DNA of 64,000 nucleotides, taken from positions 11,453 to 75,452 of the IMG/VR virus record IMGVR_UViG_3300023284_001411. One strand, written 5' to 3'. The translations under genes were made by a program, and so were the position numbers. Origin of the DNA: a virus. This document shows positions 1 through 64,000 of the stretch, piece by piece; position 1 is the stretch's first letter, and every line of letters begins with the position of its first letter. The notes under the pieces were generated by a model. That model was not told the DNA's origin. It was given only the letters and a program-made list of their open reading frames with translations, and ran no database searches.

Positions 1-231
1 ACTGGACGCATCAATGGGGTTCGTGGTACCCGTTGAAATCTGGGAACCAACGCCGGCCACGACCACATTACCGAGGGCGTTTTCCCGATTGTACGCGAGA
101 GCGTTGCCGTCGATACCGTCGAAGGGCAAGATCTCGAACATGGGGTTCACGGTGATGATGTTCTCGATCACCCCGGTAACGAGTTCGTTTTGAGCCAGCT
201 TTGCGGACTCAACGAGTGTAACTGACGCCAT
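1..231 (-). CDS. Major capsid protein (5' part, truncated by window edge)
   Basis: Manual translation from ATG at 229-231: MASVTLVESAKLAQNELVTGVIENIITVNPMFEILPFDGIDGNALAYNRENALG..., typical of YuA/phiJL001-like capsid N-termini; AGGAG SD; follows scaffold gene. Confidence 0.85.
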   Translation of the reverse strand, partial: MASVTLVESAKLAQNELVTGVIENIITVNPMFEILPFDGIDGNALAYNRENALGNVVVAGVGSQISTGTTNPIDASS

Positions 232-394
232 TTAACCTACTCCTGTATGTTGGATGCTTTGAAACCGACCCTCGCCAGTCGGATCACCCGATGGAGTAGG
301 TCCGCCTCTCGTGTACGGATCACCCGAGAGAGGCCCTCAATCAAACGTTTATCTTACCCGGTTCTACAGTAGACGGGTGGAAAATCTTGAAAAA

Positions 395-1246
395 TTATCG
401 AGCCCCTGCTTTCTCCTGTGCTCGGAGACCATCCTGAATCTTCTGTAAGGGGCTCTTGGTATCCTTTTGCCCAGCAGGGATGGGCCTCGCGGACGCGCCC
501 GGGCGCGAGTTTGAACCCGCGGGGGCTTCGGAGGGGAAGAAGATGCCAAGCCGTTTGTCAGTCTTCATTTCCCGAGCCCGCTCGAGGATCGTCATCGGGT
601 TGCCACTGGCCCCGCTATAGCGGATCGGCAGTTTCCCATCTTCGCCTTTGACCCCGCTTGGGTCGACCACATATACGTTCAAGCTGCCGTCCTCTTCCTG
701 GACGAAGGTCTCTTTCATGAGTTGGTCCTCCAGGAGGGGGTCGGCCTTGAGCTCGACGATAGCGCCGCGGATCTCGTTCCCGCGCAAGAGCTTCTCCAGC
801 TGCCCCGAGAGGGCCGTGGTCCGCTTCTCCATGACATCGTGCTTGGCGTCGTGGCCACGCTGAAGGTCGGCTTTGATCTTATCCAAGTCCTTGACTGCCT
901 GAAGGTCGCCCTTGGTCTTCTTCTCGCCCTTGGCCTCGAGCTCGTTCAGTTTCTCCTGGATGGCCGTGGCCATCTCCTTGGGGGACTCGCCCCAGGCAGA
1001 GAGGGGGGAGAGGTCGACCGTTTTCTTCTTGCCCTGGACCCGAGATTCTTTTAGGGTCTTGTGTAGGCTGGCAATCGTCGATACCGAGGCCTTGACCTCG
1101 GGCGTGTCCTTCAGGGCGAAGGTTTCCTTGCCGCCTTCATCTTCAACAGGGACATAGAACGAATGGAACTGCTCCGGAACCCCGTCTAACGTTTCAATCT
1201 TCGTATTCTGTGCAAAATCAAACATGAAAATCTCCAGTAGAATCAC
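395..1246 (-). CDS. Capsid scaffolding protein
   Basis: Coiled-coil, charged protein directly upstream of MCP, C-terminal SPLQKIQDGL-type helix; likely start MFDF at ~1225. Confidence 0.7.
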   Translation of the reverse strand: MILLEIFMFDFAQNTKIETLDGVPEQFHSFYVPVEDEGGKETFALKDTPEVKASVSTIASLHKTLKESRVQGKKKTVDLSPLSAWGESPKEMATAIQEKLNELEAKGEKKTKGDLQAVKDLDKIKADLQRGHDAKHDVMEKRTTALSGQLEKLLRGNEIRGAIVELKADPLLEDQLMKETFVQEEDGSLNVYVVDPSGVKGEDGKLPIRYSGASGNPMTILERAREMKTDKRLGIFFPSEAPAGSNSRPGASARPIPAGQKDTKSPLQKIQDGLRAQEKAGAR

Positions 1247-1371
1247 TCCACCAGACGGAGGGGATCACCCCCGCCGGTACCCATCGTCCGTCGGCCCGTT
1301 ACCTTTTCTTACCGCCTCTGCCGCCTTTCTTTTTACCTCTGCCGCCTTTTCGTCTCTCACTGATTGTGTGT

Positions 1372-1692
1372 TTAGGCACGTCGCAATTTCTCCAAAAGTT
1401 CGTCCTCACCCGCCCAGGCCTTGGCGAACGCTTCCATGACGGCCCGGATCGAGTTCCACTTGGTAAAGTCCACGAAAGTTTTATTCACTTGGGCGGCGCT
1501 CTCAGCTTCAAGCCGCATCCCTTGCATGTCCATTTCATGCTGATTCTCGAGTCCGAGGATCTCCAGTTCGTGGGCTCGTGAGCTTTGAACCATCCCATCG
1601 ATGCCCAGCGCCACGACAATCGTCACCAAGAGGCAGCCCACGACGATCAGGACCGTCCGCGTAAACCCCCCTAACCACGCCAGGAATCTCAA
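1372..1692 (-). CDS. Hypothetical membrane-anchored protein
   Basis: N-terminal hydrophobic helix followed by coiled-coil; overlaps stop of upstream gene. Confidence 0.55.
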   Translation of the reverse strand: MRFLAWLGGFTRTVLIVVGCLLVTIVVALGIDGMVQSSRAHELEILGLENQHEMDMQGMRLEAESAAQVNKTFVDFTKWNSIRAVMEAFAKAWAGEDELLEKLRRA

Positions 1693-2900
1693 TTGAAGTC
1701 CTCCGGCTTTAGGCCCGCCTTGACGAATGCCTCCGGCTGGGAGTCCGCTAACTGGGTCAGCGTGAGCTCGTTCCCCTTCACATCCACGAATTTGTCCACG
1801 TCGAGTTCGCCCTTGCGAAAAAGCTTTCCCTTCGTCTGCCCGAGGGCCTGGTCTTGAAAGGCCGCCGGTTGACGTTTCAGGAATTGATTATAGGTGGTTT
1901 TCGAGGGAACGGTTCCAATATTTTCAGAAATCCACTCTCGACGGACCCGGGAGACCGATTTTCCCGTGTTCCGAGCAATCTTACGGAAGTCAACTTCTCG
2001 GAGGCGCCGCGTCCGAGTATCCCTAACAAAGGGTTTTTGGCCCACAATTCCGACCCCATCCACGGCGGCAATCATGACCGAGCGGCAGGCCATGTGGGCC
2101 GGGGGCCGAGCCCCGGCGGGCTGCAAGGGCGCAAACTCCGCCGGAAGAGCCCGGCCGCCGACAGTGGTAAACGTCCCATCCCGCGCCCGACAGATCGGGG
2201 TTGTCCGGCCGTCGAGCATGGCCGTCCAGCGAATGGCCGAGATCACGTCGGAATTGGCGTCCCACATCGTCTCTCGGGCTCGGTTCGAGACGTGGTTGAC
2301 GGCCGTTCGAACAATAGTCTCTGCCTTCCGACGGGTGATGGCCAGGGCGCCATCCGTGAAGTTCCGTGCCCGAGTACCAGCCACCCGCCTCACAATGGCC
2401 GGGATCGACTCCCCCTGGGACATGCCCAGCTGGATCGCTGCACGAAGGTTTCCCCGGTCGATAGCGGCAAGGTCCATGTACCACTCGCGCAGGAGGCGCC
2501 CCTGGAAGGGCCGGCTGAAGACGATCGTCCGGAGCTGTGACGTCTCGACCGCGGCGAAGTTGAACTCCACGGGGACGGAGGACCGAATCATTCGCTGTTC
2601 GAAATCGACCTCCAGAGGCGCCAGCTTGACGAGGCTCCCGGTTATCTGGGTCCGGACCTGCTGCATGGCTATCTTCCGAGCGCCGCGAACGTCCGCGAGC
2701 AGTCGCCCGAAGCGCTTGGAGCGGAAGTCCGGCGGGGCGTCCCCGAACTTGATGAGGCGTAGTCGCAGCATCTCGGTCAGCTCGCGGTCCGCCTTCTCGA
2801 GGATCGTCAGGACGCGCCGGACCTCGCCCGACTGGAAGCGCCGGACACCGATCTGGTGGCGGACCGAGGCGTCGAATAGGAGTTCATTGGCCGTGGGCAC
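1689..2900 (-). CDS. Head morphogenesis protein (SPP1 gp7/Mu F-like)
   Basis: AETIVRTAVNH, LDGRTTPICRARDG and PPAHMACRS motifs. Confidence 0.9.
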   Translation of the reverse strand: MPTANELLFDASVRHQIGVRRFQSGEVRRVLTILEKADRELTEMLRLRLIKFGDAPPDFRSKRFGRLLADVRGARKIAMQQVRTQITGSLVKLAPLEVDFEQRMIRSSVPVEFNFAAVETSQLRTIVFSRPFQGRLLREWYMDLAAIDRGNLRAAIQLGMSQGESIPAIVRRVAGTRARNFTDGALAITRRKAETIVRTAVNHVSNRARETMWDANSDVISAIRWTAMLDGRTTPICRARDGTFTTVGGRALPAEFAPLQPAGARPPAHMACRSVMIAAVDGVGIVGQKPFVRDTRTRRLREVDFRKIARNTGKSVSRVRREWISENIGTVPSKTTYNQFLKRQPAAFQDQALGQTKGKLFRKGELDVDKFVDVKGNELTLTQLADSQPEAFVKAGLKPEDFN

Positions 2901-3096
2901 GTGGTTTCAACTTCAAACATTCCGCGTTACACGACCAGACCCCACCGTCGGGATTCTCGATGTAGCACACCAAATCGCCTCGGTCAATCTTCACCGCCAC
3001 AATCTCGCCTTCGGCAGGTATGGTTGTTCCATAGCTGTGGGCGAGGGTTATACGTCCCACCAGATTGGTTGCAAACATTGCCAAGTCCATCATCAC
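2884..3096 (-). CDS. Hypothetical protein
   Basis: Fills gap with overlapping start/stop between ClpP-like and head morphogenesis genes. Confidence 0.55.
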   Translation of the reverse strand: MMMDLAMFATNLVGRITLAHSYGTTIPAEGEIVAVKIDRGDLVCYIENPDGGVWSCNAECLKLKPRAHGQ

Positions 3097-3734
3097 TTCC
3101 TCCGCTTTTTAAGTTGTCGTCCCTTCAGCTGGTCCTTCATAACCTCGTCGATGATGCCCAGTTTCTTCGCCTCCTCGGCGCTGAAGTACCAGGGCTTGTG
3201 TGTAGAGAGCTTCTCCTGCCACCACTTTAAGGTGCCGGCGCAGTAGCGCGCCATTACCTGGGAGTAGATGAGCTCTACCGCTGCTATCTCTTCCTCGTTA
3301 GCCTGGTAGTCCGTGCGTTCAAATCGCCCGTCCGGAGTGTCATACGCAGGGTGGAGCATAAACCTCGTCCGATGGGTCGCGAACCTTTGACCGGGAGTGC
3401 CGGCGGCGATGATCGGCACCGCGGCCGACATGCACGCGCCCGTGGCGATGGTCGTCAGGTCGTCCACCTCCTCGAAGAGGTCTACGATGGAGTTGGCAGT
3501 GTAGCACGAGCCGCCGAGAGAGTTGAGGAAGAGGCGCCGATTCTCCTTCCCCTTCGCCGCCGGGCCGTCGAGCTTGATCCCTGACTTCAGGAGCCCGTCC
3601 CAGAGGAACGAGAACATCCGATCGTCCACGTCGCCGGAGAAGATGAGGTCGTTCCCTCGTACGGCGGCGTAACCATCCATGTCGTAGGGGTTGTGGGCAT
3701 CATTCCTCGGCGAACGGATCAATCGCTTCCCCAT
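3093..3734 (-). CDS. ClpP-like protease (possible prohead protease)
   Basis: LFLNSLGGS, GACMSAA (Ser), RFMLHP (His), YFSAEEAKKLGIIDEV motifs; start taken at MGKRL. Confidence 0.8.
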   Translation of the reverse strand: MGKRLIRSPRNDAHNPYDMDGYAAVRGNDLIFSGDVDDRMFSFLWDGLLKSGIKLDGPAAKGKENRRLFLNSLGGSCYTANSIVDLFEEVDDLTTIATGACMSAAVPIIAAGTPGQRFATHRTRFMLHPAYDTPDGRFERTDYQANEEEIAAVELIYSQVMARYCAGTLKWWQEKLSTHKPWYFSAEEAKKLGIIDEVMKDQLKGRQLKKRRK

Positions 3735-5223
3735 CCGTGGGTTCTCCTGTCGGTATGTCCATTGCTGCGGTTTCTTCCTCGAGTTCTTTATCATTCTGAT
3801 CTTGATCGAACTCATCGCGCAGTGTCGCTCGCCGCTTGAGCTCCTCAATAAACTGGATCTTACTGATGTCACGGTTCGTTCGCGAAAACTTCAGGAGCTC
3901 GGAGTCACTGTTGATCAACTCCTCGGGGCCGAACTCCGTACTCACGGACACGGTCCCTGGGAGGTCGCCATCCGGCCGACTGAGCCATTTCTTCGTAATG
4001 AAGAGGGCCGTATTGATGGCGTCGTTGAATCGGATAGTTGCATCCTGTAGCGGGGAGGTCGCCTCCGCCGAGTCCAGAGCCTTGGCTGTGGCCGTGGTGT
4101 CCCCGGGCCGCTTCTTCAGGAAGTCGGCGCCATAGTTTCCCATCTGCTCTTCCAGGTCGAGGATGTCTTTGCGCCCGGCCTCGATCGCCTTGCCGGTTGG
4201 CTCGACGTAGTAAAACCGCCCCCGCGGGTCCGGGGTGAAGAGCGACCGCTTCGGGCCGACTTCGAAGACGGAATCATCTTCCTGCCCTCCCGACTGGGCC
4301 AGCATTGGGAACCGCCCGACCGTTAGGATGCTTATCTGGTCAGAGGTCGACTGCCAGTGGCGAACGTTGAGATCCACGAGGTCCTCGATCGGGCTCTTAC
4401 CCATCATGATGCCCGTCCGGTCGGCGTAGAAGGTGACGATAGGGATCTCATCGATGTCCATCCGCTGGGGTGGGTCCGTCAATACCCACTCCTCCTTCTT
4501 CGTCACCGGGTCCCTCATGAAGGTCCAGATGCTAAAGAAGACCCCCGCGGGGATGATCACTCCCTCGGGAGTGATCGTGTCGAACAGCTCGCGATCAAAA
4601 ACTCTAATGCGGTCGACAACGGCCTCGGTGAAACCGACGCGGACCACCTCCTGCTCGCGGATTCGAACGTGGGTCAACACCTCTCGCCCAACGATGATCT
4701 CCGCGGAGGCAAAGATCAGATTCTCCGGCGCGATGAAACTCCAGAACGGCCGCAGGCCGTCGGCTCGGTCGTCGGCCAAGGTTCGCGGGATTTCGTTCCC
4801 TTCCTCGTCGGTCCTCGCGAATGGCTGTGGGTGCTCAATCAGCACATGCCCAAAAGCTTTGGATAGACCTTGCATGAACCAGTTCCGTGCAAAGACGCCG
4901 AGAGCATTACCCTGCATGTCGATGTCGTCGAAGAGCTCCTCCAGTTGCGGCGCCACGTCGTCAGAAGGGAGAATGGGATCGCTAAACGGCCGCCCAACCC
5001 AGCTATCAAGGGTCAGCTGCGAGATGTTAAGGAGCGTCGTGACGTTAAGGCGATCAGTGTAGGCGTTTGGTTTCTCGTTCTCATGTTTGGGGAGCAGTGC
5101 CTCCCCGGCGGCTCGCATAGATTCCGTCCCGCCAAGCAAAGTGTCAACCTTTCCCCAGGCAGGGGCCATCAGGTCATACGCGGCAGATGTGGTGGAAGGA
5201 TCTTTCGATTTGTCATGTGGCAT
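3700..5223 (-). CDS. Portal protein (DUF4055-type)
   Basis: 507 aa; LLGGTESMRAAGEALLP N-terminus, DLVDLNVRHWQSTSD motif; immediately after terL. Confidence 0.9.
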   Translation of the reverse strand: MPHDKSKDPSTTSAAYDLMAPAWGKVDTLLGGTESMRAAGEALLPKHENEKPNAYTDRLNVTTLLNISQLTLDSWVGRPFSDPILPSDDVAPQLEELFDDIDMQGNALGVFARNWFMQGLSKAFGHVLIEHPQPFARTDEEGNEIPRTLADDRADGLRPFWSFIAPENLIFASAEIIVGREVLTHVRIREQEVVRVGFTEAVVDRIRVFDRELFDTITPEGVIIPAGVFFSIWTFMRDPVTKKEEWVLTDPPQRMDIDEIPIVTFYADRTGIMMGKSPIEDLVDLNVRHWQSTSDQISILTVGRFPMLAQSGGQEDDSVFEVGPKRSLFTPDPRGRFYYVEPTGKAIEAGRKDILDLEEQMGNYGADFLKKRPGDTTATAKALDSAEATSPLQDATIRFNDAINTALFITKKWLSRPDGDLPGTVSVSTEFGPEELINSDSELLKFSRTNRDISKIQFIEELKRRATLRDEFDQDQNDKELEEETAAMDIPTGEPTDGEAIDPFAEE

Positions 5224-6686
5224 TAGTCAATCCAGCTCCAACTTTTGGTTCCTCTCAGTTTCTCACGGCACCGGTAGCGGACCTCATCCGCGATGTGGTC
5301 TTCAGCTTCCGTATCGGCATCGTCGGGATCTTTCGTATCGCGTGGCAAAACCGGAATGGTACGGATGAATTGTTCACAACCCTCGCAGACGAAAAGCCCG
5401 GGGTCTTCACGGACCCCTTCCTTCCCCGGGATGGCCGCCTTGAGGAGCTTCCGCATCTGATCCCAGCCCTGCTTCCTCGAGCCAGGGCCTTTGTCGGCCG
5501 GCGTCCAGCGGACCCCGTTCTTTGCCATGTCCCCCGCCACCGACTTTCCGGGCTCCCACTCATCGAAGATCGAACTATCTGCCGGACCCGGGTGGAACCG
5601 CGGCCCCCCGACCTCTCTCCGCGCCACCTCCTTCGCGATGTCCACAGAAAGCATCCGCAGGCCCCCATTCGGTACCCCGTTCCATCCGTACCACTCGGCA
5701 ACCCGAATCAGGTCGCCCGGGACGGCGCCAATAGTCCTCGACCCTATCTTAATCGGTTCTCCGTTAGATTGCGCCCACCAACCCACAGAAAAAGGCGCCG
5801 ACTGCCCGTGGTCGTAGCTCCGATTGAGCCGCCACCCCTTTGGAATAGCCGCCATCGGGATGTCGGGGAGAATGTGAAATTCTGGAGCCCAGAGGTCATC
5901 GAACATTCCACCAGCGATGATATCCCAGCTGCCATCGATCCAGGCCGCCCTCTCGGAGGGGTTCCGGGCCGCGGCCTCGATCCGGTGGATGTAGTCCGGG
6001 TCAGCCTTCATCAAGATTTTGTTCTCCCTGATGTGCCCGTGGATTGCCACCCGCGGCGGGTTGTTTCCGTCGATGACGGTCCGCCCGATGATCTGCCCGT
6101 GGGGTGCTGGCAGTCGGAAGCGCGCCTTGACCCAGTTATGGCCCACGCCATAGGGGTTCGTGGTCGAGCGGTACTTCCGCGGCATGTTTGGGTTCGTGGA
6201 CCTCGAGCACGACATCATGAGCCGGTAGCATGTGTCGTTGGGCCAGGTCGTCAGCTCCTCGAACGCGATCCAGGGGTAGGAGTGGCCGTGATATTTGTAG
6301 TAGTCGGTATCCCGTTCGATGTGCCGGAGGTAGAGCCGCTCACCCGAGGGCCAGCCCCAGTACATCTTCGCCTCATTGAATGTGGCAGAGGGGAAGAACT
6401 GCGGGAACCACTTCTTCGTCTTGCCGACGACGTCCGCGAGCATCGGATACTGCTGCCGGAACAGGATCCCCACCCAGTCCGCGCCGAAGCCTTTGCCCAC
6501 GTGTTGGGCGTAGTCCATGATCAACGCGTCCGTCTTCCCGGGGCCGCGGGTCCCCTCGTAGAGGACCTCAAAGACTGGACACTTGAGAAATGCCTGCTGC
6601 GATCCCGGTTGCGCCGCCCACGTTCCAATCGTCTCACCTATAGACGGTTGGAGATCCTTGTCCCATTGAATCTCGCCCAAACCCAT
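5223..6686 (-). CDS. terL: Terminase large subunit
   Basis: Walker A YEGTRGPGKT, Walker B IAFEELT, STTNPYG, C-terminal nuclease EDHIADEVRY. Confidence 0.95.
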   Translation of the reverse strand: MGLGEIQWDKDLQPSIGETIGTWAAQPGSQQAFLKCPVFEVLYEGTRGPGKTDALIMDYAQHVGKGFGADWVGILFRQQYPMLADVVGKTKKWFPQFFPSATFNEAKMYWGWPSGERLYLRHIERDTDYYKYHGHSYPWIAFEELTTWPNDTCYRLMMSCSRSTNPNMPRKYRSTTNPYGVGHNWVKARFRLPAPHGQIIGRTVIDGNNPPRVAIHGHIRENKILMKADPDYIHRIEAAARNPSERAAWIDGSWDIIAGGMFDDLWAPEFHILPDIPMAAIPKGWRLNRSYDHGQSAPFSVGWWAQSNGEPIKIGSRTIGAVPGDLIRVAEWYGWNGVPNGGLRMLSVDIAKEVARREVGGPRFHPGPADSSIFDEWEPGKSVAGDMAKNGVRWTPADKGPGSRKQGWDQMRKLLKAAIPGKEGVREDPGLFVCEGCEQFIRTIPVLPRDTKDPDDADTEAEDHIADEVRYRCREKLRGTKSWSWID

Positions 6687-6889
6687 AAAAACCCGTCAAC
6701 CCTAAATCTTACAATCCCGAAAATCCTCACTCTTCAAATTTTCGATCATTCTCTTGAAGTCTTTATTCATTTTCAGCAACTCAGTCATAGCGCCAATGCG
6801 ATTTGGGGCCGTTCTCAAAAAAGCTAAACTGGGAAGAGCCCGAGCAAACAACTCTCGCTCACGTTGTTCTTTTGTTCGCCAGCGCCAGT

Positions 6890-7753
6890 TCATGAACAAA
6901 GAAACTCCATCATCGGCCGTACCCACGGCCCTCTCTGCTTGTGTATCGCGTAAGCATCGATAAAATCAGATGTCACTTGTACACCCGCCTGCCGCACGTA
7001 GCGGAGCGGGTCGACGTAGATGCGGATGGTGAACAGTATCGCGCCGGTCTCCGGCAAGCGGCGAACGGTCTGCCGCTCCGAGCGGACGTAGAGAAGATCC
7101 CCGGCGTTGTGCTTGTCGAGCCCGGCCCGGTCCTCCAGGGTCGTCCGCTCGTACAGACGGTTCGGGAAGTCGTGGCGCAGATGCGGGCAGGCGTAAACGA
7201 ACCAGTTCGCCCGGCACATGATCTGCCCCGGCTCGAGCTTCGCCAGCTTCTTCGCGATGCCGCGCTGGAACTTCTCGGTCGAGATGTCCTTATGGACACC
7301 GACGGTGTCCTCCCCCATCTTCTCGTCCAGGGTCCAGCTCGTAGGGAAGCAGACCGATGCCGCGACGAGCTTGTCATCCTGCATGATGCAGAGGTCATCC
7401 TGGACGGCGGCCGAGATGCCGCGGAGACGTTCATGGTAGACCGCGCCCCAGTAGAAATCTCCATCGGGAAATTGTTCGCAGAGGTAACTTGATATTAGAC
7501 TCCAGACCTCCATCTGCTCTTCGTCCGTGTCTGGCATCGCCCGAAAACAATCATCCGGCCCCGGTCCCATGAGATACCGCTGTTTGAGCTCGAGCTGGAT
7601 CTCCTGGTCCTCGTCGAAGGACAGCCAGGGCTCGTCCGCCGGCAAGGGCTCCAGGTCGAGCCGCGGTCCGCCCCGGCCGGTAGCCCAGGGCACGTGGGCG
7701 AGCTTCGTCCGCCGCGTGGCGAGTGTGTTGAGGGTGTCGGTGGAGATGGCCAT
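6890..7753 (-). CDS. DUF3445 / heme-dependent oxidative N-demethylase alpha-like protein
   Basis: VQDDLCIM, AASVCFPTSW..EKMG, RANW, YVRSERQTVRRLPETGAILFTIRIY motifs; start MAISTD. Confidence 0.8.
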   Translation of the reverse strand: MAISTDTLNTLATRRTKLAHVPWATGRGGPRLDLEPLPADEPWLSFDEDQEIQLELKQRYLMGPGPDDCFRAMPDTDEEQMEVWSLISSYLCEQFPDGDFYWGAVYHERLRGISAAVQDDLCIMQDDKLVAASVCFPTSWTLDEKMGEDTVGVHKDISTEKFQRGIAKKLAKLEPGQIMCRANWFVYACPHLRHDFPNRLYERTTLEDRAGLDKHNAGDLLYVRSERQTVRRLPETGAILFTIRIYVDPLRYVRQAGVQVTSDFIDAYAIHKQRGPWVRPMMEFLCS

Positions 7754-7953
7754 CAGTCCCACTCCTCGTCGTCCGCCGCCGCGGCGGCTATGGAGGCTAT
7801 CAAGATGCGTTCCCGTTCCGACAAGGAGGACCAGTCTTTCTCGACCCAAAACGGCACATGGTTTCGCCAGTCGTGAACTTTCTCCGTTCTGCTGAATGTG
7901 TCATCTGACAGGTCGCCAGGACACAAGTCCTCTTTGAGTTTTTGAAGGTTCAT
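7753..7953 (-). CDS. Hypothetical protein
   Basis: MNLQKLKEDL...DDEEWD, translationally coupled on both sides. Confidence 0.6.
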   Translation of the reverse strand: MNLQKLKEDLCPGDLSDDTFSRTEKVHDWRNHVPFWVEKDWSSLSERERILIASIAAAAADDEEWD

Positions 7954-8180
7954 GAGTCCTCCTGCTGCTCGGCCTCGATCTCGCGCTCTCGGTCGAGTTG
8001 GTCGGCGCGCTCGCGGCGCATCTTCTGAGTCATCACCCGCCCGTCCTTCGCGTCGAGGGCGGCGTTCCATGCGCTGGCCATCTGATCCCGGAGAGGCCAC
8101 TCGGGGCGTATCGGCGCCCATCTGGCAAGAAATGCCTCGAAGGCCTCGCTGTTGGTGAGAATTCCGTTGTATAGGCTCAT
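7950..8180 (-). CDS. Hypothetical protein
   Basis: MSLYNGILT...; GAGG SD and ATGA overlaps. Confidence 0.55.
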   Translation of the reverse strand: MSLYNGILTNSEAFEAFLARWAPIRPEWPLRDQMASAWNAALDAKDGRVMTQKMRRERADQLDREREIEAEQQEDS

Positions 8181-8758
8181 GGCATCTCCTCGATGTTCTC
8201 GGTGAAGCCGCAACGCTTGTCGCCGTCCACGGCGATGGAGCCGCAGGCACATTCTACGTAGTCGTGTGTATGGTGCGACTCGACTACCGTCCCACACTTC
8301 CGGCAGCGGGCGCGGTTTCGCCTTACTTCGTTATCGCCTTCACGTACTTGGCAGGTATCGCTACCAAGTCCCCATCCCTCGCCCGGATCCAAAGTGTTTG
8401 GTTCTGGTCTCTCCACGCCTCCACCACTACACTTGGTGTCTGCGGGATTGGAAACCTCATCGTCTTCACGTGGTCTGAATTCTTCACGAAGCTTCTCCCG
8501 TGTTCTTTGAACGTGGAGCTTCTCCCAATGTTGATTGCATAAAAATTGAAGAGCCTGCAGTGAACATCGAGGACAGGTTTTTACTGTTCCTGGTCGTTCT
8601 GTGTTTCCATCCGCGCAGAAGTGCGTGGGCCTCTGCCGCTTGCCGACAGCCCGATCCCAGTCCTCGTCGGGGATCTCAGCCTTGCCGCCGCCAGAGATGA
8701 TCTTCCCCTCCTCGTAGGGAGGCCGTTCGGACTCCCACTTACCCATCGTCACCTCCAA
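8177..8758 (-). CDS. Hypothetical protein with C-terminal Zn-ribbon (RCRKC..CACGSIAVDG)
   Basis: C-terminal Cys motif common in phage proteins. Confidence 0.55.
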   Translation of the reverse strand: MEVTMGKWESERPPYEEGKIISGGGKAEIPDEDWDRAVGKRQRPTHFCADGNTERPGTVKTCPRCSLQALQFLCNQHWEKLHVQRTREKLREEFRPREDDEVSNPADTKCSGGGVERPEPNTLDPGEGWGLGSDTCQVREGDNEVRRNRARCRKCGTVVESHHTHDYVECACGSIAVDGDKRCGFTENIEEMP

Positions 8759-9134
8759 TACAGGTAAGCTTGACGGTGTAGGGGCAAGCTGTGTTTGGGC
8801 AAGCGTAATTGGTCGCCTGGGAAAGGTCGATGCCGCAGACGCGGCAACTGGTGTCGGAGATCTGGGGCCAGGTCGGAAGGGGTATGGCCGGACCCGGCCA
8901 GGGCGGTTGCACGGGCGGGGGCGGGGGCCACCGCTTGAGGACCTCCTCCACGGTGAGCTTTACCACCAGGTCGACCAGCTCCCGGAGGACCATCCGGGAA
9001 GCCTGTTCCCCAAACCCTTCCTTAGCCAGGGCTTGGGTCTTTTCTACCAGATTATGCATGCATTCGGTACAGAGTTCGAGGCGGTCGCTATCCTTTGCCT
9101 CCCACAGACGCCCACACTGGGCACACATCCTCAT
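8739..9134 (-). CDS. Hypothetical Cys/Pro-rich protein
   Basis: CxxC pairs at both ends, Pro-rich linker; coupled overlaps. Confidence 0.55.
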   Translation of the reverse strand: MRMCAQCGRLWEAKDSDRLELCTECMHNLVEKTQALAKEGFGEQASRMVLRELVDLVVKLTVEEVLKRWPPPPPVQPPWPGPAIPLPTWPQISDTSCRVCGIDLSQATNYACPNTACPYTVKLTCIGGDDG

Positions 9135-9409
9135 GGTTTGTCCTTCGTCTCGAGGTGGCCACAGTCACAGCATAAGACGCCGTGGCTGGACCAGTTAAGA
9201 TTCGCGCTGAGACATTTACAGCAAAGCTTTATCTTACAGGCGGAGTCCTTGAAAAGTCCAGTGGGATTTTTTATGAATCCTCCAGTCCGCGGCTTGCGGA
9301 GGGCACAGTCTTCCGTATGGAAGGACAGGGGCAGGGTAGGATCACTGAGGAGACAGCGACAGGAGCACGTTTCATCCGGGTTTGCCATGGCGTAGGAGGA
9401 ACTCCACAA
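9131..9409 (-). CDS. Hypothetical protein with CxCRCLLxDP..HxxxC motif
   Basis: Motif shared with ORFs 16779-17864 and 23448-25301. Confidence 0.6.
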   Translation of the reverse strand: MWSSSYAMANPDETCSCRCLLSDPTLPLSFHTEDCALRKPRTGGFIKNPTGLFKDSACKIKLCCKCLSANLNWSSHGVLCCDCGHLETKDKP

Positions 9410-9519
9410 GCTTGAATTTCCTTTTCTCCTTCGCCGGGGTCCTGGCGTATTCGCTCTTGAGCTTCCGCCAGAGGTTCTTCGACATCTTTAGATTATACCG
9501 CGAAACGAGGTCTTGTAGT

Positions 9520-9840
9520 CTACGAACTGCTGAGCCACTCATCGACATCCTCCCTAAGAGCCATCCTTTCCAGGACTTGTGCCCTTTTGGCCGTTGAATC
9601 TGCCCTTCGTCGATAGTTGAGGGCACACAACAAAAGGTCCTCTCGCTTTGCGGCAAGCCAAAAACCATCCTGGTCAGAAACGACAGGATGCTCTTTAAAA
9701 ACCAGGTCACCCAATACCTTTCGTGTCGGCTGTTCGGTCTTCTCCCTGGGCATGCCTGCTTTCTCGGCTATCACATCAGCTTTTTGCTTCACTTGGTTAA
9801 GGACACAGAGCACTCGTAATTCTCGATGAGTCAGGTTCAT
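9520..9840 (-). CDS. Winged-helix DNA-binding protein
   Basis: ADVIAEKAGM..RKVLGDLVFKEHPVVSDQDGFWLA pattern. Confidence 0.6.
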   Translation of the reverse strand: MNLTHRELRVLCVLNQVKQKADVIAEKAGMPREKTEQPTRKVLGDLVFKEHPVVSDQDGFWLAAKREDLLLCALNYRRRADSTAKRAQVLERMALREDVDEWLSSS

Positions 9841-9907
9841 GCGAACACCACAATATAGGACAGGACGAAGCCGCTCAGGGCAGCCAAAAGGAACAGGGTC
9901 CAGCGGC

Positions 9908-10330
9908 TCATAGCCCCACCTCCTCCAGGTCCCGGACCAGCTCTCGCATGTCCGCTCGGAAGTCGGCGGGGGACACCTTGTAAGGTGTCACCTTACGATC
10001 GAGATCACATTCATCGTTCTCGTTCAAATGGCCTTCTATCTCCAGCTCTTCCAAGGCTTCACCGACCTCGCCCGACCGCAAAGCGTCCAAGGCCCAGAGC
10101 GCGCTTCGAACCTCCCGGTCGAAATCTCCCGGAAGCCATGTCTCATTCTTTGCCAAGCCAAGGCTTTTGGCCATAACGGCACCGGCAAAACAAACCCTAC
10201 AAGTCCGACCCCCGGAGTGAAAACGTTTCATGTCTACTGTGTAGCCCTTGCTCCTCTCGACCCTGTTCAAGTCAGAGAGGGCCAACTTCACCAAGGCCGA
10301 GGGCTTCTTAGGTAACTTCGTCAGTGTCAT
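9908..10330 (-). CDS. Hypothetical protein
   Basis: 140 aa, CRVCFAGAV motif; good SD. Confidence 0.6.
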   Translation of the reverse strand: MTLTKLPKKPSALVKLALSDLNRVERSKGYTVDMKRFHSGGRTCRVCFAGAVMAKSLGLAKNETWLPGDFDREVRSALWALDALRSGEVGEALEELEIEGHLNENDECDLDRKVTPYKVSPADFRADMRELVRDLEEVGL

Positions 10331-10703
10331 CTTCTTCCTCCGTGGGTGTAGGGATGTGTATAATACTATCGAGCTCTTTCAGCATGTCATGCATCAAGCC
10401 CAGGCAAGTGTGATGTCCTCCATGGTTGTAATACTCAACGCTATCGCTCGCCTTGTCGTGCGTCCGCAGGGTAGTCATGATCACAGCGTCGAACCGCTTG
10501 GCAATCACCGCGAACAGGTCGTCATTCGACAGCTCATCGAGGACCACGGTCCCGTCGCCAACGACGCAGGTCGTGAGGAAGGTGGCGATGGCATGTAGTC
10601 TCTGTACTGTCGTATTTGTAAATCTGTCCAGAGTGGCCAAGCCAGCAAGCCATGTGGCCTCCGCCGCTGGGTCAAACTTCTTGGGCATTGGGCCGTTCAC
10701 CAT
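10308..10703 (-). CDS. Hypothetical protein
   Basis: Start MVNGPM after GGAGG SD. Confidence 0.55.
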   Translation of the reverse strand: MVNGPMPKKFDPAAEATWLAGLATLDRFTNTTVQRLHAIATFLTTCVVGDGTVVLDELSNDDLFAVIAKRFDAVIMTTLRTHDKASDSVEYYNHGGHHTCLGLMHDMLKELDSIIHIPTPTEEEDDTDEVT

Positions 10704-11077
10704 GCCTCCAAATTCTCCCACCCTCGCGGGCGCGTGGTGTAGTGAAAGAAGGGCCGGCCGCAGTAGCGGACGGCCAGGTAGTACGCCCGAGCGATCGAGT
10801 AGCCCAGCCAGTGACGACCCCAGAGCATGTGCCGGCGAACGTCTTCCTGCATGGCGATGAGGAACTTCTTGTCGCAACGCTTCCGCTCTGCCTCGTCCCC
10901 GCCCCGCCAGTAGCCGAAGTCGTGGTGATTGCAATCGGCCACGAACATAAAGTTCGGGGGCTTGACCCAACCGCCCTTCCCGCCGCAGCCATTGGCGATG
11001 TGCTTCTGCTGACGCCACGTGAGATTGAGCCAGGTGAACTTCGTCTGCTTCTGTCCGTCTTTTACTTCGATAGGCAT
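10697..11077 (-). CDS. Phospholipase A2-like protein
   Basis: NGCG ... CNHHDFGY ... RKRCDKKF ... AYYLAVR resembles the prokaryotic PLA2 HD motif. Confidence 0.6.
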   Translation of the reverse strand: MPIEVKDGQKQTKFTWLNLTWRQQKHIANGCGGKGGWVKPPNFMFVADCNHHDFGYWRGGDEAERKRCDKKFLIAMQEDVRRHMLWGRHWLGYSIARAYYLAVRYCGRPFFHYTTRPRGWENLEAW

Positions 11078-11421
11078 TAGCGATCGTCTCCTGATCCGTG
11101 AACAGTGCCGCGCTCCTGCCGGCCCTGGATCTTCTCGATGTTCAAAGTGGCCACGGTCGAAAAAGGGTAACCCAACATCGTCGCGATACCCGCTACATAC
11201 CAAAGGACGTCGCCCAGTTCCTTCAGGAGATCCACTCGATCGACAGCGGGAATGTCATCCCAGCGGAAAACGCCCTGGTCCCGCATCAGCTTGCCAATCT
11301 TCTCGGCGACCTCGCCCGCCTCGCCCGCAAGCTTCAGTGGGAGGTAGGCCGTCTCGTCCATCATGGCAGCGCCCTTGGCGTGTTTGAAAGCTTCAGTTTG
11401 GTAGGTGTCGAAGTGTTGCAT
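11077..11421 (-). CDS. MazG-like nucleotide pyrophosphohydrolase
   Basis: LAGEAGEVAEKIGK, KELGDVLWY, NIEKIQGRQERGTVHGSGDDR. Confidence 0.9.
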   Translation of the reverse strand: MQHFDTYQTEAFKHAKGAAMMDETAYLPLKLAGEAGEVAEKIGKLMRDQGVFRWDDIPAVDRVDLLKELGDVLWYVAGIATMLGYPFSTVATLNIEKIQGRQERGTVHGSGDDR

Positions 11422-12083
11422 TTTATTTAATCCCATTCTCCCCGGCAGATGAAGAACACAACGACACCCAGCCATAGCAAGGCGCCCATGAGCAACCACC
11501 ATGACCATTTGTCTTCCTTAGAAACGGTCACTCACGTCCTCCCAGTGTATACACGTGCCCTCATAGTGGTCACAGCCCACCTCGCGACAGATCGCACAGT
11601 CGGCCTCGTTTGTCACTTGGCATTCGCTCAGGACCGGAATGACACTGGCCACGGAGAACATTACCAGACCAGCAAGACATACGCCGCCCAAGAACATCAG
11701 GATCCCGAACATATATCTCATGTTTTTCCTCCTTCGGGAAAACACCTATCGTACCACGTCCTGGCCGAGGGTCAAGGTAGAAAAACCCCCCGGAGGTCTC
11801 GGCGAGAACTTATTCATTTGAGGAATTAGCCTCCCGACTAACCGGATGAGCAAGCCCTTGATCGCTGCTCCGGGGGTTGTCACAAAGTCTCAAGTCTATC
11901 AGCAACTCTCGTACCTGATCCAGACGTGGGGATTATCGTCCCATTTATTCGCCGAACAGGGCTCCCGCTCGGAACAGCAGAGGCATCGGCCGCAGGCCGA
12001 ACAGCAGTCCCATAGGTGCTGGGGCTCCGGGGCGTCCTCAAACCGGAGGAACTGTCCGTCGCTTTTACGATGAACCTGGCGGG

Positions 12084-12311
12084 TCATAGGGTAACGGGAC
12101 CTCGTTCCTTTCGCCAATATTGTTTCTCAAGACTCCGAACCGTCTTTTGGGGTTCGTTAAGGGCCGGGCGCGCCGCGGCGCGCTTGAGATTATCCAGCTC
12201 CTTTCTATGGACACCAAGCACCTTGTTCACTCGGGCAGTGATCTCGGTTAATCGCCAAACAGTGTATGCGGCAAGGACCAGGACCAGAACGAAAGTAAAT
12301 TCAACCATCAA
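12084..12311 (-). CDS. Small membrane protein
   Basis: N-terminal TM helix then basic tail. Confidence 0.5.
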   Translation of the reverse strand: MMVEFTFVLVLVLAAYTVWRLTEITARVNKVLGVHRKELDNLKRAAARPALNEPQKTVRSLEKQYWRKERGPVTL

Positions 12312-12761
12312 CTTCTCTTTATTACATCTTTAGGCACAACCACGGCTCGCTCCTCGAGCGGCGGCGGCAAAAGATCGGGGTCTCGACATTTGGCACAAAG
12401 CCAGCAACTACGGATCCACAACGCCGGGCCGACGGACCGGCACCGTGAACAGGCGACGACGATCGGCGGCTCTTTGGCTTTCTTCTTCATGGTACGTTGA
12501 ACACACCACACATTCTGATGACACGGCCCTGATTGCGAAGGACATTGAGCGCATAGCTCGCAACCATCCGCGAGCGTTCGCACGCGGAGCAGTCCTCGGC
12601 TACTTCCTCCACGTTATAGGCCCACGGAGACCCCTTCTTCAGAAAGGCGAAGACGGCATTCGGCAAGGCATCAGGGTCGCCGGGCACCCGAAGCATCATG
12701 CCCCGGTCCCACTTGACCCGTCGTCGCCCGCCCTTGTCGTGGTTCCGTGTCCGGGAGCCCA

Positions 12762-13085
12762 TTACTTACCCAGGACAGAGTCACGAACCTCGTTGGTCAC
12801 ATCAATTGCCAATTTGGTAGCCCCTGCGTCATCAATGAGTTTGGCCCAGATGTAGTCGACGTCGATGATTGTATAGGTAACGCCGTCGATCGTATGCTCA
12901 ACGCCGTCCCAACCGGTTAGCAGGACCTTAGCCTCAAGTCCAATTTGGATGACGTTCGGCCCGATGGCGACGACCGTTCCGACGGGATCAAACTTCGGCT
13001 TTTCGTCCGCTTCCTTTTCCTCGAGCGTCAGGGGCAGAGCGATTCTCTCAACGACGATGAATTTTCCGAGCGGTTCGAGCTTCAT
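12762..13085 (-). CDS. GroES/Cpn10-like co-chaperonin
   Basis: MKLEPLGKFIVVE, GTVVAIGP, G.EHTIDGVTYTII pattern. Confidence 0.75.
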   Translation of the reverse strand: MKLEPLGKFIVVERIALPLTLEEKEADEKPKFDPVGTVVAIGPNVIQIGLEAKVLLTGWDGVEHTIDGVTYTIIDVDYIWAKLIDDAGATKLAIDVTNEVRDSVLGK

Positions 13086-13120
13086 AAGGGTCTCCTGGGG
13101 GTTAGGAAAAAGTTCAACCT

Positions 13121-13612
13121 CTATCCTACCACATGACCCCAGATTTCTCTTCGAATAATTTTGCTAATAACGGTTTGATCAACATCCCAGATTTCAGCAA
13201 TCTGGGGAGAAGACAATCCACGTTTCATAAGAGGATCTCTTCTTGAATACAACCTCCGAATCACCCTAACATCCATAGGAGACAACTTTGACCTATGATG
13301 ATTTGTCCCATTTACCCTTTTGCCTCTTCCTTTTTGTTCACGATCTCTCGCGTTATCACCATGAGTGCCAATAAAAAGATGATCCGGCCTTACGCATGGA
13401 GGATTGTCACAATGATGACAGACGCACAACTCATCAGGAATAGTCCCGTAATGAAGGATCCAAGAAAGGCGATGTGCATGAATCATTTGTGATCGAAACC
13501 CCCGTATCCTCCCGTACCCATCTCTGCCTCGCCAACCTACGAACTCCCAGCACTCTCCAGCTTTACGGACCTTCTCCCAAAAACGTTTTTCTAACAGAAC
13601 TCTTCTACCCAT
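13121..13612 (-). CDS. HNH homing endonuclease with C-terminal HTH
   Basis: CWEF..GYG..AHRLSW..VCHHCDNPPCVRPDHLFIGTHGDN; AT-richer than flanks. Confidence 0.9.
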   Translation of the reverse strand: MGRRVLLEKRFWEKVRKAGECWEFVGWRGRDGYGRIRGFRSQMIHAHRLSWILHYGTIPDELCVCHHCDNPPCVRPDHLFIGTHGDNARDREQKGRGKRVNGTNHHRSKLSPMDVRVIRRLYSRRDPLMKRGLSSPQIAEIWDVDQTVISKIIRREIWGHVVG

Positions 13613-13986
13613 TTTCTAACCTCCTTATTTGAGCTCTGAAAACGGGACGGATGAGGTATAACCAAGCAATCCACGTTCCCGCACGTGACCCGGTCCAGGG
13701 GCTTGGGGTCAGCGTAGAAGGCCGCGGCCACGAGCCCGCCCATGAGGATCAGGCGGTCGCCGGTCCTTCGGCAGTAGTCCATGAGCTCGTACGCCGTGCC
13801 GGCGGCCCGCGGGGCGTCCCAACCCTCCCCGGGCTCAAGGAGATTGACGAAGGTGTACCGGTCCAGGTCCCCGACCATGGCCGTCAGCTGGTCCCGGGCC
13901 TTGCCCTCGGGAATGGCCGAGTAAAACGGGCTCAGCTTGTGGATGATGCTGGACGACTGGACGCGCTCACCGACGAGGTAGATCAC
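13591..13986 (-). CDS. Uracil-DNA glycosylase-like protein
   Basis: GTG start, MIYLVGE, FVNLL, LILMGG, VIPHPS motifs of the UDG superfamily; coupled to Ro60 stop. Confidence 0.55.
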   Translation of the reverse strand: MIYLVGERVQSSSIIHKLSPFYSAIPEGKARDQLTAMVGDLDRYTFVNLLEPGEGWDAPRAAGTAYELMDYCRRTGDRLILMGGLVAAAFYADPKPLDRVTCGNVDCLVIPHPSRFQSSNKEVRKWVEEFC

Positions 13987-15506
13987 CCCGTCACGAACTC
14001 CCGCAGCACGGACGGCACCGAAGGATCGAAGCCCACGACGTCCAGCATCCCCGGGTCGTTGGGGTCGGCGATGGAGAAGTTGTTCGCCAACATGGACACG
14101 ACGATCAGTTTCGCGTTGGGATTGAGCTTTCGGCGGTACTTGTCGAGCGCGGCCTTCGGGTGAATGCCGCCGGCCCATGTCTGGTTGTCCGTGTAGACCA
14201 CGAAGGCATCGACCTCGATGTTCTTGCGGAGCGCATAGGTCATCGGCTGCGCGCAGTCCGTCCCGCCGAAGGGAAGTTTCGACGTCTTCCGCAGGACCTC
14301 GGTATAGGTCATGTCCCGAGTCACCGAGAGCGGTGAGAATATGTGGGTGAACGCCATGGGCACGCACAGCGGCTCAGTCCTCATAGTCACCAGGAGCATG
14401 GCCGCCGCGGCCTCTCGGCAAGTGACCCCGACGACGCCGGCACAGTCGGCCCAGGTCATGGAGCCCGAGACGTCCAGGCCCAGGAGGAAGCGCTTCCCGG
14501 ACGGCTTTACCTGGTCGAAGGACAGGCTGAAGGCCTCCTCGACCGCGGCCGAGATACCCGCGTCCACTTCCCATTTGAGGCTACCTCGCACGCCCTTTCC
14601 CTGCTTGTAGGTCTTGAGGGCCGAGAGCAGCTGGATCGGGTGAATACGGGACCTCTTGATCAGTACCGTGTCCGTCAGCCGGTTTTCGACGATCTTGTTC
14701 GCGTCCCAGCGTCCAGGACCCAGGACCTCCCGCGCCGAGAGCGCGCCGAGGTGCTTGAGGGTCGCCTGGTAGGGCATGAAAGGCAAGAGGGCCTGCCAAA
14801 CGTCCGTCCGCTTCTTGAGCTCAGGGGTCAGCATCTCATGGGAGATGCGGCCCGACTCCTTGATCAGCTGGATACACTCGTCGAGGCCCAGCCCTTCGAA
14901 GGGGTCGTTCCGTCCCTGGACAATGGCCCGAAAGAGGTGGTTGAGGCGCCCATTCTTCGGGTGCGTTAGCCGCAGGAGGTCGCGATGTGACCAGCCCTCG
15001 CGCTGGATGTATTTCAAGCGCTGATAGTCGACATTCTCCGTGGTTTTCGACAGATACCAGCCCCGGATCATGCGCCGCGGCCGGCGTCCCCAGCCGCGGA
15101 GCTCATTGACGTAGTGGGCGAAGCGGAAGAGGTGAAAGCCCGTGCGGACGGTGTTGTTGAAACGGTTTTCAACTATTCGCGCCGCCCGAGGGCTCAACGT
15201 ACAGAGGGCCAGGGACAGCATGACCGGGTCCGGGCGCGCTGCACGGCCCTGGTTCCAGATGTCGCAGATCTCCTCCGCTGTTCGCTCAGGATCCTCGGCG
15301 AGGCACTCGTGGATCGCCTTCAGGTTCTCGCGAACGAGCGGCCCTTCCTTGGTGTAGTACGTCCCTCCCTCAGCGCCCAGGATCAAGAACCGGCGGAGCC
15401 GTTCGAACGGGTCGACGGTAAAAGAGAACCCTCCCGCGCTGTTTTCAACTTGACCCGGGAGGGCCTCACTCTGGGGCGTGTCGAGGTGAGTGGCGTAATC
15501 CATCAT
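13983..15506 (-). CDS. rsr: Ro60/Rsr TROVE-domain RNA-binding protein
   Basis: QVENSAGGFSF, RLRRFLILGAEGGTYY, KYIQREGWSHRDLLRLTHP, vWA MIDAS LDVSGSM, GGTDCAQPM, VVYTDNQTW. Confidence 0.95.
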   Translation of the reverse strand: MMDYATHLDTPQSEALPGQVENSAGGFSFTVDPFERLRRFLILGAEGGTYYTKEGPLVRENLKAIHECLAEDPERTAEEICDIWNQGRAARPDPVMLSLALCTLSPRAARIVENRFNNTVRTGFHLFRFAHYVNELRGWGRRPRRMIRGWYLSKTTENVDYQRLKYIQREGWSHRDLLRLTHPKNGRLNHLFRAIVQGRNDPFEGLGLDECIQLIKESGRISHEMLTPELKKRTDVWQALLPFMPYQATLKHLGALSAREVLGPGRWDANKIVENRLTDTVLIKRSRIHPIQLLSALKTYKQGKGVRGSLKWEVDAGISAAVEEAFSLSFDQVKPSGKRFLLGLDVSGSMTWADCAGVVGVTCREAAAAMLLVTMRTEPLCVPMAFTHIFSPLSVTRDMTYTEVLRKTSKLPFGGTDCAQPMTYALRKNIEVDAFVVYTDNQTWAGGIHPKAALDKYRRKLNPNAKLIVVSMLANNFSIADPNDPGMLDVVGFDPSVPSVLREFVTG

Positions 15507-15524
15507 CCGTCCTTTCGAGAAAAA

Positions 15525-15659
15525 TGCCGAGCAAGTTTGTGAACGCAGTTTAATAACTGGCGCTCTCGGCTGTCTGAGCTACCCCGACTCAATTGCCGGG
15601 GGCAGGTTTCGCACCTGCGACCTCCAGTTCCATGATAATCTACATTCGTCGGCTCAGCA
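15525..15659 (-). ncRNA. Y RNA, YrlA-type (tRNA mimic)
   Basis: UGCUGAGCCGA...ACUUGCUCGGCA bulged-C stem enclosing T arm GCAGG-UGCGAAA-CCUGC, loop-closed acceptor CCCCGGC/GUCGGGG, D arm UA-GCUC..GAGC. Confidence 0.85.
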
Positions 15660-15676
15660 AAACCTATCCAAAAAGA

Positions 15677-15794
15677 ACCGAGCAAGGTGTGACCGTAGGA
15701 TGTGCCTATGCCATTTGGCGACATCGCGCAAGGCAATGACGGGATTCGAACCCGCATTCTTCGTGAAAAGATAACCTACAATCGTCGGCTCGGT
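15677..15794 (-). ncRNA. Y RNA, YrlA-type (tRNA mimic)
   Basis: ACCGAGCCGA...CCUUGCUCGGU stem enclosing T arm GCGGG-UUCGAAU-CCCGU, acceptor CAUUGC/GCGAUG, D arm GCC-AAAUGGCAUA-GGC. Confidence 0.85.
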
Positions 15795-15814
15795 GACAGT
15801 ACTGCAAAACAAAA

Positions 15815-15879
15815 AGCCGAACAAGTTTGTAGCCGAGGGGGATACTTTATGATGGTAACCCTCAGCCATCGGCTCGGCT
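15815..15879 (-). ncRNA. Minimal Y RNA
   Basis: AGCCGAGCCGAU-GGCUGAGGG...CCCUCGGCU-ACAAACUUGUUCGGCU then U-run. Confidence 0.75.
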
Positions 15880-15902
15880 AAACAGATTGGGCTCTAAATC
15901 AA

Positions 15903-15975
15903 AAACCGAACAAGGTAACGGTCGAAGGGAAAAACTTTCCATATAAAGGTAACCTTCAACCAATCGGCTCGGTTT
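15903..15975 (-). ncRNA. Minimal Y RNA
   Basis: AAACCGAGCCGAUU-GGUUGAAGG...CCUUCGACC-GUUACCUUGUUCGGUUU. Confidence 0.75.
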
Positions 15976-15993
15976 ATCTGAATGTCAAAGAAG

Positions 15994-16056
15994 GTCGAGC
16001 AAGTTTGTGACCAAAGGGTAAATGGTATGCTGATAACCTCCAGCCTTCGGCTCGAC
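15994..16056 (-). ncRNA. Minimal Y RNA
   Basis: GUCGAGCCGAA-GGCUGGAGG...CCUUUGGUC-ACAAACUUGCUCGAC. Confidence 0.75.
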
Positions 16057-16063
16057 TGATCCC

Positions 16064-16093
16064 AGTGTACCATCATCAGGGGTCCGAGGTCAA
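16064..16093 (-). promoter_or_regulatory. Sigma70-like promoter of Y RNA array / Ro60 operon
   Basis: TTGACC-N18-TACACT with extended -10 TG; predicted +1 falls at the 5' end of the first Y RNA. Confidence 0.6.
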
Positions 16094-16782
16094 CCCTTTT
16101 TCTCGAGCAATTCCTTCTCGCGCTCCAAGGTGAGCTCGCCGGTCATGACCCGGGTTCGCAGGAACACGGCGTAGGTGTCCTCCACGTCCCGCGCACAGTA
16201 GTCGTAGATCGTCTCGAGTTGGCCCTTGAGCCAGAGGCCGTAGACATCCTTCCCGACCGTGGCGCCCTTCCCAGGCCTTCCCACGACCCGCGCCAGTAGG
16301 TCCAGGCCGCCCGTGCAGCGGAAAGCGCCGAACTCCGTCATCCACTCCATCAGATCGATCCGGTCAGAGGTGAACCGGTAGCGGTAACCGAACTTCGGGC
16401 CGGCGTAGTAGGCCGGGCACGATACACCGTACCGGAAGGCTGTCATGGACAGGAGGGGGAGGTCGAAGCCCCGCCCGTTGAAGTCCACGAGGATCGGGCG
16501 ATGCTTCTGGACACCTTCCCAGAAGCGCTGGGCAATCTCCTGAGCGGAACCCTTAATGACGCCCGTCTTCTCGATCTTGAACCCCGCATCCAGGGCCAGG
16601 AAGGCCACGCAGATCGGTACCTGGTAAGTGACCGGGATGAAGTCAGAGCCCTTGTCCGCGAGGAGGTCCGCCTGGTATTGGCCGACGGTCTCGGAGCCAC
16701 TCCAATCCTCGGGGTAGCCCCGGGAGTCCCGGATCAGTGTCCCGTCGGGCCGCGACTCGCAGTCGTAGACAAGGTACCTCAT
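16090..16782 (-). CDS. PolB-like 3'-5' exonuclease (DEDDy)
   Basis: VYDCES, FNGRGFDLP, YCARDV exonuclease motifs I-III. Confidence 0.85.
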   Translation of the reverse strand: MRYLVYDCESRPDGTLIRDSRGYPEDWSGSETVGQYQADLLADKGSDFIPVTYQVPICVAFLALDAGFKIEKTGVIKGSAQEIAQRFWEGVQKHRPILVDFNGRGFDLPLLSMTAFRYGVSCPAYYAGPKFGYRYRFTSDRIDLMEWMTEFGAFRCTGGLDLLARVVGRPGKGATVGKDVYGLWLKGQLETIYDYCARDVEDTYAVFLRTRVMTGELTLEREKELLEKKG

Positions 16783-17864
16783 TCCGGAAACCTTCCAAAC
16801 TTGACACCATCGAGCCTGAACCAAGGAGACTTCACATCCAAGGGATTACCGATCACGATCATCTCGAGAAAGTCACGAAACAACGGCTCATAATCTGCCT
16901 TGGGAAGAAAAACCTCATTCGGTTTTGGGTCACAGGCCAGGGCCTTCGCCACTGTTCTCCAACCGTTCTTGGTATCCCCGCTCGAGCGCTCCATCCACTC
17001 ATCAAGATCTCCAGCCTTAGCGTGCTCCACGAGCTCGTCGAGCATCGTCATAGTCATGGGCTGATGGAGTTCAAATTCTCCGCCGCATTTGAACAACACC
17101 GCCTGAGCGCAGTCGCCATCGTGCAGCGGCTTCGACTCGGGGTTCTCCGGGTTACCGGTCCACCACACATAGCCACTGGTCACAGCCATCCCGCAGTGGC
17201 CGCACGGGCCATGCCCCATGTGTGGGGGAGGGCCGAGCTGGCCGACCTGGCCGACCTGGTCAGCTGTAAAGAAAAACTTATCCGGCTCAAACGGAGCGTC
17301 CTTGGGGAAGTCGAGAGATAAAGTACCATCACCCTCATTCGACCGAAACTCAACGCCACTGATTTTGACTTTCGCGGAAGTGGACGCCACATCAGGATCA
17401 TCCATCCGTATAGCATGCTCCACCAACTGGTCGAATGCCTTGGGTTCCATGTAAACGACCGAGGGCTTCGGATAGGCCTGGGTATGGGAGAGGATGAAGT
17501 GCCCCATGCTATATATCTCAATCGCGGGGGTGGTGTCCACAGTATGAACGGAGTTCCCATCTGTGGCTTCCGGCGCCAGGGTTTTCCCTTTCCCCACCAC
17601 TCCTTCACGGATACAGGAATTACACACTTGCCCATGGAGCCGAGGAGCGTTGCCACCGCAAAACGGGCAACAGCCCTTGGCCATGACCGGATTCGACCGA
17701 AAAGCCTCCTTACCATAGTCCAGGACCTGGCCCCAGGAGTCCTTTGACGCCTCCGCGGGCGCCCCGGCAATGTCGATCAGGGTCCGCTTCGCGCAGTCCT
17801 CGGCGTGTTGCTCGAGGGGGAGGTCCGGGTCAGAGAGTAGGCATCGACAGCTGCAGTGTATCAT
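16779..17864 (-). CDS. Hypothetical multi-domain Cys-rich protein
   Basis: N-terminal CSCRCLLSDP..HAEDC motif; several CxxC pairs. Confidence 0.6.
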   Translation of the reverse strand: MIHCSCRCLLSDPDLPLEQHAEDCAKRTLIDIAGAPAEASKDSWGQVLDYGKEAFRSNPVMAKGCCPFCGGNAPRLHGQVCNSCIREGVVGKGKTLAPEATDGNSVHTVDTTPAIEIYSMGHFILSHTQAYPKPSVVYMEPKAFDQLVEHAIRMDDPDVASTSAKVKISGVEFRSNEGDGTLSLDFPKDAPFEPDKFFFTADQVGQVGQLGPPPHMGHGPCGHCGMAVTSGYVWWTGNPENPESKPLHDGDCAQAVLFKCGGEFELHQPMTMTMLDELVEHAKAGDLDEWMERSSGDTKNGWRTVAKALACDPKPNEVFLPKADYEPLFRDFLEMIVIGNPLDVKSPWFRLDGVKFGRFPE

Positions 17865-18124
17865 GCTTTCGTCTTCCCTACTACTGATGAGAGGTAAGTC
17901 TGGGCCAGGGCCATCGACTGTTCCGCAGTGAAGCCCTTGGCAAGGGCCGCATCGTAAACGTTCTTGATAACTTCCATCAAGATGGGCGCGGTGTCTTTCG
18001 TGTTCTCGGCCGCCGCTTCAATCTCGGCGAGCTTCGCCGCGTCATCTTCGGGGAGATGGGGTGTGGTCATCCTACTTGACATCCTTTCATGAGTATTCCT
18101 ACGAGGTAAACGACCCCGAGCCAA
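17861..18124 (-). CDS. Hypothetical protein
   Basis: YDAALAKGFTAEQSMAL small-phage-protein motif; likely start MTTPH. Confidence 0.55.
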   Translation of the reverse strand: MARGRLPRRNTHERMSSRMTTPHLPEDDAAKLAEIEAAAENTKDTAPILMEVIKNVYDAALAKGFTAEQSMALAQTYLSSVVGKTKA

Positions 18125-18164
18125 AAGGTCGAGGCGAACACAGATTCAGGCCAGGTAAATTGCA

Positions 18165-18512
18165 TCAGACTCCTCCCATCATCGCGTTGAACCACTGCCG
18201 CCGGGCCTCGCCCTCGGGCGTGGGTTCAGGGGTCACAGGAAAGAACTCTGACAAAGCTGTCGCGTACCTTCCGAAATCACCAAAGAACTTCTGAGCGATA
18301 ACAGCCAGGGAGTGTTCCCCTTCGTGGAAGGCCATTGCCGAGTTGTGTACGGGTGCATAGACCCTGTCCCTGGCAACATCGTACAGATCTACATGGCAAA
18401 TATTACAGGCATAAAGCTCTCGGCCTTCCTTCCAGTCCTTATAGAAAGACTTATTCTGTGCGTCTACTGAAATAATCTCATGGGAGCCGCACAATGGGCA
18501 GTAGGCGATCAT
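18165..18512 (-). CDS. Zn-ribbon hypothetical protein
   Basis: CPLCGS...CNIC. Confidence 0.55.
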   Translation of the reverse strand: MIAYCPLCGSHEIISVDAQNKSFYKDWKEGRELYACNICHVDLYDVARDRVYAPVHNSAMAFHEGEHSLAVIAQKFFGDFGRYATALSEFFPVTPEPTPEGEARRQWFNAMMGGV

Positions 18513-18778
18513 ACCTCGCGCCCCTTCCAGTCATCCCACACCTTGGGCGGGTGGATCTTGTCCCGGCCGTGGCATGAGTAACACTCCTTCAGGATCCGGT
18601 TGCCCTCACCGTGGACGCGATAGGCCCGCTGGGCCGGCGTCTCGAGGAGCTCAGCCTGGGCCGCGGGCGGGAGCTGAGCGGGCTTGTCGGCAAAACCAGT
18701 AGCCCAACCCATACTAATCGCAAACAGCAACATCAGGCCAAGGAAGCTATACCACGTTTCTACTGGATACAGCCTCAT
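18509..18778 (-). CDS. Secreted/membrane protein with single CxxCH motif
   Basis: Hydrophobic N-terminus; ILKECYSCHG. Confidence 0.5.
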   Translation of the reverse strand: MRLYPVETWYSFLGLMLLFAISMGWATGFADKPAQLPPAAQAELLETPAQRAYRVHGEGNRILKECYSCHGRDKIHPPKVWDDWKGREV

Positions 18779-19194
18779 TCCTCCTCCTCACTGTCAATAG
18801 ACTTGACCAGGGCAGCGAAGCTCGAGGCCAGGCGGGCCAGGTCGTCCCGCGTCTGACCGGAGAGCTGCATCCCGTTGATCTCGATGGTGAAGGAAGGCCC
18901 ATCCAGGAGCTTCCCCTCCCGGAGCTGTACCCACGTGGCAAAGGTCAGGCCCGACTCCACGAAGGCCTCGAACGTGCCGAGCATGGTCGGCTGGCGAGAG
19001 GCCCACGGCGTACCGGTGAAGAGGTTGGCGCCGACGTAAACGTCCTCTTCGCCGAGCTTCTGCTTCGTGTCCTTAAGGATGATGGCGAAGTCACCTCCCT
19101 CCTCGGGCAGGGACTTTGCGATCATGCCCGTGGTGCTGAGTTGGTTGATGACCTTGAAGATATCGCCTTGGTGATTGGTCATTGACAATCCCAT
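18775..19194 (-). CDS. Hypothetical protein
   Basis: Coupled ORF with typical codon usage. Confidence 0.55.
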   Translation of the reverse strand: MGLSMTNHQGDIFKVINQLSTTGMIAKSLPEEGGDFAIILKDTKQKLGEEDVYVGANLFTGTPWASRQPTMLGTFEAFVESGLTFATWVQLREGKLLDGPSFTIEINGMQLSGQTRDDLARLASSFAALVKSIDSEEEE

Positions 19195-19472
19195 CTATCA
19201 AGAGCTTTCTGCATAGTCACACTCACAGCGTCCGTCTTTCCCCATTTTCCTGTAGTGGCGTTAGCCCATACGCGGATAACACAAAAATAGACAACCTTCC
19301 TTGGTAAATGGTCAGCTATCCAACGACTTATCTTGTTTTTTCTTTCATGCCAGTCAGTCATTGGGCACCACGCAGTGAATGGTTGTGTCGAGGCTCTCGA
19401 TCCTATTGGCCAGGAGCGCGAAGCCCTTCTCGGTGACGTCAGCCAAGCGCTCAAGGGCGTCGGCTATCCGCT

Positions 19473-19730
19473 TCACGTCTGCGAGGTAGGTTTCTGTTTC
19501 CTTACAGTCCATCGTTCTTCGAGTCTCCTCATAGCCTTCGGTCCGGGTAAAGCGCCTATACGACGTCTTCGAGTCTCCGTCCAGTATACCACGGCATCTT
19601 TCGGTGTATACCCCGATTCCACGAGATTTCGAATCTTCTTCCGCGCCAGAGAGTCGGTGCTCCAGTAGCGCTTCCGCGCCGGGCGCAGATCGGGGCGCTT
19701 GCACTTCTTACCCGCTTGTTTTACCGCCAT
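19473..19730 (-). CDS. Small basic hypothetical protein
   Basis: Lys/Arg-rich; GAAGG SD. Confidence 0.45.
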   Translation of the reverse strand: MAVKQAGKKCKRPDLRPARKRYWSTDSLARKKIRNLVESGYTPKDAVVYWTETRRRRIGALPGPKAMRRLEERWTVRKQKPTSQT

Positions 19731-19995
19731 CGTCCTTCTTCCTTTCTACTTGGCCCTTTGTCGTCACTGTAATATAGCGTTGCCGCTCCTTGAGGAACTC
19801 CTTCACATCCACCTTCTGCGTTAGCAGGCCGTCCCGGTAGACAGGGTACTCGCCCTCGGCCAGGACGTGGACCTTCCCGTCGATGTCCGTGAACGTCCGG
19901 AGCTCGCAGTCCTTACAGGCCCAGGTCCCGGGTCGGGGGCCGAAGGCCACGGCCTCCATCGAGCTGCAGTTCCAGCAGACCAGCTCACAACTCAT
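19708..19995 (-). CDS. Zn-ribbon hypothetical protein
   Basis: CWNC...CKDC. Confidence 0.5.
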   Translation of the reverse strand: MSCELVCWNCSSMEAVAFGPRPGTWACKDCELRTFTDIDGKVHVLAEGEYPVYRDGLLTQKVDVKEFLKERQRYITVTTKGQVERKKDDGGKTSG

Positions 19996-20318
19996 CCTTT
20001 ACCTCCTCCGCGGTCAAGTCTTCATTCTCAAGTTCGGCGTCGTCGGCAGCGTCCAAGGCTTCGTCCTCGTTCTCCGCTTCGACGAAAGCGATTCGAGTCA
20101 GGGTGAGCTTCCACGTCTTCATTTGCGCCGCCTCGCCCCGCAGCCGTCGCAGCGGCGAAGGCCCGGGGTTAGTTTGGTGGCGCAGTGTCGGCAATGGGAT
20201 TTAATCACCACCAAGGGAAAGGGGCCGACTGATTTGGGCAAGCCCAGCAGCCACTCGGCCACGAACGCCAGGATAATGAAATAGATCAGACCAAAAACAA
20301 CAATCCATCCAGGACCAA

Positions 20319-20612
20319 TCATGCGCCCGCCTCCTCGGCCTTGCGGTAGAGGAGCTCGGCCAGGGCCTTCGCGGTCTCGGGGAGGAACCAAACCCTCGTG
20401 CCGTCGGCCAAACAGAGCACGACGCGCCCGGTCGACCCATCAAGGGCCACTGACGCAGCCGCGCAGGAAGGAATCCCCTCCAGCGCGGCGTCAATAGCTT
20501 GTTTCGCGTTTATGGCGTCCGCCTCGGCCCGGTAACGATCAAGAACGGCCTTCTGCTTCTTGAGGATCTCAGCCTCGGCCTCGGCCCTGAAGTCTCGAAA
20601 GAAATCACCCAT
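20319..20612 (-). CDS. Hypothetical protein
   Basis: GGAGG SD; coupled overlaps. Confidence 0.55.
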   Translation of the reverse strand: MGDFFRDFRAEAEAEILKKQKAVLDRYRAEADAINAKQAIDAALEGIPSCAAASVALDGSTGRVVLCLADGTRVWFLPETAKALAELLYRKAEEAGA

Positions 20613-20785
20613 TGTCGTCCTCCTCCATCAGGTCAAAGCCGTCAGCCAGTTGGTCGTCGTAGCACGCTGGCTCATACCGAGCGTCCTCGGGCTCGAGGGT
20701 CGCGACGGCATGCGCCTCGTCGAGGCACCGCATCGCAGCCTCGGAAAACTCGCTTCTGTGAACGCCGCCACAGTAAGGGCAGAGG

Positions 20786-21232
20786 CTACTCTCCCTCGTC
20801 TGCGTCGTCATTTGTGAACTCCTCTCTCCACTCTTTCTCAGTGTCGCACGGCTTCTCGACGATCAGCACGCCGCCGTTGAAGGTCGCGTCGATCGGGGAC
20901 TTGTCCTTGTACGCGGGGTTGTGGCGCTTGACATGCATTGCAAGTAGCGATCCATCGAACCTTCGGATATGGCCACAGACCTTGCCGTTGTGAAACTTGG
21001 GCTCGTCCCAGCCGTCGACGCCACGCTTGTGGAGCGCAGCCTCCAGGACGTTCTCGCAGTAGAAGTTCATTGCGTCGCGCTCGTCATCCTCGAAGTGGGA
21101 ATCACGCGCTCGCATTCGGCGCAAGGTCCCGTAGCTCATGCCCGCGGCGCGGGCCGACGGGCCATAGCGGCCGGTTCGCTCGAGCTCGACCAAGTAGGCC
21201 TGAATGGTTTTTTCGTCAATCGCTGGATTCAA
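20786..21232 (-). CDS. Terminase small subunit (putative)
   Basis: N-terminal HTH (TGRYGPSARAAGMSY), LEAALHKRGVDGWDEP..FDGSLL motif typical of YuA-like TerS. Confidence 0.7.
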   Translation of the reverse strand: MNPAIDEKTIQAYLVELERTGRYGPSARAAGMSYGTLRRMRARDSHFEDDERDAMNFYCENVLEAALHKRGVDGWDEPKFHNGKVCGHIRRFDGSLLAMHVKRHNPAYKDKSPIDATFNGGVLIVEKPCDTEKEWREEFTNDDADEGE

Positions 21233-21269
21233 TTGTCTCTCCCAAAAAAAATTATAACTTAACCCAGCA

Positions 21270-21770
21270 CTATGTTACCACACTTTTAGCCAAAAGGTCG
21301 GCATAAACGTACTCCTCGCGCCCATGCTCGGGAGGAGGCCTGATCCGCTGAATGCCCAAGGGGATCTCTTTAAGCGTCGAGAGGACCACCAGTTTGTCGC
21401 GGTCGCGCCGGAAAATACGGGCGCTAACCTTCTTCTCGTTCAGAAGCTTCTTGATCCGGTCGCGAATGTACCTGGACGTCACAGCCTCATCGAGCATCCG
21501 GGCCTGCTGCCGAAAGCGTATGCGGCTCTTCGTCCGTGGGTTGCCGGTGTCGTCTGACTTGACCCGTAGGGCGGCGGCCACGTCGGCGAACCTGTAAAAC
21601 TTCAGGGAGCCCATGGTGAAATAAGGAACGGTGTCAAGGAGTATATAAGGGTTCCCGTAACGGTTCAGGCCCAACGCTCCAAGCACGTCGGGCCGAGTAC
21701 CCACAGGGAATGCGATCGTTAAAGCCTGAAACTGTCGTAAGTTCTTGCCTGTTATCTTTATAATTCTCAT
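21270..21770 (-). CDS. Hypothetical basic protein, possibly DNA-binding
   Basis: Highly basic; FYRFADVAAAL wing-like segment. Confidence 0.45.
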   Translation of the reverse strand: MRIIKITGKNLRQFQALTIAFPVGTRPDVLGALGLNRYGNPYILLDTVPYFTMGSLKFYRFADVAAALRVKSDDTGNPRTKSRIRFRQQARMLDEAVTSRYIRDRIKKLLNEKKVSARIFRRDRDKLVVLSTLKEIPLGIQRIRPPPEHGREEYVYADLLAKSVVT

Positions 21771-21993
21771 AATTATCTTTGCTGGTCTTTGCTGGAAAAC
21801 AGGATTCTCAAAGTCGTAAGCCCAAGTGGCGTCACGCCCCCCGGGGAAAAAACTTTACTTACTTTAAACTTATATAGATGTTGTGGGGTAAAATATAATA
21901 AACATTTATACACCCCCTGTAAACCCTGTGTCTATAAACTTAGGGGGTAAAGTTATGAAGTGAATAAAGATCTGAGCCGTAACTCCAACAAAA

Positions 21994-22545
21994 CTACCGA
22001 TTCGTCTTTTGGTCACACTTCACTACCTTCCAGGCGTCGATCGGCCCCGAGTATAGATCCACGAACACCGCCCGCACGCGCCGCTCGAATTCGTCCGGCG
22101 ACACTACATCCGTGAGTGTGAATTCTTCGGGCACTTCCCCACCCTCATAGAGCGCCTCGTCTGCGAGCTCGAGCATGCCCACGGGGTCCAGGAAGGCCGC
22201 CAGCGTCCCCGCTGTATGCCGCTCGACCTCGTAGAGGCAGTAGTCATGCGGGTGTCCTGGCGCCCCTTCTCCGGCCAGTAGGGCCTCTAACCAGGCATTG
22301 TGGACCTCCCAAGCCTCCTCCGGCGTCGCGAATGTCACCTCACATGACATGAATCCAGCGTATTTCTCGTCGACCACGTACCGAGGCCCCTTGGCCGGTG
22401 CCGCTGGCAGTTGGCCAAGGACCCACTGCAACGATCCTTGGCGCGCCGTCAGCCGATGCCATTCGGGCGATCCGGCGACGGCCCTATCAGCCATATCCCC
22501 TATTCGGTCCCATTCCTTCTCAATCGTCCTTCGTAAGTCGTCCAT
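21994..22545 (-). CDS. Hypothetical protein
   Basis: Start MDDLRR after GGAGG SD. Confidence 0.6.
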   Translation of the reverse strand: MDDLRRTIEKEWDRIGDMADRAVAGSPEWHRLTARQGSLQWVLGQLPAAPAKGPRYVVDEKYAGFMSCEVTFATPEEAWEVHNAWLEALLAGEGAPGHPHDYCLYEVERHTAGTLAAFLDPVGMLELADEALYEGGEVPEEFTLTDVVSPDEFERRVRAVFVDLYSGPIDAWKVVKCDQKTNR

Positions 22546-22801
22546 CGTCCTTCCTCCAATAGTAAAGCGCCAGCGCCAGCCACACAGTAGTGGCCGCAAA
22601 GGCCCCAAGCCCGCCCCAAAATGAATTCCACTGGGCGAGGGAGGGGTAGTAAAAGAGATTCCAAACGCTCCATACCCAGAAAAACCCAATCGCCACCAGC
22701 GACACCCCGCGAAGCCCGCGGTCCAGCCAGATCCGCCGCACGTTCAGGAGAACAAACAGCCCGCCAGAGAGCTCGAACAGGCTGTTCACGAGATCATGCA
22801 T
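22520..22801 (-). CDS. Small 3-TM membrane protein (PQ-loop/SemiSWEET-like)
   Basis: Three hydrophobic helices, R..RGVSL loop. Confidence 0.5.
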   Translation of the reverse strand: MHDLVNSLFELSGGLFVLLNVRRIWLDRGLRGVSLVAIGFFWVWSVWNLFYYPSLAQWNSFWGGLGAFAATTVWLALALYYWRKDDGRLTKDD

Positions 22802-23093
22802 CGCCCAAGAAAATGAAAGCGGAGGGGCTGAAGTTCACTTCCCGCAGTTCTTTGTCAAACTGTGCCTTGAGTTCTTCAGAGAAGGTCCTGGCCACTACCC
22901 CTATAAAGTCGACACCAGCGGTCATGAAGTCTGTAACTATGCTGACGTCCGCGCCGCGAAGTATGACGTCCTTCCCTTCCCGGTCGACGTCTTGGAGACG
23001 TTTCAACAGCTCATGCGGAGGGGTGTAAAGGAGGATTGCCGCGGCGCGCTGTACTTTCTCGTCAAGGGTGATGGTCAGATCAGGGACTTTCAT
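22794..23093 (-). CDS. Hypothetical protein
   Basis: AAGGA SD; coupled overlap. Confidence 0.55.
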   Translation of the reverse strand: MKVPDLTITLDEKVQRAAAILLYTPPHELLKRLQDVDREGKDVILRGADVSIVTDFMTAGVDFIGVVARTFSEELKAQFDKELREVNFSPSAFIFLGDA

Positions 23094-23223
23094 TTCCTTT
23101 TCTCCAAATCTAATAGTCGGCCGTGGGCCGTGTCCAGTCGCTCGTGAATCATCTTGATGCGACCGTTTGTCAAACGGTCATTGAGGAGGATGTAGACGAC
23201 AAGGAGCGCCAGCCCCAGAAATG

Positions 23224-23448
23224 TTACTGCGTCCATGCTCGCACCTCCCCTATCACATCAACCCGCTCCACGTCCGTCGCGTCGCCCCAGCTTGCCGTCT
23301 CTCCATTAATCAGTTTCACGGTATTGAGTGACGAAACACTGGGCAACGTCCGCATCCAGACATCCCCGTTTTTTTCACGGAAACAGTCCCCGGGCAGCAG
23401 CGCCCCGACCGTCGTCCATGCTCCTCTGGGCGCTTTTCGAATCTTCAT
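23224..23448 (-). CDS. Hypothetical protein
   Basis: GGAGG SD; TAATG overlap. Confidence 0.55.
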   Translation of the reverse strand: MKIRKAPRGAWTTVGALLPGDCFREKNGDVWMRTLPSVSSLNTVKLINGETASWGDATDVERVDVIGEVRAWTQ

Positions 23449-25301
23449 TAAACCAATCCTCCTTTCTCGAAGGGGTTCACCGACGGCGGTTGGTAGGAGA
23501 CCATAGGCGTCTCAGGACTTATCGACAGTCGGCAAGGCTCATCCCGCATCGGGTGCTGGGCGTGCGGCGACCACTTCTTTTTTAGGCCTGCAGCAATCCT
23601 CTCAAGAATCGTCCGGGTGTCTCCGACTACGTTTTGAAGCTCGATGGTGATATCACTCGTCCCAGATCCAAAGTCGCATTCCGTTCGTAGAGCGACAGCA
23701 TTTGGGTAGAGTAGATGTACAAGTTGGAGCTGATTCGGCCCGTTCGACATCTCGCGGAGGGCCTTTATGTGTTCTGCCGCTGCCTCCATGTGGGCCTGAA
23801 CATCCGCGGGGGTCGACACCGCCTCGTAGTGTGCCGACCACTCGACATCGTCCGCCGACGATGTTGGTGCGACGCCGTGCTCCGGGCAGTCGGCCGACTG
23901 CCCCGGTGGACAGCCGTGCTCGACACAAGTGCATTTGTCGCCGTGCATCTGGCATTCGGCCTTGGACCCAGGCTCGTCCCCAAAGGTCCCGGTCGCGATG
24001 CAGACGCACTCTGGGTCGGAGTTCGGAAGTCCACAGCACGCACAGTCATCCTCGTGCCGGGCCTCGCACGGGATGACCTTGTCCATCCACCCGTACTCGT
24101 GGTCCCCCATGTCGTATAGGAGAGTGTTTGACACCTTCACTCCACAGATGCTACAAGAAGTCTCATCCGTGTCGTCTCCTATCCAGTCGTGCTCATACTC
24201 ACCCGATCGCCCGGGCACGACGACGTCGAGGAAGTGTAGGCAAGCGGCGTTGTACATATGGATGTCCACCGTACGCTTTATACCACTCGCTCTGACGGAC
24301 ACATTACCACAAACCGATACCAGCTTATCATCCTTTGGCCCCCAGGCCATGGTGAGGTTCAGGTTCCGCTGGCACTCCTCGGGGAACTCATCGCGGATCG
24401 CCGTGTACGACTGCTCCTTGAAGTACGACGCCGCGAGCTCGAAGTCCTTCTTGCCGATGGGTCGGCTGCCCCACCCCTCGAATTCAATCTGCACGGGGTT
24501 GCCGCTGTAAGGTAGCTTCTTGGCCAGCTGCTCCTTGAGGCACTGCTTTGCGTGCTCGTCCGGGGCCTGCCGCATGACGCGCTCGAACGCACCGCGCTTG
24601 CCGCCACCGCCGTACGCCATCATGAGCTTATCCTCCTTGGCCTTCGTCCTTTGGCGCTTCTTCTCTATCTCCCGGCCCTTGAACCCGGTACATGCCGGGT
24701 CCGCCAGGGAGAGACCGCAGATGATACACTGCGAGCCGCTGAATTTGTCCATGCTCCTTCGACGATGGCATGATAAGGCGGCGCGATGCGACGCTTCCCA
24801 CTCTTTATGGGATAGCACCCCGTCGGGACGGAACGGCTTCCCGTTGAAGTCCGTCGGGACCTCGGGGAACTCAGTCTTTTCTTTTACAGGCGCTTTCGTC
24901 TGCCAATACCACCGCGCCTCGTTCCAGGTCTTCATGTCGAAGCAAGCGGTCCGGTTTATAAGTTGGTCGTCAGGGCATGAACCCAAGATGACTTCGATCA
25001 CGTTCCCTGCTCTGGGTGGTTTGCTGAGCTCCTTCTGTAAGGCTTGCTGCTCCATCGGGGTATTGGCCTTTGCCAGTACGCGGTCGAACGAGGCCTTCGT
25101 CACCTTCTCCTCGAAGTCGGCATCGCGCTCGTGAACGTAGCCGGTCGCTGGCGCCGGCACATCTTCGCGGTACTCCTTCGCCGCGTCTCCGCGGAGGTAT
25201 AGGGTGACGCCCTCGTGAACCGCACATTCGGCCGTGTGCATGTCCGCGGTGATGGTCGACGGGTCGTACAGTAAACAGCGGCAATTGCATTGACTCATCA
25301 A
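23448..25301 (-). CDS. Large Cys/His-rich hypothetical protein
   Basis: 617 aa; N-terminal CNCRCLLYDP..HTAEC motif and many CxxC/CxxHG clusters. Confidence 0.65.
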   Translation of the reverse strand: MMSQCNCRCLLYDPSTITADMHTAECAVHEGVTLYLRGDAAKEYREDVPAPATGYVHERDADFEEKVTKASFDRVLAKANTPMEQQALQKELSKPPRAGNVIEVILGSCPDDQLINRTACFDMKTWNEARWYWQTKAPVKEKTEFPEVPTDFNGKPFRPDGVLSHKEWEASHRAALSCHRRRSMDKFSGSQCIICGLSLADPACTGFKGREIEKKRQRTKAKEDKLMMAYGGGGKRGAFERVMRQAPDEHAKQCLKEQLAKKLPYSGNPVQIEFEGWGSRPIGKKDFELAASYFKEQSYTAIRDEFPEECQRNLNLTMAWGPKDDKLVSVCGNVSVRASGIKRTVDIHMYNAACLHFLDVVVPGRSGEYEHDWIGDDTDETSCSICGVKVSNTLLYDMGDHEYGWMDKVIPCEARHEDDCACCGLPNSDPECVCIATGTFGDEPGSKAECQMHGDKCTCVEHGCPPGQSADCPEHGVAPTSSADDVEWSAHYEAVSTPADVQAHMEAAAEHIKALREMSNGPNQLQLVHLLYPNAVALRTECDFGSGTSDITIELQNVVGDTRTILERIAAGLKKKWSPHAQHPMRDEPCRLSISPETPMVSYQPPSVNPFEKGGLV

Positions 25302-25591
25302 ATTACTCCTGCTGCCTCGGCTCGCTTGGCAGCTAATTCTGTAAACTCGGCCTCTATAGTAAGTCCGTCTTGTTCAATATCATACATCCCATCTGGAAGC
25401 TCTATTAGCGGGAATACCCCACGATCTTTGAGAGCTCGAGTATAGCTTGCAGCAACTTCTTTCGCTCGAGTTCCTTCAGGGAACTTGTGTTGGCATTCGG
25501 CCAAGAACCCTACAAATTCGTCGAGCAATTTGCGGAGATGAATCTTTTTCTCCTGGTGATAGTTCTGGGCTGCCGCGTCGAGTCGGTTCAT
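25298..25591 (-). CDS. Hypothetical protein
   Basis: Coupled ATGA overlaps. Confidence 0.55.
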   Translation of the reverse strand: MNRLDAAAQNYHQEKKIHLRKLLDEFVGFLAECQHKFPEGTRAKEVAASYTRALKDRGVFPLIELPDGMYDIEQDGLTIEAEFTELAAKRAEAAGVI

Positions 25592-25950
25592 TGCGGAACC
25601 TCCAATTCGAATTTTTCGGCAAATCTACTTGTGGCATTTTCGAACTCTTCAGGCGACCATTTGCCTCCCAAATCATCGGCGAGGTTGTCGTGGAGTGTGT
25701 TCTGAGCAGCTGTAAGAAAAGATATGTCGTCTTCGGTAGTCCATAGGCCCGTGAGTATTCCTACATTCTTAATCGACCCTATGCCGTCGTCGAAGTTGGG
25801 TTGGTACTTGTCGTCCGGGATTAGAAAGCCGACGGCGCACCTTAGCCCGTTGCAACCACGGTAACAGCAACCATCACTCTCGTCGAAGCTAAACTTCTTC
25901 TGGGCTCGCAGGCCTCGGACCATCGTGTCGAACATCTCTTGTCGGGTCAT
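25588..25950 (-). CDS. Hypothetical protein (tandem paralog B)
   Basis: MTRQEMFDT.VRGLRAQ..CYRG..G.RCAVGFLIPD. Confidence 0.7.
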   Translation of the reverse strand: MTRQEMFDTMVRGLRAQKKFSFDESDGCCYRGCNGLRCAVGFLIPDDKYQPNFDDGIGSIKNVGILTGLWTTEDDISFLTAAQNTLHDNLADDLGGKWSPEEFENATSRFAEKFELEVPQ

Positions 25951-26294
25951 GGCACCTCCAATACTTCGGCTTTGGCGAAATCGATAACGGCCTGCTCGAA
26001 GCCCGACCAGTCTTTTTTGAGTCCATCGTGTATGCAACCTTGCATCTCTGCAAGGAAGCGGGCGTCAGAGCTTGTTCTGTCGATGCCCAAGGCCCCAGCA
26101 ACTCGATCGGAGTTGACGGGCGAACATTGCTCCATAAGGATATCGTATTTCTCATCGGGGATCAGGAAGCCGATGGCGCACTTCCGCCCCTCTGGTCCGC
26201 GATAGACGCAGAAGCCGGACACTTCACAGACAGACGGCCCACCCTGGGCACGCAGCCCACGCACGGAGGTATCAAACCATTCTTGACGGGTCAT
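25947..26294 (-). CDS. Hypothetical protein (tandem paralog A)
   Basis: MTRQEWFDT.VRGLRAQ..CVYRG..GRKCAIGFLIPD. Confidence 0.7.
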   Translation of the reverse strand: MTRQEWFDTSVRGLRAQGGPSVCEVSGFCVYRGPEGRKCAIGFLIPDEKYDILMEQCSPVNSDRVAGALGIDRTSSDARFLAEMQGCIHDGLKKDWSGFEQAVIDFAKAEVLEVP

Positions 26295-26615
26295 CGTATT
26301 CCTTTCACGAGACGCACAATGGCGATCATGGAGATGACGCAAATGGTGGTCAACCCCACTCCGCGCAGGATGTCGTCGAAGTATAGGTAAGTCAGGTAAT
26401 CGTCGAAGCAACGCTCGGCAACCTCGATCGCTTTCAATGCAACTTCAGTCATCATCACTTACTCCAAACACGGGTCATAATCGGACAGTTTGTACAGTGG
26501 AGGATGATCTTCTCGCCGTCCCCCGTCCAGCGTCCCCAGAAGTGGCCGTTCACGGCACAGTCCCAGTTGTAGGGACGGTGCCACGAGAACAGCCAACGAA
26601 TCACGCGCCACAGTC

Positions 26616-27857
26616 TCATAGGTTTTCTTTGATGTCCTTTCGAATTTTGAGGAGGTCTATGGCGACTTCGTCCAGGCGATTTAGGATCGACCCCTTGCTC
26701 TTGTCCACTGGCGGAGGAACAACGGCCTCCGGCGGCCTGACGTCGGAGGAGTAGGCCGCTATTCTCATGCCGTCAAATGTCACCATCTTCGGTCCAAAGT
26801 TGGCGTAGATGGTCCCCTTCTCGAAGTACCGCTGGGCGACGTGCTCGTGAATGAAGGTAAAGCGCCCGAGGGGCTCGCCCCAGTCCTGTTGGTACCCGTC
26901 CCAGTCGTTGAAGTGGCCATACGAATACCCGAGGTAGAACGTCGGCCCGTCAACCAAGAGCGAGCAGTGGTAGTCGAAGATCTGCCGCCTGGGCTGGTCG
27001 TCCTCCGTCCGTCGCGACATCTTGAAGAACGGCAGCCCGAGCACGTTGACGACTTCGTCGATCGATCTGAACTGGGTCCGTACCTCCTCGGGGGTGTAGT
27101 ACCCTTGGACGGACGGCGCGAGCCACCCGCGGCCCTCGGACATGGCTCCGCGGTAGACTCGGACGAGATCCATCTCCACCGGGGCGATAGTCTTTGCGAT
27201 GTTGGGGATCAGCAACTTCTCCGGGCCGAATTCCCTATCGACAGCAAAACGAAGCGCCCGGGCCATGGCGAGCTTGTCGTTGATTTCCTCCGCGAGGGTG
27301 AATCGCTTCCCGGTCCGCGGGTTGAGCGGCGGTCTCTTCTTCCGCGTGGCGACCGACCGCGCCTCCCAGGGCTTCTCGCCCCAGCCGGCGTTGTCGACCC
27401 AAAACCCATTCAATTCAGGAGATGCACGGAAGACACGAAGAACAGACTCCACGAAGAAGTCGATGAAGCCCGGGTGTCCGGTGTCGTAGACCCAGGCGTG
27501 GTGTTTGTCGAGGTTGTCTTGCACGACGCGGTTGGGGCCAACGCAGCGATTCTCGCGCTTCAGGACGCCGATGGGCTCGTGCAGGTAGAACTCCTCCGGT
27601 ACAGCGTCCTTCTCGAACGGGTTTCCTGCCCAGTTGCGGGGGTTGCAGTATTCCGTCAGGAGCGCGTCCGGCCAAAGACCGTGAAGATGCTCGTGGACAT
27701 GCGGGTGAGTGACGCCCTTGCGCGAGCCCCAGACGGGGTGCAGCGCGACGGAGTGCTCGCCGACGTCGGCGAGGTACTTAACCGCCTCGTCCGGGAGTGG
27801 CTCCGTCGCGTAATGTTTCTTCGCGATGTACTTCGACAGTAGCTTAAAAAGGTTCAT
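26616..27857 (-). CDS. Putative glycoside hydrolase (GHL15-like TIM barrel)
   Basis: NGFWVDN, GAMSEG, DWGEPLG...QRYFEKGTIYANF motifs. Confidence 0.55.
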   Translation of the reverse strand: MNLFKLLSKYIAKKHYATEPLPDEAVKYLADVGEHSVALHPVWGSRKGVTHPHVHEHLHGLWPDALLTEYCNPRNWAGNPFEKDAVPEEFYLHEPIGVLKRENRCVGPNRVVQDNLDKHHAWVYDTGHPGFIDFFVESVLRVFRASPELNGFWVDNAGWGEKPWEARSVATRKKRPPLNPRTGKRFTLAEEINDKLAMARALRFAVDREFGPEKLLIPNIAKTIAPVEMDLVRVYRGAMSEGRGWLAPSVQGYYTPEEVRTQFRSIDEVVNVLGLPFFKMSRRTEDDQPRRQIFDYHCSLLVDGPTFYLGYSYGHFNDWDGYQQDWGEPLGRFTFIHEHVAQRYFEKGTIYANFGPKMVTFDGMRIAAYSSDVRPPEAVVPPPVDKSKGSILNRLDEVAIDLLKIRKDIKENL

Positions 27858-27865
27858 GATTGTTC

Positions 27866-28240
27866 CTATGGTAACACATGGAAAGGGTTGGTCCAAGGAT
27901 GTTTTGTGGTTCCGAAGATCAGACCGTTTTCGTCAATGAAGAAAACGTACACCTTAAAACCGCCATAGCCGCCGAAGCCGTTTCGAAGGTTCAGCGATGC
28001 GTCCCACGTCCAACCGACGCGGCGCGGTGTGAATAACGTCGGGCTCATGTACGCAGGGCGGGCCGAGGAGGAGACGCCGCGGATCTGCAGGCTCTCGGGG
28101 TCCTTGGCGCGGCGGTTGACCCAGCGCTCCGTCATGCCCCGAAGGCTTGAGGAGGTTGGTTCGGTGGGTAACCGGCCACGCATCTCGGCGACCGAAACAC
28201 AGCCGGTTAAAAGAGTTAGGACGATAATCAAGGCTTTCAT
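27866..28240 (-). CDS. Lipoprotein
   Basis: Lipobox LLTGC; KDPESLQ..NLRNGFGGYGG motif. Confidence 0.65.
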   Translation of the reverse strand: MKALIIVLTLLTGCVSVAEMRGRLPTEPTSSSLRGMTERWVNRRAKDPESLQIRGVSSSARPAYMSPTLFTPRRVGWTWDASLNLRNGFGGYGGFKVYVFFIDENGLIFGTTKHPWTNPFHVLP

Positions 28241-28585
28241 TGTACTTTCCTTCCGTGAAAAAAAGTGGGGGCCGGCCCACCACGACCGACCCCCGACCAC
28301 CAACGGAGAGGTATATCAGTAGACGATGTCCAGGTCCTCCTCCCAGGCTCCCTCCTCGTCTGACTCGTAGTAGTCTTCTTCGCAGTCCTCCGAGCAGAAG
28401 AGGTTATCGCATTCGCGTTCACAGTGTAGACACGTGTTCATTGTTGATGATCCTTGTGGCTGTTTCCACGACCTCGGAGACTACCACCACCTCCTCGGGG
28501 CTCAGCGCGAGCTGGAGTTGTTGGGCGCACCAAATCAACACCGGCACGCACATGGCAAAACAGACATAGGTAAAAGCTTCAAGCG

Positions 28586-28894
28586 TCATGATTTCTCCTC
28601 TAAGGCTTTTCGGGCGCGGCCGTAGGCAATCGACCTCCCGCGCTTGATCACGAAGTTGTCCTTCTTGGAACAGAACGAGTAGCCGCAGACCTGTGTCCCA
28701 TCGTTCATTGTCAGTGTGCAGATGACCGCGGCTTTGATATTGGGCCATTGCCCGGTTACCCTGCGCCACCTCCCATAGACATTGACTTGTTTTAGGACTC
28801 TGGCGTTGCCGAAGAGCGCGAGGATTTCGTTTTCGCTGGCTTTCTGGGGACCCTCGGGGAGGTCCGTCCGGTAGTGGGTAAACTCTGTTTTCAT
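28586..28894 (-). CDS. Hypothetical phage protein
   Basis: GYSFCSKKDNFVIKRGRSIAYGRA conserved-looking phage motif. Confidence 0.6.
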   Translation of the reverse strand: MKTEFTHYRTDLPEGPQKASENEILALFGNARVLKQVNVYGRWRRVTGQWPNIKAAVICTLTMNDGTQVCGYSFCSKKDNFVIKRGRSIAYGRARKALEEKS

Positions 28895-29169
28895 ACCTGG
28901 TACTCCACGACGCGCTCGCGTCCGATGCCGTCGACAGTGTGGACCGCACGGCGGGCGCCGCGCTTCAGGTCCGCGATGACCCGCTGGAAGCCGTGCCTCC
29001 GGAGGTCCTCCAGGATGCTCCCGGGCGTCGGGCCGTCGGACACCTTCCAGCCGCGGAGCTCCGAGGCAGTGGCGGGGGTTTGGGTCAGTAGGTTACTCAT
29101 TTCCTCTCCTTTCAAAGTTGCCTCCCGGAGGGTGCCCACCTCCGGGAGACGTCCGAGCTTCCTTGGTGC

Positions 29170-29216
29170 TTAACACTGAAGCTTACCACCCTCCGGCGGG
29201 GTGTCAAGTGACAAAA
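29170..29216 (-). promoter_or_regulatory. Early promoter copy 1
   Basis: TTTTGTCAC-TTGACA-N16-TAAGCT-TCAGTGTTAA. Confidence 0.7.
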
Positions 29217-29399
29217 TTGGGCTGTACACAAAGCGGATATTGTTTGTCGCCAGGAGCTCGATAAGTTCGCGGACGGTCATATCCAGGAGGGAGACACCCC
29301 TCGTGGGCTCGCCGCTGGCCGCTCGGACCGCAGCCCCGAGGGAGCAGATCGTCTCCGCCTGGGCTGCGCAGAAGAGCCTCCGTCGCCATTGTGGGTCCA

Positions 29400-29588
29400 T
29401 TACAGGCTGCCGTAGTGGCTCAGGACGATCCCGAAGAACACCTCCCAGGGGACGGTATGGGAGCCGCGCTTGTTCTTGATCCGGACGGTAATGCCCTTGT
29501 CATTGTGGACCTGGACGACGTACTCCCGGGTTGGCATGCCCTTGATGGAGCTCTTCATCTTGACGTCGAAATTCGCAAGTTGCCTCAT
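29400..29588 (-). CDS. Hypothetical protein
   Basis: Coupled small ORF. Confidence 0.5.
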   Translation of the reverse strand: MRQLANFDVKMKSSIKGMPTREYVVQVHNDKGITVRIKNKRGSHTVPWEVFFGIVLSHYGSL

Positions 29589-29977
29589 CGGGGGTTCCTT
29601 TCTACAAGGCGTAATTTTGATACGGGTTTGGACTCGTCCAGCTGGTAAGGGTCCCAGGACTGCGGCGCCTCGTCCAGGAGGCGCGCCCCCTTCCGGAGGC
29701 GGTCGTAGTAGGCGGCGATGCGGTCAGCGACCACAGCCCGCTCCCCAAGGTCGAAGACCTCGAGCCCCTCAAGCTGCGGCGCCGGCCGACCGAAGATCTC
29801 CCGGAGCTTTTCGAGCCCCTTTCGAATGAATCGTGATGATGGAGTTGACATCAGAAATCTCCTTGGGTTAAAAGAGCTGCGGTACCAACAGGGGACGCTT
29901 TGTGGTTCCCAGGTTTCCCTGAGTTGGGGTCCGAAAATCCCTGAACGCTTTCGCGCTCGACCCCTACCGCAGACTCT

Positions 29978-30307
29978 TTATTTGTTCACCATGTGATAAA
30001 CGACATTGCCAAGCTTGTCGCAGTGGACGTATGAGGCGGTCTCTTCGACGCGGATGGTTTGATCCTTGGCCCGGCGGGTGGGGATCCGCAGACGGCGGAC
30101 GGTGTAGGTGTCATTCAGTTCGAGGGTGATCTGGATGAAGTGCGACCGACCCTTGAGAACCGTCCCGGTGACGCGGACGTCGAAGTCGTCGTCGGCAACT
30201 CCGGCCACAAAGCTCGCGTCTCTCCAGCCGCAGGACATCCGGGTCAGGGCGGGGATCTGTGCGATCATCGTCCGGGCCTTGGTGGTGACTTCTTCGGTTC
30301 TCGTCAT
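29978..30307 (-). CDS. Hypothetical early protein
   Basis: First gene after promoter copy 2; AAGGAG SD; ITLELNDTYTV motif. Confidence 0.65.
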   Translation of the reverse strand: MTRTEEVTTKARTMIAQIPALTRMSCGWRDASFVAGVADDDFDVRVTGTVLKGRSHFIQITLELNDTYTVRRLRIPTRRAKDQTIRVEETASYVHCDKLGNVVYHMVNK

Positions 30308-30333
30308 GGTTCTCTCCTTGGTGGTGGTTGCTC

Positions 30334-30382
30334 TTAACACTGAAGAGTACAACACCCGCCCCCGGGTGTCAAGTGACAAAAA
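30334..30382 (-). promoter_or_regulatory. Early promoter copy 2
   Basis: TTTTGTCAC-TTGACA-N17-TACTCT-TCAGTGTTAA. Confidence 0.75.
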
Positions 30383-30385
30383 GTG

Positions 30386-30622
30386 TCACTCGTCGCCGAA
30401 ATCGAAGTGCAGAATGATGGTGCCGCTCTGTAGGTTCTTCGGCTCCTCGACGATGTCAAGAAGGCGGTAAGGCCATTCTCCTTTAACTTGATGTTCCACG
30501 TTGGCCTTTTTCACTCGTTCCTCGGCCTTCTCTCGGGCCTCAATCCCTGAAGGCGCGAGGACCAAGACCTCTCCGTCGTAGGGCGATCCGCCCGTGACAC
30601 CGAATTTGTACAGTTTCCTCAT
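30386..30622 (-). CDS. Hypothetical protein
   Basis: Start MRKLYK after GGAGG SD. Confidence 0.55.
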   Translation of the reverse strand: MRKLYKFGVTGGSPYDGEVLVLAPSGIEAREKAEERVKKANVEHQVKGEWPYRLLDIVEEPKNLQSGTIILHFDFGDE

Positions 30623-30818
30623 CTTGCCTCCTTCATGACGGCGGTATAGGTGCTTCCGACGAAACCGGTCTTCCCGTCCGTGCTCTCGGTGAGAGCGTTG
30701 ACGGCCTCTCCCAGCTTGGCTCCTGCGAGGGCCAGAAGGGCCATCAGGGCGACGAGTACGATGGTCTTCTTCACGGGTCTTTACCTCCCTGCGGTTAGTA
30801 GTGCGGTCTTCATACAGT

Positions 30819-31064
30819 TCAGTATACACTTATCCTGGGGATGTGCAAATCCCGCTGGTTTAAGCTTTCCCAGAATTTTTTCCAACCGATTCGGTAGGCT
30901 TCCTGGGTCATCGCAGTCGCCGGGGTGCGGTCGGGCTCGCAGGGTAGTCCCTTCCAGGCGTGCCGGGTCCCTCGAGCGTATCCGATGAGGAAGTCCAGGC
31001 GGTCTTCGGTGCTGTGGAGCTCGCGGTAGCAGGACTCCTGCTTGGCTCGGTCGTCAATCTTCAT
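30819..31064 (-). CDS. Hypothetical protein
   Basis: AYRIGW motif; ATGA overlap. Confidence 0.5.
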   Translation of the reverse strand: MKIDDRAKQESCYRELHSTEDRLDFLIGYARGTRHAWKGLPCEPDRTPATAMTQEAYRIGWKKFWESLNQRDLHIPRISVY

Positions 31065-31198
31065 CGAAAAAGTTTCCCCAGTAGGCGGCCTGTAAACTTG
31101 CCCGCCAGGCGGCGCCCGACGCGGCGCCCGACGCGGTCCTTTTTGACTGCTTGAAAGTCGCCCAGTAACCGAGCAAAAAGATAAAGGAACGATCTCAT
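31061..31198 (-). CDS. Small basic protein (45 aa)
   Basis: MRSFLYLFARLLGDFQAVKKDRVGRRVGRRLAGKFTGRLLGKLFR, AAGGAG SD; below the ORF track cutoff. Confidence 0.6.
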   Translation of the reverse strand: MRSFLYLFARLLGDFQAVKKDRVGRRVGRRLAGKFTGRLLGKLFR

Positions 31199-31327
31199 TT
31201 TTTCTCCTTGGTGTAGGTTACAGTCCGAGGGCATATCCTGCAGAGATCAGCAATGCGAACATGATGGCGGCGTAAATTATTAATCCCTTCATGACTTTCT
31301 CTCCTTGGTTCGTGGTGGTGGTTTTCG

Positions 31328-31374
31328 TTACAGTGAAGAATACGACTTTTTTCGTAGACGTCAACTGACAAAAA
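31328..31374 (-). promoter_or_regulatory. Early promoter copy 3
   Basis: TTTTGTCAG-TTGACG-N16-TATTCT-TCACTGTAA. Confidence 0.7.
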
Positions 31375-31376
31375 TT

Positions 31377-31776
31377 GTCATGTCGTGCCATGCCTATTCG
31401 CGCCGCGACATGTCGTGATTTGCCTGCCGTGTCAGGCCGCTCCGTGTCTTGCCTGCCGTGTCGTGCCCTGTCAAGTCTCACCGTGCCAGGCCCGGGCTTG
31501 TCTCGCCTGCCGTACTGTGCCTAACCAGGCCCGTTCTGGGCGGGCCGTGTCTGGACCTGTCTTGCCTGCTGTGCCGAGTCATGTCTTGTCCTGTCGAGAC
31601 ACGCCTATCCTGCTTTGCCTTGTCAGGTCTGGCCGCGTCAGGCCACGTCTCGCCTGCCGGGTCACGTCTCGCCTCACCCTATCGAGACTTGCCTGCCGTG
31701 CTGTGCCGTATCGCGTCGGGCCCCGCCTCGCCACGCCAAGTCTCGCCTGCCGAGTCGAGCCGAAACGAGCCGAGGT
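31377..31776 (-). repeat. Pentamer-register array (GRC-NN)n with RGCA separators; candidate guide-RNA array
   Basis: About 70 pentamers; eight RGCAGGM separators at 31745, 31691, 31652, 31608, 31564, 31505, 31451, 31422, spacings 54, 39, 44, 44, 59, 54, 29 (all 5n+4). Confidence 0.9.
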
Positions 31777-32250
31777 TTAGCCGATCATTGTTTTCAGAAG
31801 TTCTACCTCCTTGCGTACTCCTTTCAGCTCTTTGAGCTCCGCATACCGGTTTAGAATCCCGAGGAGAAGTCGGTAGGATTCTTCCAAAGCCAGCTTTCGC
31901 AGATCCGGGGATTTTTGGATTTTGTCGGTCGAATAGTATCCTGGACCGTCAGGGGCATTTTTGATGTGAAAGTGGGGGCGAAGCAATCGCTTCGCCCCAT
32001 CTGGTTCTTCGATAACTAAGCGATACGATCGCGACATGTCGGAAGCGACAGAGAGGCGATGCTTGTGGGCCGCGGTGGCGTCGTCCCATGGAAAAGCTTG
32101 ATGAAGAGGGGACGATCTCATGGTCGCTGCTTTCACGATCATTTCTGGCTCGACCTTGCCGTGTTTGTCTCGGAGGCTTTCTATTACCTCACCGGCAACT
32201 TGCGGCGAGACGTTGAACCTTGCGCCAGGGGTCCATTCGTAGGTCTTCAT
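31777..32250 (-). CDS. Conserved phage protein partnering the RAMP-like gene
   Basis: SPLHQAFPWDDATAAHKHRL motif; ATGA-coupled to upstream gene; stop abuts the array. Confidence 0.7.
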   Translation of the reverse strand: MKTYEWTPGARFNVSPQVAGEVIESLRDKHGKVEPEMIVKAATMRSSPLHQAFPWDDATAAHKHRLSVASDMSRSYRLVIEEPDGAKRLLRPHFHIKNAPDGPGYYSTDKIQKSPDLRKLALEESYRLLLGILNRYAELKELKGVRKEVELLKTMIG

Positions 32251-32897
32251 GACTTTTCCTCCAAGACTCGAAATGTGCCCCAGCCGCAGCCGGCGCTGTT
32301 TTTACTGAAAGGACGACCCTCACCGACTCCGATCTGCCTACCAGCTCTGATAAGCAAATTGAGAACATCGACGGGTTGAAACTGGTCCGCATCGAACTCG
32401 ATTGTGACGTTTGCCTGCCAGCCCGGACCCCACATTGGCCGGGCCCGAAGGTCCATGGTTCCGCTTGCAGGGAGAGGAACTGGCAACACGGACATTTTGG
32501 GCTCACCTTTGGTGATTTTCACCATACCGGTCTCATCTTCGTCGAAACCATCGGCGATTGTCACCAAGCTGCACTTCGCAATTGTCATTTTGAATCCGAC
32601 AAGCCTACAGGCGTCGATCATCGCACATCGAAAAGCAGCAGCCGGGATGCCATACCACCCTTCAGTGGATACATGAAGTGCCGCATCGCAGGCCTTTTGG
32701 AAGTCTTTTGGTTCCCGCTTCTTTCCTTTGCGGGCTGTAGAACCTGCCTCTTGTGCTTCTCGTATGGCGTTTCGAGCCTTCTCTGAAAATTTGTTTTGAA
32801 CGTAGGGGGTGGTTCCTTCGATCGTTGCCACGACCCGCTTGATATTCGGGGGTGGGATCACGATGCGACTTTGATCGTTCGTCTTCTTCGTCGTCAT
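32247..32897 (-). CDS. RAMP/Cas7-like RNA-binding protein
   Basis: N-terminal strand ATIEGTTP, YGIPAAAFRCAM helix, ARP, C-terminal Gly-rich loop AGRQIGVGEGRP....GCGWGTFRV. Confidence 0.7.
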   Translation of the reverse strand: MTTKKTNDQSRIVIPPPNIKRVVATIEGTTPYVQNKFSEKARNAIREAQEAGSTARKGKKREPKDFQKACDAALHVSTEGWYGIPAAAFRCAMIDACRLVGFKMTIAKCSLVTIADGFDEDETGMVKITKGEPKMSVLPVPLPASGTMDLRARPMWGPGWQANVTIEFDADQFQPVDVLNLLIRAGRQIGVGEGRPFSKNSAGCGWGTFRVLEEKS

Positions 32898-32981
32898 CTG
32901 TCTACCTCGTGTATGTTAAGGGTTAAAAACTAAACGGCCTTTGTCGTAACCTCCTTTTTATCGGCCTCATGGTCGGTTTTC

Positions 32982-33293
32982 TTATTTATTATGCAACTTC
33001 GATGCCGGTTTCTTCCGGGGGTGTTCGGCCTGGAGGCGGACGATGGCCGCCCTCACGGCTTCCTCGTCGTCCCAGTCCAGGGCCTCGAGCTCCGCCCGGG
33101 TCTCCTTGGCGTCGGCCAGGATCCGTGCCCGTAGGACGACCCGCCCGGTCTCGAGGTGCGTCAAAAGGTATCCCTTACCCCCATCGAGATTTTTATGTAT
33201 GCCGAGGATGCGAGTCTTGGCAACCACGTCCATTTTGACCGTTGGTCCGGCCTTTCCACCATCAATCGGAACAAAACAGTATTCAGCCTTCAT
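32982..33293 (-). CDS. Hypothetical protein
   Basis: YLLTHLETG motif; coupled to primase stop. Confidence 0.55.
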   Translation of the reverse strand: MKAEYCFVPIDGGKAGPTVKMDVVAKTRILGIHKNLDGGKGYLLTHLETGRVVLRARILADAKETRAELEALDWDDEEAVRAAIVRLQAEHPRKKPASKLHNK

Positions 33294-35671
33294 CAGAGTC
33301 CTCCTTCGTCGTCGTTGATCACTTCGGAGCTCGGCCAGGAGTTTCGGCCGTAGTTCTCAACCCAGAAATCCCTGCACTCCTCCAGGGGCGGAAAGACGTA
33401 CCACCACGGCCGCGGAATGCTCATCGTCTTGCCGTCGGACCCCAGCGCCTCGACCGGGCTGGTCCGTTGCTGCCGCTCCGGGAAGTCCCCCGGGCAGATC
33501 TTCTTGAGGAAGCATCCCAGACGGGTGCTATTTGTCCGCCGCCCCGAGGTGAATTGGCGGGTGTAGGAGAAAAAATCATAGATCAGCTGGGCGCAGGGAA
33601 TCTCTGCCACCCACCCATCATCGGTTATCTGAAGACGGCCGTCACAGAGTTTGGTGTACCACCAGTCCTCCTCCGTGGTAAAGCTGTATTGCTTCTGTTG
33701 GTTCAAGGCATCTGTCTTTGGTACTTCGCGGACGTTGAAATTCGAGATATCGTAGACAGTGAGGAAGTGCAAGAGAGCTTCGCGGCCACCGGAGTCGAGC
33801 TGGGCCTGGATTTTTTCGAAGTAGCTGTGATCTTCACGGTTCATGTCGCCAACGTCGAGGACGAAGTATCGCCGAGCGTCGGGTCCGGCAGGGACAACCC
33901 AATCAGCGTTCGATGCCATGATGAGCTTGATGCGATTCGGGGCCATCTCGGCGTTGACATGCTTGGGCTCTATCATTACGGTTTTTTCTGTCACAAGAGT
34001 TTTAAGGACGGACTCATGCTCCTTATCTCCGGCCCAGAAGGCCTCGTCTCCGAACAGGACGGAGCAGTCGCGTAGGTGGGCATTAAAGTTCCCGGTCAGA
34101 TGCTTCGAGTTCGCGACGTGGAGGAAGTGGCAGCCCCAAAGGCTGCCGAAGGCCTCAGCGAAAAAACCCTTCCCAATACCCTCTTTGCCGCGCATGACAA
34201 TGGCAGCATGTCCTTGTGAGCCGGGCTTCTGTATTGCTCGCGCCATCCAGCCCAAGAGGTAATTGTAGTGCTCCTCGTTCTCGCCGCAGACGTTCTTGCG
34301 GACATGCTCCAGGAATAGAGAACAGTCGCCCGGTCTGGCCTCGCAACTAAATCCCCTCCATAGATTATAGGCGTCAGGGTCATCTTGCCCAGGGGCAAAG
34401 ATCAGCGTTTCGAACTGCCGACGATGTGGGTTGTTGAGCCACCACTTGCCCACCGGAGCGAACTGCGGGATTTTGTTCCCCTGCTTGTCCTTCTTCGACT
34501 CCACCTCGACGTACTTATTCATATAACGATTTCGGAAGTCTTCGAAGGTTTGTTTGCTTATACGGGTTCGCTTCATGGATGAATCATAGACCTCAGATAC
34601 AATGCGGCACTTGTCGCCGATGTCCGAGATGACCGCGTGCTTTTCGTTCAGCTTCCGGAGCCATGGATCGATGGCCTCGTCCCGGGCGGTCTCGATCTGT
34701 TTGATGGCGTAGCGCTCGACGCCAGCTCCTTTGTCAAGGACCGACTTGGAGATACCCCATTCGGGGTCGGTGATGACCCCGTAGATCTTCTCGTCCGAGA
34801 CCCCCGCCCGAACGAGATCACAGCATACGCGGAAGAGCACCTCTGATTTGGATGGGTACTTCGTCGGTTCGTCGGGGTCCTCGCCTTGGACGATCAGCAT
34901 CTTGCAGTAGTCGGAGACGTCGTCGCCCAGATCCTCGACGTCGTTGAGCCGCGGGATGTTCCCAGGCACTTGGATGCGGTGTGTAGTGAAGCCCTCGGAC
35001 GCTGGACCCTGGACGGCCGGCGCCTTCGTAAACTGCGCCAGGTCGTAGACCCGTTCGGGGTGCCACTCCACTACCTGGGCGAGAGCGAGTTGCTGACCGC
35101 GTTTTCTTTTTTTTGCGTTCGGCCGGTTGAGGGTTCCCGGGAGTCTCATGACGTGGTCGACGCTGTGGCAACTGTCCGCGTGAAAGAGGAGCTCAAGCTG
35201 GAGATTCCATCGCATGGCTTCCTCAGCCAGCGCCAGGTCACCATTGATCATGAACGACTCGAGGAGTTTCCAGAAGCCCTGATAGCCGCCGCCGGAGTCG
35301 TGTATGCGGGTGGCCGGGGGAATGTCGCCGGGCGGGTCCTGCAGCAAGGCCAGCATCCGCGCTCGCTCCTCGTCGATGTCTTCGCCCGCCTCCGGGTCGA
35401 GGTCGACGTGGAGCCAGGCGAGCTCCTTGACGTCCTCGCGCCTGGCTTTACTCGTCAGATCGCCCATCGTTGGGTTTACGTGGTAGTAAATGTTCCGGGT
35501 CGCCCCTTGCTGGGCGAGCCACGCTGCTATCGACGTGTCGCCCTTGTGGAATGTTTTTGTGGTGATCCCTTTTTGGTCGACCTCAATTGTCGTTAGAATC
35601 CATGGCCCATCGGGAGCCCACTCCTTGAGGAAGTTGATCGCGGTTTTGTAATTTGGTTCTGGTACCATCAA
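33293..35671 (-). CDS. Primase-helicase (RepB-like primase + SF3/DUF5906 helicase)
   Basis: WLHVDLD, SGGGYQGFW, MRLPGTLN; Walker A GKEGIGKG, FGDEA, ASNADW, DARRYF. Confidence 0.9.
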   Translation of the reverse strand: MMVPEPNYKTAINFLKEWAPDGPWILTTIEVDQKGITTKTFHKGDTSIAAWLAQQGATRNIYYHVNPTMGDLTSKARREDVKELAWLHVDLDPEAGEDIDEERARMLALLQDPPGDIPPATRIHDSGGGYQGFWKLLESFMINGDLALAEEAMRWNLQLELLFHADSCHSVDHVMRLPGTLNRPNAKKRKRGQQLALAQVVEWHPERVYDLAQFTKAPAVQGPASEGFTTHRIQVPGNIPRLNDVEDLGDDVSDYCKMLIVQGEDPDEPTKYPSKSEVLFRVCCDLVRAGVSDEKIYGVITDPEWGISKSVLDKGAGVERYAIKQIETARDEAIDPWLRKLNEKHAVISDIGDKCRIVSEVYDSSMKRTRISKQTFEDFRNRYMNKYVEVESKKDKQGNKIPQFAPVGKWWLNNPHRRQFETLIFAPGQDDPDAYNLWRGFSCEARPGDCSLFLEHVRKNVCGENEEHYNYLLGWMARAIQKPGSQGHAAIVMRGKEGIGKGFFAEAFGSLWGCHFLHVANSKHLTGNFNAHLRDCSVLFGDEAFWAGDKEHESVLKTLVTEKTVMIEPKHVNAEMAPNRIKLIMASNADWVVPAGPDARRYFVLDVGDMNREDHSYFEKIQAQLDSGGREALLHFLTVYDISNFNVREVPKTDALNQQKQYSFTTEEDWWYTKLCDGRLQITDDGWVAEIPCAQLIYDFFSYTRQFTSGRRTNSTRLGCFLKKICPGDFPERQQRTSPVEALGSDGKTMSIPRPWWYVFPPLEECRDFWVENYGRNSWPSSEVINDDEGGL

Positions 35672-35985
35672 TGCCCCCAGTAGTCAATCTGCCGCTGCAA
35701 AGAGCCCTTGCCCTTTTCCATGCGGCGAAGTACCGCGTCGTGTAAACCCATGTCCTCGGCTTGCTGCCCTATGCTCTTGCCAATGCGGAGGCGGAGGACG
35801 ATATAATGTTCATGGGGATCGAGGCCGCCGATATCGATGTCGGGACCCTCGACCTCGTCCTGCTCCCAGGCCGCGTAGATGTTTGGCTCTACCTTGTGGT
35901 CCTCCGCCGCCTGCTGAACAGTCGTACCGGTCCGACTGCGAAGGAGGTAAAGCTTCTCGCCGCGGGTCAAGTCTTCCTCGAGCAT
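35668..35985 (-). CDS. Tandem HTH regulator
   Basis: Two XRE-like HTH repeats (QQAAEDH..YAAWE; QQAEDMG..RRMEKG). Confidence 0.65.
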   Translation of the reverse strand: MLEEDLTRGEKLYLLRSRTGTTVQQAAEDHKVEPNIYAAWEQDEVEGPDIDIGGLDPHEHYIVLRLRIGKSIGQQAEDMGLHDAVLRRMEKGKGSLQRQIDYWGH

Positions 35986-36392
35986 CGCCGATCCCTTATG
36001 ACTTGTCGGAATTCCTCTTCATCAAGCCCATCGTACCATACCCAGTCAGCCCAAAGTAAGAGGGACTCCTTGGTTGACTTTCCAACGAATGCGGTAGCGA
36101 CTCCGCCCTCAAATAGAAGCCAATCATTCCCGACTTTCAAGAGGAGGTCCGCGACCCCGCCCGCTTCACAGCGCTTGGTGAGCCAGATCTTCTGGGCCGG
36201 GTTGAAGTGCTCGACGCGGAGGATTGTGTCCGCCCGTTTTGGCCAGGCCGCGACCGACTTGAGCTCGATCCAGCCGCCCGCGTAGTTGACGTCGGGCGTG
36301 CCGGCTCCTCCGACCCCGTTCTCCACACTGACGGCGTGCAGTGGCCGGAGGGCCTTGACTACCTTCTTTCGCATGTTCTGTTCAGAACTCAT
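35967..36392 (-). CDS. PD-(D/E)xK nuclease (VRR-NUC/Holliday junction resolvase-like)
   Basis: GTPDV..WIELK..Q.IWL motif. Confidence 0.8.
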   Translation of the reverse strand: MSSEQNMRKKVVKALRPLHAVSVENGVGGAGTPDVNYAGGWIELKSVAAWPKRADTILRVEHFNPAQKIWLTKRCEAGGVADLLLKVGNDWLLFEGGVATAFVGKSTKESLLLWADWVWYDGLDEEEFRQVIRDRRCSRKT

Positions 36393-36948
36393 GGTAATGC
36401 TCGATGGCCGCCTCCAATGTCCTTCCGTCGCTTTCAAGTCCCGTAGCGAACCAGCCCGGCGTCTTCTGCCGGGCGAAGAGTTCGATTCGCGGATGGTCTC
36501 CGACCAGCTTGATGATGCGGTCTCGGATCTCGGGGGGCTTCGAACTGTGGGGACGAGTGACCGGGGCTGTCACCACTTGCCGCTCAGCGGTGACGATTCT
36601 CTTCAGGCCCTTGCCTTTTCGGCCCAGGAGGACGACCTCGGCGCCGCAGCGACTCCAGAAACCGACACCGCAGAATGGATTCCCGTTTGTGTAGGTCTTA
36701 TTCCAGACGAAGGGCGCCGTCACATACTTGAATCCCCACGCCTTCAAGACGTTGAGGCAGATGTCGATCTTCGGGAACGTCGCCCACAAAAATAGGAGGG
36801 AGTCCTTATCGGCGATCTTGCCGACGTCCCAGCTCGCGATGTCCTCGTCCGTTGCCACCGTGTAGGCGTTCTCAGCCAGCCCGCCGAGCTTGCTTTTGCC
36901 GTTGTTGTAGGACCAGGGCGGGTCGGCGTAGATGATTTTGAACTTCAT
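36382..36948 (-). CDS. MT-A70 family adenine methyltransferase
   Basis: IIYADPPW, LFLWAT, HSSKP, IELFAR. Confidence 0.9.
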   Translation of the reverse strand: MKFKIIYADPPWSYNNGKSKLGGLAENAYTVATDEDIASWDVGKIADKDSLLFLWATFPKIDICLNVLKAWGFKYVTAPFVWNKTYTNGNPFCGVGFWSRCGAEVVLLGRKGKGLKRIVTAERQVVTAPVTRPHSSKPPEIRDRIIKLVGDHPRIELFARQKTPGWFATGLESDGRTLEAAIEHYHEF

Positions 36949-37478
36949 GGTACCACACTTGTTATAAGGTTTGGGGGTGCATAGTGAAGGAAACTTTTCG
37001 TGTATTCAATCTCGCAGAGGATATCCGGCATGGCGCGGTGCTTCACGTCAGGCTGTGGCTTCTCGATGCTCGGGAACATGACGCGGAAGTTATTCGTCTC
37101 GAAGTGTCGGTGATGGAATAGTGCCGCCGTGCGGGGGAGGTGGACCTCGCAGAAGCGACGGTCGAAGGACGGATTCGATCCGGCGAGAGGGAGATTGTAG
37201 AACTTGTTCTGTAGAATCCACTCCCTAAACTCCCGATCGATTCGGCTCCGTATGTGACTCGTGCCGGCACGTTCGCACGCCGCGAAAAGCCCGTTCTCGA
37301 TGTGCATCTTCGCAATGGAGGAATCGAAGGCGGGCAGTGCCTCGTGCCAGATGACACTCTTCCTCGAACCCAGCTGGTTTAGCGTCTGGTCTGTTACCAG
37401 TATCCCGATCTCGAGCAGCTCGTCCTTGTGTTCGTCCAGGCCAGTCGTCTCGACGTCGATCCACATTAGTCGATCCAT
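36945..37478 (-). CDS. Oligoribonuclease-like DEDDh exonuclease
   Basis: MWIDVETTGLD, LAGSNPSFDRRF, HRAMPDI. Confidence 0.85.
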   Translation of the reverse strand: MDRLMWIDVETTGLDEHKDELLEIGILVTDQTLNQLGSRKSVIWHEALPAFDSSIAKMHIENGLFAACERAGTSHIRSRIDREFREWILQNKFYNLPLAGSNPSFDRRFCEVHLPRTAALFHHRHFETNNFRVMFPSIEKPQPDVKHRAMPDILCEIEYTKSFLHYAPPNLITSVVP

Positions 37479-38218
37479 GTGTGTCCTTCCTTCCCCGGCC
37501 CATGGGCCGGAATCCAGATTGATTTGACAGTCTCGCCGACGCCCGTTCCCATACAAAGTCGGCACTTGTCGCAGGTCGTCTTCCTCCCGGCCTCGATCGA
37601 GGCGGGACAGAGAATGTTTTTTTTTAACTTTGATTCGATGGCGCTGTACGTTTTGGTAAATGTGTGCGGAACGACGAAGAACGTCCGCCAACCCGCATCC
37701 TGCGCCTCTCGTCGTTCTTCAAGGGTGTCGACTGACGCCATGCAGATGCGGCGGAGGTCCGGATCGGCCGTCCGCCAGATGTGGGTGTACCCCGTCCAGC
37801 GGTCGGCGTGGTGAATGAGCTCCTCCCACACTCGGGTCGGCACCGCTGCGGGGTCGCCGTACGACCCCACGCGGACGGAAAGTTCCCCTAAATATTTCCA
37901 GGCTTTTGCTGCATAGCAGTAATCCCAATTTTCATCGGCATACATATAAATGCCCCGCTTGTACGCCTCCCAGATCGTCCGTGGTTCGAGGTGCGTTCGC
38001 ACGTAGCACGTGCGCTCGCCGGTCTCGAGGTTGGCGCGGTAGCGACAGCCCCCGCAGATGGACTCGTCGCGCCCGTCGAAGGCCGCCTTGTGCGGCGGGA
38101 CGTCTTGCAGGAGGATCCACGTGCAGAGCATCCGCCCGATCTTGATGTTGCCACCCGGCCGGGCGATAGCAACGATCGGCTCGCCGTCGATGAGGGATTC
38201 ACCTTCGTAAAGAATCAT
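37466..38218 (-). CDS. Cys-rich phage protein (radical-SAM-like / Gp88-like)
   Basis: ICGGCR..CYV, VRVGSYGDP, GYTH.W, CPAS..TCDKCRLC..HG. Confidence 0.55.
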   Translation of the reverse strand: MILYEGESLIDGEPIVAIARPGGNIKIGRMLCTWILLQDVPPHKAAFDGRDESICGGCRYRANLETGERTCYVRTHLEPRTIWEAYKRGIYMYADENWDYCYAAKAWKYLGELSVRVGSYGDPAAVPTRVWEELIHHADRWTGYTHIWRTADPDLRRICMASVDTLEERREAQDAGWRTFFVVPHTFTKTYSAIESKLKKNILCPASIEAGRKTTCDKCRLCMGTGVGETVKSIWIPAHGPGKEGHTWID

Positions 38219-38673
38219 GCCTCGTAGACCACCTTCCCGGTTCCGGTGTCGAAGACGTGTGCCCAGGCATCAGCATCGGCACTGGCGAACACATCGTCCC
38301 AATCACCGCCGTGATTGAGGGCTCTGCCCTTCACTTCGTTTGCTACGTCTACGGCGTAGACTTGGGTGGCACCGCTGCCGACGATGTCCCAGGCACCACC
38401 GCGGGGATGGTCTCGTCGTCCGTTGCCAGCAAAAACTAAATATCGCTTTTTACAGACGTCGTCTCTCAGCGCGTTCATCCTTCTGTTAAGGTCTCTTTGT
38501 TTCTTGTCCTTGACTTCGCGCTCTCGCCGGCTCAGCTCGTCCGTGCGTTCCTTGAGCCTTGCATTCAGAGCGGCGCGGTCGTCAATAAGTTTCAGAATCT
38601 CTTCGAACTCCTCGTCGGGCGTCTCCGGGAATCGTTCGCGTAACCAGTTTTCCTTCGTCTGTACCTCGGGCAT
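38215..38673 (-). CDS. Hypothetical protein
   Basis: Coiled-coil N-terminus; P.GG.WD motif. Confidence 0.55.
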   Translation of the reverse strand: MPEVQTKENWLRERFPETPDEEFEEILKLIDDRAALNARLKERTDELSRREREVKDKKQRDLNRRMNALRDDVCKKRYLVFAGNGRRDHPRGGAWDIVGSGATQVYAVDVANEVKGRALNHGGDWDDVFASADADAWAHVFDTGTGKVVYEA

Positions 38674-38772
38674 GTTAGTTCCTTCCTGTAAAGGCTTCGT
38701 GGCGCCACCAGGCGCTCTCGATGGGAATCAAAAGTGTCCATCCGAACGGATTGAAAATCAACTCTATATGGG

Positions 38773-40665
38773 TCACTCAAGTTTTTCGGCATCACCCCAC
38801 GAGGGTCCGATCTCAATGTCGACTTTGGACGGGACCAGCATCTTGACGCACGTCTCCATGATCTCGGCGCACTCCCGCGCCTCCCGAGGGATCCCCACCG
38901 TTAGATCGAGCTCGTCGTGGACCTGCAGCTGGATCCGGTGTCCGGCCGCCTCGGCCAGGACGAGGGCCAATTTCGTTTGGTCCGCGCTCGAGCCTTGGAT
39001 GATCCGGTTCAGGGCCTTGTAGGCCCAGTCGTAGCCCCGCCCACCGGGCTTCTTCGGGAAGTGACAATGGCGCCCGGCCTGGGTTTTGACGATGCCGTAG
39101 GCTTCCGCCCTGATTTGGGCCTTCTTCGCCAGCTGGCGAATGAACGGGACCTTCTCGTCGAACTCGGCCAGGACCGCGGCCCCCTCGGGGCCGGCGGCCT
39201 CGCGGACAGCGCCGTAGATCTCTTTCATCTCAGTCGGTAGGCCCAAGTTTCGGCAGAGTTTCGCGCCGCCCATCCCGTAGCAGAGGCCCAGGAAGATGAT
39301 CTTTGCCTGACCCCGCTGGGCCTTGGTGGCGTCCGCGCCCCAGATCATGCGGGCCATCATCCAGTGGTTGTCAGTGGTCGGGTCGTTCCGGTACTTCTCC
39401 GCGGCCTCCAGCGCCCGGGTGCAGTGGGTCATGGTCGCGTAGTGGACGATCCAGCGGGGCTCCTGCTGGCTGTAGTCCAGGGCCGCCCAGAGGCCGCCCT
39501 CGTCTGGGACGTAAATGCTCCGCCATACCGAGTCCTTGGGCTGTTGTTGGAAGTTGAAGTCTGAGCTCGAGAGCCGGCCGTAGCGGGCGCCCTTGTCGTC
39601 TCCACTGTCCCTGGTGACCCGGAGCTGATTGAAGGTGCAGTGGGCGCGGCCCCGGATCAAGTGTTTACGGACGGAGTTCACGAAGTCTCGGCGGATCTTG
39701 TCGTTCTTCTTGGCCTCCAAGAATGCTTTGGCCACCGGGTGGTCGATCGCCCCGATGACGTCCTTCGCGGTGGCCGGTTGGCCGGAGGCGGTCCGGGGTA
39801 GTGCAATGCCCAGGGACATGAAGGCCCGCTCTATGAGTTTTTTCTGATCGAGCTCCCCGAGCCCGATGGAGACGCCCGTTTCGTGCTTGATCCGGGCCAG
39901 CGCGCTCGTTTCCTTCTGGGCGTAGATCTGCTCGACCTCGTCGAGCCGGTCTTGGTCGATCCGGACCCCACGTCGCCTCATCTTGACGAGGATCGGCAGC
40001 ACGCGGCTCTCGAGGTTGTAGATGTCCCATAGGCCTTGCTCGTCGATGACGCGCTCCTGGCGGCGCAGGAGGGCCAGGGGAAGGCGTACGTCCTGCTCCG
40101 CATAGGCGCCGACGTGGCGAGCCGGGAGTTTCCAGAGGTCCTTCTTTGGGTCCAGGCCCCAAGCCCGAGCGGCGAGGCCCAGTTGGCCCTCGCTCTTTCC
40201 TGGCATCTTGTAGCGGGCGGCGATGGCGTCGAGGCTGTACTGGAACTGGTTTTCATCGATCAGGGGCTCCGCCACTTGGACGTCGCGGAAGAACTTGACC
40301 CGGGGGAAGGTCACCCTATTTTCTTCCAGGTAGTCGAGGTCGTAGGGTAGGTTCGCCCCGACAAGGATCCCCTTGAAGTTTCGGCCCTGGTCCCTGAGAT
40401 ATCGCCAAATGGTCTCCGGGTCCACGTTCCCGCCGGACTCGTGGTGGATCGGGAGGTAGTGGGCCGGCCCGCGTTCGAGCGCGAAGGAGATGCCCACGAC
40501 GTAGCCATCCCGCCGGACGCCGGGACCAAGCTTTATTAGCTGTGGGTCCCGGGTCTCGACGTCGACCGCCACCCGCTTGGCATCGCCCCACGACGGGAGC
40601 TCGCTCATTCTCGGAGCCTCCCAGTCGCAGGGCGGGTCAAGGTAGGGTTGCTGCACGAATGTCAT
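38773..40665 (-). CDS. DNA polymerase family A with 3'-5' exonuclease
   Basis: VDVET, YAEQD, GRLSSS, LDYSQQEPR, AKIIFLGLCYGMG, IQGSSAD, QVHDEL. Confidence 0.95.
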   Translation of the reverse strand: MTFVQQPYLDPPCDWEAPRMSELPSWGDAKRVAVDVETRDPQLIKLGPGVRRDGYVVGISFALERGPAHYLPIHHESGGNVDPETIWRYLRDQGRNFKGILVGANLPYDLDYLEENRVTFPRVKFFRDVQVAEPLIDENQFQYSLDAIAARYKMPGKSEGQLGLAARAWGLDPKKDLWKLPARHVGAYAEQDVRLPLALLRRQERVIDEQGLWDIYNLESRVLPILVKMRRRGVRIDQDRLDEVEQIYAQKETSALARIKHETGVSIGLGELDQKKLIERAFMSLGIALPRTASGQPATAKDVIGAIDHPVAKAFLEAKKNDKIRRDFVNSVRKHLIRGRAHCTFNQLRVTRDSGDDKGARYGRLSSSDFNFQQQPKDSVWRSIYVPDEGGLWAALDYSQQEPRWIVHYATMTHCTRALEAAEKYRNDPTTDNHWMMARMIWGADATKAQRGQAKIIFLGLCYGMGGAKLCRNLGLPTEMKEIYGAVREAAGPEGAAVLAEFDEKVPFIRQLAKKAQIRAEAYGIVKTQAGRHCHFPKKPGGRGYDWAYKALNRIIQGSSADQTKLALVLAEAAGHRIQLQVHDELDLTVGIPREARECAEIMETCVKMLVPSKVDIEIGPSWGDAEKLE

Positions 40666-41126
40666 TGGGTAGCAACAATGTCGGAGGTAGATGGAGAGAC
40701 GTCGACTGACACCGCGGTGAAGATCCCATCGACAAGGCCCTCGGCCTCTCGAGCCTCGACGTATTTCTCAACGGCGCTCTCCCGCCAGCGCTCCATGAGC
40801 TCGGGGTTGTTTTTCAGGGTTGTGAGCTCTTTACGCTTGAACCAGATGAGGAAAAAAGCGTTGCACGCGATGTGCGCCAAGTGGTGGAGACCCGTGTCCG
40901 AATCGAATTTCTCACCTTGCTTGATGTCGGAGATGTGCCGCAGGAGGGCGCCCCAGAATCGCTTCTCTATTTCCGGGTCTCCATCGGAAGTTTTCCAATT
41001 CTCGGCGGTATACTTCAGAGCTCCATAGGTCATGACCAATGCCACTTGCTCAATAGGTTCCCACGGCACGAGTTCCAGCCGCGGCTTTACATCATCAAAC
41101 TTTAGGGTTACTTCACATGAGCCCAT
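40662..41126 (-). CDS. dATP/dGTP diphosphohydrolase (DUF5664)
   Basis: KFDDVKPRLELVP, MTYGALKY..NW, ALLRH, DSDTGLHHLAHIACN. Confidence 0.85.
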   Translation of the reverse strand: MGSCEVTLKFDDVKPRLELVPWEPIEQVALVMTYGALKYTAENWKTSDGDPEIEKRFWGALLRHISDIKQGEKFDSDTGLHHLAHIACNAFFLIWFKRKELTTLKNNPELMERWRESAVEKYVEAREAEGLVDGIFTAVSVDVSPSTSDIVATQ

Positions 41127-41581
41127 GTTCTTTTTCCTTGTATATTTGCTACTGATGATTTACAGATGCCAAATGTTTTTGCAATTTCTCTTTGACCTAT
41201 GAATTTTTCTAACCTACGAATCATCCTAACGTCGTCGTTAGTCAGATGAGTCAGATGGTGCTTCTCCCCTACAGGAAAACTATTTGGTTTCCTCCTTACT
41301 CGATCCAGACTGTTAGTTTTAGAAGTTCCGGCGTATAGGTGGTCTGGGTTTACACAACCAGGGTTATCACACTTATGACAGATTATTGCTCCTTCAGGTA
41401 TTGGCCCAACGAAGAATTCGTAAGACCTTCGATGGGCAAGTATGTTCCCACCAGCTCCACATGCCCCATACCCTGCTGGGGTCCTTTTACTCCCCAACCA
41501 TTGCCAGCAAGTGTGACCGGCTGAGCATGCTGACCAATCTATTCGGTCATAAAAACTTTGAATCAATAGCTCTTTTCTCAT
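41108..41581 (-). CDS. HNH homing endonuclease
   Basis: CWQW..GYG..AHRRSY..ICHKCDNPGCVNPDHL; AT-rich. Confidence 0.9.
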   Translation of the reverse strand: MRKELLIQSFYDRIDWSACSAGHTCWQWLGSKRTPAGYGACGAGGNILAHRRSYEFFVGPIPEGAIICHKCDNPGCVNPDHLYAGTSKTNSLDRVRRKPNSFPVGEKHHLTHLTNDDVRMIRRLEKFIGQREIAKTFGICKSSVANIQGKRTWAHVK

Positions 41582-42087
41582 TCCAGGTCATCCCTTGTCC
41601 GTTCCCATTGGTAGGACCTCAAAAACTGTTGACATGGTTCTGGGAGTTGGATCCTTTTAAGTGAGGTTATAACCTCTTCTCTTTTGAGTTCCGCGATTTT
41701 ATTTCCCATCGCGATCTGATCGTCAGTCCACATGAGGAATTCTATTTCGTCAAGAGCTTTAAGCCATCCTTCTTTGTCTGTGCCTGGTTGATGGATGCCG
41801 GTTTTTTGTTCGACATACTTCTCAGCCTTGATTATGGTGCTTCGCAGTTCCGGTACTATTCGTTTAATAATAGACGGGGTGTCTCCCGTCCAACGCTCAA
41901 ACAGGTCATGTCGAAGAATAGCGCTGTAAAGCTTTTTTGGTGGATCAGGATGTAGTTCTTCAAGCAAGATCAACATGTGAAAAGAGTGTTGGGCCACGTC
42001 GTACGATCCATGGTGCGGGAAGCAATGGCATCGTTGCGTTGTACCGCCCTCTCTCATGCGGATGATCTTTGTTACTTGGTCTTCCAT
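41578..42087 (-). CDS. HD-domain phosphohydrolase (5'-deoxynucleotidase-like)
   Basis: VAQHSF, LRHDLFERWTGD, KALDEIE. Confidence 0.85.
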   Translation of the reverse strand: MEDQVTKIIRMREGGTTQRCHCFPHHGSYDVAQHSFHMLILLEELHPDPPKKLYSAILRHDLFERWTGDTPSIIKRIVPELRSTIIKAEKYVEQKTGIHQPGTDKEGWLKALDEIEFLMWTDDQIAMGNKIAELKREEVITSLKRIQLPEPCQQFLRSYQWERTRDDLE

Positions 42088-42312
42088 GGATCGTACTCTC
42101 TTTCTTTGCCGTCTTTTCGGTGTTCGTAGATCTCAGACTTCTCCATCATCGTCGCACAGATGGCGCCGTCCCAGTAAGTAAGCGCCCTACAGATGACCTC
42201 CTCCGGGTCGGGGATCCCGAGGTAGCTCTGGAGAAACTCAAGCCGATCAAGGATCTTCTTGGGCATCAGGTACTTTCGGGATCTCCGCCGCGGTGCAACA
42301 GGGATTTTTCTT

Positions 42313-42651
42313 TCAGACACCGCCGTTGACGACCTTTTTTGCCACTCGCTCAGCCACCAGATCCATTTTCTTATCTTCCAGGGCATCGCGCCGTAACTTG
42401 AGTTTACGTCCGCCCAGGTAGGCATTTTGTATACCCATGAGAGCAAGCATAATAGCCTGGCCGTAAGGGCCGGTGAAAGGGGCCGCGGCCCCGCCGACAA
42501 TCTCGGCCCGGGATTTACCATCGGGATCGGCGGCTGTCTCGGTCCCTGGCCGAGTGAGGAAGAGGTAGTCCAGCGGCGCGCACGCATCGAGGGTGAGGGC
42601 GAGCGCCCCGAGAAGGAGCAGTGAGGCGAGAAAGTTTGTGGAAGGTTTCAA
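42313..42651 (-). CDS. Putative lipoprotein
   Basis: Hydrophobic signal with LDAC lipobox; start uncertain (TTG). Confidence 0.45.
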   Translation of the reverse strand: MKPSTNFLASLLLLGALALTLDACAPLDYLFLTRPGTETAADPDGKSRAEIVGGAAAPFTGPYGQAIMLALMGIQNAYLGGRKLKLRRDALEDKKMDLVAERVAKKVVNGGV

Positions 42652-43118
42652 TGGTATTCCTCCGTGTGAATGTGAATATGGCCGTTGGGGTCCTCCCGCA
42701 GGCCGAAGCCGACGTAATCCCAAATCAGATACAGCTGCCCATATGTCTCCTGGTAGGTGCCTTTGGTGGTGACCGCTTGGCACTCCTCGAACGTCGCCCC
42801 CTCCGGGCGGGTCAGGAGCGTGATTATTTTGTCGCGGATAGTGCCCTTTCGCCATTGTACGATCCGCCCGCGGTAGGGCCGATTGAACTTCACTTTCCTT
42901 TCCGTGGGCGGCGGCGGTGAAAACCTGTCCTTGAGTACATCCCGGACAAGTCTTTCCGCTCTCTGGCGGCTATCAAATACCTCCCACTCAATCTTATCTT
43001 CGGTGAGTTCGAAATACAGCGCCGCGAGCTGCGGCAAAGTATACGCGCCCAGCATTTCCATGTAGACCCGACCGACCGACACGGTTTCAACAAAATTGTT
43101 TTCTTTTTCAGAGCACAT
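42648..43118 (-). CDS. Hypothetical protein
   Basis: IITLLTRPEGATFEE wHTH-like segment. Confidence 0.55.
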   Translation of the reverse strand: MCSEKENNFVETVSVGRVYMEMLGAYTLPQLAALYFELTEDKIEWEVFDSRQRAERLVRDVLKDRFSPPPPTERKVKFNRPYRGRIVQWRKGTIRDKIITLLTRPEGATFEECQAVTTKGTYQETYGQLYLIWDYVGFGLREDPNGHIHIHTEEYH

Positions 43119-43131
43119 GTTTCATCCTAAG

Positions 43132-43159
43132 AAAAACCCGGGGTGCAAGCACCCCGGGC
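43132..43159 (-). terminator. Rho-independent terminator
   Basis: CCCGGGGTGC-TT-GCACCCCGGG followed by TTTTT. Confidence 0.8.
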
Positions 43160-43176
43160 TAAGGAGAAAAGGAAAT

Positions 43177-44004
43177 TCAGAAGGCTCCTCCTCCGTCGCC
43201 TTCTGAGGCCCCGCCTTCGTCTTGCTTGGTCACGTCGGCCTTGGCCGTCCCGGCCTCGACCATTCTGGACAGCTCCTTCGCTGCCAAGAACCGGGCGTCG
43301 GTGGGAGCAAGCATACTCGCCAAGATCCGATCGTGGACCTTCATCGTTGAGTCACCGCCCGTGGGGGTAACGACGAAGTTGTAGTACGTCCCCTTCTTGC
43401 CCGTCTCCCGAACGGTCGTAAGATTGACCGGGTGGGCGTAGAGCGGGGGCCGACGCTTGGTGTCGCCTGCGAGAACGGTGATCTTGTTCAAGGCCGTTCG
43501 CCAGGCGCGGTAGACCTTCAGCTTCGAAGACGTGAAGGAGATGGCGGCCGGTTCGACGGGCTCGGCCTCTTCACAAATGAACCCGTAGACGGTGATCGTC
43601 TCGACGATGTCGTTGTTCGTCTCTGGATTCTTCAGTAGTCCGAACTTGGTCGCCGTCCGCAGGCGCAGGATGAGATCAGACTCCGGGTCGTGGACGCCGA
43701 CGAAGCCGCCGCCGCTGGTCCGCGGGATCCACTCGATGAAGGACTTGACCCGAAAAGCCGGGACAAAGAGGAGCTTGTTCGTTCGGTCCTTGCTGACCGA
43801 GTTGATGATCTCCCCGGCCTTCGCGCCGTCGATGGCCTTTCCGTCCGCCCCGGTGATCTCGGGGGAGAGGTCCTGCAGGATGTTGACCCAAGGAATCAGG
43901 AGCTCGTCGCTGCTCTGATCCTGGAAGCCCTGCTCGAAGTCGTCACCGTAGTCGAACTTCTCGAGCTCAAGCTTCTCACGTTTTGTCAATGCCTTCGTCT
44001 CCAT
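43177..44004 (-). CDS. Putative ssDNA-binding/annealing protein
   Basis: IPWVNILQDLSPE, FIEWIPR..GGGFV; acidic/Gly tail ending in F; replication module context. Confidence 0.55.
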   Translation of the reverse strand: METKALTKREKLELEKFDYGDDFEQGFQDQSSDELLIPWVNILQDLSPEITGADGKAIDGAKAGEIINSVSKDRTNKLLFVPAFRVKSFIEWIPRTSGGGFVGVHDPESDLILRLRTATKFGLLKNPETNNDIVETITVYGFICEEAEPVEPAAISFTSSKLKVYRAWRTALNKITVLAGDTKRRPPLYAHPVNLTTVRETGKKGTYYNFVVTPTGGDSTMKVHDRILASMLAPTDARFLAAKELSRMVEAGTAKADVTKQDEGGASEGDGGGAF

Positions 44005-44016
44005 AGTTCTATGGTC

Positions 44017-44550
44017 CTATTCTTCTGTGACCTTGGCAAAGGTCCGATGGAAAACACTAAAACATGGAGGGAGTTCCTCCCCCTCCTCCAGAATCATCTT
44101 CCGCACCCAGGCAGCCATCGTCGAATGATGTACCTCCTTTTCCTGTTTGACGCCTGGGTATTTGCCTCGGAGAGAGTCGAGGAGTTGTATAACCTCGACC
44201 TCTTGCTCCCGGTTGAACGCTACCACCACTTGCCGCTTGATCATGCCGCCGTAGCCGTTCTTCTCGAGCCACTCATGGGCTTCGGGGCGATCGGCCTTGG
44301 TCACGCTGCCTTTGACGTCCTCGGTCAAGGTCACTTCGAAGCTTCCGACAGTAACTCTATTATGACCAAGTTCGCTCATGAGCTCGGGGAGATGGGTCTC
44401 CTCGATTGCGGCGACCTCTTTCTCCATCTTCTTGAATTGAAACTCCGCTGCCGCAAGCTCCTTTCGCTTGTCGCGGAGGTGACGGACCATGTTAATCAAC
44501 TTGGCCATCTGCTCCGGCAAAACCTTCTCGAAGTCGTCTCCGTAATCCAT
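44017..44550 (-). CDS. Conserved replication-module protein
   Basis: LPELMSELG, AHEWLEKNGYGGMIK, VHHSTMAAWVR motifs. Confidence 0.65.
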   Translation of the reverse strand: MDYGDDFEKVLPEQMAKLINMVRHLRDKRKELAAAEFQFKKMEKEVAAIEETHLPELMSELGHNRVTVGSFEVTLTEDVKGSVTKADRPEAHEWLEKNGYGGMIKRQVVVAFNREQEVEVIQLLDSLRGKYPGVKQEKEVHHSTMAAWVRKMILEEGEELPPCFSVFHRTFAKVTEE

Positions 44551-44587
44551 CCTGTTCTCCTTTGAGTGAGAGTCTATCCTACCACGA

Positions 44588-46087
44588 TCAAAGCCATTCT
44601 CGAAGCTTATCTTTTGTAATTGTCGAAGCGAGCGTGCGCTTCTCGCGGAGCGAGTCGATGATGTGGGAGTCCACGGTGTTGATGCCGCAGAGGTCGATGT
44701 AGAGGACCGAGTTCGTCTGCCCGATGCGGTGGGCGCGGTCCTCGGACTGTAGGCGATGCTCGAAATTGAAGCTGTTGGAATAGTAGATCACGGTCTTCGC
44801 CCGGTGGAGTGTTAGGCCGACGCCCGCAGCCGCGGGGTTGCCCACAAAGAAGCGGACGTCTCCATCCTGGAACCGGTTCCGGGCGATCTGGCGCTCGCGG
44901 TCGTTGACCTTTCCGTCGAAGCGTACGGCGTGCGCCCCAAGCTCCGCACAGATCTGGTTGATGTCCTCGCGGAACCGCGCCCAAATGATAGCCGAGCCGT
45001 CGACGTCGGTGAGGGTGTCCAGGAGGAGCTTTAGCCGGGGGTTCTCCGGGAGCCGTTGTAACTTGTGTTTGTCGTCGACGACATAGCCGCATGTCAGCTG
45101 CTGCAGCCGCAGGAGTCGCGTAATCACAAGCGGCGCCGTAATGAGCTCTCCGGAATCCAGGAAGGTCATGAAGTCGCGGATGAGGTCCTCATAGATCTTC
45201 CTCTGCTGCGATGAGAGGTCGAAGTACCGCTTTGTGTATAGCTTGGGCGGAAGGTCAAGGACATCCTCTTTTAGGACGCGAGTCGTGTGCTCGGCCACGG
45301 TGTCCGACAGAATCTCAAGGTTCTTGTATTCCACGAGGTCCGGGAAGCGCCTCTCATTAGACCTACCCTCGTTTGCCACTCGTGTCACCCAGACCCCGAA
45401 GAAGGTCTTGAAGGCGAAGAAGTCCCCGAAGCCGCGGTCCTTCCAGAATCGCTCGTCGAGGAACTTCATTTGGGAGTAGATATCGAAGGGGCTGTTCGTG
45501 ATCGGCGTCCCAGAGAGGATTCTCTTGTAGGTCGCTCGGCGCCCAGACGCGACCACGGAGATGGTCCGCTTGGCCTTGGGGCTCTTGATCCGCTGCGACT
45601 CGTCGAGGACGTAAAAGGTGTTCCGCTCATGGAGGAACTTCTCCGCAAACTGCCGTCCCTTCTTGGTCATGAAGGCGTCGTAACTCATCGTGACGATCGG
45701 GAACCCCCGGTAGGCCAGGACCTCCTCGCAGGCTTGCTTATGCCACTTGGTCAAGGCTCGCTTCGACTGGTAGACGTGGACCTTGATGGGGACGTCCTCG
45801 GGCATATGGGCCGGGATCTCGTCCGTGGCCCAGTTTACCTGAACGCCGTTTGGCGCCAGGACCAGGAGCCCGTCGGCCTTCTGCGCCCGCCAGAGGTGGG
45901 CGGCCGTGTCGAGGATGAGCTTCGTTTTCCCCGTGCCCTGCTCCCAGAGGATGCCGCGGACCTCGCGATCCTTGCTAATCATCCACTCCGTGGCCTGATG
46001 CTCCAGGGGATCTGTCTTGAATGTTAGTGCTGTTGCGACGGTGAACTCATCCCAACCAAGATCGGATTTTGTCATGTGGTTCCCCAT
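44588..46087 (-). CDS. SNF2-like DNA helicase
   Basis: EQGTGKT, LDESQRIK, LSGTP, GVGLTL, QSEDRAHRIGQ. Confidence 0.95.
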   Translation of the reverse strand: MGNHMTKSDLGWDEFTVATALTFKTDPLEHQATEWMISKDREVRGILWEQGTGKTKLILDTAAHLWRAQKADGLLVLAPNGVQVNWATDEIPAHMPEDVPIKVHVYQSKRALTKWHKQACEEVLAYRGFPIVTMSYDAFMTKKGRQFAEKFLHERNTFYVLDESQRIKSPKAKRTISVVASGRRATYKRILSGTPITNSPFDIYSQMKFLDERFWKDRGFGDFFAFKTFFGVWVTRVANEGRSNERRFPDLVEYKNLEILSDTVAEHTTRVLKEDVLDLPPKLYTKRYFDLSSQQRKIYEDLIRDFMTFLDSGELITAPLVITRLLRLQQLTCGYVVDDKHKLQRLPENPRLKLLLDTLTDVDGSAIIWARFREDINQICAELGAHAVRFDGKVNDRERQIARNRFQDGDVRFFVGNPAAAGVGLTLHRAKTVIYYSNSFNFEHRLQSEDRAHRIGQTNSVLYIDLCGINTVDSHIIDSLREKRTLASTITKDKLREWL

Positions 46088-46120
46088 AAAAACAGCCCAG
46101 GACCAAGGTCCCAGGCTGTC
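46088..46120 (-). terminator. Rho-independent terminator
   Basis: ACAGCCTGGGACC-TT-GGTCCTGGGCTGT followed by TTT. Confidence 0.65.
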
Positions 46121-46168
46121 AAAGGAGGGAAGGAATTCAAATCCCTCCTATTATAACCAGCCTGGGGG

Positions 46169-46459
46169 TTAGAAGGCGCTTGGAGTTTCAGTTTTTCCCC
46201 CGCCGCTGCCGATTTTGCCTTGCACTATACAAAGTTCACGGTAGGCTGCCTGTAGAACAAGAATCAGGGCCGGGATCTCGCGATCCGAAAAAGACGTCGT
46301 GCTTTCCCATTTGCCGGTAGCAGGGTTCTTGTAGCTCTTGCTGGCCTTGAAGTTGTACCAAGGATGCTTGGTCTTCTCGTTTATATGGGTCCAGACCGAA
46401 ACCTGGACCGGCCATGCCTCGAGCTTGAAATCGGGCGGTCGCTGCCTTTCACTCATCAT
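46169..46459 (-). CDS. Small SSB-like protein
   Basis: VSVW..KSYK..GKWESTTSF motif; acidic/aromatic C-terminus. Confidence 0.5.
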   Translation of the reverse strand: MMSERQRPPDFKLEAWPVQVSVWTHINEKTKHPWYNFKASKSYKNPATGKWESTTSFSDREIPALILVLQAAYRELCIVQGKIGSGGGKTETPSAF

Positions 46460-46497
46460 ATTCCTCCTATGAGATTGTAAAGAGTCTATCCTACCAC

Positions 46498-47850
46498 TTA
46501 CTTCGAGGCGGTCCTAACTCTTTCTTCATCCTTTGCCCAAACTACATGGCTCCCGCGGATGCCCGTGCGGTCGTAGCGGCAAGCTTCAACGGACTTGATG
46601 GGGTGGCCGAGCCATCCGTTTTTGTAGTGGTAGGCATCGGTCGCGCAGAGGCAGGGGTTCATCCGGATGATCAGTTCGTTTGTTGACATGAGTCCTTGAA
46701 CCCACTTCTCATCCTTGCGATGTTTGTGACCGATCTGGAGTTCGCGGTAGGTGGCGTCGTCCCATTTCCCGCGGGTCTCCCGGGAGAACGTCGAGAAGGT
46801 GTTGGTGAGCTTGAGATCCTTCCCGTGCTCCCAGCCCAGGAGTGTGCCTCCGAAGCTGGCGTATTTGCGGGAGGTCGCGTCCATATCAAACGTTACGCGG
46901 GGGTCGTTGAGAAAACGTTGGTTGAGGGCGGAGATGATTCCGTAGCTGGACGAGGGGTCGTGATTTCCGGGGACGTAGAACGCCCGCACGTCGTCGGTTA
47001 GCTCGAGCGCCCGGTTGATCATGTGCGCCAGGCAGTTTAGGCCGGTCTCATATACCTTCTGGTAGCGCGAGTCGGAGTCAAGGGGCGCGGTCTCCTGCGC
47101 GGTCATCTTCCGGACGGAGTCGTAGTGCATGTAATCGTTGCCGATCGGCATCCAGATCCTGTCGATGGGGTAAAGGGAAAGCTCTTCCACCATATCATCA
47201 ATAGAATTCATGACGCGATGCTTCGCGATGTGGACGTCGTAGTCGTTACCGGTCTCCCCGCGCCATGCGTACATCCCGATGTGGACATCCCAAAGGCCCC
47301 AGCTCACGGCGTAGCCTCCGTCTTTCTTCGTCTTTTTCCGCCCGAGCTTCAGCTTCGGCAAGGGCCTGACGTTCTGACTGCCGAACTCAATGATGGCTCT
47401 TGCCAGAGGGTCAGAAACGGCCCGGGTAAACCCTACTCCGGAGGCGAAGAACTGGACCTTCTTGTTAGACGCGAGCTTCTGTCCCGTCTTCTCATCTATG
47501 ATGTCTACACGGTGAGTTCCCTGCCAGGTTTTTAGCTTGCCGCTGCTGAGTACCCACTTTCTCAGGTCGACTTTCGCCAGGCTCGCCAGCTCTTCACCAT
47601 TTAGCGGGCGATCCATTTTCAGGATGTCCACAGTTCCATCGATATCCAGCTTATCTATGATCTGGTTGACAGGCTGATCAGGCGGTGGGCCACATTTCTC
47701 GGTTCCGACCTGCTCGATCTTTTTCAGCGCTCGATGGATGGTTGAGCCGTTGACACCGATCTTATCCCCAATCTCCCGCGCAGTCCAGCCTTGGCGGTGT
47801 AGCTCAATTGCTTCGCGGATTTGGTCCGCGGTTAGCTTTTGCAGCCCCAT
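46498..47850 (-). CDS. HTH + calcineurin-like metallophosphoesterase
   Basis: N-terminal HTH; DVHIG, GNDYMHYD, PGNHD, EHG, GHKH. Confidence 0.8.
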   Translation of the reverse strand: MGLQKLTADQIREAIELHRQGWTAREIGDKIGVNGSTIHRALKKIEQVGTEKCGPPPDQPVNQIIDKLDIDGTVDILKMDRPLNGEELASLAKVDLRKWVLSSGKLKTWQGTHRVDIIDEKTGQKLASNKKVQFFASGVGFTRAVSDPLARAIIEFGSQNVRPLPKLKLGRKKTKKDGGYAVSWGLWDVHIGMYAWRGETGNDYDVHIAKHRVMNSIDDMVEELSLYPIDRIWMPIGNDYMHYDSVRKMTAQETAPLDSDSRYQKVYETGLNCLAHMINRALELTDDVRAFYVPGNHDPSSSYGIISALNQRFLNDPRVTFDMDATSRKYASFGGTLLGWEHGKDLKLTNTFSTFSRETRGKWDDATYRELQIGHKHRKDEKWVQGLMSTNELIIRMNPCLCATDAYHYKNGWLGHPIKSVEACRYDRTGIRGSHVVWAKDEERVRTASK

Positions 47851-47864
47851 CCTTTCCTCCTCAG

Positions 47865-48167
47865 TTAGTCGTCTTTGTCAAGTAGGGCGTCCACTTTCGT
47901 CACGAGAACCCGTTGCTCGATGATGAGCTCTTGCTGGGCCATGAGCATTCGGCCCACGGCCTTCTCGAGTTTCCCCACGCTCTCGGCGTTGCTCTTAATG
48001 GCTGCCGTCGTTTCGCCGCGTTCCATGATCCATGGTGAGCGTGTCTTAACGTGCTCCATCAGTTCGGGTCGAGTGACCTTGTCCTGGCCGAAGACCATCC
48101 AGCTGGCCGCGCCGGTCAAAAGAATAGAGGTGAGAGCGGCGACCAATATTTTGAGTAGGTCTTTCAT
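47865..48167 (-). CDS. Membrane protein (holin-like candidate)
   Basis: N-terminal TM plus coiled-coil; located after tail module. Confidence 0.4.
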   Translation of the reverse strand: MKDLLKILVAALTSILLTGAASWMVFGQDKVTRPELMEHVKTRSPWIMERGETTAAIKSNAESVGKLEKAVGRMLMAQQELIIEQRVLVTKVDALLDKDD

Positions 48168-48191
48168 GCCACGTTCCTATCATACCACCGA

Positions 48192-51176
48192 TCAGGTCGT
48201 GAGTATAGCGTAAGCTTCAACAGAACTTGTGGGAGCGCTGACTTGCAGAAATGTCTCGGACACGGAGCCGCCCGACTGGGTATGGCGAACTTTAATTGTA
48301 TCGCCCGACATGACCCCTGTCAAGGTGCCAGTGGTAGCGGTGGCGGCGATGATGGTGTTGAAGCCGAGCGCGTTGATCTCGGCCTCGACGATGCCCGTCG
48401 CGAACGCCGTCCCAATTTCAAAGGGGTAGCTTCCAGTATCCGGCGCCGAATAAGTAGAGGAGGCGACATTAGGCGCCAAATTACCATAATTTGTGTCATT
48501 GTCAAGGGTCGAGGCGTCCAGGTTGAACTCGTGGCGCAGGTCCTCCGTTGCCGAGCGGACTATGCTCTCGAACGTGTGACGAGTGCCGACCTTGACCGCC
48601 ACCCGGGTTGGGATGACGCCTGCGGTGTTGCGGAGGATCAGCGTCCGGGAGAGGAAGATGTTTTTCGTGTTGGCGAATGCCGCCGTAAAGAGGGAGGTCG
48701 GCGAGCCATCGGGATCGTCGATGATCTCCGCGTCGTACTCCGTCGTGTTCACCGCCGGGAATGTCGGGTTGAGTGTGGCCGCGTCGGTCTGTATGGATGA
48801 CGTTTCGTCCCCGGTCCGGAAGTCCTTCCGGATGAACTCCACCTCGAAGCCCCGGTCGTCCAGCCCTGAGCCGCCGGCCTTCAGGGTGTCGATGTCGGCG
48901 GAAGTGTCGTAGAGGACTGTATTTATCTTCATCTGCGCGGGTGGGTAGGGTAGCCGCTCGCGGTTTGCCATGGTGATCTGGACCGTGATCGCGTCCCCCT
49001 CCAGCACTACATCCGTCCGGCTCTCGGATCGTACCTGTACATCCACAACGTTGGGCTGGGGAATGGTGCCCAGGCTCAGCCCGCCGTTGATGAAGATCAG
49101 ATAGACCGATGCGTCGATGGCGTGGTCCTTGGGCGTGGTGTCCAGGAGCCCGCGCCAGCAATTCGTCAGGTCGATATGGGTCGTCTGGTCCGTGAAACCC
49201 TCAAAGGCGATAAACTCGTCGTCGATTAGGATCAGATTCGTGAGGTTCTGCCCAATGTCGCTCGCCTCGGGGGTTTCGGACATACTCAGGAGCATGCTCG
49301 CCACCGTGTCTTCGCCCGGGTCCACCCCCACCGTCGCGGTCCCCGCTTGGTCGCCGGAGGTCAGAGCTGCCCGAAGGTCCCCGATCTTGAAGAAGCCCGG
49401 GACGTCGCCCTCGTTTGTGAACGCACCCGCGGGCGTCGTTGGGTGGTTTCGCTGGTAGATCGTGAAGGTGATGGCCTGGGCCTCCTGAGCGCGGCCTCCA
49501 CACCAGATACGGTCGCCCACACCCGGGTTATCCTCATCGCGGTTGACGAAGGCTTTAGGCGCTTCGATGATCACCGACTGCACCGCGGGGATGGCCGTGA
49601 CGTCCTGGACCGGAGGTAACCAAAGCGTGTCATCCGGTTCTCCCGAGAACGGGAGGGCGAAGACAAAGACATCCTCAATCAGCTGTAGCTGGATCTTCCC
49701 ATCGGTGAGTGTTCCGAAGTCGATCCGGGCAACCCGCATGGGTTGCTTTGTAAAGCCCAGGGTAGCGTCGGTCCACGCCACGACGTCGGCTGGCTTTATC
49801 TGCCAGAGGCTGCGGTCTACCGTGATGTTAGCCTTGGCCAAGGGGCGGCTAATCATCTTTATGGTCCGGGAGGCGATGTTATTGGCCAGGGTTTTGTCCT
49901 TCACTCCCGGGTATTTCTCGGTAACTGCCACGAGTCGCCCGCCCTGGATCCTCTGGTTCGCCAGGTTTTGCGACTGAGCAAATGTGCCAAAATAGTCACG
50001 GTCGCGGTCCACAAACTGGACCCTGACCTGATTGGCCGTCTCCGACCACGTCCCTCGGGAGAAGTCATTGACGCTGATGATGTTCGCGGAGGTTATCTGG
50101 GGGATTGTGTCGATGTCGTACCCACCTCGAGCGAGGTTGATCTTCAACTTCCCGGTTTCATGGTCCAGGAAGAGTACCCCATCGATCTGTCGCTCAACTT
50201 CCTGAAGGAAGTCCACGGCCTCCAAGGCGCGGTCGAGGATCATCGAGAAACCATTGCCCTCGGTAAAGAGAGTCGCCGCCGCGGCCTGGAAGTTGACCAA
50301 ATCAATGTCCGTGGCCGGGAAGCCCAGGCCCCAGTCATTGTCCGTTAGAACCTCGTAGATCACCTCCATTGGGTTGGAGTCCCCGCCCGAGCCGATGGCG
50401 CCGCCGATGATGTGCGTGTCGCTGGGTAAGCTGAGGTTGTCGGGGAACCGTTGGAGCTCGAATTTCCACGGCTTGATCTGGGTAGAGTTACCGATGTACC
50501 CGCCCTCGAAAACCGCGTAGCACGTCCCGCGGTAGGCCGGCTGCGGGGTCTGGAAAGTCGAGAGATAGGTATCCACCAGCTGGGTCTCATTGCCAGGATG
50601 GACGCGCAGGTCGCCCTCTATGCCGCCTGTTCCGAACTTGTCGCCACCGAAGAAGTCCGGTTTAACGATGGAGACATCAGCATCGTCCACGACGAAAAGG
50701 GCCTTGAGGGTTCCATCTCCGACCCAGATCGTGGTCATGGCGTCGATGATGCCGCGGCACAGCGCGAACTGGATACCGACGAAGTATTGGAAACCGATGG
50801 TGATTCTTTTAGAGGAGAACAGCCCGGTCTTGACCTTCTCCTTGATGGGGACCTGCCGAAGGTCGCCCCACCAGACGATGTTTGGCCCTTCCATTTTGAC
50901 GGTACCCCAGATGAGCGGGACCACGCGGCCCTCGATGGCGGTGGGAAACTTGAAGTCGCCCTCCCCCGCTGGGCGAGCGTCCTCGATGTCAGGCTTCGGC
51001 CGCAGCAGCTCTGCGAGTATTGTTAGAGTCGCAGAGAGAAGGAGCCCGATGACGATGATGACTGCTATCCCAACCGCGTGAATCTCGTTGGCTGATGTCG
51101 GATCTTTATGTGGTGCCAGTAGGGCGACCGTGAGGAGTGTGTTTTGCCAGGTAATCGATGAACGAGTAAAAGTCAT
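48192..51176 (-). CDS. Central tail / baseplate hub protein
   Basis: PTAIEGRVVPLIWGTV..GPN, PAYRG, phage tail_3-like core. Confidence 0.85.
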   Translation of the reverse strand: MTFTRSSITWQNTLLTVALLAPHKDPTSANEIHAVGIAVIIVIGLLLSATLTILAELLRPKPDIEDARPAGEGDFKFPTAIEGRVVPLIWGTVKMEGPNIVWWGDLRQVPIKEKVKTGLFSSKRITIGFQYFVGIQFALCRGIIDAMTTIWVGDGTLKALFVVDDADVSIVKPDFFGGDKFGTGGIEGDLRVHPGNETQLVDTYLSTFQTPQPAYRGTCYAVFEGGYIGNSTQIKPWKFELQRFPDNLSLPSDTHIIGGAIGSGGDSNPMEVIYEVLTDNDWGLGFPATDIDLVNFQAAAATLFTEGNGFSMILDRALEAVDFLQEVERQIDGVLFLDHETGKLKINLARGGYDIDTIPQITSANIISVNDFSRGTWSETANQVRVQFVDRDRDYFGTFAQSQNLANQRIQGGRLVAVTEKYPGVKDKTLANNIASRTIKMISRPLAKANITVDRSLWQIKPADVVAWTDATLGFTKQPMRVARIDFGTLTDGKIQLQLIEDVFVFALPFSGEPDDTLWLPPVQDVTAIPAVQSVIIEAPKAFVNRDEDNPGVGDRIWCGGRAQEAQAITFTIYQRNHPTTPAGAFTNEGDVPGFFKIGDLRAALTSGDQAGTATVGVDPGEDTVASMLLSMSETPEASDIGQNLTNLILIDDEFIAFEGFTDQTTHIDLTNCWRGLLDTTPKDHAIDASVYLIFINGGLSLGTIPQPNVVDVQVRSESRTDVVLEGDAITVQITMANRERLPYPPAQMKINTVLYDTSADIDTLKAGGSGLDDRGFEVEFIRKDFRTGDETSSIQTDAATLNPTFPAVNTTEYDAEIIDDPDGSPTSLFTAAFANTKNIFLSRTLILRNTAGVIPTRVAVKVGTRHTFESIVRSATEDLRHEFNLDASTLDNDTNYGNLAPNVASSTYSAPDTGSYPFEIGTAFATGIVEAEINALGFNTIIAATATTGTLTGVMSGDTIKVRHTQSGGSVSETFLQVSAPTSSVEAYAILTT

Positions 51177-51182
51177 AAGTTC

Positions 51183-52016
51183 TTAGTCCAAGCCAGTTTC
51201 AAAGATGTTCTTCGTTGAAACATAGGGGAAGCCGCCAAAGTTGATGCCGTTTGCGAATTTGTTGACGCAGTCGAGCTGTATTCGAAGCTTGCATCCGGCC
51301 AGGCATCGTACCGTTTGGCTCAGCGGACTCAGGATGAAAGGTAGATGGATGGTGAGGTCGTTATTACCCGCCCCACCCTGGGCGATAACCATTCGGAAAT
51401 CACTATCGAACGCAATGAACCCTTGCTCGAAGAAGTCGGAGCCGAAGGATCCGGCGGTGTCTACTGTCAGGACTGTCTTATCGGCGCTGACTGCAGAGAC
51501 GTTCAGGAACTTTTCAAAGCTCGCATCGTTCTCCGAAATCTTGCACCGTGCGTCATAGAGCATGTGGTTACACAGATTGGAGTAAACGAAGCGGGGGATG
51601 ATGCGGCTGCGTGCCGTTGTGATCGGCGCCACCTTCATATTCACTTCCCGGTTGTTGTTGGTGAATGCAACCGTTTGAACGTCCCCCTTGAAGATCACCA
51701 CTGTCTCTTTAGCGAGGTCGTTTCTGTGGGTTCGATACACCGTCAGGGTCGACAGCACACCCGGGACCGCCGTGAGGTACTTGGCCACAAACGTATTGTT
51801 CGATGGTACCTTGACCTCGAGTTGGTCCGAGGTCTTTTCCCCCAGTTCCAGGACCAGTTTCCCGCGAGAGATGGCGGTTGCGACGAAGGTCCCGCCCAGG
51901 ATGACGACGTTGGTCTGGTTAGAGGTGAAGCGAAATTGATCGCTGCCCAAGCGGAAGTCGTAGAGCTCGATCGGCTCCCCAGACTCAGCGCTGATTTCTT
52001 GTGCGTTAAAACTCAT
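51183..52016 (-). CDS. Tail protein, DUF2163/BR0599 family
   Basis: PIELYDF, CNHMLYDARC, GC...C..KF.N..NFGGFP. Confidence 0.85.
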   Translation of the reverse strand: MSFNAQEISAESGEPIELYDFRLGSDQFRFTSNQTNVVILGGTFVATAISRGKLVLELGEKTSDQLEVKVPSNNTFVAKYLTAVPGVLSTLTVYRTHRNDLAKETVVIFKGDVQTVAFTNNNREVNMKVAPITTARSRIIPRFVYSNLCNHMLYDARCKISENDASFEKFLNVSAVSADKTVLTVDTAGSFGSDFFEQGFIAFDSDFRMVIAQGGAGNNDLTIHLPFILSPLSQTVRCLAGCKLRIQLDCVNKFANGINFGGFPYVSTKNIFETGLD

Positions 52017-53743
52017 TCCAGCACCGCCACGACAGGGACTCGAACTGTCGCATCTCCTATTCCGCTGGTGTGAGTGATGGTCACGTCGTCGCTGTCCATC
52101 CGCACCTCCTCGATGAACTCCACCCGGGTAAAGTCTGCCAGCGCGACATCGGTCCCCCAGGTAGAGTCTACCGTCAGGGTCTCCTCCGTGGGGCTGTTCT
52201 CGATGGAGGTCGTCACCGTGCGGATGATCTTGGTCCCGTCGTTCTTGATCACTTGGATGATGTTCCGGGGCTGTTGGTTCTTGATGAAGACCGTATAGCC
52301 AAAGTTCTCTACCTTGATCGTCTGACTGCCGGACGTAATGCCGGCCGTCGGCGTCATCTCCGGGAAGAAGGACGGGATATAAAAGGACGTCTGCTTCCCG
52401 CTGAGGGCGTGCAGGAGTTGGCGCACCTCCCAGAGTCGCTGGCGAGAATTACAGAAGAAAGTCTTTGCGAACCCGCGCTTTGTCACGGGGTCATCCGTGA
52501 AGGTCTCGAAGAGGCCCACCTCATTGTCGATTACCGTAGTCTTCCGCGTCCAGGACTCGCTCAAAGTGCCCGCGATAGGGTTAGCCTCGTCAAGGAGCAC
52601 CTTGGAGTTGAACGTGGGGAAGGCCGCGGTGCTCCCCTGGTCCACGTCGTTGTCGAGGACCTGGAACTGAATCCGCATCTGGCTGAGGTTTACCGGGAAC
52701 TTCTCCGACCGGTTTGATTCACGTGCGAAGGCAATCCGCACCGGCATGACCCGCGTTCCGATGACAAATGGTTTGGTTAGAATCGAGGTGAATGTGATGG
52801 TGGTTGAGGTGAGAGAGTCAACTTCCAGGGCTTCGAAGGTCGTGGAGTCGCTCCAAATTATAGCCAAACTCCCGACCCGAAAATCCCCGAAATCCGTTGT
52901 GTCCACGGTGATAGTCAAGTCAGAAATTGACGCCGCCTGGGTGAGGACCGAGGGCTCGAACCATAGCGGCACTCCAAAGGAGCCGGCCTGGGAGTCGAAG
53001 AGGATGGCCTCCAGAGCTTGACGATCAAACCCGGAGACCTCGAACGTCAGGTCGAAGAGCTGCCGCGGGACCTCCCGCAGCTTGATCCGTTGCTCGGTAC
53101 CGACGGCGTGCCTGAGCACGTCGGTCTTCGAGCGGATTCGCTCGCGGAGGGGAATGACCGGCTCGTAGGGGAGGATGACCCCCCGCTGGGCCGTGACCAG
53201 GACCGTCTGCAGCCCGGTGTCGAACGTGAAATCCAGCGTTCCGTTCACGGACGGAGGGCCGTCTTCCGACACGTCCACTGTCAACGCAAGCCCTGTTTGG
53301 GCCAGGATATTGGCTGGCAGCCCGGGAAGCCCGTTGACCGTCACCCCGGCCCCGGCATTGCTGACGAAAGTATTAAGGGCTCGCGTCGTCGATCGGAAGG
53401 CATTATAAATGTTCAGTTTTTTGGTCTCGAGCGCAAGAACCAGGCCGTATGCCAAGATAGATGGGCTGACGATGATCTGCTCGAAGAAGTCATCTTGCGG
53501 CATGGTCGCGATGGCGCCCGAGAAAGTGTCCATGGCCGCCGGAGTCGGAGTCCCTGCGGCCTGGGTACCGGAGATGAAGTTGTCCCCGAGTATCTCCGCG
53601 AGGTTCCCCTCCGCTGGATCCTCTATCTGCCACTGCGGAGGGCCGTTTATTCCCTGGTCGCCCGGGTTGTTCAGACGGTTACCGTTCTCCGTCTGATCAC
53701 TGATGAACATGGCCCCATCAAGGAAGCCGCTATAATTGGCCAT
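52013..53743 (-). CDS. Distal tail/tail assembly protein
   Basis: TEQRIKLREVPRQ, FGVPLW motifs; tail context. Confidence 0.7.
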   Translation of the reverse strand: MANYSGFLDGAMFISDQTENGNRLNNPGDQGINGPPQWQIEDPAEGNLAEILGDNFISGTQAAGTPTPAAMDTFSGAIATMPQDDFFEQIIVSPSILAYGLVLALETKKLNIYNAFRSTTRALNTFVSNAGAGVTVNGLPGLPANILAQTGLALTVDVSEDGPPSVNGTLDFTFDTGLQTVLVTAQRGVILPYEPVIPLRERIRSKTDVLRHAVGTEQRIKLREVPRQLFDLTFEVSGFDRQALEAILFDSQAGSFGVPLWFEPSVLTQAASISDLTITVDTTDFGDFRVGSLAIIWSDSTTFEALEVDSLTSTTITFTSILTKPFVIGTRVMPVRIAFARESNRSEKFPVNLSQMRIQFQVLDNDVDQGSTAAFPTFNSKVLLDEANPIAGTLSESWTRKTTVIDNEVGLFETFTDDPVTKRGFAKTFFCNSRQRLWEVRQLLHALSGKQTSFYIPSFFPEMTPTAGITSGSQTIKVENFGYTVFIKNQQPRNIIQVIKNDGTKIIRTVTTSIENSPTEETLTVDSTWGTDVALADFTRVEFIEEVRMDSDDVTITHTSGIGDATVRVPVVAVLE

Positions 53744-53745
53744 GG

Positions 53746-54714
53746 TTAGAGTTTTTTATATGCAATACCCATGTTCTTGCTCTCTTCCTGTCCGCCGGCA
53801 TTCGCCTTACGGGTCATCGGGTACACCTTCCAGGTATCAGAGCCCACGGTGAACTCCTCTTGAGGTTCGAGGTTAAAGATGTTCATCATGCGGATGTCTT
53901 TCATGGTACCCAGGAGGCGCCACTGCTCCGGGCTCGGGGTCGTGTGCCGGTAGAATAGTTGGACCGGGATCATCGGGATGAAGCCGTTGGAGACGTTGGC
54001 CCGTAGCCAGATCGCCATGTTGCTGAGAAATCCGTCCCGGGAGGTCCCTACGATTGCAACCCGCGCATTGCCCGCTGTGTCGGTTCCGGTGGTTGCCGTG
54101 GACCCACTCCAATTGATTCCCCACTTGCTCGCCCCGGGCTGATCGTTTAGGCCCTCGACGTGCAGGGTCGCTGATTCGTTGTTCGTGTCGTCGTGTATCG
54201 AGTCGAAGAGAATGGTATGACGATCGTCTGTAATGCTGGCCTGTCCACTGGCCAACCAGTGATGGCCGTAGGCGTACTCGCCACCGGTCCAGGTCCCTAT
54301 CTTGGTGATGGTGCCGAATCCGAAGTGGCGATAGAGGCCAGGAGCGTACTCGAGGATGCAATGGATGTAGGTTCCGGTGGTGGAGTCCGTGTGCATAAAG
54401 AGGTTTGTGAACGGCCCGGCGCCGATATTGTCCACTCGTCGCTCGCTCGTGAATGGTGTACTGACCTTCCCGTTTCCGGAGTCGTCCGTCTGCGTCCCTG
54501 GGCCAGCGCCACCCGAGAAGCCCAGAGAGTGATGGACGGAGATGTTATCATCATCGTGCTGGAACTGTACGAAGACATTCCCGCGACTGAGCTCAAGTTC
54601 ATTGTTCCCGAGGTCGATGCTGTCCTGTGTCCATCCGTTTGTCGTCGCAAAGGAGCTCAGGTCGGTAAAGAGTGCGTCAATAGATGCTGGGGTGGTTACT
54701 TGAAAGAGAGCCAT
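53746..54714 (-). CDS. Virion structural protein
   Basis: YuA-like post-tape-measure protein (FATTNGW, YRHFGFG). Confidence 0.65.
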   Translation of the reverse strand: MALFQVTTPASIDALFTDLSSFATTNGWTQDSIDLGNNELELSRGNVFVQFQHDDDNISVHHSLGFSGGAGPGTQTDDSGNGKVSTPFTSERRVDNIGAGPFTNLFMHTDSTTGTYIHCILEYAPGLYRHFGFGTITKIGTWTGGEYAYGHHWLASGQASITDDRHTILFDSIHDDTNNESATLHVEGLNDQPGASKWGINWSGSTATTGTDTAGNARVAIVGTSRDGFLSNMAIWLRANVSNGFIPMIPVQLFYRHTTPSPEQWRLLGTMKDIRMMNIFNLEPQEEFTVGSDTWKVYPMTRKANAGGQEESKNMGIAYKKL

Positions 54715-54715
54715 T

Positions 54716-56467
54716 CTACTCCTGTTTTATACAGAGATGCGCCCACTTGTCGGAGCGGTTGCAGTTCTGGAACACGTTGTAAACGTCGGCGCCGATGGTG
54801 ATTGTGTCTTCAGAGACGATGGTCGCGGCTTCGGTGAGCGCACTCACCCAGTAGACATTATCGAGTTCGCCGAGCGCCTGTTGAACCGGGGTGATTTCAA
54901 TGATGAACGTGGGCCAAAGCACTGTCAGGAAAGTTGCGGCCTCGGTTTGATGGATGTCAATGGTGTTGGTCCCCGGGCTTCCCGACTGGGGTATCACGTC
55001 GTTGATGTTGATGTCGTCCAGATACCTATCTGTCGAAGGGATTTCGGTCGTGATCTGCTGAGACCCGCCTGGGAAGCAACTGACCCCAAGTCTGTTAGCA
55101 GTACGCGCTCCCCCTACTGCGAAGCTGTTCTGGATCGTTTTCCACGAGCCACCAGGATCGCGGATGAGATGTGGCCCGTCAACTCCCGAAGCGCCTTCCG
55201 CAATGGGGTCCACCAACCCAGACATGCCGATGCCCGAGTCGCTGAAAAGTTTAGTATGAAGGGCACTACAGCCGCCCACGAGGAGCGGGTAGGGGTACTC
55301 TGCCGCCGTTCCGAACCGATTGACGAAGCCGAGGTACATGTTTGTAAACGTGGTTCCCATCTTGAAGACGCAGATGATGCGGCTGCCCGTGACGTGGAAC
55401 CAGTGGTCGATCGTCGAGTTCCGCAAGGGCACATAGGCCCCGTCTTCTGAGAGGGTGTGTCGCCCGGGTGTACTGATGCCCGGCATGTTGACCCAGGGGC
55501 TCGTCGCCTGGTAGCCGGTGAACCCCGCGAGCTCCCAATTCCGGGCCGACCCATTCGTGAAAGACCGCATGCCTACGAAGATCTGATCGGAGCCGGTGCC
55601 CTCGCCCTCAAAGATCATGTCCTTCTCCGTGGTCGAGCCCGCCGCCTGGTAGGTGACTGTCAAAGTGGCACCCGTCCCGGTGCCGCCGGTCGTTGTCGCG
55701 GGGTTAGTGGCCGTCTCCCCGTAGTCCCCGGCCGTGAGGAGGCCCAGGAGTTCCACGGTGCCATAGGTCATGGTTGCCGTTGCGTTTATCCCTGTCCCGC
55801 CTGACAGCGAGACCGGGTTTCCGGGTAGGACGGAGTATGACCCTTGGGCGATGATCGATAGGGCCGTGACTCCTCCACCGCCATCGATAGAGTCCACATT
55901 TAAGGTGGTGACCACAGAGGACGTCCCGCCCGAGACCGTGAGGGTGTCTGAGACCGTGTAGCCGGAGCCAGCGGCCGCGACCGCCGCGGACTGGGCTCCA
56001 ACCTCATCCACGTTGAAAACTGCCGCTGTGCCCTCGTCTACGGCGTCTCCCGTGACCAGGGTGAGGTCGTCCCCGATCGTGTAGCCCGTACCCTCGGCCG
56101 CTTCGACCGCGGAGAGGGCCTCGAAGGTCTGCCGTTTGAGGGTCCAGGTCGCGGTCTCGAAGGTCAGGTTCAGTGTACAATCGTCGTTCCCGCCACCAAG
56201 CGTCGAGACCGGGTTCCCGGGATTGGAGGTATAGCCGCCCGAAAGGATGATCTTGACGGTATCCACCGCCCCACCGGTCACCCCGGTGACCTCGACCGTG
56301 GCCGCTTTGTGAAATGTTCCTCCCTGTACTGTGAGGATATCCCCCAAAGTGTAAGTTGTTCCAGCCGCGGCCACTATTGCAGTAATAACGTGGTTCGACG
56401 TGAGGAAGTCCCGGAGGTCCTCCAGGAGGGTGATGTGAGTTGTCGACGTTCCCTTTTGAAATGCCAT
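54716..56467 (-). CDS. Virion structural protein with internal Gly/Thr repeats
   Basis: Three A.G.GY/T..GD.LT repeats; EYPYPLLVGG core. Confidence 0.65.
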   Translation of the reverse strand: MAFQKGTSTTHITLLEDLRDFLTSNHVITAIVAAAGTTYTLGDILTVQGGTFHKAATVEVTGVTGGAVDTVKIILSGGYTSNPGNPVSTLGGGNDDCTLNLTFETATWTLKRQTFEALSAVEAAEGTGYTIGDDLTLVTGDAVDEGTAAVFNVDEVGAQSAAVAAAGSGYTVSDTLTVSGGTSSVVTTLNVDSIDGGGGVTALSIIAQGSYSVLPGNPVSLSGGTGINATATMTYGTVELLGLLTAGDYGETATNPATTTGGTGTGATLTVTYQAAGSTTEKDMIFEGEGTGSDQIFVGMRSFTNGSARNWELAGFTGYQATSPWVNMPGISTPGRHTLSEDGAYVPLRNSTIDHWFHVTGSRIICVFKMGTTFTNMYLGFVNRFGTAAEYPYPLLVGGCSALHTKLFSDSGIGMSGLVDPIAEGASGVDGPHLIRDPGGSWKTIQNSFAVGGARTANRLGVSCFPGGSQQITTEIPSTDRYLDDININDVIPQSGSPGTNTIDIHQTEAATFLTVLWPTFIIEITPVQQALGELDNVYWVSALTEAATIVSEDTITIGADVYNVFQNCNRSDKWAHLCIKQE

Positions 56468-56468
56468 G

Positions 56469-59375
56469 TTACCTCTGGAGTATTTGCCTCAAGGCTGACG
56501 GATTTTTCGACAGGATGTTCAGCACGGCCCGCTCGCCCTCGGAAGTATTGATTGCCGCGATGGCCTCATCCGGGTCCGTGACGTTTACCACGCTGATGTT
56601 TACCTCTGGGGCCAGTTGTAGTTGACTGTTTGGGATAATGTTGCCGGGGCCTTGAGGCACGAAAACCTCCGTCCCTCGCTCGCCGACGATGACCGGTTGC
56701 CGTCTTGGCGGTACGCCCCCGGCCTGGAACTGTTGGAGCCCACCCACTGGGCCGCCCGTAGCGGCTGTAGTCGTTGGCACCGGTACCCCGATGCCCGTCG
56801 ATGCCTGGAGGGCCTTTAGGATGAGGATGCGGATGATCAGGGAGAGGATCTGCTTCGCCAGGTCGCGGAAAAGGTTCGCGAATGCCTCGCGGAGGTCGTC
56901 TACATTCTGGAAGCCCGAGATGGCGAACTCCGCCAGAGCGTCCGATGCCCGGTTGATGGCGCCGAGAACCTTCTGGGCGATGATCGTCCCGAGGTTCTCC
57001 ATGATTTTCCCGGCCTCGACGAAGACGTCATTGAACTGCTCGCCGAATTCTTTATTTTCTTCGAGGCCGTCCCTCAGTCTTTCCAGTTCTTTGTTCAGCA
57101 GGGCCTGGTTACCGGTCCCCTCCGCAATCAGCTCGTTTATAATCCGGATTCGCTCTTGCCGGTCCCTTTCCGGCCCCTCGAGCTCGTCAAGGATCGCTTG
57201 CCGCTTGGTGAGTTCCTGCGTCTCAGAGATAATCGATCGGGCACTCTCGAGGGCCAGGATGGCGTCCTGACTCTTGAGGTCGATCCCCTCCTTGATGAGA
57301 TCATTCTCGATGTCGAGGATCTGTCGGCGCTGTTCTCGGACCCCGACGGAGAGCCCGGCGAGCTCGAGCTCCTGCATCAGCTCCTTGTTAAGCCGCTCGA
57401 GGGCCATGGCCTGACTGCTGATTGCCATGCTTTCAGTTGTACGTCCCCCCGTTGCAGAAGGATCAGTTAATGGGGCCGTAGGAACAGCCCCCGCAAAACC
57501 CGCTGAGGCTTCGTTGAACCTTTTTTGTATTCTCTCTGCAGCTCTTTCTTGCGCTTTGTCAAGAATGTCATCCAAAACAGTTTCCGCGAGCCTTGAACTT
57601 TTGAAGCCTTCACTAAAACCCGCTGCGCCTGCTTCTCCAATATTGCCGAAACCTGTACGGAAGTTGTCCTCAAGTTCTTCCAGTTCTGGGGCTTTTAGAA
57701 GTGGGATTGCTACACGTATTCCCGGGATCTTACTAAGGGCTATCGATGCAAGAGCAATAAAACTATTGATCTGTTTAACTAACTTTTTGATGATGACATT
57801 GAATATTTTTGCTATTTCGATACTGATGGAGAAGAAGATGCTGCCAATTACCTTGGTCAACTCTTTGAACGCGGCTACGATTCCAAAAACGGTACCAATG
57901 GCCAGGCCCAGGAGAGCGTCGAAGCCCCTGGCGACAAAGCGGAGGAAGCCCTCAAAAGAAACTTCTATTTCCTTAAACGCGGGGCCAACCGACCCAAAAA
58001 TACTATTTAAAAATAATGAGAAAGCACTACCAATCGCTTTGAACCCATCCAGCAAAGTTGAGAAGACCACTATGGCGAGATCCCGTAAACTAATGAATCC
58101 ACTCTTAGCTACATTGATCTCATCCGCGAATGCTATAACTGCCGCAACAGCTGCGGTAATAACGGTAACCAAAAGAATAATGGGATTAGCCCTGATGGCC
58201 GTCGTGAAAGCGATTGCGGCAATGGTCGCCACCTTGAAGCCCGCAACCACGACGCCCGCGAGGATGACTCGGCCGAGTCGATCCGCGTTGTCGGCCACTG
58301 TACGAATGATTTTAGCCAGTCTAAAAAAGAAATTGGTCAGGAAGTCCGAAGCACCGAGCTCCCCGAAAGCTAACACCACTCCTTCGGCCGCCGATTTGAC
58401 GGCTAAGAGAGCGCCGTTAAGATTCTGATCCATGGTTCGCGCTATGCGGAGAGCTGTTCCTTCAGCCTTCTCTATCCTCCCCGCAAACTTTACCGCTGCG
58501 TCTCCGGCTGAAGCAAACGCCAGGGCCGCCGACGCTGTCCTGACGTCGAAGATCTTCACGGCCTGCTCGAGTGTGAGTCCTGCCTCACCCAAGATCTTAA
58601 ACGACTCGCTCAAACCGACAACTCGTGGATTTACATCTCTTGCAGAAAGGCCCAGTTCCTTGAGGGCTTTCTTTGCGGCGGCAGTAGGAGCGGAGAGCTT
58701 GATCAAGGACTGCCGCAACCCGGTACCTGCCAAGGAGGCTTGGATACCAGCGTTAGAGAGCGTTCCCACCGCGGCCGCTGCCTCTTCGAGGCTGACCCCC
58801 GCTGCCTTCGCCACGGGCGCCACGAACTTCAGGGCATCCCCCAATTGGAGGATGTTCGTGTTCGAATTGCTCGCCGCGAAGGCGAGAACGTCTACGACAC
58901 GTCCCGCCTCTGAGGCGTCGAGCCCAAAACCTTGGAGGACGTTTGACGAGATATCTGCCGCGGATGCGAGATCCAGTGCGCCAGCCTGCGCGAGATTCAG
59001 TGTATCACTGATAGACGCCAGCACTTGATTCGTCGTGAAGCCCGCCCGGGCAAGGAAGGTCATGCCTTCCGCGGCCTGCGTTGCGGTGAATCGAGTAGTG
59101 GTGCCGAGGGTTCTGGCTGTTTCTTGGAGACTTTTGAACTCGGTCTCGGTGGCCTGGGTGATGGCCCGGACCGTGGACATCTCCTGCCCAAAGCTGGCGA
59201 GGGTGTTGATCGCGGAGCGGAGGATCACGGTCGCGCCCAGCGCCACGAGGGCGGTCCTTAGAAACTTGACCTGACTCCCTGCCGTCTTGGCAGTCGTCCC
59301 GACCGCGGCGAGGTTGCGACTAACGACCCGCGCTCCCTTCTCGTCGACCTGGATGATAATGCGTTCGGTGGCCAT
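56469..59375 (-). CDS. Tape measure protein
   Basis: 968 aa; TRFTATQAAEGMTFLARAG, GIQASLAGTGLR; Ala-rich. Confidence 0.95.
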   Translation of the reverse strand: MATERIIIQVDEKGARVVSRNLAAVGTTAKTAGSQVKFLRTALVALGATVILRSAINTLASFGQEMSTVRAITQATETEFKSLQETARTLGTTTRFTATQAAEGMTFLARAGFTTNQVLASISDTLNLAQAGALDLASAADISSNVLQGFGLDASEAGRVVDVLAFAASNSNTNILQLGDALKFVAPVAKAAGVSLEEAAAAVGTLSNAGIQASLAGTGLRQSLIKLSAPTAAAKKALKELGLSARDVNPRVVGLSESFKILGEAGLTLEQAVKIFDVRTASAALAFASAGDAAVKFAGRIEKAEGTALRIARTMDQNLNGALLAVKSAAEGVVLAFGELGASDFLTNFFFRLAKIIRTVADNADRLGRVILAGVVVAGFKVATIAAIAFTTAIRANPIILLVTVITAAVAAVIAFADEINVAKSGFISLRDLAIVVFSTLLDGFKAIGSAFSLFLNSIFGSVGPAFKEIEVSFEGFLRFVARGFDALLGLAIGTVFGIVAAFKELTKVIGSIFFSISIEIAKIFNVIIKKLVKQINSFIALASIALSKIPGIRVAIPLLKAPELEELEDNFRTGFGNIGEAGAAGFSEGFKSSRLAETVLDDILDKAQERAAERIQKRFNEASAGFAGAVPTAPLTDPSATGGRTTESMAISSQAMALERLNKELMQELELAGLSVGVREQRRQILDIENDLIKEGIDLKSQDAILALESARSIISETQELTKRQAILDELEGPERDRQERIRIINELIAEGTGNQALLNKELERLRDGLEENKEFGEQFNDVFVEAGKIMENLGTIIAQKVLGAINRASDALAEFAISGFQNVDDLREAFANLFRDLAKQILSLIIRILILKALQASTGIGVPVPTTTAATGGPVGGLQQFQAGGVPPRRQPVIVGERGTEVFVPQGPGNIIPNSQLQLAPEVNISVVNVTDPDEAIAAINTSEGERAVLNILSKNPSALRQILQR

Positions 59376-59797
59376 CAGATCCCTCTCAGCACGCGGGATA
59401 CCGACGCCGCCCGCCGGCCGGCTTGCATCGCCTGGGCCGACATGCCCTCGGGAGCCTGGGCGCTCGAGCCCTCGTCAAGGAAGACGATGTACTCGAGATT
59501 GTTGGTGATGAAGATCGCCCCGCCGCCCAACTTGAAATTGGCCGCGGCCTGCTGCCCCTGGGTAATGGCCGCCCGGCCCGAGGGGTCGGGCGGTCTGCTC
59601 GCCTCGTCCGAAGGGGATCCAATGGTGACGATGGTGTTAGCCTTGGCGCGGCCGGTGTCGAAGGGCGTGGCGTTGACGAAGGTCTGATCGGTGACAATAG
59701 CGACTGTGCGAACGGTCCGCTCAATTCCAGCTTTTACTCCGAACGCTACCAGAGCCATCCGCTTCGCGAACTCTCCGAAACTTCGACTTGTCGCCAT
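59375..59797 (-). CDS. Tail completion protein (HK97 gp10-like)
   Basis: TPFDTGRAKAN, ITNNLEYI..L.EGSSAQAP.G. Confidence 0.8.
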   Translation of the reverse strand: MATSRSFGEFAKRMALVAFGVKAGIERTVRTVAIVTDQTFVNATPFDTGRAKANTIVTIGSPSDEASRPPDPSGRAAITQGQQAAANFKLGGGAIFITNNLEYIVFLDEGSSAQAPEGMSAQAMQAGRRAASVSRVLRGI

Positions 59798-60119
59798 GTT
59801 TGCCCTCGTGCCACTTTCTAAATGCAGCGTCCATCTTGCCAACTAAATATTCTAAGCGGTTGGTTTGGTCCTCGTCAAAATCATAAGCACGAGCGTACTC
59901 CATGATGGCAGTCCAGGGAATGGCCTGGCAACCGCTGAAGCCCGGCGGCCTGCAGCTGCTCAGATGCAAGTAAGCCACGAAGAACAACTCCAAGTCCTCT
60001 TCGAGTTCCGGGGAGTTCAGGATCTTGTCGGGTAGAGGCATGTGCCCCGCCCGACACTGATCCGCGATGGTTTGCTCGTCCTTCCCCATACCCAGGTTGT
60101 AGAGGAGGACGTCGATTAG
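59721..60119 (-). CDS. Tail assembly chaperone, frameshifted C-terminal extension
   Basis: -1 frame open from slippery site; LSSCRP..IPWTAIMEYA motif. Confidence 0.75.
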   Translation of the reverse strand, partial: LIDVLLYNLGMGKDEQTIADQCRAGHMPLPDKILNSPELEEDLELFFVAYLHLSSCRPPGFSGCQAIPWTAIMEYARAYDFDEDQTNRLEYLVGKMDAAFRKWHEGKHGDKSKFRRVREADGSGSVRSKSWN

Positions 60120-60520
60120 TTTTTTGCGTCTGCTTCATCAAGCTCTGACCGGAAAAGAGAAAAGTTTTGGGCTTGGTCTTGCACGTCCCGGAAAAGTTCC
60201 GGAAGATCCGTGAACAGCTGGATGCAGTTCTTGACCGTAAACTTGAGAGGCTTTCCGTCTTTGTCCTTGATCCCTTCCCAGCCCAGGACGACGGTCTCGG
60301 CATAGACTTCAATGAAGACCTCGCGGGCGAGTTCTTCCTCCATCATCTCCAGACGAATCTGATTCTTGTACTGCCTGCCGACTTTCGCGAGCTTCTTCTG
60401 GAATCGTTTGTTTGAGCCACCAGCTCTCGCGATTCGGATACGTTCGCCGTCCCCGTAGTCGAGGATGATTCCTTCGGTCTCGCAGTTCTCGTCAGCTTTG
60501 AACTTCTTATAGAGCGACAT
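60116..60520 (-). CDS. Tail assembly chaperone
   Basis: IARAGGSNKRF, VLGWEG; ends at A-AAA-AAC-TAA. Confidence 0.85.
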   Translation of the reverse strand: MSLYKKFKADENCETEGIILDYGDGERIRIARAGGSNKRFQKKLAKVGRQYKNQIRLEMMEEELAREVFIEVYAETVVLGWEGIKDKDGKPLKFTVKNCIQLFTDLPELFRDVQDQAQNFSLFRSELDEADAKN

Positions 60521-60550
60521 AGAAAACCTTTCATGAAAAAGAAATAGAAC

Positions 60551-60590
60551 AAAACGCAGCCCACCAGAGGTAAACCCCCGGCAGGCTACG
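60551..60590 (-). terminator. Terminator after major tail gene
   Basis: CGTAGCCTGCCGGGGG/CCTCTGGTGGGCTGCG hairpin then TTTTG. Confidence 0.6.
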
Positions 60591-60608
60591 TCACTCTCCT
60601 ATGGTTGT

Positions 60609-62132
60609 TTACGTGTCAGCGGCATTCGGCAGAAAGTCATAGAAAACCATCAGCAGGGTGTAATCGAGGGTCGTAGCGATCTTGGCCGCGGTCGCCGCGT
60701 CCATACCCAGAGGGATCGTAATGGCTTCGTCCTGCTCGACGGCAGCCCGCCCATCGCCCAGGGTGATCAGGGGAAGGTCGACCGAGACCCCGGAATTCGA
60801 CTTGACGATGTGCCAGTCCAGGGTCACGTCGGAGTTATTCCGAACAGACGTGATGGCAGTTACGTTCGAGAAGTACGCCGTCAGGTCCCCGCCGACTTGG
60901 AAGGTTCCCGCGGTCACCTCGAAGGCGCCCAGTGTCCCTACCGCCTTGTTTGGGCTCAGGTTGTTGTTGATGGTGATGTTCATCTCCTGCAGGAACGCGA
61001 AGAGAGCCGTCGGTGCGGAGTCCGTGTCGTCGTGGACCGCCATCCGGATTCGGGTGAAGTCGCTCGACGTATTGAAGGCGTCCGCCTCCACGATCGCCGG
61101 GCGCGTGCCCGAGCGCAGGGCCGTCGGCCCAGTGAAGAGGACCTGATCCAGCCCGACGAAGGACAGATCGCAAGTGATCTTATCCGCTGTGGCGACGTTG
61201 AAGGTGAACTCGGCCGGGACGCAGCCGTCGAGGTACTCGGCCTGGATCTGCGTCGGCGACGCATCGTCCGGTGCGCCCAGCTGGCGCTCGAGGCTGTAGG
61301 TGCGCCGCTTGATTGTGGTCCCGATTTCGTTCTTCAGGACGCGCCCGAAGTAGAGCTCGATGGTCTCCGTGTCCGAGGCCTCTGTCGACATGTTGAGGTC
61401 CGACTTGTCAAATTCCAGGCGGGTCGCCGCAATGGTCCGGATCCGTTTGAAGCCATTGTTTGCCGCGGCAACAAACGCGAGAGCCGCGGCGTCTCCGCCG
61501 ATGAAGATCCACTCGCCCGCGACGAAGCCGAGGGTCGTGAAGTCCAGGACCGTCGAGGTGAGGGCATCGAACGCTCCGGTCGAGTCTACATCGATATCAC
61601 CCGCGGCACCCACGACGCCGACCCGGCTGATGACCGCGTCCGCGCCGGGTGTTTCGTTGACGAGCGTTTCGTTCACGACGATGGTCGTGGCCGTACTCGA
61701 AGCGACGGTCTTCTTCCCGTTGTTCGCGGCGTCGGTGAAGCCCTTGCCGAAGGCCAGGGTCGCCGTAGTGTAGTCCGTCCCGTTGGCTGCCACGTTATAC
61801 GTGGTCGTGGCGGTGACCGAGGTCACGGTCTCCTCCGACTTCTTGCGAAGGTCCGCGAAGAAGAAACCCTGCAGGACGTCCTGGAGGTTCTCCTGGGTCA
61901 GGTCGGAATTGAGCCCGCCCGAGGCGTCGAGGTCCGTGGTGACGCCCTTCTTCCGCTGCCGAGACGGATTGATGGGGTTCCGCGCCACGGTGGTGATCTC
62001 CCCTCCGAAATCGGCAAAGCTATTGGGTTCCAGCGGGCGCCACACTGGACTCCCCGGCAGAACTTTGATGGTAAGCTCTTCAGCGTACCGGAGCCCCACA
62101 ACATTAGAATCAATCTTTTGGACTTGCGCCAT
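60609..62132 (-). CDS. Major tail (tube) protein
   Basis: DSNVVGLRYAEE, LEPNSFADFGGE, RQRKKG..TDLDASGG motifs. Confidence 0.9.
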   Translation of the reverse strand: MAQVQKIDSNVVGLRYAEELTIKVLPGSPVWRPLEPNSFADFGGEITTVARNPINPSRQRKKGVTTDLDASGGLNSDLTQENLQDVLQGFFFADLRKKSEETVTSVTATTTYNVAANGTDYTTATLAFGKGFTDAANNGKKTVASSTATTIVVNETLVNETPGADAVISRVGVVGAAGDIDVDSTGAFDALTSTVLDFTTLGFVAGEWIFIGGDAAALAFVAAANNGFKRIRTIAATRLEFDKSDLNMSTEASDTETIELYFGRVLKNEIGTTIKRRTYSLERQLGAPDDASPTQIQAEYLDGCVPAEFTFNVATADKITCDLSFVGLDQVLFTGPTALRSGTRPAIVEADAFNTSSDFTRIRMAVHDDTDSAPTALFAFLQEMNITINNNLSPNKAVGTLGAFEVTAGTFQVGGDLTAYFSNVTAITSVRNNSDVTLDWHIVKSNSGVSVDLPLITLGDGRAAVEQDEAITIPLGMDAATAAKIATTLDYTLLMVFYDFLPNAADT

Positions 62133-62156
62133 TTACCCACGTTCCTCTCTAAAAAA

Positions 62157-62621
62157 TCAGACGAATTCGTCGTACCGGAATTCGGCAACCACGTTCATAT
62201 TATACCAAGCTGAATCGACTCCGATCTCATTTATTGAGACATTTCTGAACCAGACCGCGCTCGTCGTTGATTTTCCCTCAAAAGCGGCCTTCGCAACTTT
62301 GGCCAGTTCCTCCGCTAAGGACAAACCGAGCCCTTTTTCCAGGGGCGCAAAGATCTGGACCGTAACGATCCCGAGTTTCGTAAAACGCCGACGATCAGTG
62401 CTCGGGCCGAGGGCCTGTTGCTCTCCGAGGTTGTGGCGGATCTGGATCCGCGCCCAGGCGGCGTCGTGGGGTTTGTCGCCCTCCTCGCCTATCCCCTCGT
62501 AGAAAATCTCGGGGATCAGGCCCCCATTCACCGCGGGGGTGTCCGCGTTCCACTTCACCGTGAAGGCGCCCAGGATCTCGTCTCGGGCGGTGTCAAAGGT
62601 CGCCGGCATCAGTTTGAACAC
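62157..62621 (-). CDS. Tail terminator
   Basis: WARIQIRH, GIVTVQIFAP..G, FEG motifs. Confidence 0.8.
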   Translation of the reverse strand: MFKLMPATFDTARDEILGAFTVKWNADTPAVNGGLIPEIFYEGIGEEGDKPHDAAWARIQIRHNLGEQQALGPSTDRRRFTKLGIVTVQIFAPLEKGLGLSLAEELAKVAKAAFEGKSTTSAVWFRNVSINEIGVDSAWYNMNVVAEFRYDEFV

Positions 62622-62986
62622 TCCAGCTCAAAGATGATCTTTTCCCCGTTGGGGTTCAGGGGCCGGGACTCTTGGATGGTCCACTTCTCCCCCGAGGCCC
62701 GGAGGATGTGATCTACCGAGGGATCGGGGTCAATGGTCATCCCAGAGGCGGCGACGAGGACCAGCTGACGCCCGGCCTTGACGAGCTCCCCGGTGATCAG
62801 GCTCCTCTCCTGCCCGAGCCATACGGCCTTGACGTCATGATTGGCCAGGGTCGGCGCAGAGGGCTCCCAGGGCTTCGTCGCGTCGCCCGGGGTCCCGTCT
62901 GTCTTGCGTTTGATCTTGGAGGTTTCTCCACTCTTGGTGATCAGCCTCAGAGCCAAAGCGATGGCACTCGCAAACCGTGTCGCCAT
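62609..62986 (-). CDS. Head-closure/head-tail joining protein
   Basis: ALRLITKSG, KPW, PLNPNG motifs; neck context. Confidence 0.7.
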   Translation of the reverse strand: MATRFASAIALALRLITKSGETSKIKRKTDGTPGDATKPWEPSAPTLANHDVKAVWLGQERSLITGELVKAGRQLVLVAASGMTIDPDPSVDHILRASGEKWTIQESRPLNPNGEKIIFELECSN

Positions 62987-63507
62987 TATGCTCTCCTCAC
63001 TATTCGCCCAGAGACGACCAAGCCCGTCGCCCGAAGTTTCTGGTCAGCCTTGGGGTACTTGGGCAGGATGAACGAGCCGCCCACGGTGTAAACCTGGGAC
63101 TCTGAGATGGGTCCGACCTTCTCGCTCTTCGACTGGACTATTTGCCCAGTGGAGTCGCGGTCCGGTACCGGCAGGAGGTCGATCGTCAGGGCCAGGAAGG
63201 CATACTCCGCGGTGGCCTCTTCGACCTCGCTGAGGATGCCGACCCGGGTGAACTCGCTCTCATCTTCCAGGTTGATCCGGGGGAACTGCGTTGTCTGGTC
63301 GAGCCCGGTTCGCTGCCCGCCGTAGCGGAAGCCCACGCCCGAGTCGACGTGGTCGGTGGCGCGGATGATGGCCTTCTCAATGTCGCCCGTACCGAAGGCC
63401 GAGATGTCCGTGCCGCGGTCCTTGTGGTACGTCTTGAAGAAGGCCGAAGTGATGTAGGCGTTGGCCCCTGCAACGTTGCCGCTGTTGTTTTGAACTGTAA
63501 ACGGCAT
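62986..63507 (-). CDS. Head-tail adaptor (DnaT-like)
   Basis: GANAYIT..YH..RG, AIIRATDHVD, QFPR, EKVGPI. Confidence 0.8.
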   Translation of the reverse strand: MPFTVQNNSGNVAGANAYITSAFFKTYHKDRGTDISAFGTGDIEKAIIRATDHVDSGVGFRYGGQRTGLDQTTQFPRINLEDESEFTRVGILSEVEEATAEYAFLALTIDLLPVPDRDSTGQIVQSKSEKVGPISESQVYTVGGSFILPKYPKADQKLRATGLVVSGRIVRRA

Positions 63508-63529
63508 GCTATTTGCTTACTACCCTGTT

Positions 63530-63967
63530 ATGAAAAGAAAACACGGAAAAACCGAGACCCGACTGTACAAAAGATGGATCGAAATGCGAAGACGGTGCAA
63601 GAGCCGAAAGAACTACTGCGATCGCGGAATTACCGTCTGCCGAGAATGGGATGACTTCTTGAAGTTTGAGCGATGGGCCTTGTCCGCGGGTTTTTCTTGG
63701 GAAAAAGACATAGACCGCATCGATAACTCGAGAGGATATTCGCCCGATAATTGCCGCTGGGTTTCGCGTAGCCAAAATCTCAAGAACACGAGAAGAACCC
63801 GCTACCTTTCTCTCTTTGAAGAAACGAAGCCTCTTTGCGATTGGGCTCAGGATCCAAGATGCCAGGTCAGTGAAAATACTCTGCGAGGGCGTATCAGACG
63901 AAACTGGCCGATCAGCCTGGCAATACTTGCGGCTGTTGATAATCGCGGTGGTTGGAATAGACGATAG
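63530..63967 (+). CDS. HNH-type endonuclease (only plus-strand gene)
   Basis: W..M..RC, RGITVCREW..F, IDRIDNSRGYSPDNCRW..N. Confidence 0.85.
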   Translation: MKRKHGKTETRLYKRWIEMRRRCKSRKNYCDRGITVCREWDDFLKFERWALSAGFSWEKDIDRIDNSRGYSPDNCRWVSRSQNLKNTRRTRYLSLFEETKPLCDWAQDPRCQVSENTLRGRIRRNWPISLAILAAVDNRGGWNRR

Positions 63968-64000
63968 GATCATTTAGTCACGTCCTGGGTTACGGCCCAC

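What the first reader, a model, noticed from the sequence alone, without database searches (positions are those of the whole stretch)
15525..16093. Tandem array of five Y RNAs upstream of a phage Ro60
Seen in sequence: five 63-135 nt units, 17-23 nt apart, each with 5' (C/U)GAGCCGA and 3' CUUG(C/U)UCG. Together these form a bulged-C helix closely matching the Ro60-binding stem of metazoan Y RNAs (GGUCCGA/UUGACU). Each also has a covarying upper stem, a shared GRUUAYC motif and a trailing U-rich run. A TTGACC-18-TACACT promoter points at the first unit, and the array ends 18 nt before the Ro60 start. Established: bacterial Rsr genes are flanked by Y RNAs, typically one or two. Inference: five different Y RNAs form a modular adaptor set loading one Ro60 ring with different effector domains.
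Basis: partly seen in the sequence, partly recalled or inferred. Interest (0 to 1): 0.85.

Follow-up and report, generated by a model that had tools for sequence, protein, structure and literature searches.

The report
Five Y RNA genes before phage Ro60
An uncultured 75-kb phage carries five small Y RNA genes in a row in front of its Ro60 gene; the array is real, but such arrays of three to six turn out to be common next to Ro60 in phages and bacteria, so it is a good specimen, not an oddity.

Summary
On the minus strand, 16056-15526, five hairpin RNAs lie between a sigma-70-like promoter and a bona fide Ro60 gene. Each has a 7-bp lower helix, a bulged C, G·U and A-U pairs, a covarying 9-bp upper stem, GRUUAYC and a U-rich tail. 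A covariance model built from units 1-3 finds units 4 and 5 (E 4e-9, 2e-7) and nothing else in 64 kb. Units 4 and 5 carry YrlA-like tRNA-mimic inserts; units 1-3 are short hairpins. They are Y RNAs by every test available here; expression and Ro60 binding remain untested.

The novelty claim does not hold. The same model finds 183 units at 80 other viral Ro60 loci, all on the Ro60 strand. 26 of these loci have three or more units, 17 four or more, 7 five or six. Bacterial loci look similar (up to six), and cultured actinophages have two or three. This scan has also noted Ro60-like genes with RNA arrays on other DNA.

Worth noting: the UUAYC loop motif of nematode and vertebrate Y RNAs is nearly universal in these prokaryotic and viral Y RNAs.

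The parts
16064..16093 (-). Sigma-70-like promoter: TTGACC (16093-16088), 18-nt spacer with TG, TACACT (16069-16064). The -35 hexamer overlaps the stop codon of the upstream exonuclease gene.
   Evidence: It is the only promoter-like site in 15300-16400 (0.6 expected in shuffles, so position rather than statistics supports it). It ends about 7 nt before U1.
15994..16056 (-). Y RNA unit 1, short hairpin type, 63 nt. Loop starts with GGUUAUC; tail is CCUUCUUU.
   Evidence: R2 66.1 bits. Rfam sbRNA RF01656 22.7 bits. Fold z -2.1.
15905..15973 (-). Y RNA unit 2, short hairpin type, 69 nt. Carries GGUUACC; tail is UUUUUGAUUU.
   Evidence: R2 64.2 bits. RF01656 20.9 bits. Fold z -3.3.
15816..15878 (-). 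Y RNA unit 3, short hairpin type, 63 nt. Carries GGUUACC; tail is UUUUUGUUUU.
   Evidence: R2 75.2 bits. Fold z -4.0.
15677..15794 (-). Y RNA unit 4, 118 nt, with a tRNA-mimic insert: T-arm GCGGGUUCGAAUCCCGU at 15755-15739, then a 6-bp stem, then a small D-like arm.
   Evidence: R1 41.6 bits, E 3.7e-9, although it was not in the model's training set. RF01656 26.3 bits; partial YrlA match 18.1 bits over 15756-15710.
15526..15658 (-). Y RNA unit 5, 133 nt, YrlA-like. T-arm at 15618-15602, middle stem at 15601-15582, D-arm at 15581-15562. Carries GAUUAUC; tail is AUUUUU.
   Evidence: Rfam YrlA RF02553 29 bits, E 5.6e-4, full-length alignment. R1 35.5 bits, E 1.8e-7, not in the training set. Fold z -3.5.
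13983..15506 (-). Ro60 (Rsr) gene, 507 aa.
   Evidence: Pfam TROVE 95.6 bits and vWA_Ro60 215.7 bits. PDB matches: human RO60 9nen 1.7e-102, Rsr 2nvo 1.3e-100, Xenopus 1yvp 5.1e-97. MIDAS D344-x-S346-x-S348 is invariant in alignment A3.
16090..16824 (-). Upstream neighbour, given as context only: a PolB-type 3'-5' exonuclease.
   Evidence: Pfam DNA_pol_B_exo2 151.5 bits. PHROG 403, 'DNA polymerase exonuclease subunit'. It is found at none of 167 other Ro60 loci, so there is no sign of a functional link.

Best explanation
The locus is a phage Ro60-Y RNA module. Five Y RNA genes lie in tandem directly upstream of the phage's Ro60 gene and on the same strand: three short hairpin Y RNAs, and two longer YrlA-like Y RNAs with tRNA-mimic inserts.

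Shown here: the shared two-helix core with a bulged C, its covariation, the tRNA-like inserts, the bona fide Ro60, and that the same arrangement recurs widely.

Inferred:
- One promoter at 16093-16064 starts transcription at about the first base of U1.
- The transcript runs through the array into Ro60. Each lower stem plus U-run may act as a leaky terminator or a processing boundary.
- The precursor is cut into five RNAs, as published for M. smegmatis YrlA and YrlB.
- Each RNA binds the outer face of the Ro60 ring through the 7-bp helix, the bulged C and the G·U/A-U element.
- The variable loop or tRNA-like module of each RNA gates the ring or tethers it to a host enzyme. The phage has no PNPase or RtcB of its own, so host PNPase is the leading candidate, as in Deinococcus RYPER and Thermus phage phiLo. 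The likely effect is to redirect or damp host RNA decay during infection.
For: - Anatomy.
- Family status: R1, built from U1-U3, recovers U4 and U5 and nothing else in the window. R2 finds no further copy in the whole 75-kb genome.
- Covariation within the array: 98.9% paired, six pairs with compensatory changes, slid controls 31-44%.
- Covariation across 61 distinct homologues: 97% paired, 342 double-change cells against 92 in shuffles, slid controls 35-50%.
- Rfam: YrlA alignment of U5; sbRNA alignments of U1, U2 and U4.
- Ro60 identity.
- Recurrence: 183 of 183 hits at 80 viral Ro60 loci are on the Ro60 strand, nearly all within about 1 kb of the gene. 142 hits at 80 cellular loci and 13 at 7 cultured phages.
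- A scanner blind to the loop motif finds 72 candidates on the Ro60 strand against 3 on the other.
- No PNPase or RtcB in the phage.
- Literature: Y RNAs are encoded within 2-4 kb of Ro60 on the same strand, M. smegmatis YrlA and YrlB are processed from one precursor upstream of rsr, and short hairpin Y RNAs coexist with tRNA-like ones (PMC4201824). Phage phiLo Ro60 binds two upstream Yrl RNAs and host PNPase and attenuates PNPase (PMC12135203).
Against: - No expression data: no sequencing run could be listed.
- No binding data.
- No unit reaches an Rfam gathering score (YrlA 29 against 69; sbRNA 26 against 38).
- Only U1 matches the published GNCGAAN0-1G motif exactly; the others read GCCGAU or GCCGAC.
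- The promoter match is a single site that is no more frequent than in shuffles.
- The simple terminator scan finds none, so how the individual 3' ends arise is unknown.
- The host and the effector are unknown.
Confidence: 0.85

Rival explanations
1. The five hairpins are not free RNAs. They are cis-acting Ro60-binding sites in the leader of the Ro60 mRNA. Ro60 would autoregulate its own translation or stability through them, the last site ending 18 nt from the start codon.
For: - The array abuts the ribosome-binding site.
- Only one promoter-like site and no simple terminator lie between the array and Ro60.
Against: - In other loci the same units lie downstream of Ro60 (L055, L058, L066, L036) or are interleaved with tRNA genes (L027, L165, L168). 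That fits stand-alone stable RNAs.
- U-rich tails follow each unit.
- Characterised homologues are free RNAs bound by Ro60 (PMC4201824, PMC12135203).
- The two roles are not mutually exclusive.
Confidence: 0.08
2. Only one or two units function. The others are decaying products of recent local duplication, or serve merely as transcription terminators or insulators between the replication module and Ro60.
For: - U1-U3 are 78% identical in aligned columns.
- U4 and U5 share a nearly identical 5' strand, which suggests local duplication.
- U-runs follow the stems.
Against: - All five keep 18 of 18 or 17 of 18 pairs. Compensatory changes are present and loops and inserts differ, which indicates selection on each copy.
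- The bulged C, the G·U pair and UUAYC are intact in every unit.
- Arrays of 3-6 recur in unrelated loci.
Confidence: 0.05
3. The units act apart from Ro60. They could be tRNA-like decoys or substrates for host tRNA enzymes or for anticodon nucleases, and sit next to Ro60 by chance or for co-expression only.
For: - U4 and U5 carry T-arm and D-arm mimics.
- In some phages the units sit inside tRNA gene arrays.
Against: - U1-U3 have no tRNA-like part, yet share the same Ro60-type helix.
- The helix, not the insert, is the conserved element across more than 300 units that were all found at Ro60 loci.
Confidence: 0.02

Closest known systems
Bacterial and phage Y RNAs with Rsr/Ro60: YrlA and YrlB of Salmonella Typhimurium and Mycobacterium smegmatis, Yrn1 and Yrn2 of Deinococcus radiodurans (Chen et al. 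2014, PMC4201824; Rfam RF02553)
   Same: - Encoded just upstream of Ro60 on the same strand.
- 5' and 3' ends pair into a Ro60-type helix.
- tRNA-mimic Y RNAs coexist with short hairpin Y RNAs that have small pyrimidine-rich loops.
- In M. smegmatis both are cut from one precursor.
   Different: - Five genes here, against the 'at least two' documented per species.
- Two different tRNA-mimic units in one array.
- Scores far below the YrlA gathering threshold (29 against 69 bits).
- The helix and the UUAYC motif are closer to metazoan Y and sbRNA consensus than to the proteobacterial YrlA consensus.
Thermus phage phiLo Ro60 with Yrl1 and Yrl2 (PMC12135203; PDB 9KOP, 9L5Y)
   Same: - A phage-encoded Ro60 with Y-like RNAs directly upstream.
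- The phage has no PNPase of its own. In phiLo the RNP recruits host PNPase and attenuates it.
   Different: - phiLo has two RNAs, against five here.
- Binding, structure and the PNPase effect were shown experimentally for phiLo. None of that was tested here.
Nematode stem-bulge RNAs (Rfam RF01656) and vertebrate Y RNAs (PMC4450293, PMC4726728)
   Same: - Lower stem with a single bulged C.
- An upper stem, then UUAUC at the 5' end of the loop.
- A CA..ACUUG 3' strand and a U-rich tail.
- Several paralogues per genome.
- U1, U2 and U4 align end to end with RF01656, and two units in viral locus L061 pass its gathering score.
   Different: - A prokaryotic virus, with no RNA polymerase III or La.
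- The window's own units are below the RF01656 threshold.
[quoted passage not shown]
Listeria phage CKA15 (P100-like): three highly transcribed non-coding regions within 2 kb upstream of an Rsr-like gene (PMC12282133)
   Same: Several abundant small transcripts on the same strand upstream of a phage Ro60-like gene, proposed by the authors to be Y RNAs.
   Different: There the evidence is expression without structure analysis. Here it is structure and homology without expression.

Membership tests
Y RNA (Ro60-associated ncRNA, general definition) | The 5' and 3' ends pair into a conserved helix with a single bulged C and a GGUCCGA-like 5' strand, which is the Ro60-binding site. | tested here: met
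   - All five units have a 7-bp helix, a bulged C, then G·U and A-U pairs.
- Across 61 homologues the bulged C is present in 60 of 61 and the following G in 59 of 61.
Y RNA (Ro60-associated ncRNA, general definition) | Encoded close to a Ro60 orthologue (within 2-4 kb) and on the same strand. | tested here: met
   The array ends 18 nt upstream of the Ro60 start codon, on the same strand.
Y RNA (Ro60-associated ncRNA, general definition) | Accumulates as a discrete small RNA that is bound and stabilised by Ro60. | not testable with these tools
   No sequencing run could be listed. Binding needs EMSA or RIP.
YrlA (Rfam RF02553) | Score at or above the Rfam gathering threshold of 69 bits. | tested here: not met
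   U5 scores 29 bits (E 5.6e-4) and U4 has a partial match of 18.1 bits. There are no gathering-level hits in the window.
YrlA (Rfam RF02553) | A tRNA-like module inside the Y RNA stem, in the order T-arm, stem, D-arm. | tested here: met
   - U5 aligns over all three arms of the model.
- U4 aligns over model positions 30-81, with a canonical GGGUUCGAAUCCC T-arm.
- U1-U3 lack the module and are of the short-hairpin type, like YrlB and Yrn2.
YrlA (Rfam RF02553) | The GNCGAAN0-1G motif near the 5' end (PMC4201824). | tested here: inconclusive
   - U1 reads GCCGAAGG and fits the motif.
- U2 and U3 read GCCGAU, and U4 and U5 read GCCGAC, so they share only GNCGA.
- Among homologues, A at that position is found in 41 of 61.
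Nematode sbRNA (Rfam RF01656) | Score at or above the gathering threshold of 38 bits. | tested here: not met
   The window's units score 26.3, 22.7 and 20.9 bits. Two related viral units in L061 do pass, at 43 and 41.1 bits. This is a resemblance, not membership.
Nematode sbRNA (Rfam RF01656) | A UUAUC motif at the 5' end of the loop (PMC4450293). | tested here: met
   - UUAUC in U1, U4 and U5; UUACC in U2 and U3.
- Across homologues, UUA is found in 61 of 61, Y in 57 of 61 and C in 58 of 61.
- A motif-blind scan still finds TTAYC in 57 of 72 viral and 28 of 38 cellular candidates.
Ro60 / Rsr protein | A TROVE domain plus a Ro60-type vWA domain with a MIDAS motif, and similarity to solved Ro60 rings. 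| tested here: met
   - Pfam TROVE 95.6 bits and vWA_Ro60 215.7 bits.
- The D-x-S-x-S motif is invariant in alignment A3.
- PDB matches 9nen, 2nvo and 1yvp at E 1e-97 to 1e-102.

The most novel reading that the evidence does not exclude
Prokaryotic and phage Y RNAs, with this array as a clean example, keep the whole metazoan Y/sbRNA core:
- a 7-bp helix,
- a bulged C,
- G·U and A-U pairs,
- a 9-bp upper stem,
- UUAYC at the loop start,
- a CA..ACUUG 3' strand,
- a U-rich tail.

On this reading Y RNAs from phage to human are true homologues. That runs against the published view that bacterial Y RNAs are not homologous to vertebrate ones (PMC4726728). UUAYC, known only as a DNA-replication determinant of sbRNAs, would then be an ancient element of the Ro60 RNP. 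Arrays of 3-6 such RNAs would be multiplexed adaptor sets that let one Ro60 ring address several host enzymes.
Probability: 0.4. Interest if true: 0.65.

Novelty: new member of a known kind. Interest (0 to 1): 0.35.

Why it matters
For this window alone the result is modest. It is a well-formed Ro60-Y RNA module of known type, in an uncultured phage with no close relative (nearest Ro60 52% identical). It has more Y RNA genes than any experimentally studied system.

The survey it prompted has wider use:
- **Arrays are common.** Tandem arrays of Y RNAs are common next to Ro60 in viruses and bacteria.
- **They are missed.** Rfam gave no Y-RNA-type gathering match in this window and only two, to the nematode sbRNA family, in 20 related viral loci. 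In six of the seven cultured-phage GenBank records examined, the units lie in unannotated intergenic gaps or between tRNA genes (the seventh had none).
- **They share a eukaryote-type motif.** They carry the UUAYC motif so far described for nematode and vertebrate Y RNAs.

A covariance model like R2 could annotate these genes. The arrays offer natural sets of one Ro60 handle with different modules, which could be used to ask what the Y RNA modules recruit.

Tried and rejected
- **blastn of the array** against GenBank phages: no match.
- **The search for related loci with the single Ro60 protein**: no locus. The alignment-based scan worked.
- **The look-up of sequencing runs**: none was listed, so no expression evidence either way.
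- **MAFFT of all five units** misaligned the 3' end of U4. I used a model-based alignment instead (A5).
- **Rfam at gathering level**: no match in the window. No Y_RNA RF00019 match was reported at E<=10.
- **Functional link to neighbours**, tested by tblastn of the PolB-type exonuclease, the 361-aa ORF, the downstream ORF and the HNH endonuclease against 167 Ro60 loci: no hit. I rejected the idea that the phage supplies its own nuclease partner through the adjacent exonuclease. PHROGs files that gene as a DNA polymerase exonuclease subunit.
- **RtcB and PNPase (RNase PH) domains** in the phage genome: none.
- **Terminator scan**: none by the simple rule.
- **Literature not held**: the review PMC10870794 and the supplement of PMC4201824 were not available. 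I could not check the largest Y RNA number reported per genome in those tables.
- **Protein-coding reading** of the small ORFs overlapping the array (15503-15757, 15654-15869, 15894-16076, all minus strand): rejected in favour of RNA, given the helix covariation and the recurrence at Ro60 loci.

Full report
**Where and what.** The window is 64 kb of a 75,452-nt IMG/VR virus record that CheckV rates complete. Genes around the finding lie on the minus strand:
- a PolB-type 3'-5' exonuclease at 16824-16090;
- a 569-nt non-coding stretch;
- a 507-aa protein at 15506-13983.

The 507-aa protein has Pfam TROVE (95.6 bits) and vWA_Ro60 (215.7 bits) domains. It matches human RO60 (9nen, 1.7e-102), Deinococcus Rsr (2nvo, 1.3e-100) and Xenopus Ro60 (1yvp, 5.1e-97). 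The MIDAS D-x-S-x-S motif is invariant in an alignment with its nearest relatives. It is a bona fide Ro60. Its nearest relative in 5.8 billion proteins is 52% identical, and the best cultured-phage match is 42% (Gordonia phage Cashline).

**Checking the observation.** Read on the minus strand, the stretch holds five units. Stem-defined coordinates:

| Unit | Coordinates | Length |
|---|---|---|
| U1 | 16056-15994 | 63 nt |
| U2 | 15973-15905 | 69 nt |
| U3 | 15878-15816 | 63 nt |
| U4 | 15794-15677 | 118 nt |
| U5 | 15658-15526 | 133 nt |

Every unit has the following, in order:
- (C/U)GAGC-C-GA at the 5' end, paired with UU-G(C/U)UCG at the 3' end. This gives a 7-bp helix, a bulged C, then a G·U and an A-U pair.
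- A 9-bp upper stem.
- GGUUAUC, GGUUACC or GAUUAUC at the start of the loop.
- (C)A..A/CCUUG on the returning strand.
- A U-rich tail.

TTGACC-18-TACACT, with TG before the -10 hexamer, lies at 16093-16064. It is the only promoter-like site in 15300-16400. It ends about 7 nt before U1 and overlaps the exonuclease stop codon. U5 ends 18 nt before the Ro60 ATG.

**More than chance.**
- Each unit folds with the ends paired; z-scores are -1.9 to -4.0.
- Model R1, built from U1-U3 only, recovers U4 at 41.6 bits (E 3.7e-9) and U5 at 35.5 bits (E 1.8e-7). It finds nothing else in the window at E<=10.
- The broader model R2 finds no other copy in the window or in the whole phage genome.
- Across the five units 98.9% of stem cells pair, and six pairs carry compensatory changes. 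With partners slid by 1-3 columns only 31-44% pair.

**What the units are.**
- A permissive Rfam scan of the kilobase gives two relevant families. U5 aligns over the full YrlA model RF02553 (29 bits, E 5.6e-4), and the insert of U4 aligns partially (18 bits).
- U4, U1 and U2 align with RF01656, the nematode stem-bulge RNAs that are the nematode Y RNA homologues (26.3, 22.7 and 20.9 bits).
- None reaches a gathering score.
- U5 has a T-arm (15618-15602), a middle stem (15601-15582) and a D-arm (15581-15562), in the YrlA order.
- U4 has a canonical T-arm GCGGGUUCGAAUCCCGU (15755-15739), a 6-bp stem and a small D-like arm.
- U1-U3 are plain hairpins with A/U-rich loops. They resemble the short Y RNAs YrlB and Yrn2, which accompany the tRNA-like ones in all three bacteria studied (PMC4201824).

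**Related loci.** A scan of IMG/VR with an alignment of Ro60 homologues gave 80 viral loci with Ro60 at 40-49% identity.
- R1 found 102 matches there, all on the Ro60 strand.
- Seventy-two confident matches, 61 of them distinct, gave alignment A4 and model R2.
- On A4, 97% of cells pair, and 17 of 18 pairs show changes on both sides. Double-change cells number 342, against 92 in shuffles. Slid controls pair at 35-50%. The alignment was fitted to the model, which favours pairing; the slid controls and the double changes still argue strongly for the structure.

**Copy number.** R2 at E<=0.01 finds 183 units in the 80 viral loci. All are on the Ro60 strand, mostly within 1 kb upstream and sometimes directly downstream. 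At 80 cellular Ro60 loci, mostly metagenome-assembled genomes of Chloroflexota, Armatimonadota, Gemmatimonadota and others, R2 finds 142 units.

| Units per locus | 0 | 1 | 2 | 3 | 4 | 5 | 6 |
|---|---|---|---|---|---|---|---|
| Viral loci (80) | 6 | 17 | 31 | 9 | 10 | 5 | 2 |
| Cellular loci (80) | 16 | 24 | 20 | 8 | 7 | 4 | 1 |

- Viral loci with five units: L016, L017 (identical to L018), L036 and L079. With six: L058 (identical to L059), where the hits lie head to tail at 4316-5042.
- The cellular locus with six is L103 (1563-2306).
- These are my tallies from the hit tables. They are not dereplicated, and several loci have truncated flanks, so they are minimum numbers.
- Cultured phages: Cashline 2, Sixama 1, Blueeyedbeauty 2, HyRo 3, Cece 3, BoomerJR 2, Phosso 0. 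All hits lie in unannotated gaps or between tRNA genes.

So five copies is the upper tenth of a common pattern, not a singular case. Earlier work in this scan also reports arrays of 6-11 RNAs beside more divergent Ro60-like genes on other DNA. Published numbers are lower: at least two per bacterium (PMC4201824), two in phage phiLo (PMC12135203), and three candidate regions in Listeria phage CKA15 (PMC12282133).

**A shared motif with eukaryotic Y RNAs.**
- In the 61 distinct units, UUA after the upper stem is invariant. The next two positions are Y in 57 of 61 and C in 58 of 61. The bulged C is present in 60 of 61.
- The models contain the motif, so I wrote a scanner that uses only the two helices and the bulged C. 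It finds 72 candidates on the Ro60 strand of the viral loci against 3 on the other strand. TTAYC follows the stem exactly in 57 of the 72. For the cellular loci the figures are 38 against 1, and 28 of 38.
- Units of cultured actinophages read CGGUUAYC as well.
- Two units in L061 pass Rfam's own threshold for nematode sbRNAs (43 and 41.1 bits against 38).
- The literature describes UUAUC at the 5' end of the loop as conserved in sbRNAs and vertebrate Y RNAs and needed for their DNA-replication activity (PMC4450293, PMC4726728). It also calls bacterial Y RNAs non-homologous to vertebrate ones (PMC4726728).
- In the held library I found no paper noting the motif in prokaryotic Y RNAs. That library is incomplete.

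**Mechanism.**
- *Shown here:* the conserved handle, the variable modules, the position next to Ro60, and the lack of a phage PNPase or RtcB.
- *From the literature:* Ro60 binds the bulged helix. Y RNA modules gate the ring or tether it to PNPase. phiLo Ro60 with its Yrl RNAs binds host PNPase and slows it (PMC4201824, PMC12135203).
- *Inferred:* there is one transcript from the promoter at 16093-16064, reading through leaky stem-plus-U boundaries into Ro60. It is processed into five RNAs. U4 and U5 use tRNA-like modules, and U1-U3 use short loops, to engage different host factors.
- The adjacent exonuclease is probably part of the replication module (PHROG 403). It is absent from all 167 other Ro60 loci, so I do not link it to the RNP.

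**Rivals.**
- A purely cis-acting leader is unlikely, because the same units occur downstream of Ro60 or among tRNA genes elsewhere.
- Decaying duplicates are unlikely, because every copy keeps its pairing through compensatory changes.
- A Ro60-independent tRNA-decoy role does not explain U1-U3.

**Verdict.** The identification as Y RNAs is well supported at the level of sequence and structure. The novelty of five copies is not supported. This is a new member of a known kind. The general points, that such arrays are common, missed by annotation and carry the UUAYC motif, deserve a systematic study.

Noticed in passing
L027:1450-2455 and 4155-5479: In this viral contig, Y RNA units (1876-1949, 2026-2206, 2214-2355, 2359-2455) are interleaved with tRNA genes; for example a tRNA lies at 1950-2024, directly between two units. 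A long tRNA array flanks Ro60 on both sides. This suggests co-transcription and shared processing with tRNAs.
   Followed up: partly
L058:4475-4622: One Y RNA unit of a six-unit array downstream of Ro60 contains a module (4523-4589) that scores above the Rfam tRNA gathering threshold (46.9 bits). It is a much closer tRNA mimic than U4 or U5 of the window.
   Followed up: no
L061:1886-1959 and 2231-2354: Two viral Y RNA units pass the Rfam gathering score of the nematode sbRNA family RF01656 (43 and 41.1 bits against 38). Automatic annotation would therefore label phage RNAs as nematode sRNAs.
   Followed up: partly
L147:4125-6349: In this Chloroflexia genome, five R2 hits lie downstream of Ro60 on the opposite strand. 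These are the only opposite-strand hits among 338 hits at 168 sources (167 loci plus the window).
   Followed up: no
window:15984-15989 (minus strand): A perfect TTGACA hexamer sits in the U1-U2 spacer. No acceptable -10 hexamer follows at 16-18 nt, so I did not count it as a promoter.
   Followed up: partly
window:13121-13612 (minus strand): An HNH homing-type endonuclease gene (Pfam HNH_3, several PHROG HNH families) lies two genes downstream of Ro60. Between them is a roughly 130-aa ORF (13591-13980) with no Pfam or PHROG match.
   Followed up: partly
L163-L169 (GenBank phages Cashline, Sixama, Blueeyedbeauty, HyRo, Cece, BoomerJR): In six of the seven cultured actinophages examined (Phosso had none), 1-3 Y RNA units with CGGUUAYC lie in intergenic gaps or between tRNA genes. 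They are not annotated in the records.
   Followed up: partly
window:31375-32897 and 9131-25298: Earlier first-reader notes on this genome mention a pentamer-periodic array next to a RAMP-like gene, and an N-terminal Cys/His motif shared by three proteins. I did not examine either.
   Followed up: no

What the first reader, a model, noticed from the sequence alone, without database searches (positions are those of the whole stretch)
31377..32897. Candidate RNA-guided system: RAMP/Cas7-like gene + partner gene + pentamer-coded (GRC-NN) array
Seen in sequence: on the minus strand, right after the stop of 31777-32250, ~400 nt read as near-constant triplets (mostly GGC/GAC, sometimes GTC/GAT/GGT/AGC) alternating with freely varying dinucleotides. 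A 4-nt RGCA insert resets the register eight times, and every separator spacing is 5n+4 (54, 39, 44, 44, 59, 54, 29). The upstream 216-aa protein has RAMP hallmarks (TIEGTTP strand, IPAAAFR helix, C-terminal GVGEGRP...GxGWGTF Gly loop). Established: RAMP/Cas7 proteins polymerise along guide RNA with a fixed periodicity. Inference: each subunit grips one GRC triplet and displays the NN pair, so each unit is a guide specifying a gapped target. There are no CRISPR repeats/spacers, no cas1/2 and no nuclease nearby, which suggests silencing of host or rival-phage DNA. I recall recent reports of similar phage RAMP + GGY/NN RNA systems ('VIPR'). That recollection is unverified, so novelty must be checked.
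Basis: partly seen in the sequence, partly recalled or inferred. Interest (0 to 1): 0.95.

Follow-up and report, generated by a model that had tools for sequence, protein, structure and literature searches.

The report
Phage VIPR locus, staggered guide array
This uncultured 75-kb phage carries a VIPR system, the CRISPR-like RNA-guided DNA silencer first described in 2026, so it is a real but no longer new kind of system; its one unusual feature is that the middle letter of the constant triplet is free to be G or A.

Summary
On the minus strand, 31375-31751 is a run of 76 pentamers (G-R-C + NN). It is cut eight times by a 4-nt RGCA step, with spacings 54/39/44/44/59/54/29. It starts at the stop codon of a 157-aa gene that follows a 216-aa gene.

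The 216-aa protein folds as a Cas7-type RAMP. Its best hit among all PDB sequences is the SUSP1 Vipr protein. 116 of 126 sufficiently long related loci carry the same 5-nt-periodic arrays next to the gene. Unrelated control DNA (266 kb) has none.

This is a VIPR system (bioRxiv 10.64898/2026.04.26.720920), of the tail-less "staggered array" architecture (fig. S18).

Phages with 99-100% identical Vipr carry wholly different guide sets. One relative's guide matches a rival phage's AAA_24 ATPase gene 20/20 under the published 1-nt-skip rule. I found no target for this phage's own guides, and no RNA data.

One local oddity: triplet position 2 is only 49% G (37% A), against a clade median of 96%, while positions 1 and 3 stay conserved.

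Verdict: a new member of a known kind. This scan already holds 436 similar notes in at least 332 genomes.

The parts
32247..32897 (-). vipr: 216-aa stand-alone RAMP (Cas7-like) protein. It has an RRM core, an inserted helical bundle (about residues 39-73), a thumb hairpin (133-141/148-156) and a C-terminal G-loop (190-207, GVGEGRP...GCGWGTF).
   Evidence: AF2 pLDDT 86.9. Foldseek PDB top hits are type VII Cas7 and Csm3, E 1e-5. VIA Z 8.7 to Csm3 9g9a_D, and the top 21 rows are all CRISPR RAMPs. Best PDB sequence hit is SUSP1 Vipr 36pp_D. hhalign to SUSP1 Vipr gives E 2e-5. phrog_4652.
31777..32250 (-). vap: 157-aa Vipr-accessory protein of unknown fold class. It overlaps the vipr stop by 4 nt.
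   Evidence: Homologs (24-39% id) lie beside vipr in 58 of 80 IMG/VR loci. phrog_15946. AF2 pLDDT 92.4. No named match in PDB, BFVD, Pfam or the Atlas.
31752..31781 (-). Leader-like start of the array: six pentamer slots in register with the first junction. The first overlaps the vap stop codon. The next five (31752-31776) all carry NN = TC.
   Evidence: Parse. The low-complexity NN suggests a leader rather than a guide (inference).
31698..31751 (-). vrRNA unit 1: GGCA junction + 10 pentamers. NN = GA TT GT GA GG CC GC AC AC AC.
31659..31697 (-). vrRNA unit 2: GGCA + 7 pentamers. NN = AA TC AG GA GA GT CC.
31615..31658 (-). vrRNA unit 3: GGCA + 8 pentamers. NN = GA GT CT GC CA CT AA AA.
31571..31614 (-). 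vrRNA unit 4: AGCA + 8 pentamers. NN = TA GT TC AG AA AT TC AC.
31512..31570 (-). vrRNA unit 5: AGCA + 11 pentamers. NN = AA AG CA AC CC CA CG CT TA AC AC.
31458..31511 (-). vrRNA unit 6: GGCA + 10 pentamers. NN = GA AA CG CT AC GA TT AG AC AC.
31429..31457 (-). vrRNA unit 7: GGCA + 5 pentamers. NN = AA AC GC CT AC. This is the shortest unit.
31375..31428 (-). vrRNA unit 8: GGCA + 10 pentamers. NN = AA AC AT GC GC TA AT AC AT AA. It is followed by TTTTT (31370-31374), where the periodicity ends.
   Evidence: No consensus terminator was found.

Best explanation
The locus is a VIPR (Viral Interference Programmable Repeat) system of an uncultured tailed phage. It sits at the end of the phage's replication module.

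Proposed mechanism:
1. vipr, vap and the array are read as one minus-strand transcript (inferred).
2. Vipr protomers coat the RNA one per pentamer. They grip the constant G-R-C triplet with the G-loop and thumb and expose the two variable bases. This is shown for SUSP1 Vipr and inferred here.
3. Each 4-nt GGCA step (two pentamers sharing one G) breaks the 5-nt register. It therefore delimits eight guides of 5-11 repeats without any structured 3' tail (inferred). This is the published 'staggered array'.
4. Each filament binds double-stranded DNA whose sequence reads NN-x-NN-x (1-nt skip, usually the wobble base of a gene). It silences transcription of a competing phage or mobile element. The role of vap is unknown.

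Specific to this phage: the second triplet base may be G or A.
For: - RAMP fold.
- Of 177,635 PDB sequences the best hit is SUSP1 Vipr (E 0.57 single sequence, 0.028 with a profile). The alignment places thumb R153 on R138 and the G-loop GVGEGRP on GVGDWRP.
- hhalign to the SUSP1 protein read from KT454805: E 2e-5 over 53 columns.
- 74/80 IMG/VR loci and 42/46 genome loci of at least 3 kb with a homolog carry a 5-nt-periodic segment beside it. 266 kb of unrelated contigs carry none.
- In 55 loci, 226 unique units are bounded by RGCAGGY at spacings of 5n+4, mostly 7-13 repeats. The triplet is G .93, G .87, C .83, and NN carries 0.01-0.06 bits.
- Ten phages with 99-100% identical Vipr mostly share no guide.
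- A guide of L034 matches 20/20 NN, in frame with wobble skipped, the Walker-A codons of the AAA_24 gene of L038. The two phages' Vipr are 97% identical. L034's own ortholog matches only 17/20. Chance is about 6e-4. The guide has the sense of the mRNA, so it can pair only with template-strand DNA.
- The array RNA is no more structured than shuffles (z +0.23). It has no Rfam match.
- The published mechanism was read.
Against: - There is no expression or processing data for this locus or for any staggered array. No sequencing run was listed. The paper confirmed only ribozyme-spaced and single-vrRNA architectures by sRNA-seq.
- No target was found for any of the window's nine units in its own genome, in 1.2 Mb of related loci, in IMG/VR, in JGI metagenomes or in 401 genomes of one candidate host phylum.
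- Sequence similarity to SUSP1 Vipr is weak and limited to the C-terminal third.
- In SUSP1, perturbing the GGY motifs abolishes silencing, yet a third of this array's triplets are GAC.
- In my small test the 1-nt skip did not clearly beat shuffled guides (42 vs 32 matches at 85% or better).
Confidence: 0.88

Rival explanations
1. A decaying VIPR locus: the genes are intact but the array has drifted (GGC to GAC) and no longer loads Vipr.
For: G at triplet position 2 is 49-50%, against a clade median of 96%. Perturbing the SUSP1 GGY motifs abolishes silencing. No targets were found. The protein has lost the near-invariant R141.
Against: The relaxation is position-specific. G1 (93-95%) and Y3 (95%) equal the clade medians, and all eight junctions and the 5n+4 register are intact. 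Neutral decay would erode all positions and the register. Both ORFs are intact. L029 shows an even freer position 2 with a large intact array.
Confidence: 0.07
2. The system targets RNA, as do the Csm3/Cmr4/type VII Cas7 proteins that are the closest solved folds, rather than DNA.
For: The top structural matches are RNA-targeting type III and type VII backbone subunits.
Against: The one perfect natural match in this clade has the same sense as the mRNA. It can therefore pair only with the template DNA strand. SUSP1 VIPR binds dsDNA and silences from either strand. No nuclease residues or partner were identified.
Confidence: 0.03
3. The periodic tract acts as DNA, for example as iterons or an origin next to the primase, or it is translated (+ strand ORFs of 131 and 128 aa).
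For: It lies 1.5 kb from a primase-helicase gene. Long + strand ORFs cover it.
Against: The tract travels with the RAMP gene, not with replication genes, across about 116 loci in many phyla and is co-oriented with it. A 5-nt period with unit lengths of 5n+4 and free NN cannot keep a reading frame or a protein sequence. Arrays differ completely between phages with identical Vipr. The ORFs have no Pfam match and exist because the + strand is A-poor.
Confidence: 0.02

Closest known systems
VIPR systems with 'staggered' vrRNA arrays (bioRxiv 10.64898/2026.04.26.720920, fig. S18 legend; type number not assignable here)
   Same: A stand-alone Vipr RAMP, a vap gene and a contiguous array of GGY/NN pentamers. 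Successive vrRNAs overlap by 1 nt: CACGG and GCAGG share a G, which gives the 4-nt step. The system is phage-borne and has no CRISPR or cas genes.
   Different: In this phage the triplet reads G-R-C (G2 49%, A 37%). The paper's text lists YNNGG, NNNGG, YNNNG and NNNNG, not a Y-NN-G-N pattern. The paper did not confirm the staggered architecture by RNA sequencing.
Type II VIPR of Escherichia phage SUSP1 (KT454805; PDB 36pp; 10.64898/2026.04.26.720927)
   Same: The protein size is similar (201-216 aa), as is the fold. Thumb Arg (R138/R153), G-loop acid (D177/E193) and Arg (R179/R195) align. The gene order is vipr-vap and the guides are pentamer repeats.
   Different: SUSP1 vrRNAs are separate GGT/NN units of about 100 nt, each with a roughly 40-nt pseudoknotted 3' tail. 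Here there is no tail and the units abut. SUSP1's G2-stacking Trp (W178) is Gly194 in all 75 clade members examined. Similarity is detectable only over the C-terminal third.
Class 1 CRISPR-Cas backbone subunits (Cas7/Csm3/Cmr4, type VII Cas7)
   Same: The RRM + thumb + G-loop fold, and polymerisation along a guide with fixed periodicity (periodicity from established knowledge of Class 1 effectors).
   Different: There are no CRISPR repeats or spacers, no Cas5/6/8/10/11, no adaptation genes, a 5-nt rather than 6-nt period, and a noncontiguous guide.
Cyanophage Cy-LDV1 (BK059895) g34/g33
   Same: This is the closest homolog in a named phage record (54% identity). 5-nt-periodic tracts flank g33.
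   Different: Both genes are annotated only as hypothetical proteins. The host is Cylindrospermopsis. The arrays were not parsed in detail.

Membership tests
VIPR system | Stand-alone RAMP protein with RRM core, thumb and glycine-rich loop | tested here: met
   AF2 pLDDT 86.9, with a b1-a-b-thumb hairpin-b-a2-G-loop-b4 layout. Foldseek E 1e-5 to type VII Cas7 and Csm3. VIA Z 8.7, rmsd 4.3, 146 aligned residues to Csm3; the top 21 rows are all RAMPs.
VIPR system | Sequence homology to an experimentally characterised Vipr (SUSP1) | tested here: inconclusive
   SUSP1 Vipr is the top PDB hit, but at E 0.57 (single sequence) and 0.028 (profile). hhalign gives probability 77%, E 2e-5, over 53 C-terminal columns only. 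The aligned residues include the published RNA-contact residues.
VIPR system | Minimal locus: vipr plus a vap gene, no CRISPR array or cas genes | tested here: met
   vap is conserved next to vipr in 58/80 loci. TRF finds no CRISPR-like repeats in 25-40 kb. PADLOC finds no cas genes. The neighbours are primase, MT-A70, an exonuclease and PolA.
VIPR system | Adjacent tandem pentamers with a constant GGY and variable NN | tested here: met
   76 pentamers: G1 93%, Y3 95%, NN 0.11 and 0.16 bits. Deviation: G2 is only 49% (A 37%). The clade consensus is GGC/NN.
VIPR system | NN hypervariable between close relatives while protein and triplet stay constant | tested here: met
   Ten loci with 99-100% identical Vipr share 0 guides in most pairs. 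This was tested on relatives, because no close relative of this phage was found.
VIPR system | vrRNAs are expressed, processed and bound by Vipr | not testable with these tools
   No sequencing run was listed for the locus.
VIPR system | Guides match natural DNA targets under the 1-nt-skip rule | tested here: inconclusive
   Window guides gave nothing beyond chance. One relative's guide gave a 20/20 in-frame match to a rival phage's AAA_24 gene.
VIPR system | Encoded by a virus or provirus (typical, not obligatory) | tested here: met
   The window is part of an IMG/VR virus record of 75,452 bp, estimated 100% complete by CheckV.
Type II VIPR (SUSP1 / P. fulva clade) | Each vrRNA ends in an invariant structured 3' tail of about 40 nt (a pseudoknot in SUSP1) | tested here: not met
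   Units abut through a 4-nt step with no tail. The array is no more structured than shuffles. SUSP1 tails were seen directly for comparison.
Staggered-array VIPR (fig. S18) | Contiguous vrRNAs whose pentamer registers overlap by 1 nt | tested here: met
   There are eight junctions ...CACGG/GCAGG... sharing one G, and all spacings are 5n+4. The same holds in 55 related loci. The legend was read.
CRISPR-Cas class 1 | CRISPR repeat-spacer array and a multi-subunit cas operon | tested here: not met
   There are no direct repeats of CRISPR type, no cas hits and only one RAMP gene.

The most novel reading that the evidence does not exclude
In this Vipr clade the second triplet base is not read. All 75 members have Gly where SUSP1 has the G2-stacking Trp. 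This phage (G2 50%, A 39%) and L029 (G2 26%) keep G1 and Y3 but let position 2 drift. That would make the minimal grammar G-N-Y/NN, a pattern the VIPR paper's text does not list. It would also mean that a bare 1-nt register slip, with no tail, ribozyme or Cas6-like enzyme, is enough to punctuate a multi-guide transcript.
Probability: 0.3. Interest if true: 0.5.

Novelty: new member of a known kind. Interest (0 to 1): 0.35.

Why it matters
VIPR was described only in April 2026. Its experiments cover type II (SUSP1, P. fulva) and, by RNA sequencing, types III and V.

This locus belongs to a very large clade: about 3,500 protein clusters at 50% identity, spread over Planctomycetota, Verrucomicrobiota, Pseudomonadota, Cyanobacteria and others. 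The tail-less staggered arrays of this clade have not been verified at the RNA level.

The locus is compact (1.5 kb) and cleanly parsed into eight guides. It naturally mixes GGC and GAC triplets. That makes it a convenient construct for two questions:
- how filaments are delimited without a tail;
- whether the second G is needed.

Both questions bear on how small and flexible an engineered VIPR guide can be. As a discovery it adds an example, not a principle.

Tried and rejected
Searches for targets of the window's guides all came back at chance level.
- Own genome and 0.6 Mb of related loci: best matches do not exceed shuffled guides. The single 13/14 match of unit 2 at window 17308 has chance about 0.02 per guide and gave no clear frame support.
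- Exact-core scans of IMG/VR for units 5, 8, 1 and 6 gave 11, 0, 13 and 6 hits. These are near the count expected by chance and the flanking dinucleotides do not extend the match.
- Unit 5, 18-nt core, in JGI metagenomes: 3 hits, none extending.
- Unit 5 with up to 3 mismatches in 401 genomes of the phylum of a Phycisphaerales MAG: 4 hits against 1 in the reversed control, about 9 expected.
- Unit 1's first eight dinucleotides spell the [DE]FVEGPAT motif of SU10-type portal genes in two phage lineages, but only at 16/20 overall. The hit count equals chance and this phage has no such portal. I treat this as a lead only.

Other dead ends.
- A clade-wide test of skip 0-3 on 284 guides against 1.2 Mb was underpowered.
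- No RNA or DNA sequencing run was listed.
- No close relative of the phage was found through its primase.
- vap has no named fold or family in Pfam, PDB sequence, Foldseek PDB, VIA-wide, BFVD or the Atlas. Its N-terminal domain was not searched alone.
- No protein correlate of the relaxed position 2 was found. R141P is nearly unique to this phage, but L007 has P141 with normal arrays and L029 has canonical residues with a freer position 2. Relaxation does not follow GC content.
- No Rfam family (including hammerhead) and no consensus terminator were found.
- The VIPR type number could not be assigned because the paper's type tables are not held.

Full report
**What is in the sequence**

On the minus strand the gene order is as follows:
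- a primase-helicase (33293-35671; DUF5906/VapE, phrog DNA primase);
- a 103-aa ORF;
- a 216-aa ORF (32247-32897);
- a 157-aa ORF that overlaps it by 4 nt (31777-32250);
- from the stop codon onward, about 400 nt with a 5-nt period.

Further upstream lie MT-A70, an RNase T-like exonuclease and a family A DNA polymerase.

Lag-5 self-identity in the tract is 0.517, against about 0.22 at other lags. No other part of the window or of the 75,452-bp genome shows this signal. The genome is an IMG/VR virus record, judged 100% complete.

In register the tract is 76 pentamers:
- position 1 is G in 93%;
- position 2 is G 49%, A 37%;
- position 3 is C 83% (Y 95%);
- the last two positions are nearly free (0.11 and 0.16 bits).

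The five pentamers before the first junction all carry TC and look like a leader.

**The protein**

Pfam finds nothing for the 216-aa protein. With an alignment of 40 homologs, AlphaFold2 gives a confident model (pLDDT 86.9).
- Foldseek against the PDB returns type VII Cas7, Csm3, Cas7-11 and Cmr subunits at E about 1e-5.
- An independent all-against-all structural search gives Z 8.7 to Csm3. Its first 21 rows are all CRISPR RAMPs.

By sequence, the best of 177,635 PDB sequences is 'SUSP1 Vipr protein' (36pp), at E 0.57 with the single sequence and 0.028 with the profile. I read the SUSP1 protein directly from KT454805. hhalign then gives E 2e-5 over the thumb-to-G-loop region.

That alignment puts R153 on SUSP1 R138, E193 on D177 and R195 on R179. 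The cryo-EM paper names these residues as contacts to the GGY motif. SUSP1's W178, which stacks on the second G, is Gly194 in all 75 clade members examined.

**What is known**

VIPR systems were reported in April 2026 (10.64898/2026.04.26.720920). They consist of:
- a stand-alone RAMP (Vipr);
- an accessory gene (vap);
- vrRNAs made of GGY/NN pentamers. The NN pairs read double-stranded DNA with one base skipped between pairs, which causes transcriptional silencing of competing phages and satellites.

The structural paper shows one protomer per repeat. The GGY is sequestered and the NN is displayed.

The paper lists array architectures beyond type II. One is 'staggered arrays' in which vrRNAs overlap by 1 nt (fig. 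S18 legend). That is what the 4-nt step here is...CACGG and GCAGG... share one G. According to the text, staggered arrays were not among the architectures confirmed by RNA sequencing.

**Relatives**

The family is very large:
- 3,672 hits in the 90%-clustered protein set;
- 3,465 clusters at 50% identity;
- 486 places in IMG/VR;
- 55 places in species-representative genomes, spanning Planctomycetota, Verrucomicrobiota, Pseudomonadota, Cyanobacteria, Gemmatimonadota, Bacteroidota and others.

A 5-nt-periodic segment lies beside the gene in 74 of 80 IMG/VR loci and in 42 of 46 genome loci of at least 3 kb. The named Cyanophage Cy-LDV1 also has one. 266 kb of unrelated contigs have none.

In 55 loci the RGCAGGY junction recurs at spacings of 5n+4, on the strand of the gene. 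This gives 226 unique units, mostly 7-13 repeats. Their triplet is G .93, G .87, C .83 and their NN is essentially random.

A vap homolog flanks vipr in 58 of 80 loci. Its model is confident (pLDDT 92.4), but no library gives it a name.

**Evidence that the units are guides**

Ten IMG/VR phages have 99-100% identical Vipr proteins, yet most pairs share not a single unit.

I searched 284 guides from all fetched loci against 1.2 Mb of those loci. One perfect match appeared under the 1-nt skip:
- A 10-repeat guide of L034 matches 20 of 20 informative bases in the AAA_24 (Sak4-like) ATPase gene just downstream of the VIPR locus of L038. The two phages' Vipr are 97% identical.
- The match is in frame, with the skipped bases at wobble positions, over the Walker-A codons YGQPGVGKTT.
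- L034's own ortholog differs at three informative bases because of two amino-acid changes.
- The chance of one such match in this search is about 6e-4.
- The guide has the sense of the mRNA, so it can only pair with the template DNA strand. This argues for DNA targeting rather than RNA targeting in this clade.

As a whole the small test did not separate skip 1 from shuffled guides.

**This phage's own guides**

I found no target for them. The own genome shows nothing beyond shuffles, consistent with the absence of self-targeting the paper reports.

Exact-core scans of IMG/VR (four units) and JGI metagenomes (one unit) gave only chance-level hits that do not extend. So did a mismatch-tolerant scan of 401 genomes of one candidate host phylum.

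Unit 1's first eight dinucleotides spell a conserved portal motif in two phage lineages, but only at 16/20 overall and at chance frequency. The host is unknown. No close relative of the phage was found. No sequencing run was listed.

**What is unusual here**

Among 68 loci with at least 20 parsed pentamers, this array has the second-lowest G at triplet position 2: 0.50 against a median of 0.96. Positions 1 and 3 are at the clade norm: 0.95 and 0.95 against 0.98 and 0.97.

Only L029, from a 189-kb AT-rich phage, is freer at that position (G 0.26), reading G-N-Y.

The relaxation is position-specific and the register is intact. Simple decay is therefore unlikely.

I found no protein correlate. 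The window's Vipr has lost the near-invariant R141 at the thumb tip. However, L007 shares P141 with normal arrays, and L029 has canonical residues.

The paper's text lists YNNGG, NNNGG, YNNNG and NNNNG repeats. A Y-NN-G-N pattern is not among them, though the figures and tables were not available to me.

**Rivals**

- A decaying locus (0.07): see the position-specific argument above.
- RNA targeting (0.03): argued against by the sense-strand match.
- DNA iterons or a translated repeat (0.02): excluded by three points. The tract travels with the RAMP gene across phyla. Unit lengths of 5n+4 break any reading frame. The tract turns over completely between phages with identical proteins. The + strand ORFs of 131 and 128 aa have no family and arise because that strand lacks A.

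**Verdict**

This is a genuine, cleanly parsed VIPR locus of the staggered-array kind. It is a new member of a known kind. This scan already holds 436 similar notes in at least 332 genomes. Its modest added value is the natural GGC/GAC mixture and the compact eight-guide array. Both make it a good construct for testing how tail-less arrays are punctuated and whether the second G matters.

Noticed in passing
L034:5361-5420 (guide) and L038:2611-2640 (target): A vrRNA of one IMG/VR phage matches 20/20 informative bases, with wobble skipped, in the Walker-A codons of the AAA_24 ATPase gene of a sister phage (Vipr 97% identical). Its own ortholog matches 17/20. This is a clean natural example of self/non-self discrimination by two amino-acid changes.
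   Followed up: yes
L029:4660-6170: The array of a 189-kb AT-rich viral contig keeps the GGCAGG junctions but uses GTT/GAT/GAC/GGT/GGC/GTC triplets (G2 only 26%). This amounts to a G-N-Y/NN grammar.
   Followed up: partly
L055, L058, L061, L063, L064, L066, L068-L071: Ten viral contigs have 99-100% identical Vipr but almost completely different guide sets. Some arrays contain near-duplicate guides that differ by one dinucleotide or by added repeats. This suggests guide turnover by duplication and cassette exchange.
   Followed up: partly
L115 (Cyanophage Cy-LDV1, BK059895: g34, g33; locus 3591-3840 and 4341-4630): A named cyanophage of Cylindrospermopsis carries an unannotated VIPR locus. g34 is 54% identical to the window's Vipr, and 5-nt-periodic tracts lie on both sides of g33. 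It sits next to the cI-like repressor and excisionase region.
   Followed up: partly
window 31385-31835 (+): Two long + strand ORFs (131 and 128 aa) run through the array. They are artefacts of an A-poor strand. Gene callers may annotate them as hypothetical proteins.
   Followed up: yes
window 31337-31364 (-) and 31218-31310 (-): A sigma-70-like promoter match (TTGACG-16-TATTCT) lies directly after the array. It precedes a 30-aa hydrophobic ORF (MKGLIIYAAIMFALLISAGYALGL) that has a good Shine-Dalgarno sequence.
   Followed up: no
L099:783-805, L104:1962-1984 (SU10-type portal genes): The first eight dinucleotides of the window's unit 1 spell, in frame, the conserved [DE]FVEGPAT motif of portal genes in two phage lineages that differ only at wobble bases. 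The overall match is 16/20 and the hit count is at chance level.
   Followed up: partly
window 36382-40665 (-): The replication module upstream of the VIPR locus holds an MT-A70 methyltransferase, an RNase T-family exonuclease and a family A DNA polymerase.
   Followed up: no
window 13983-16093 and 29870-29978: Other first-reader notes on this genome (phage Ro60 with a Y-RNA array; a compact structured intergenic RNA) surfaced in the findings index. I did not examine them.
   Followed up: no
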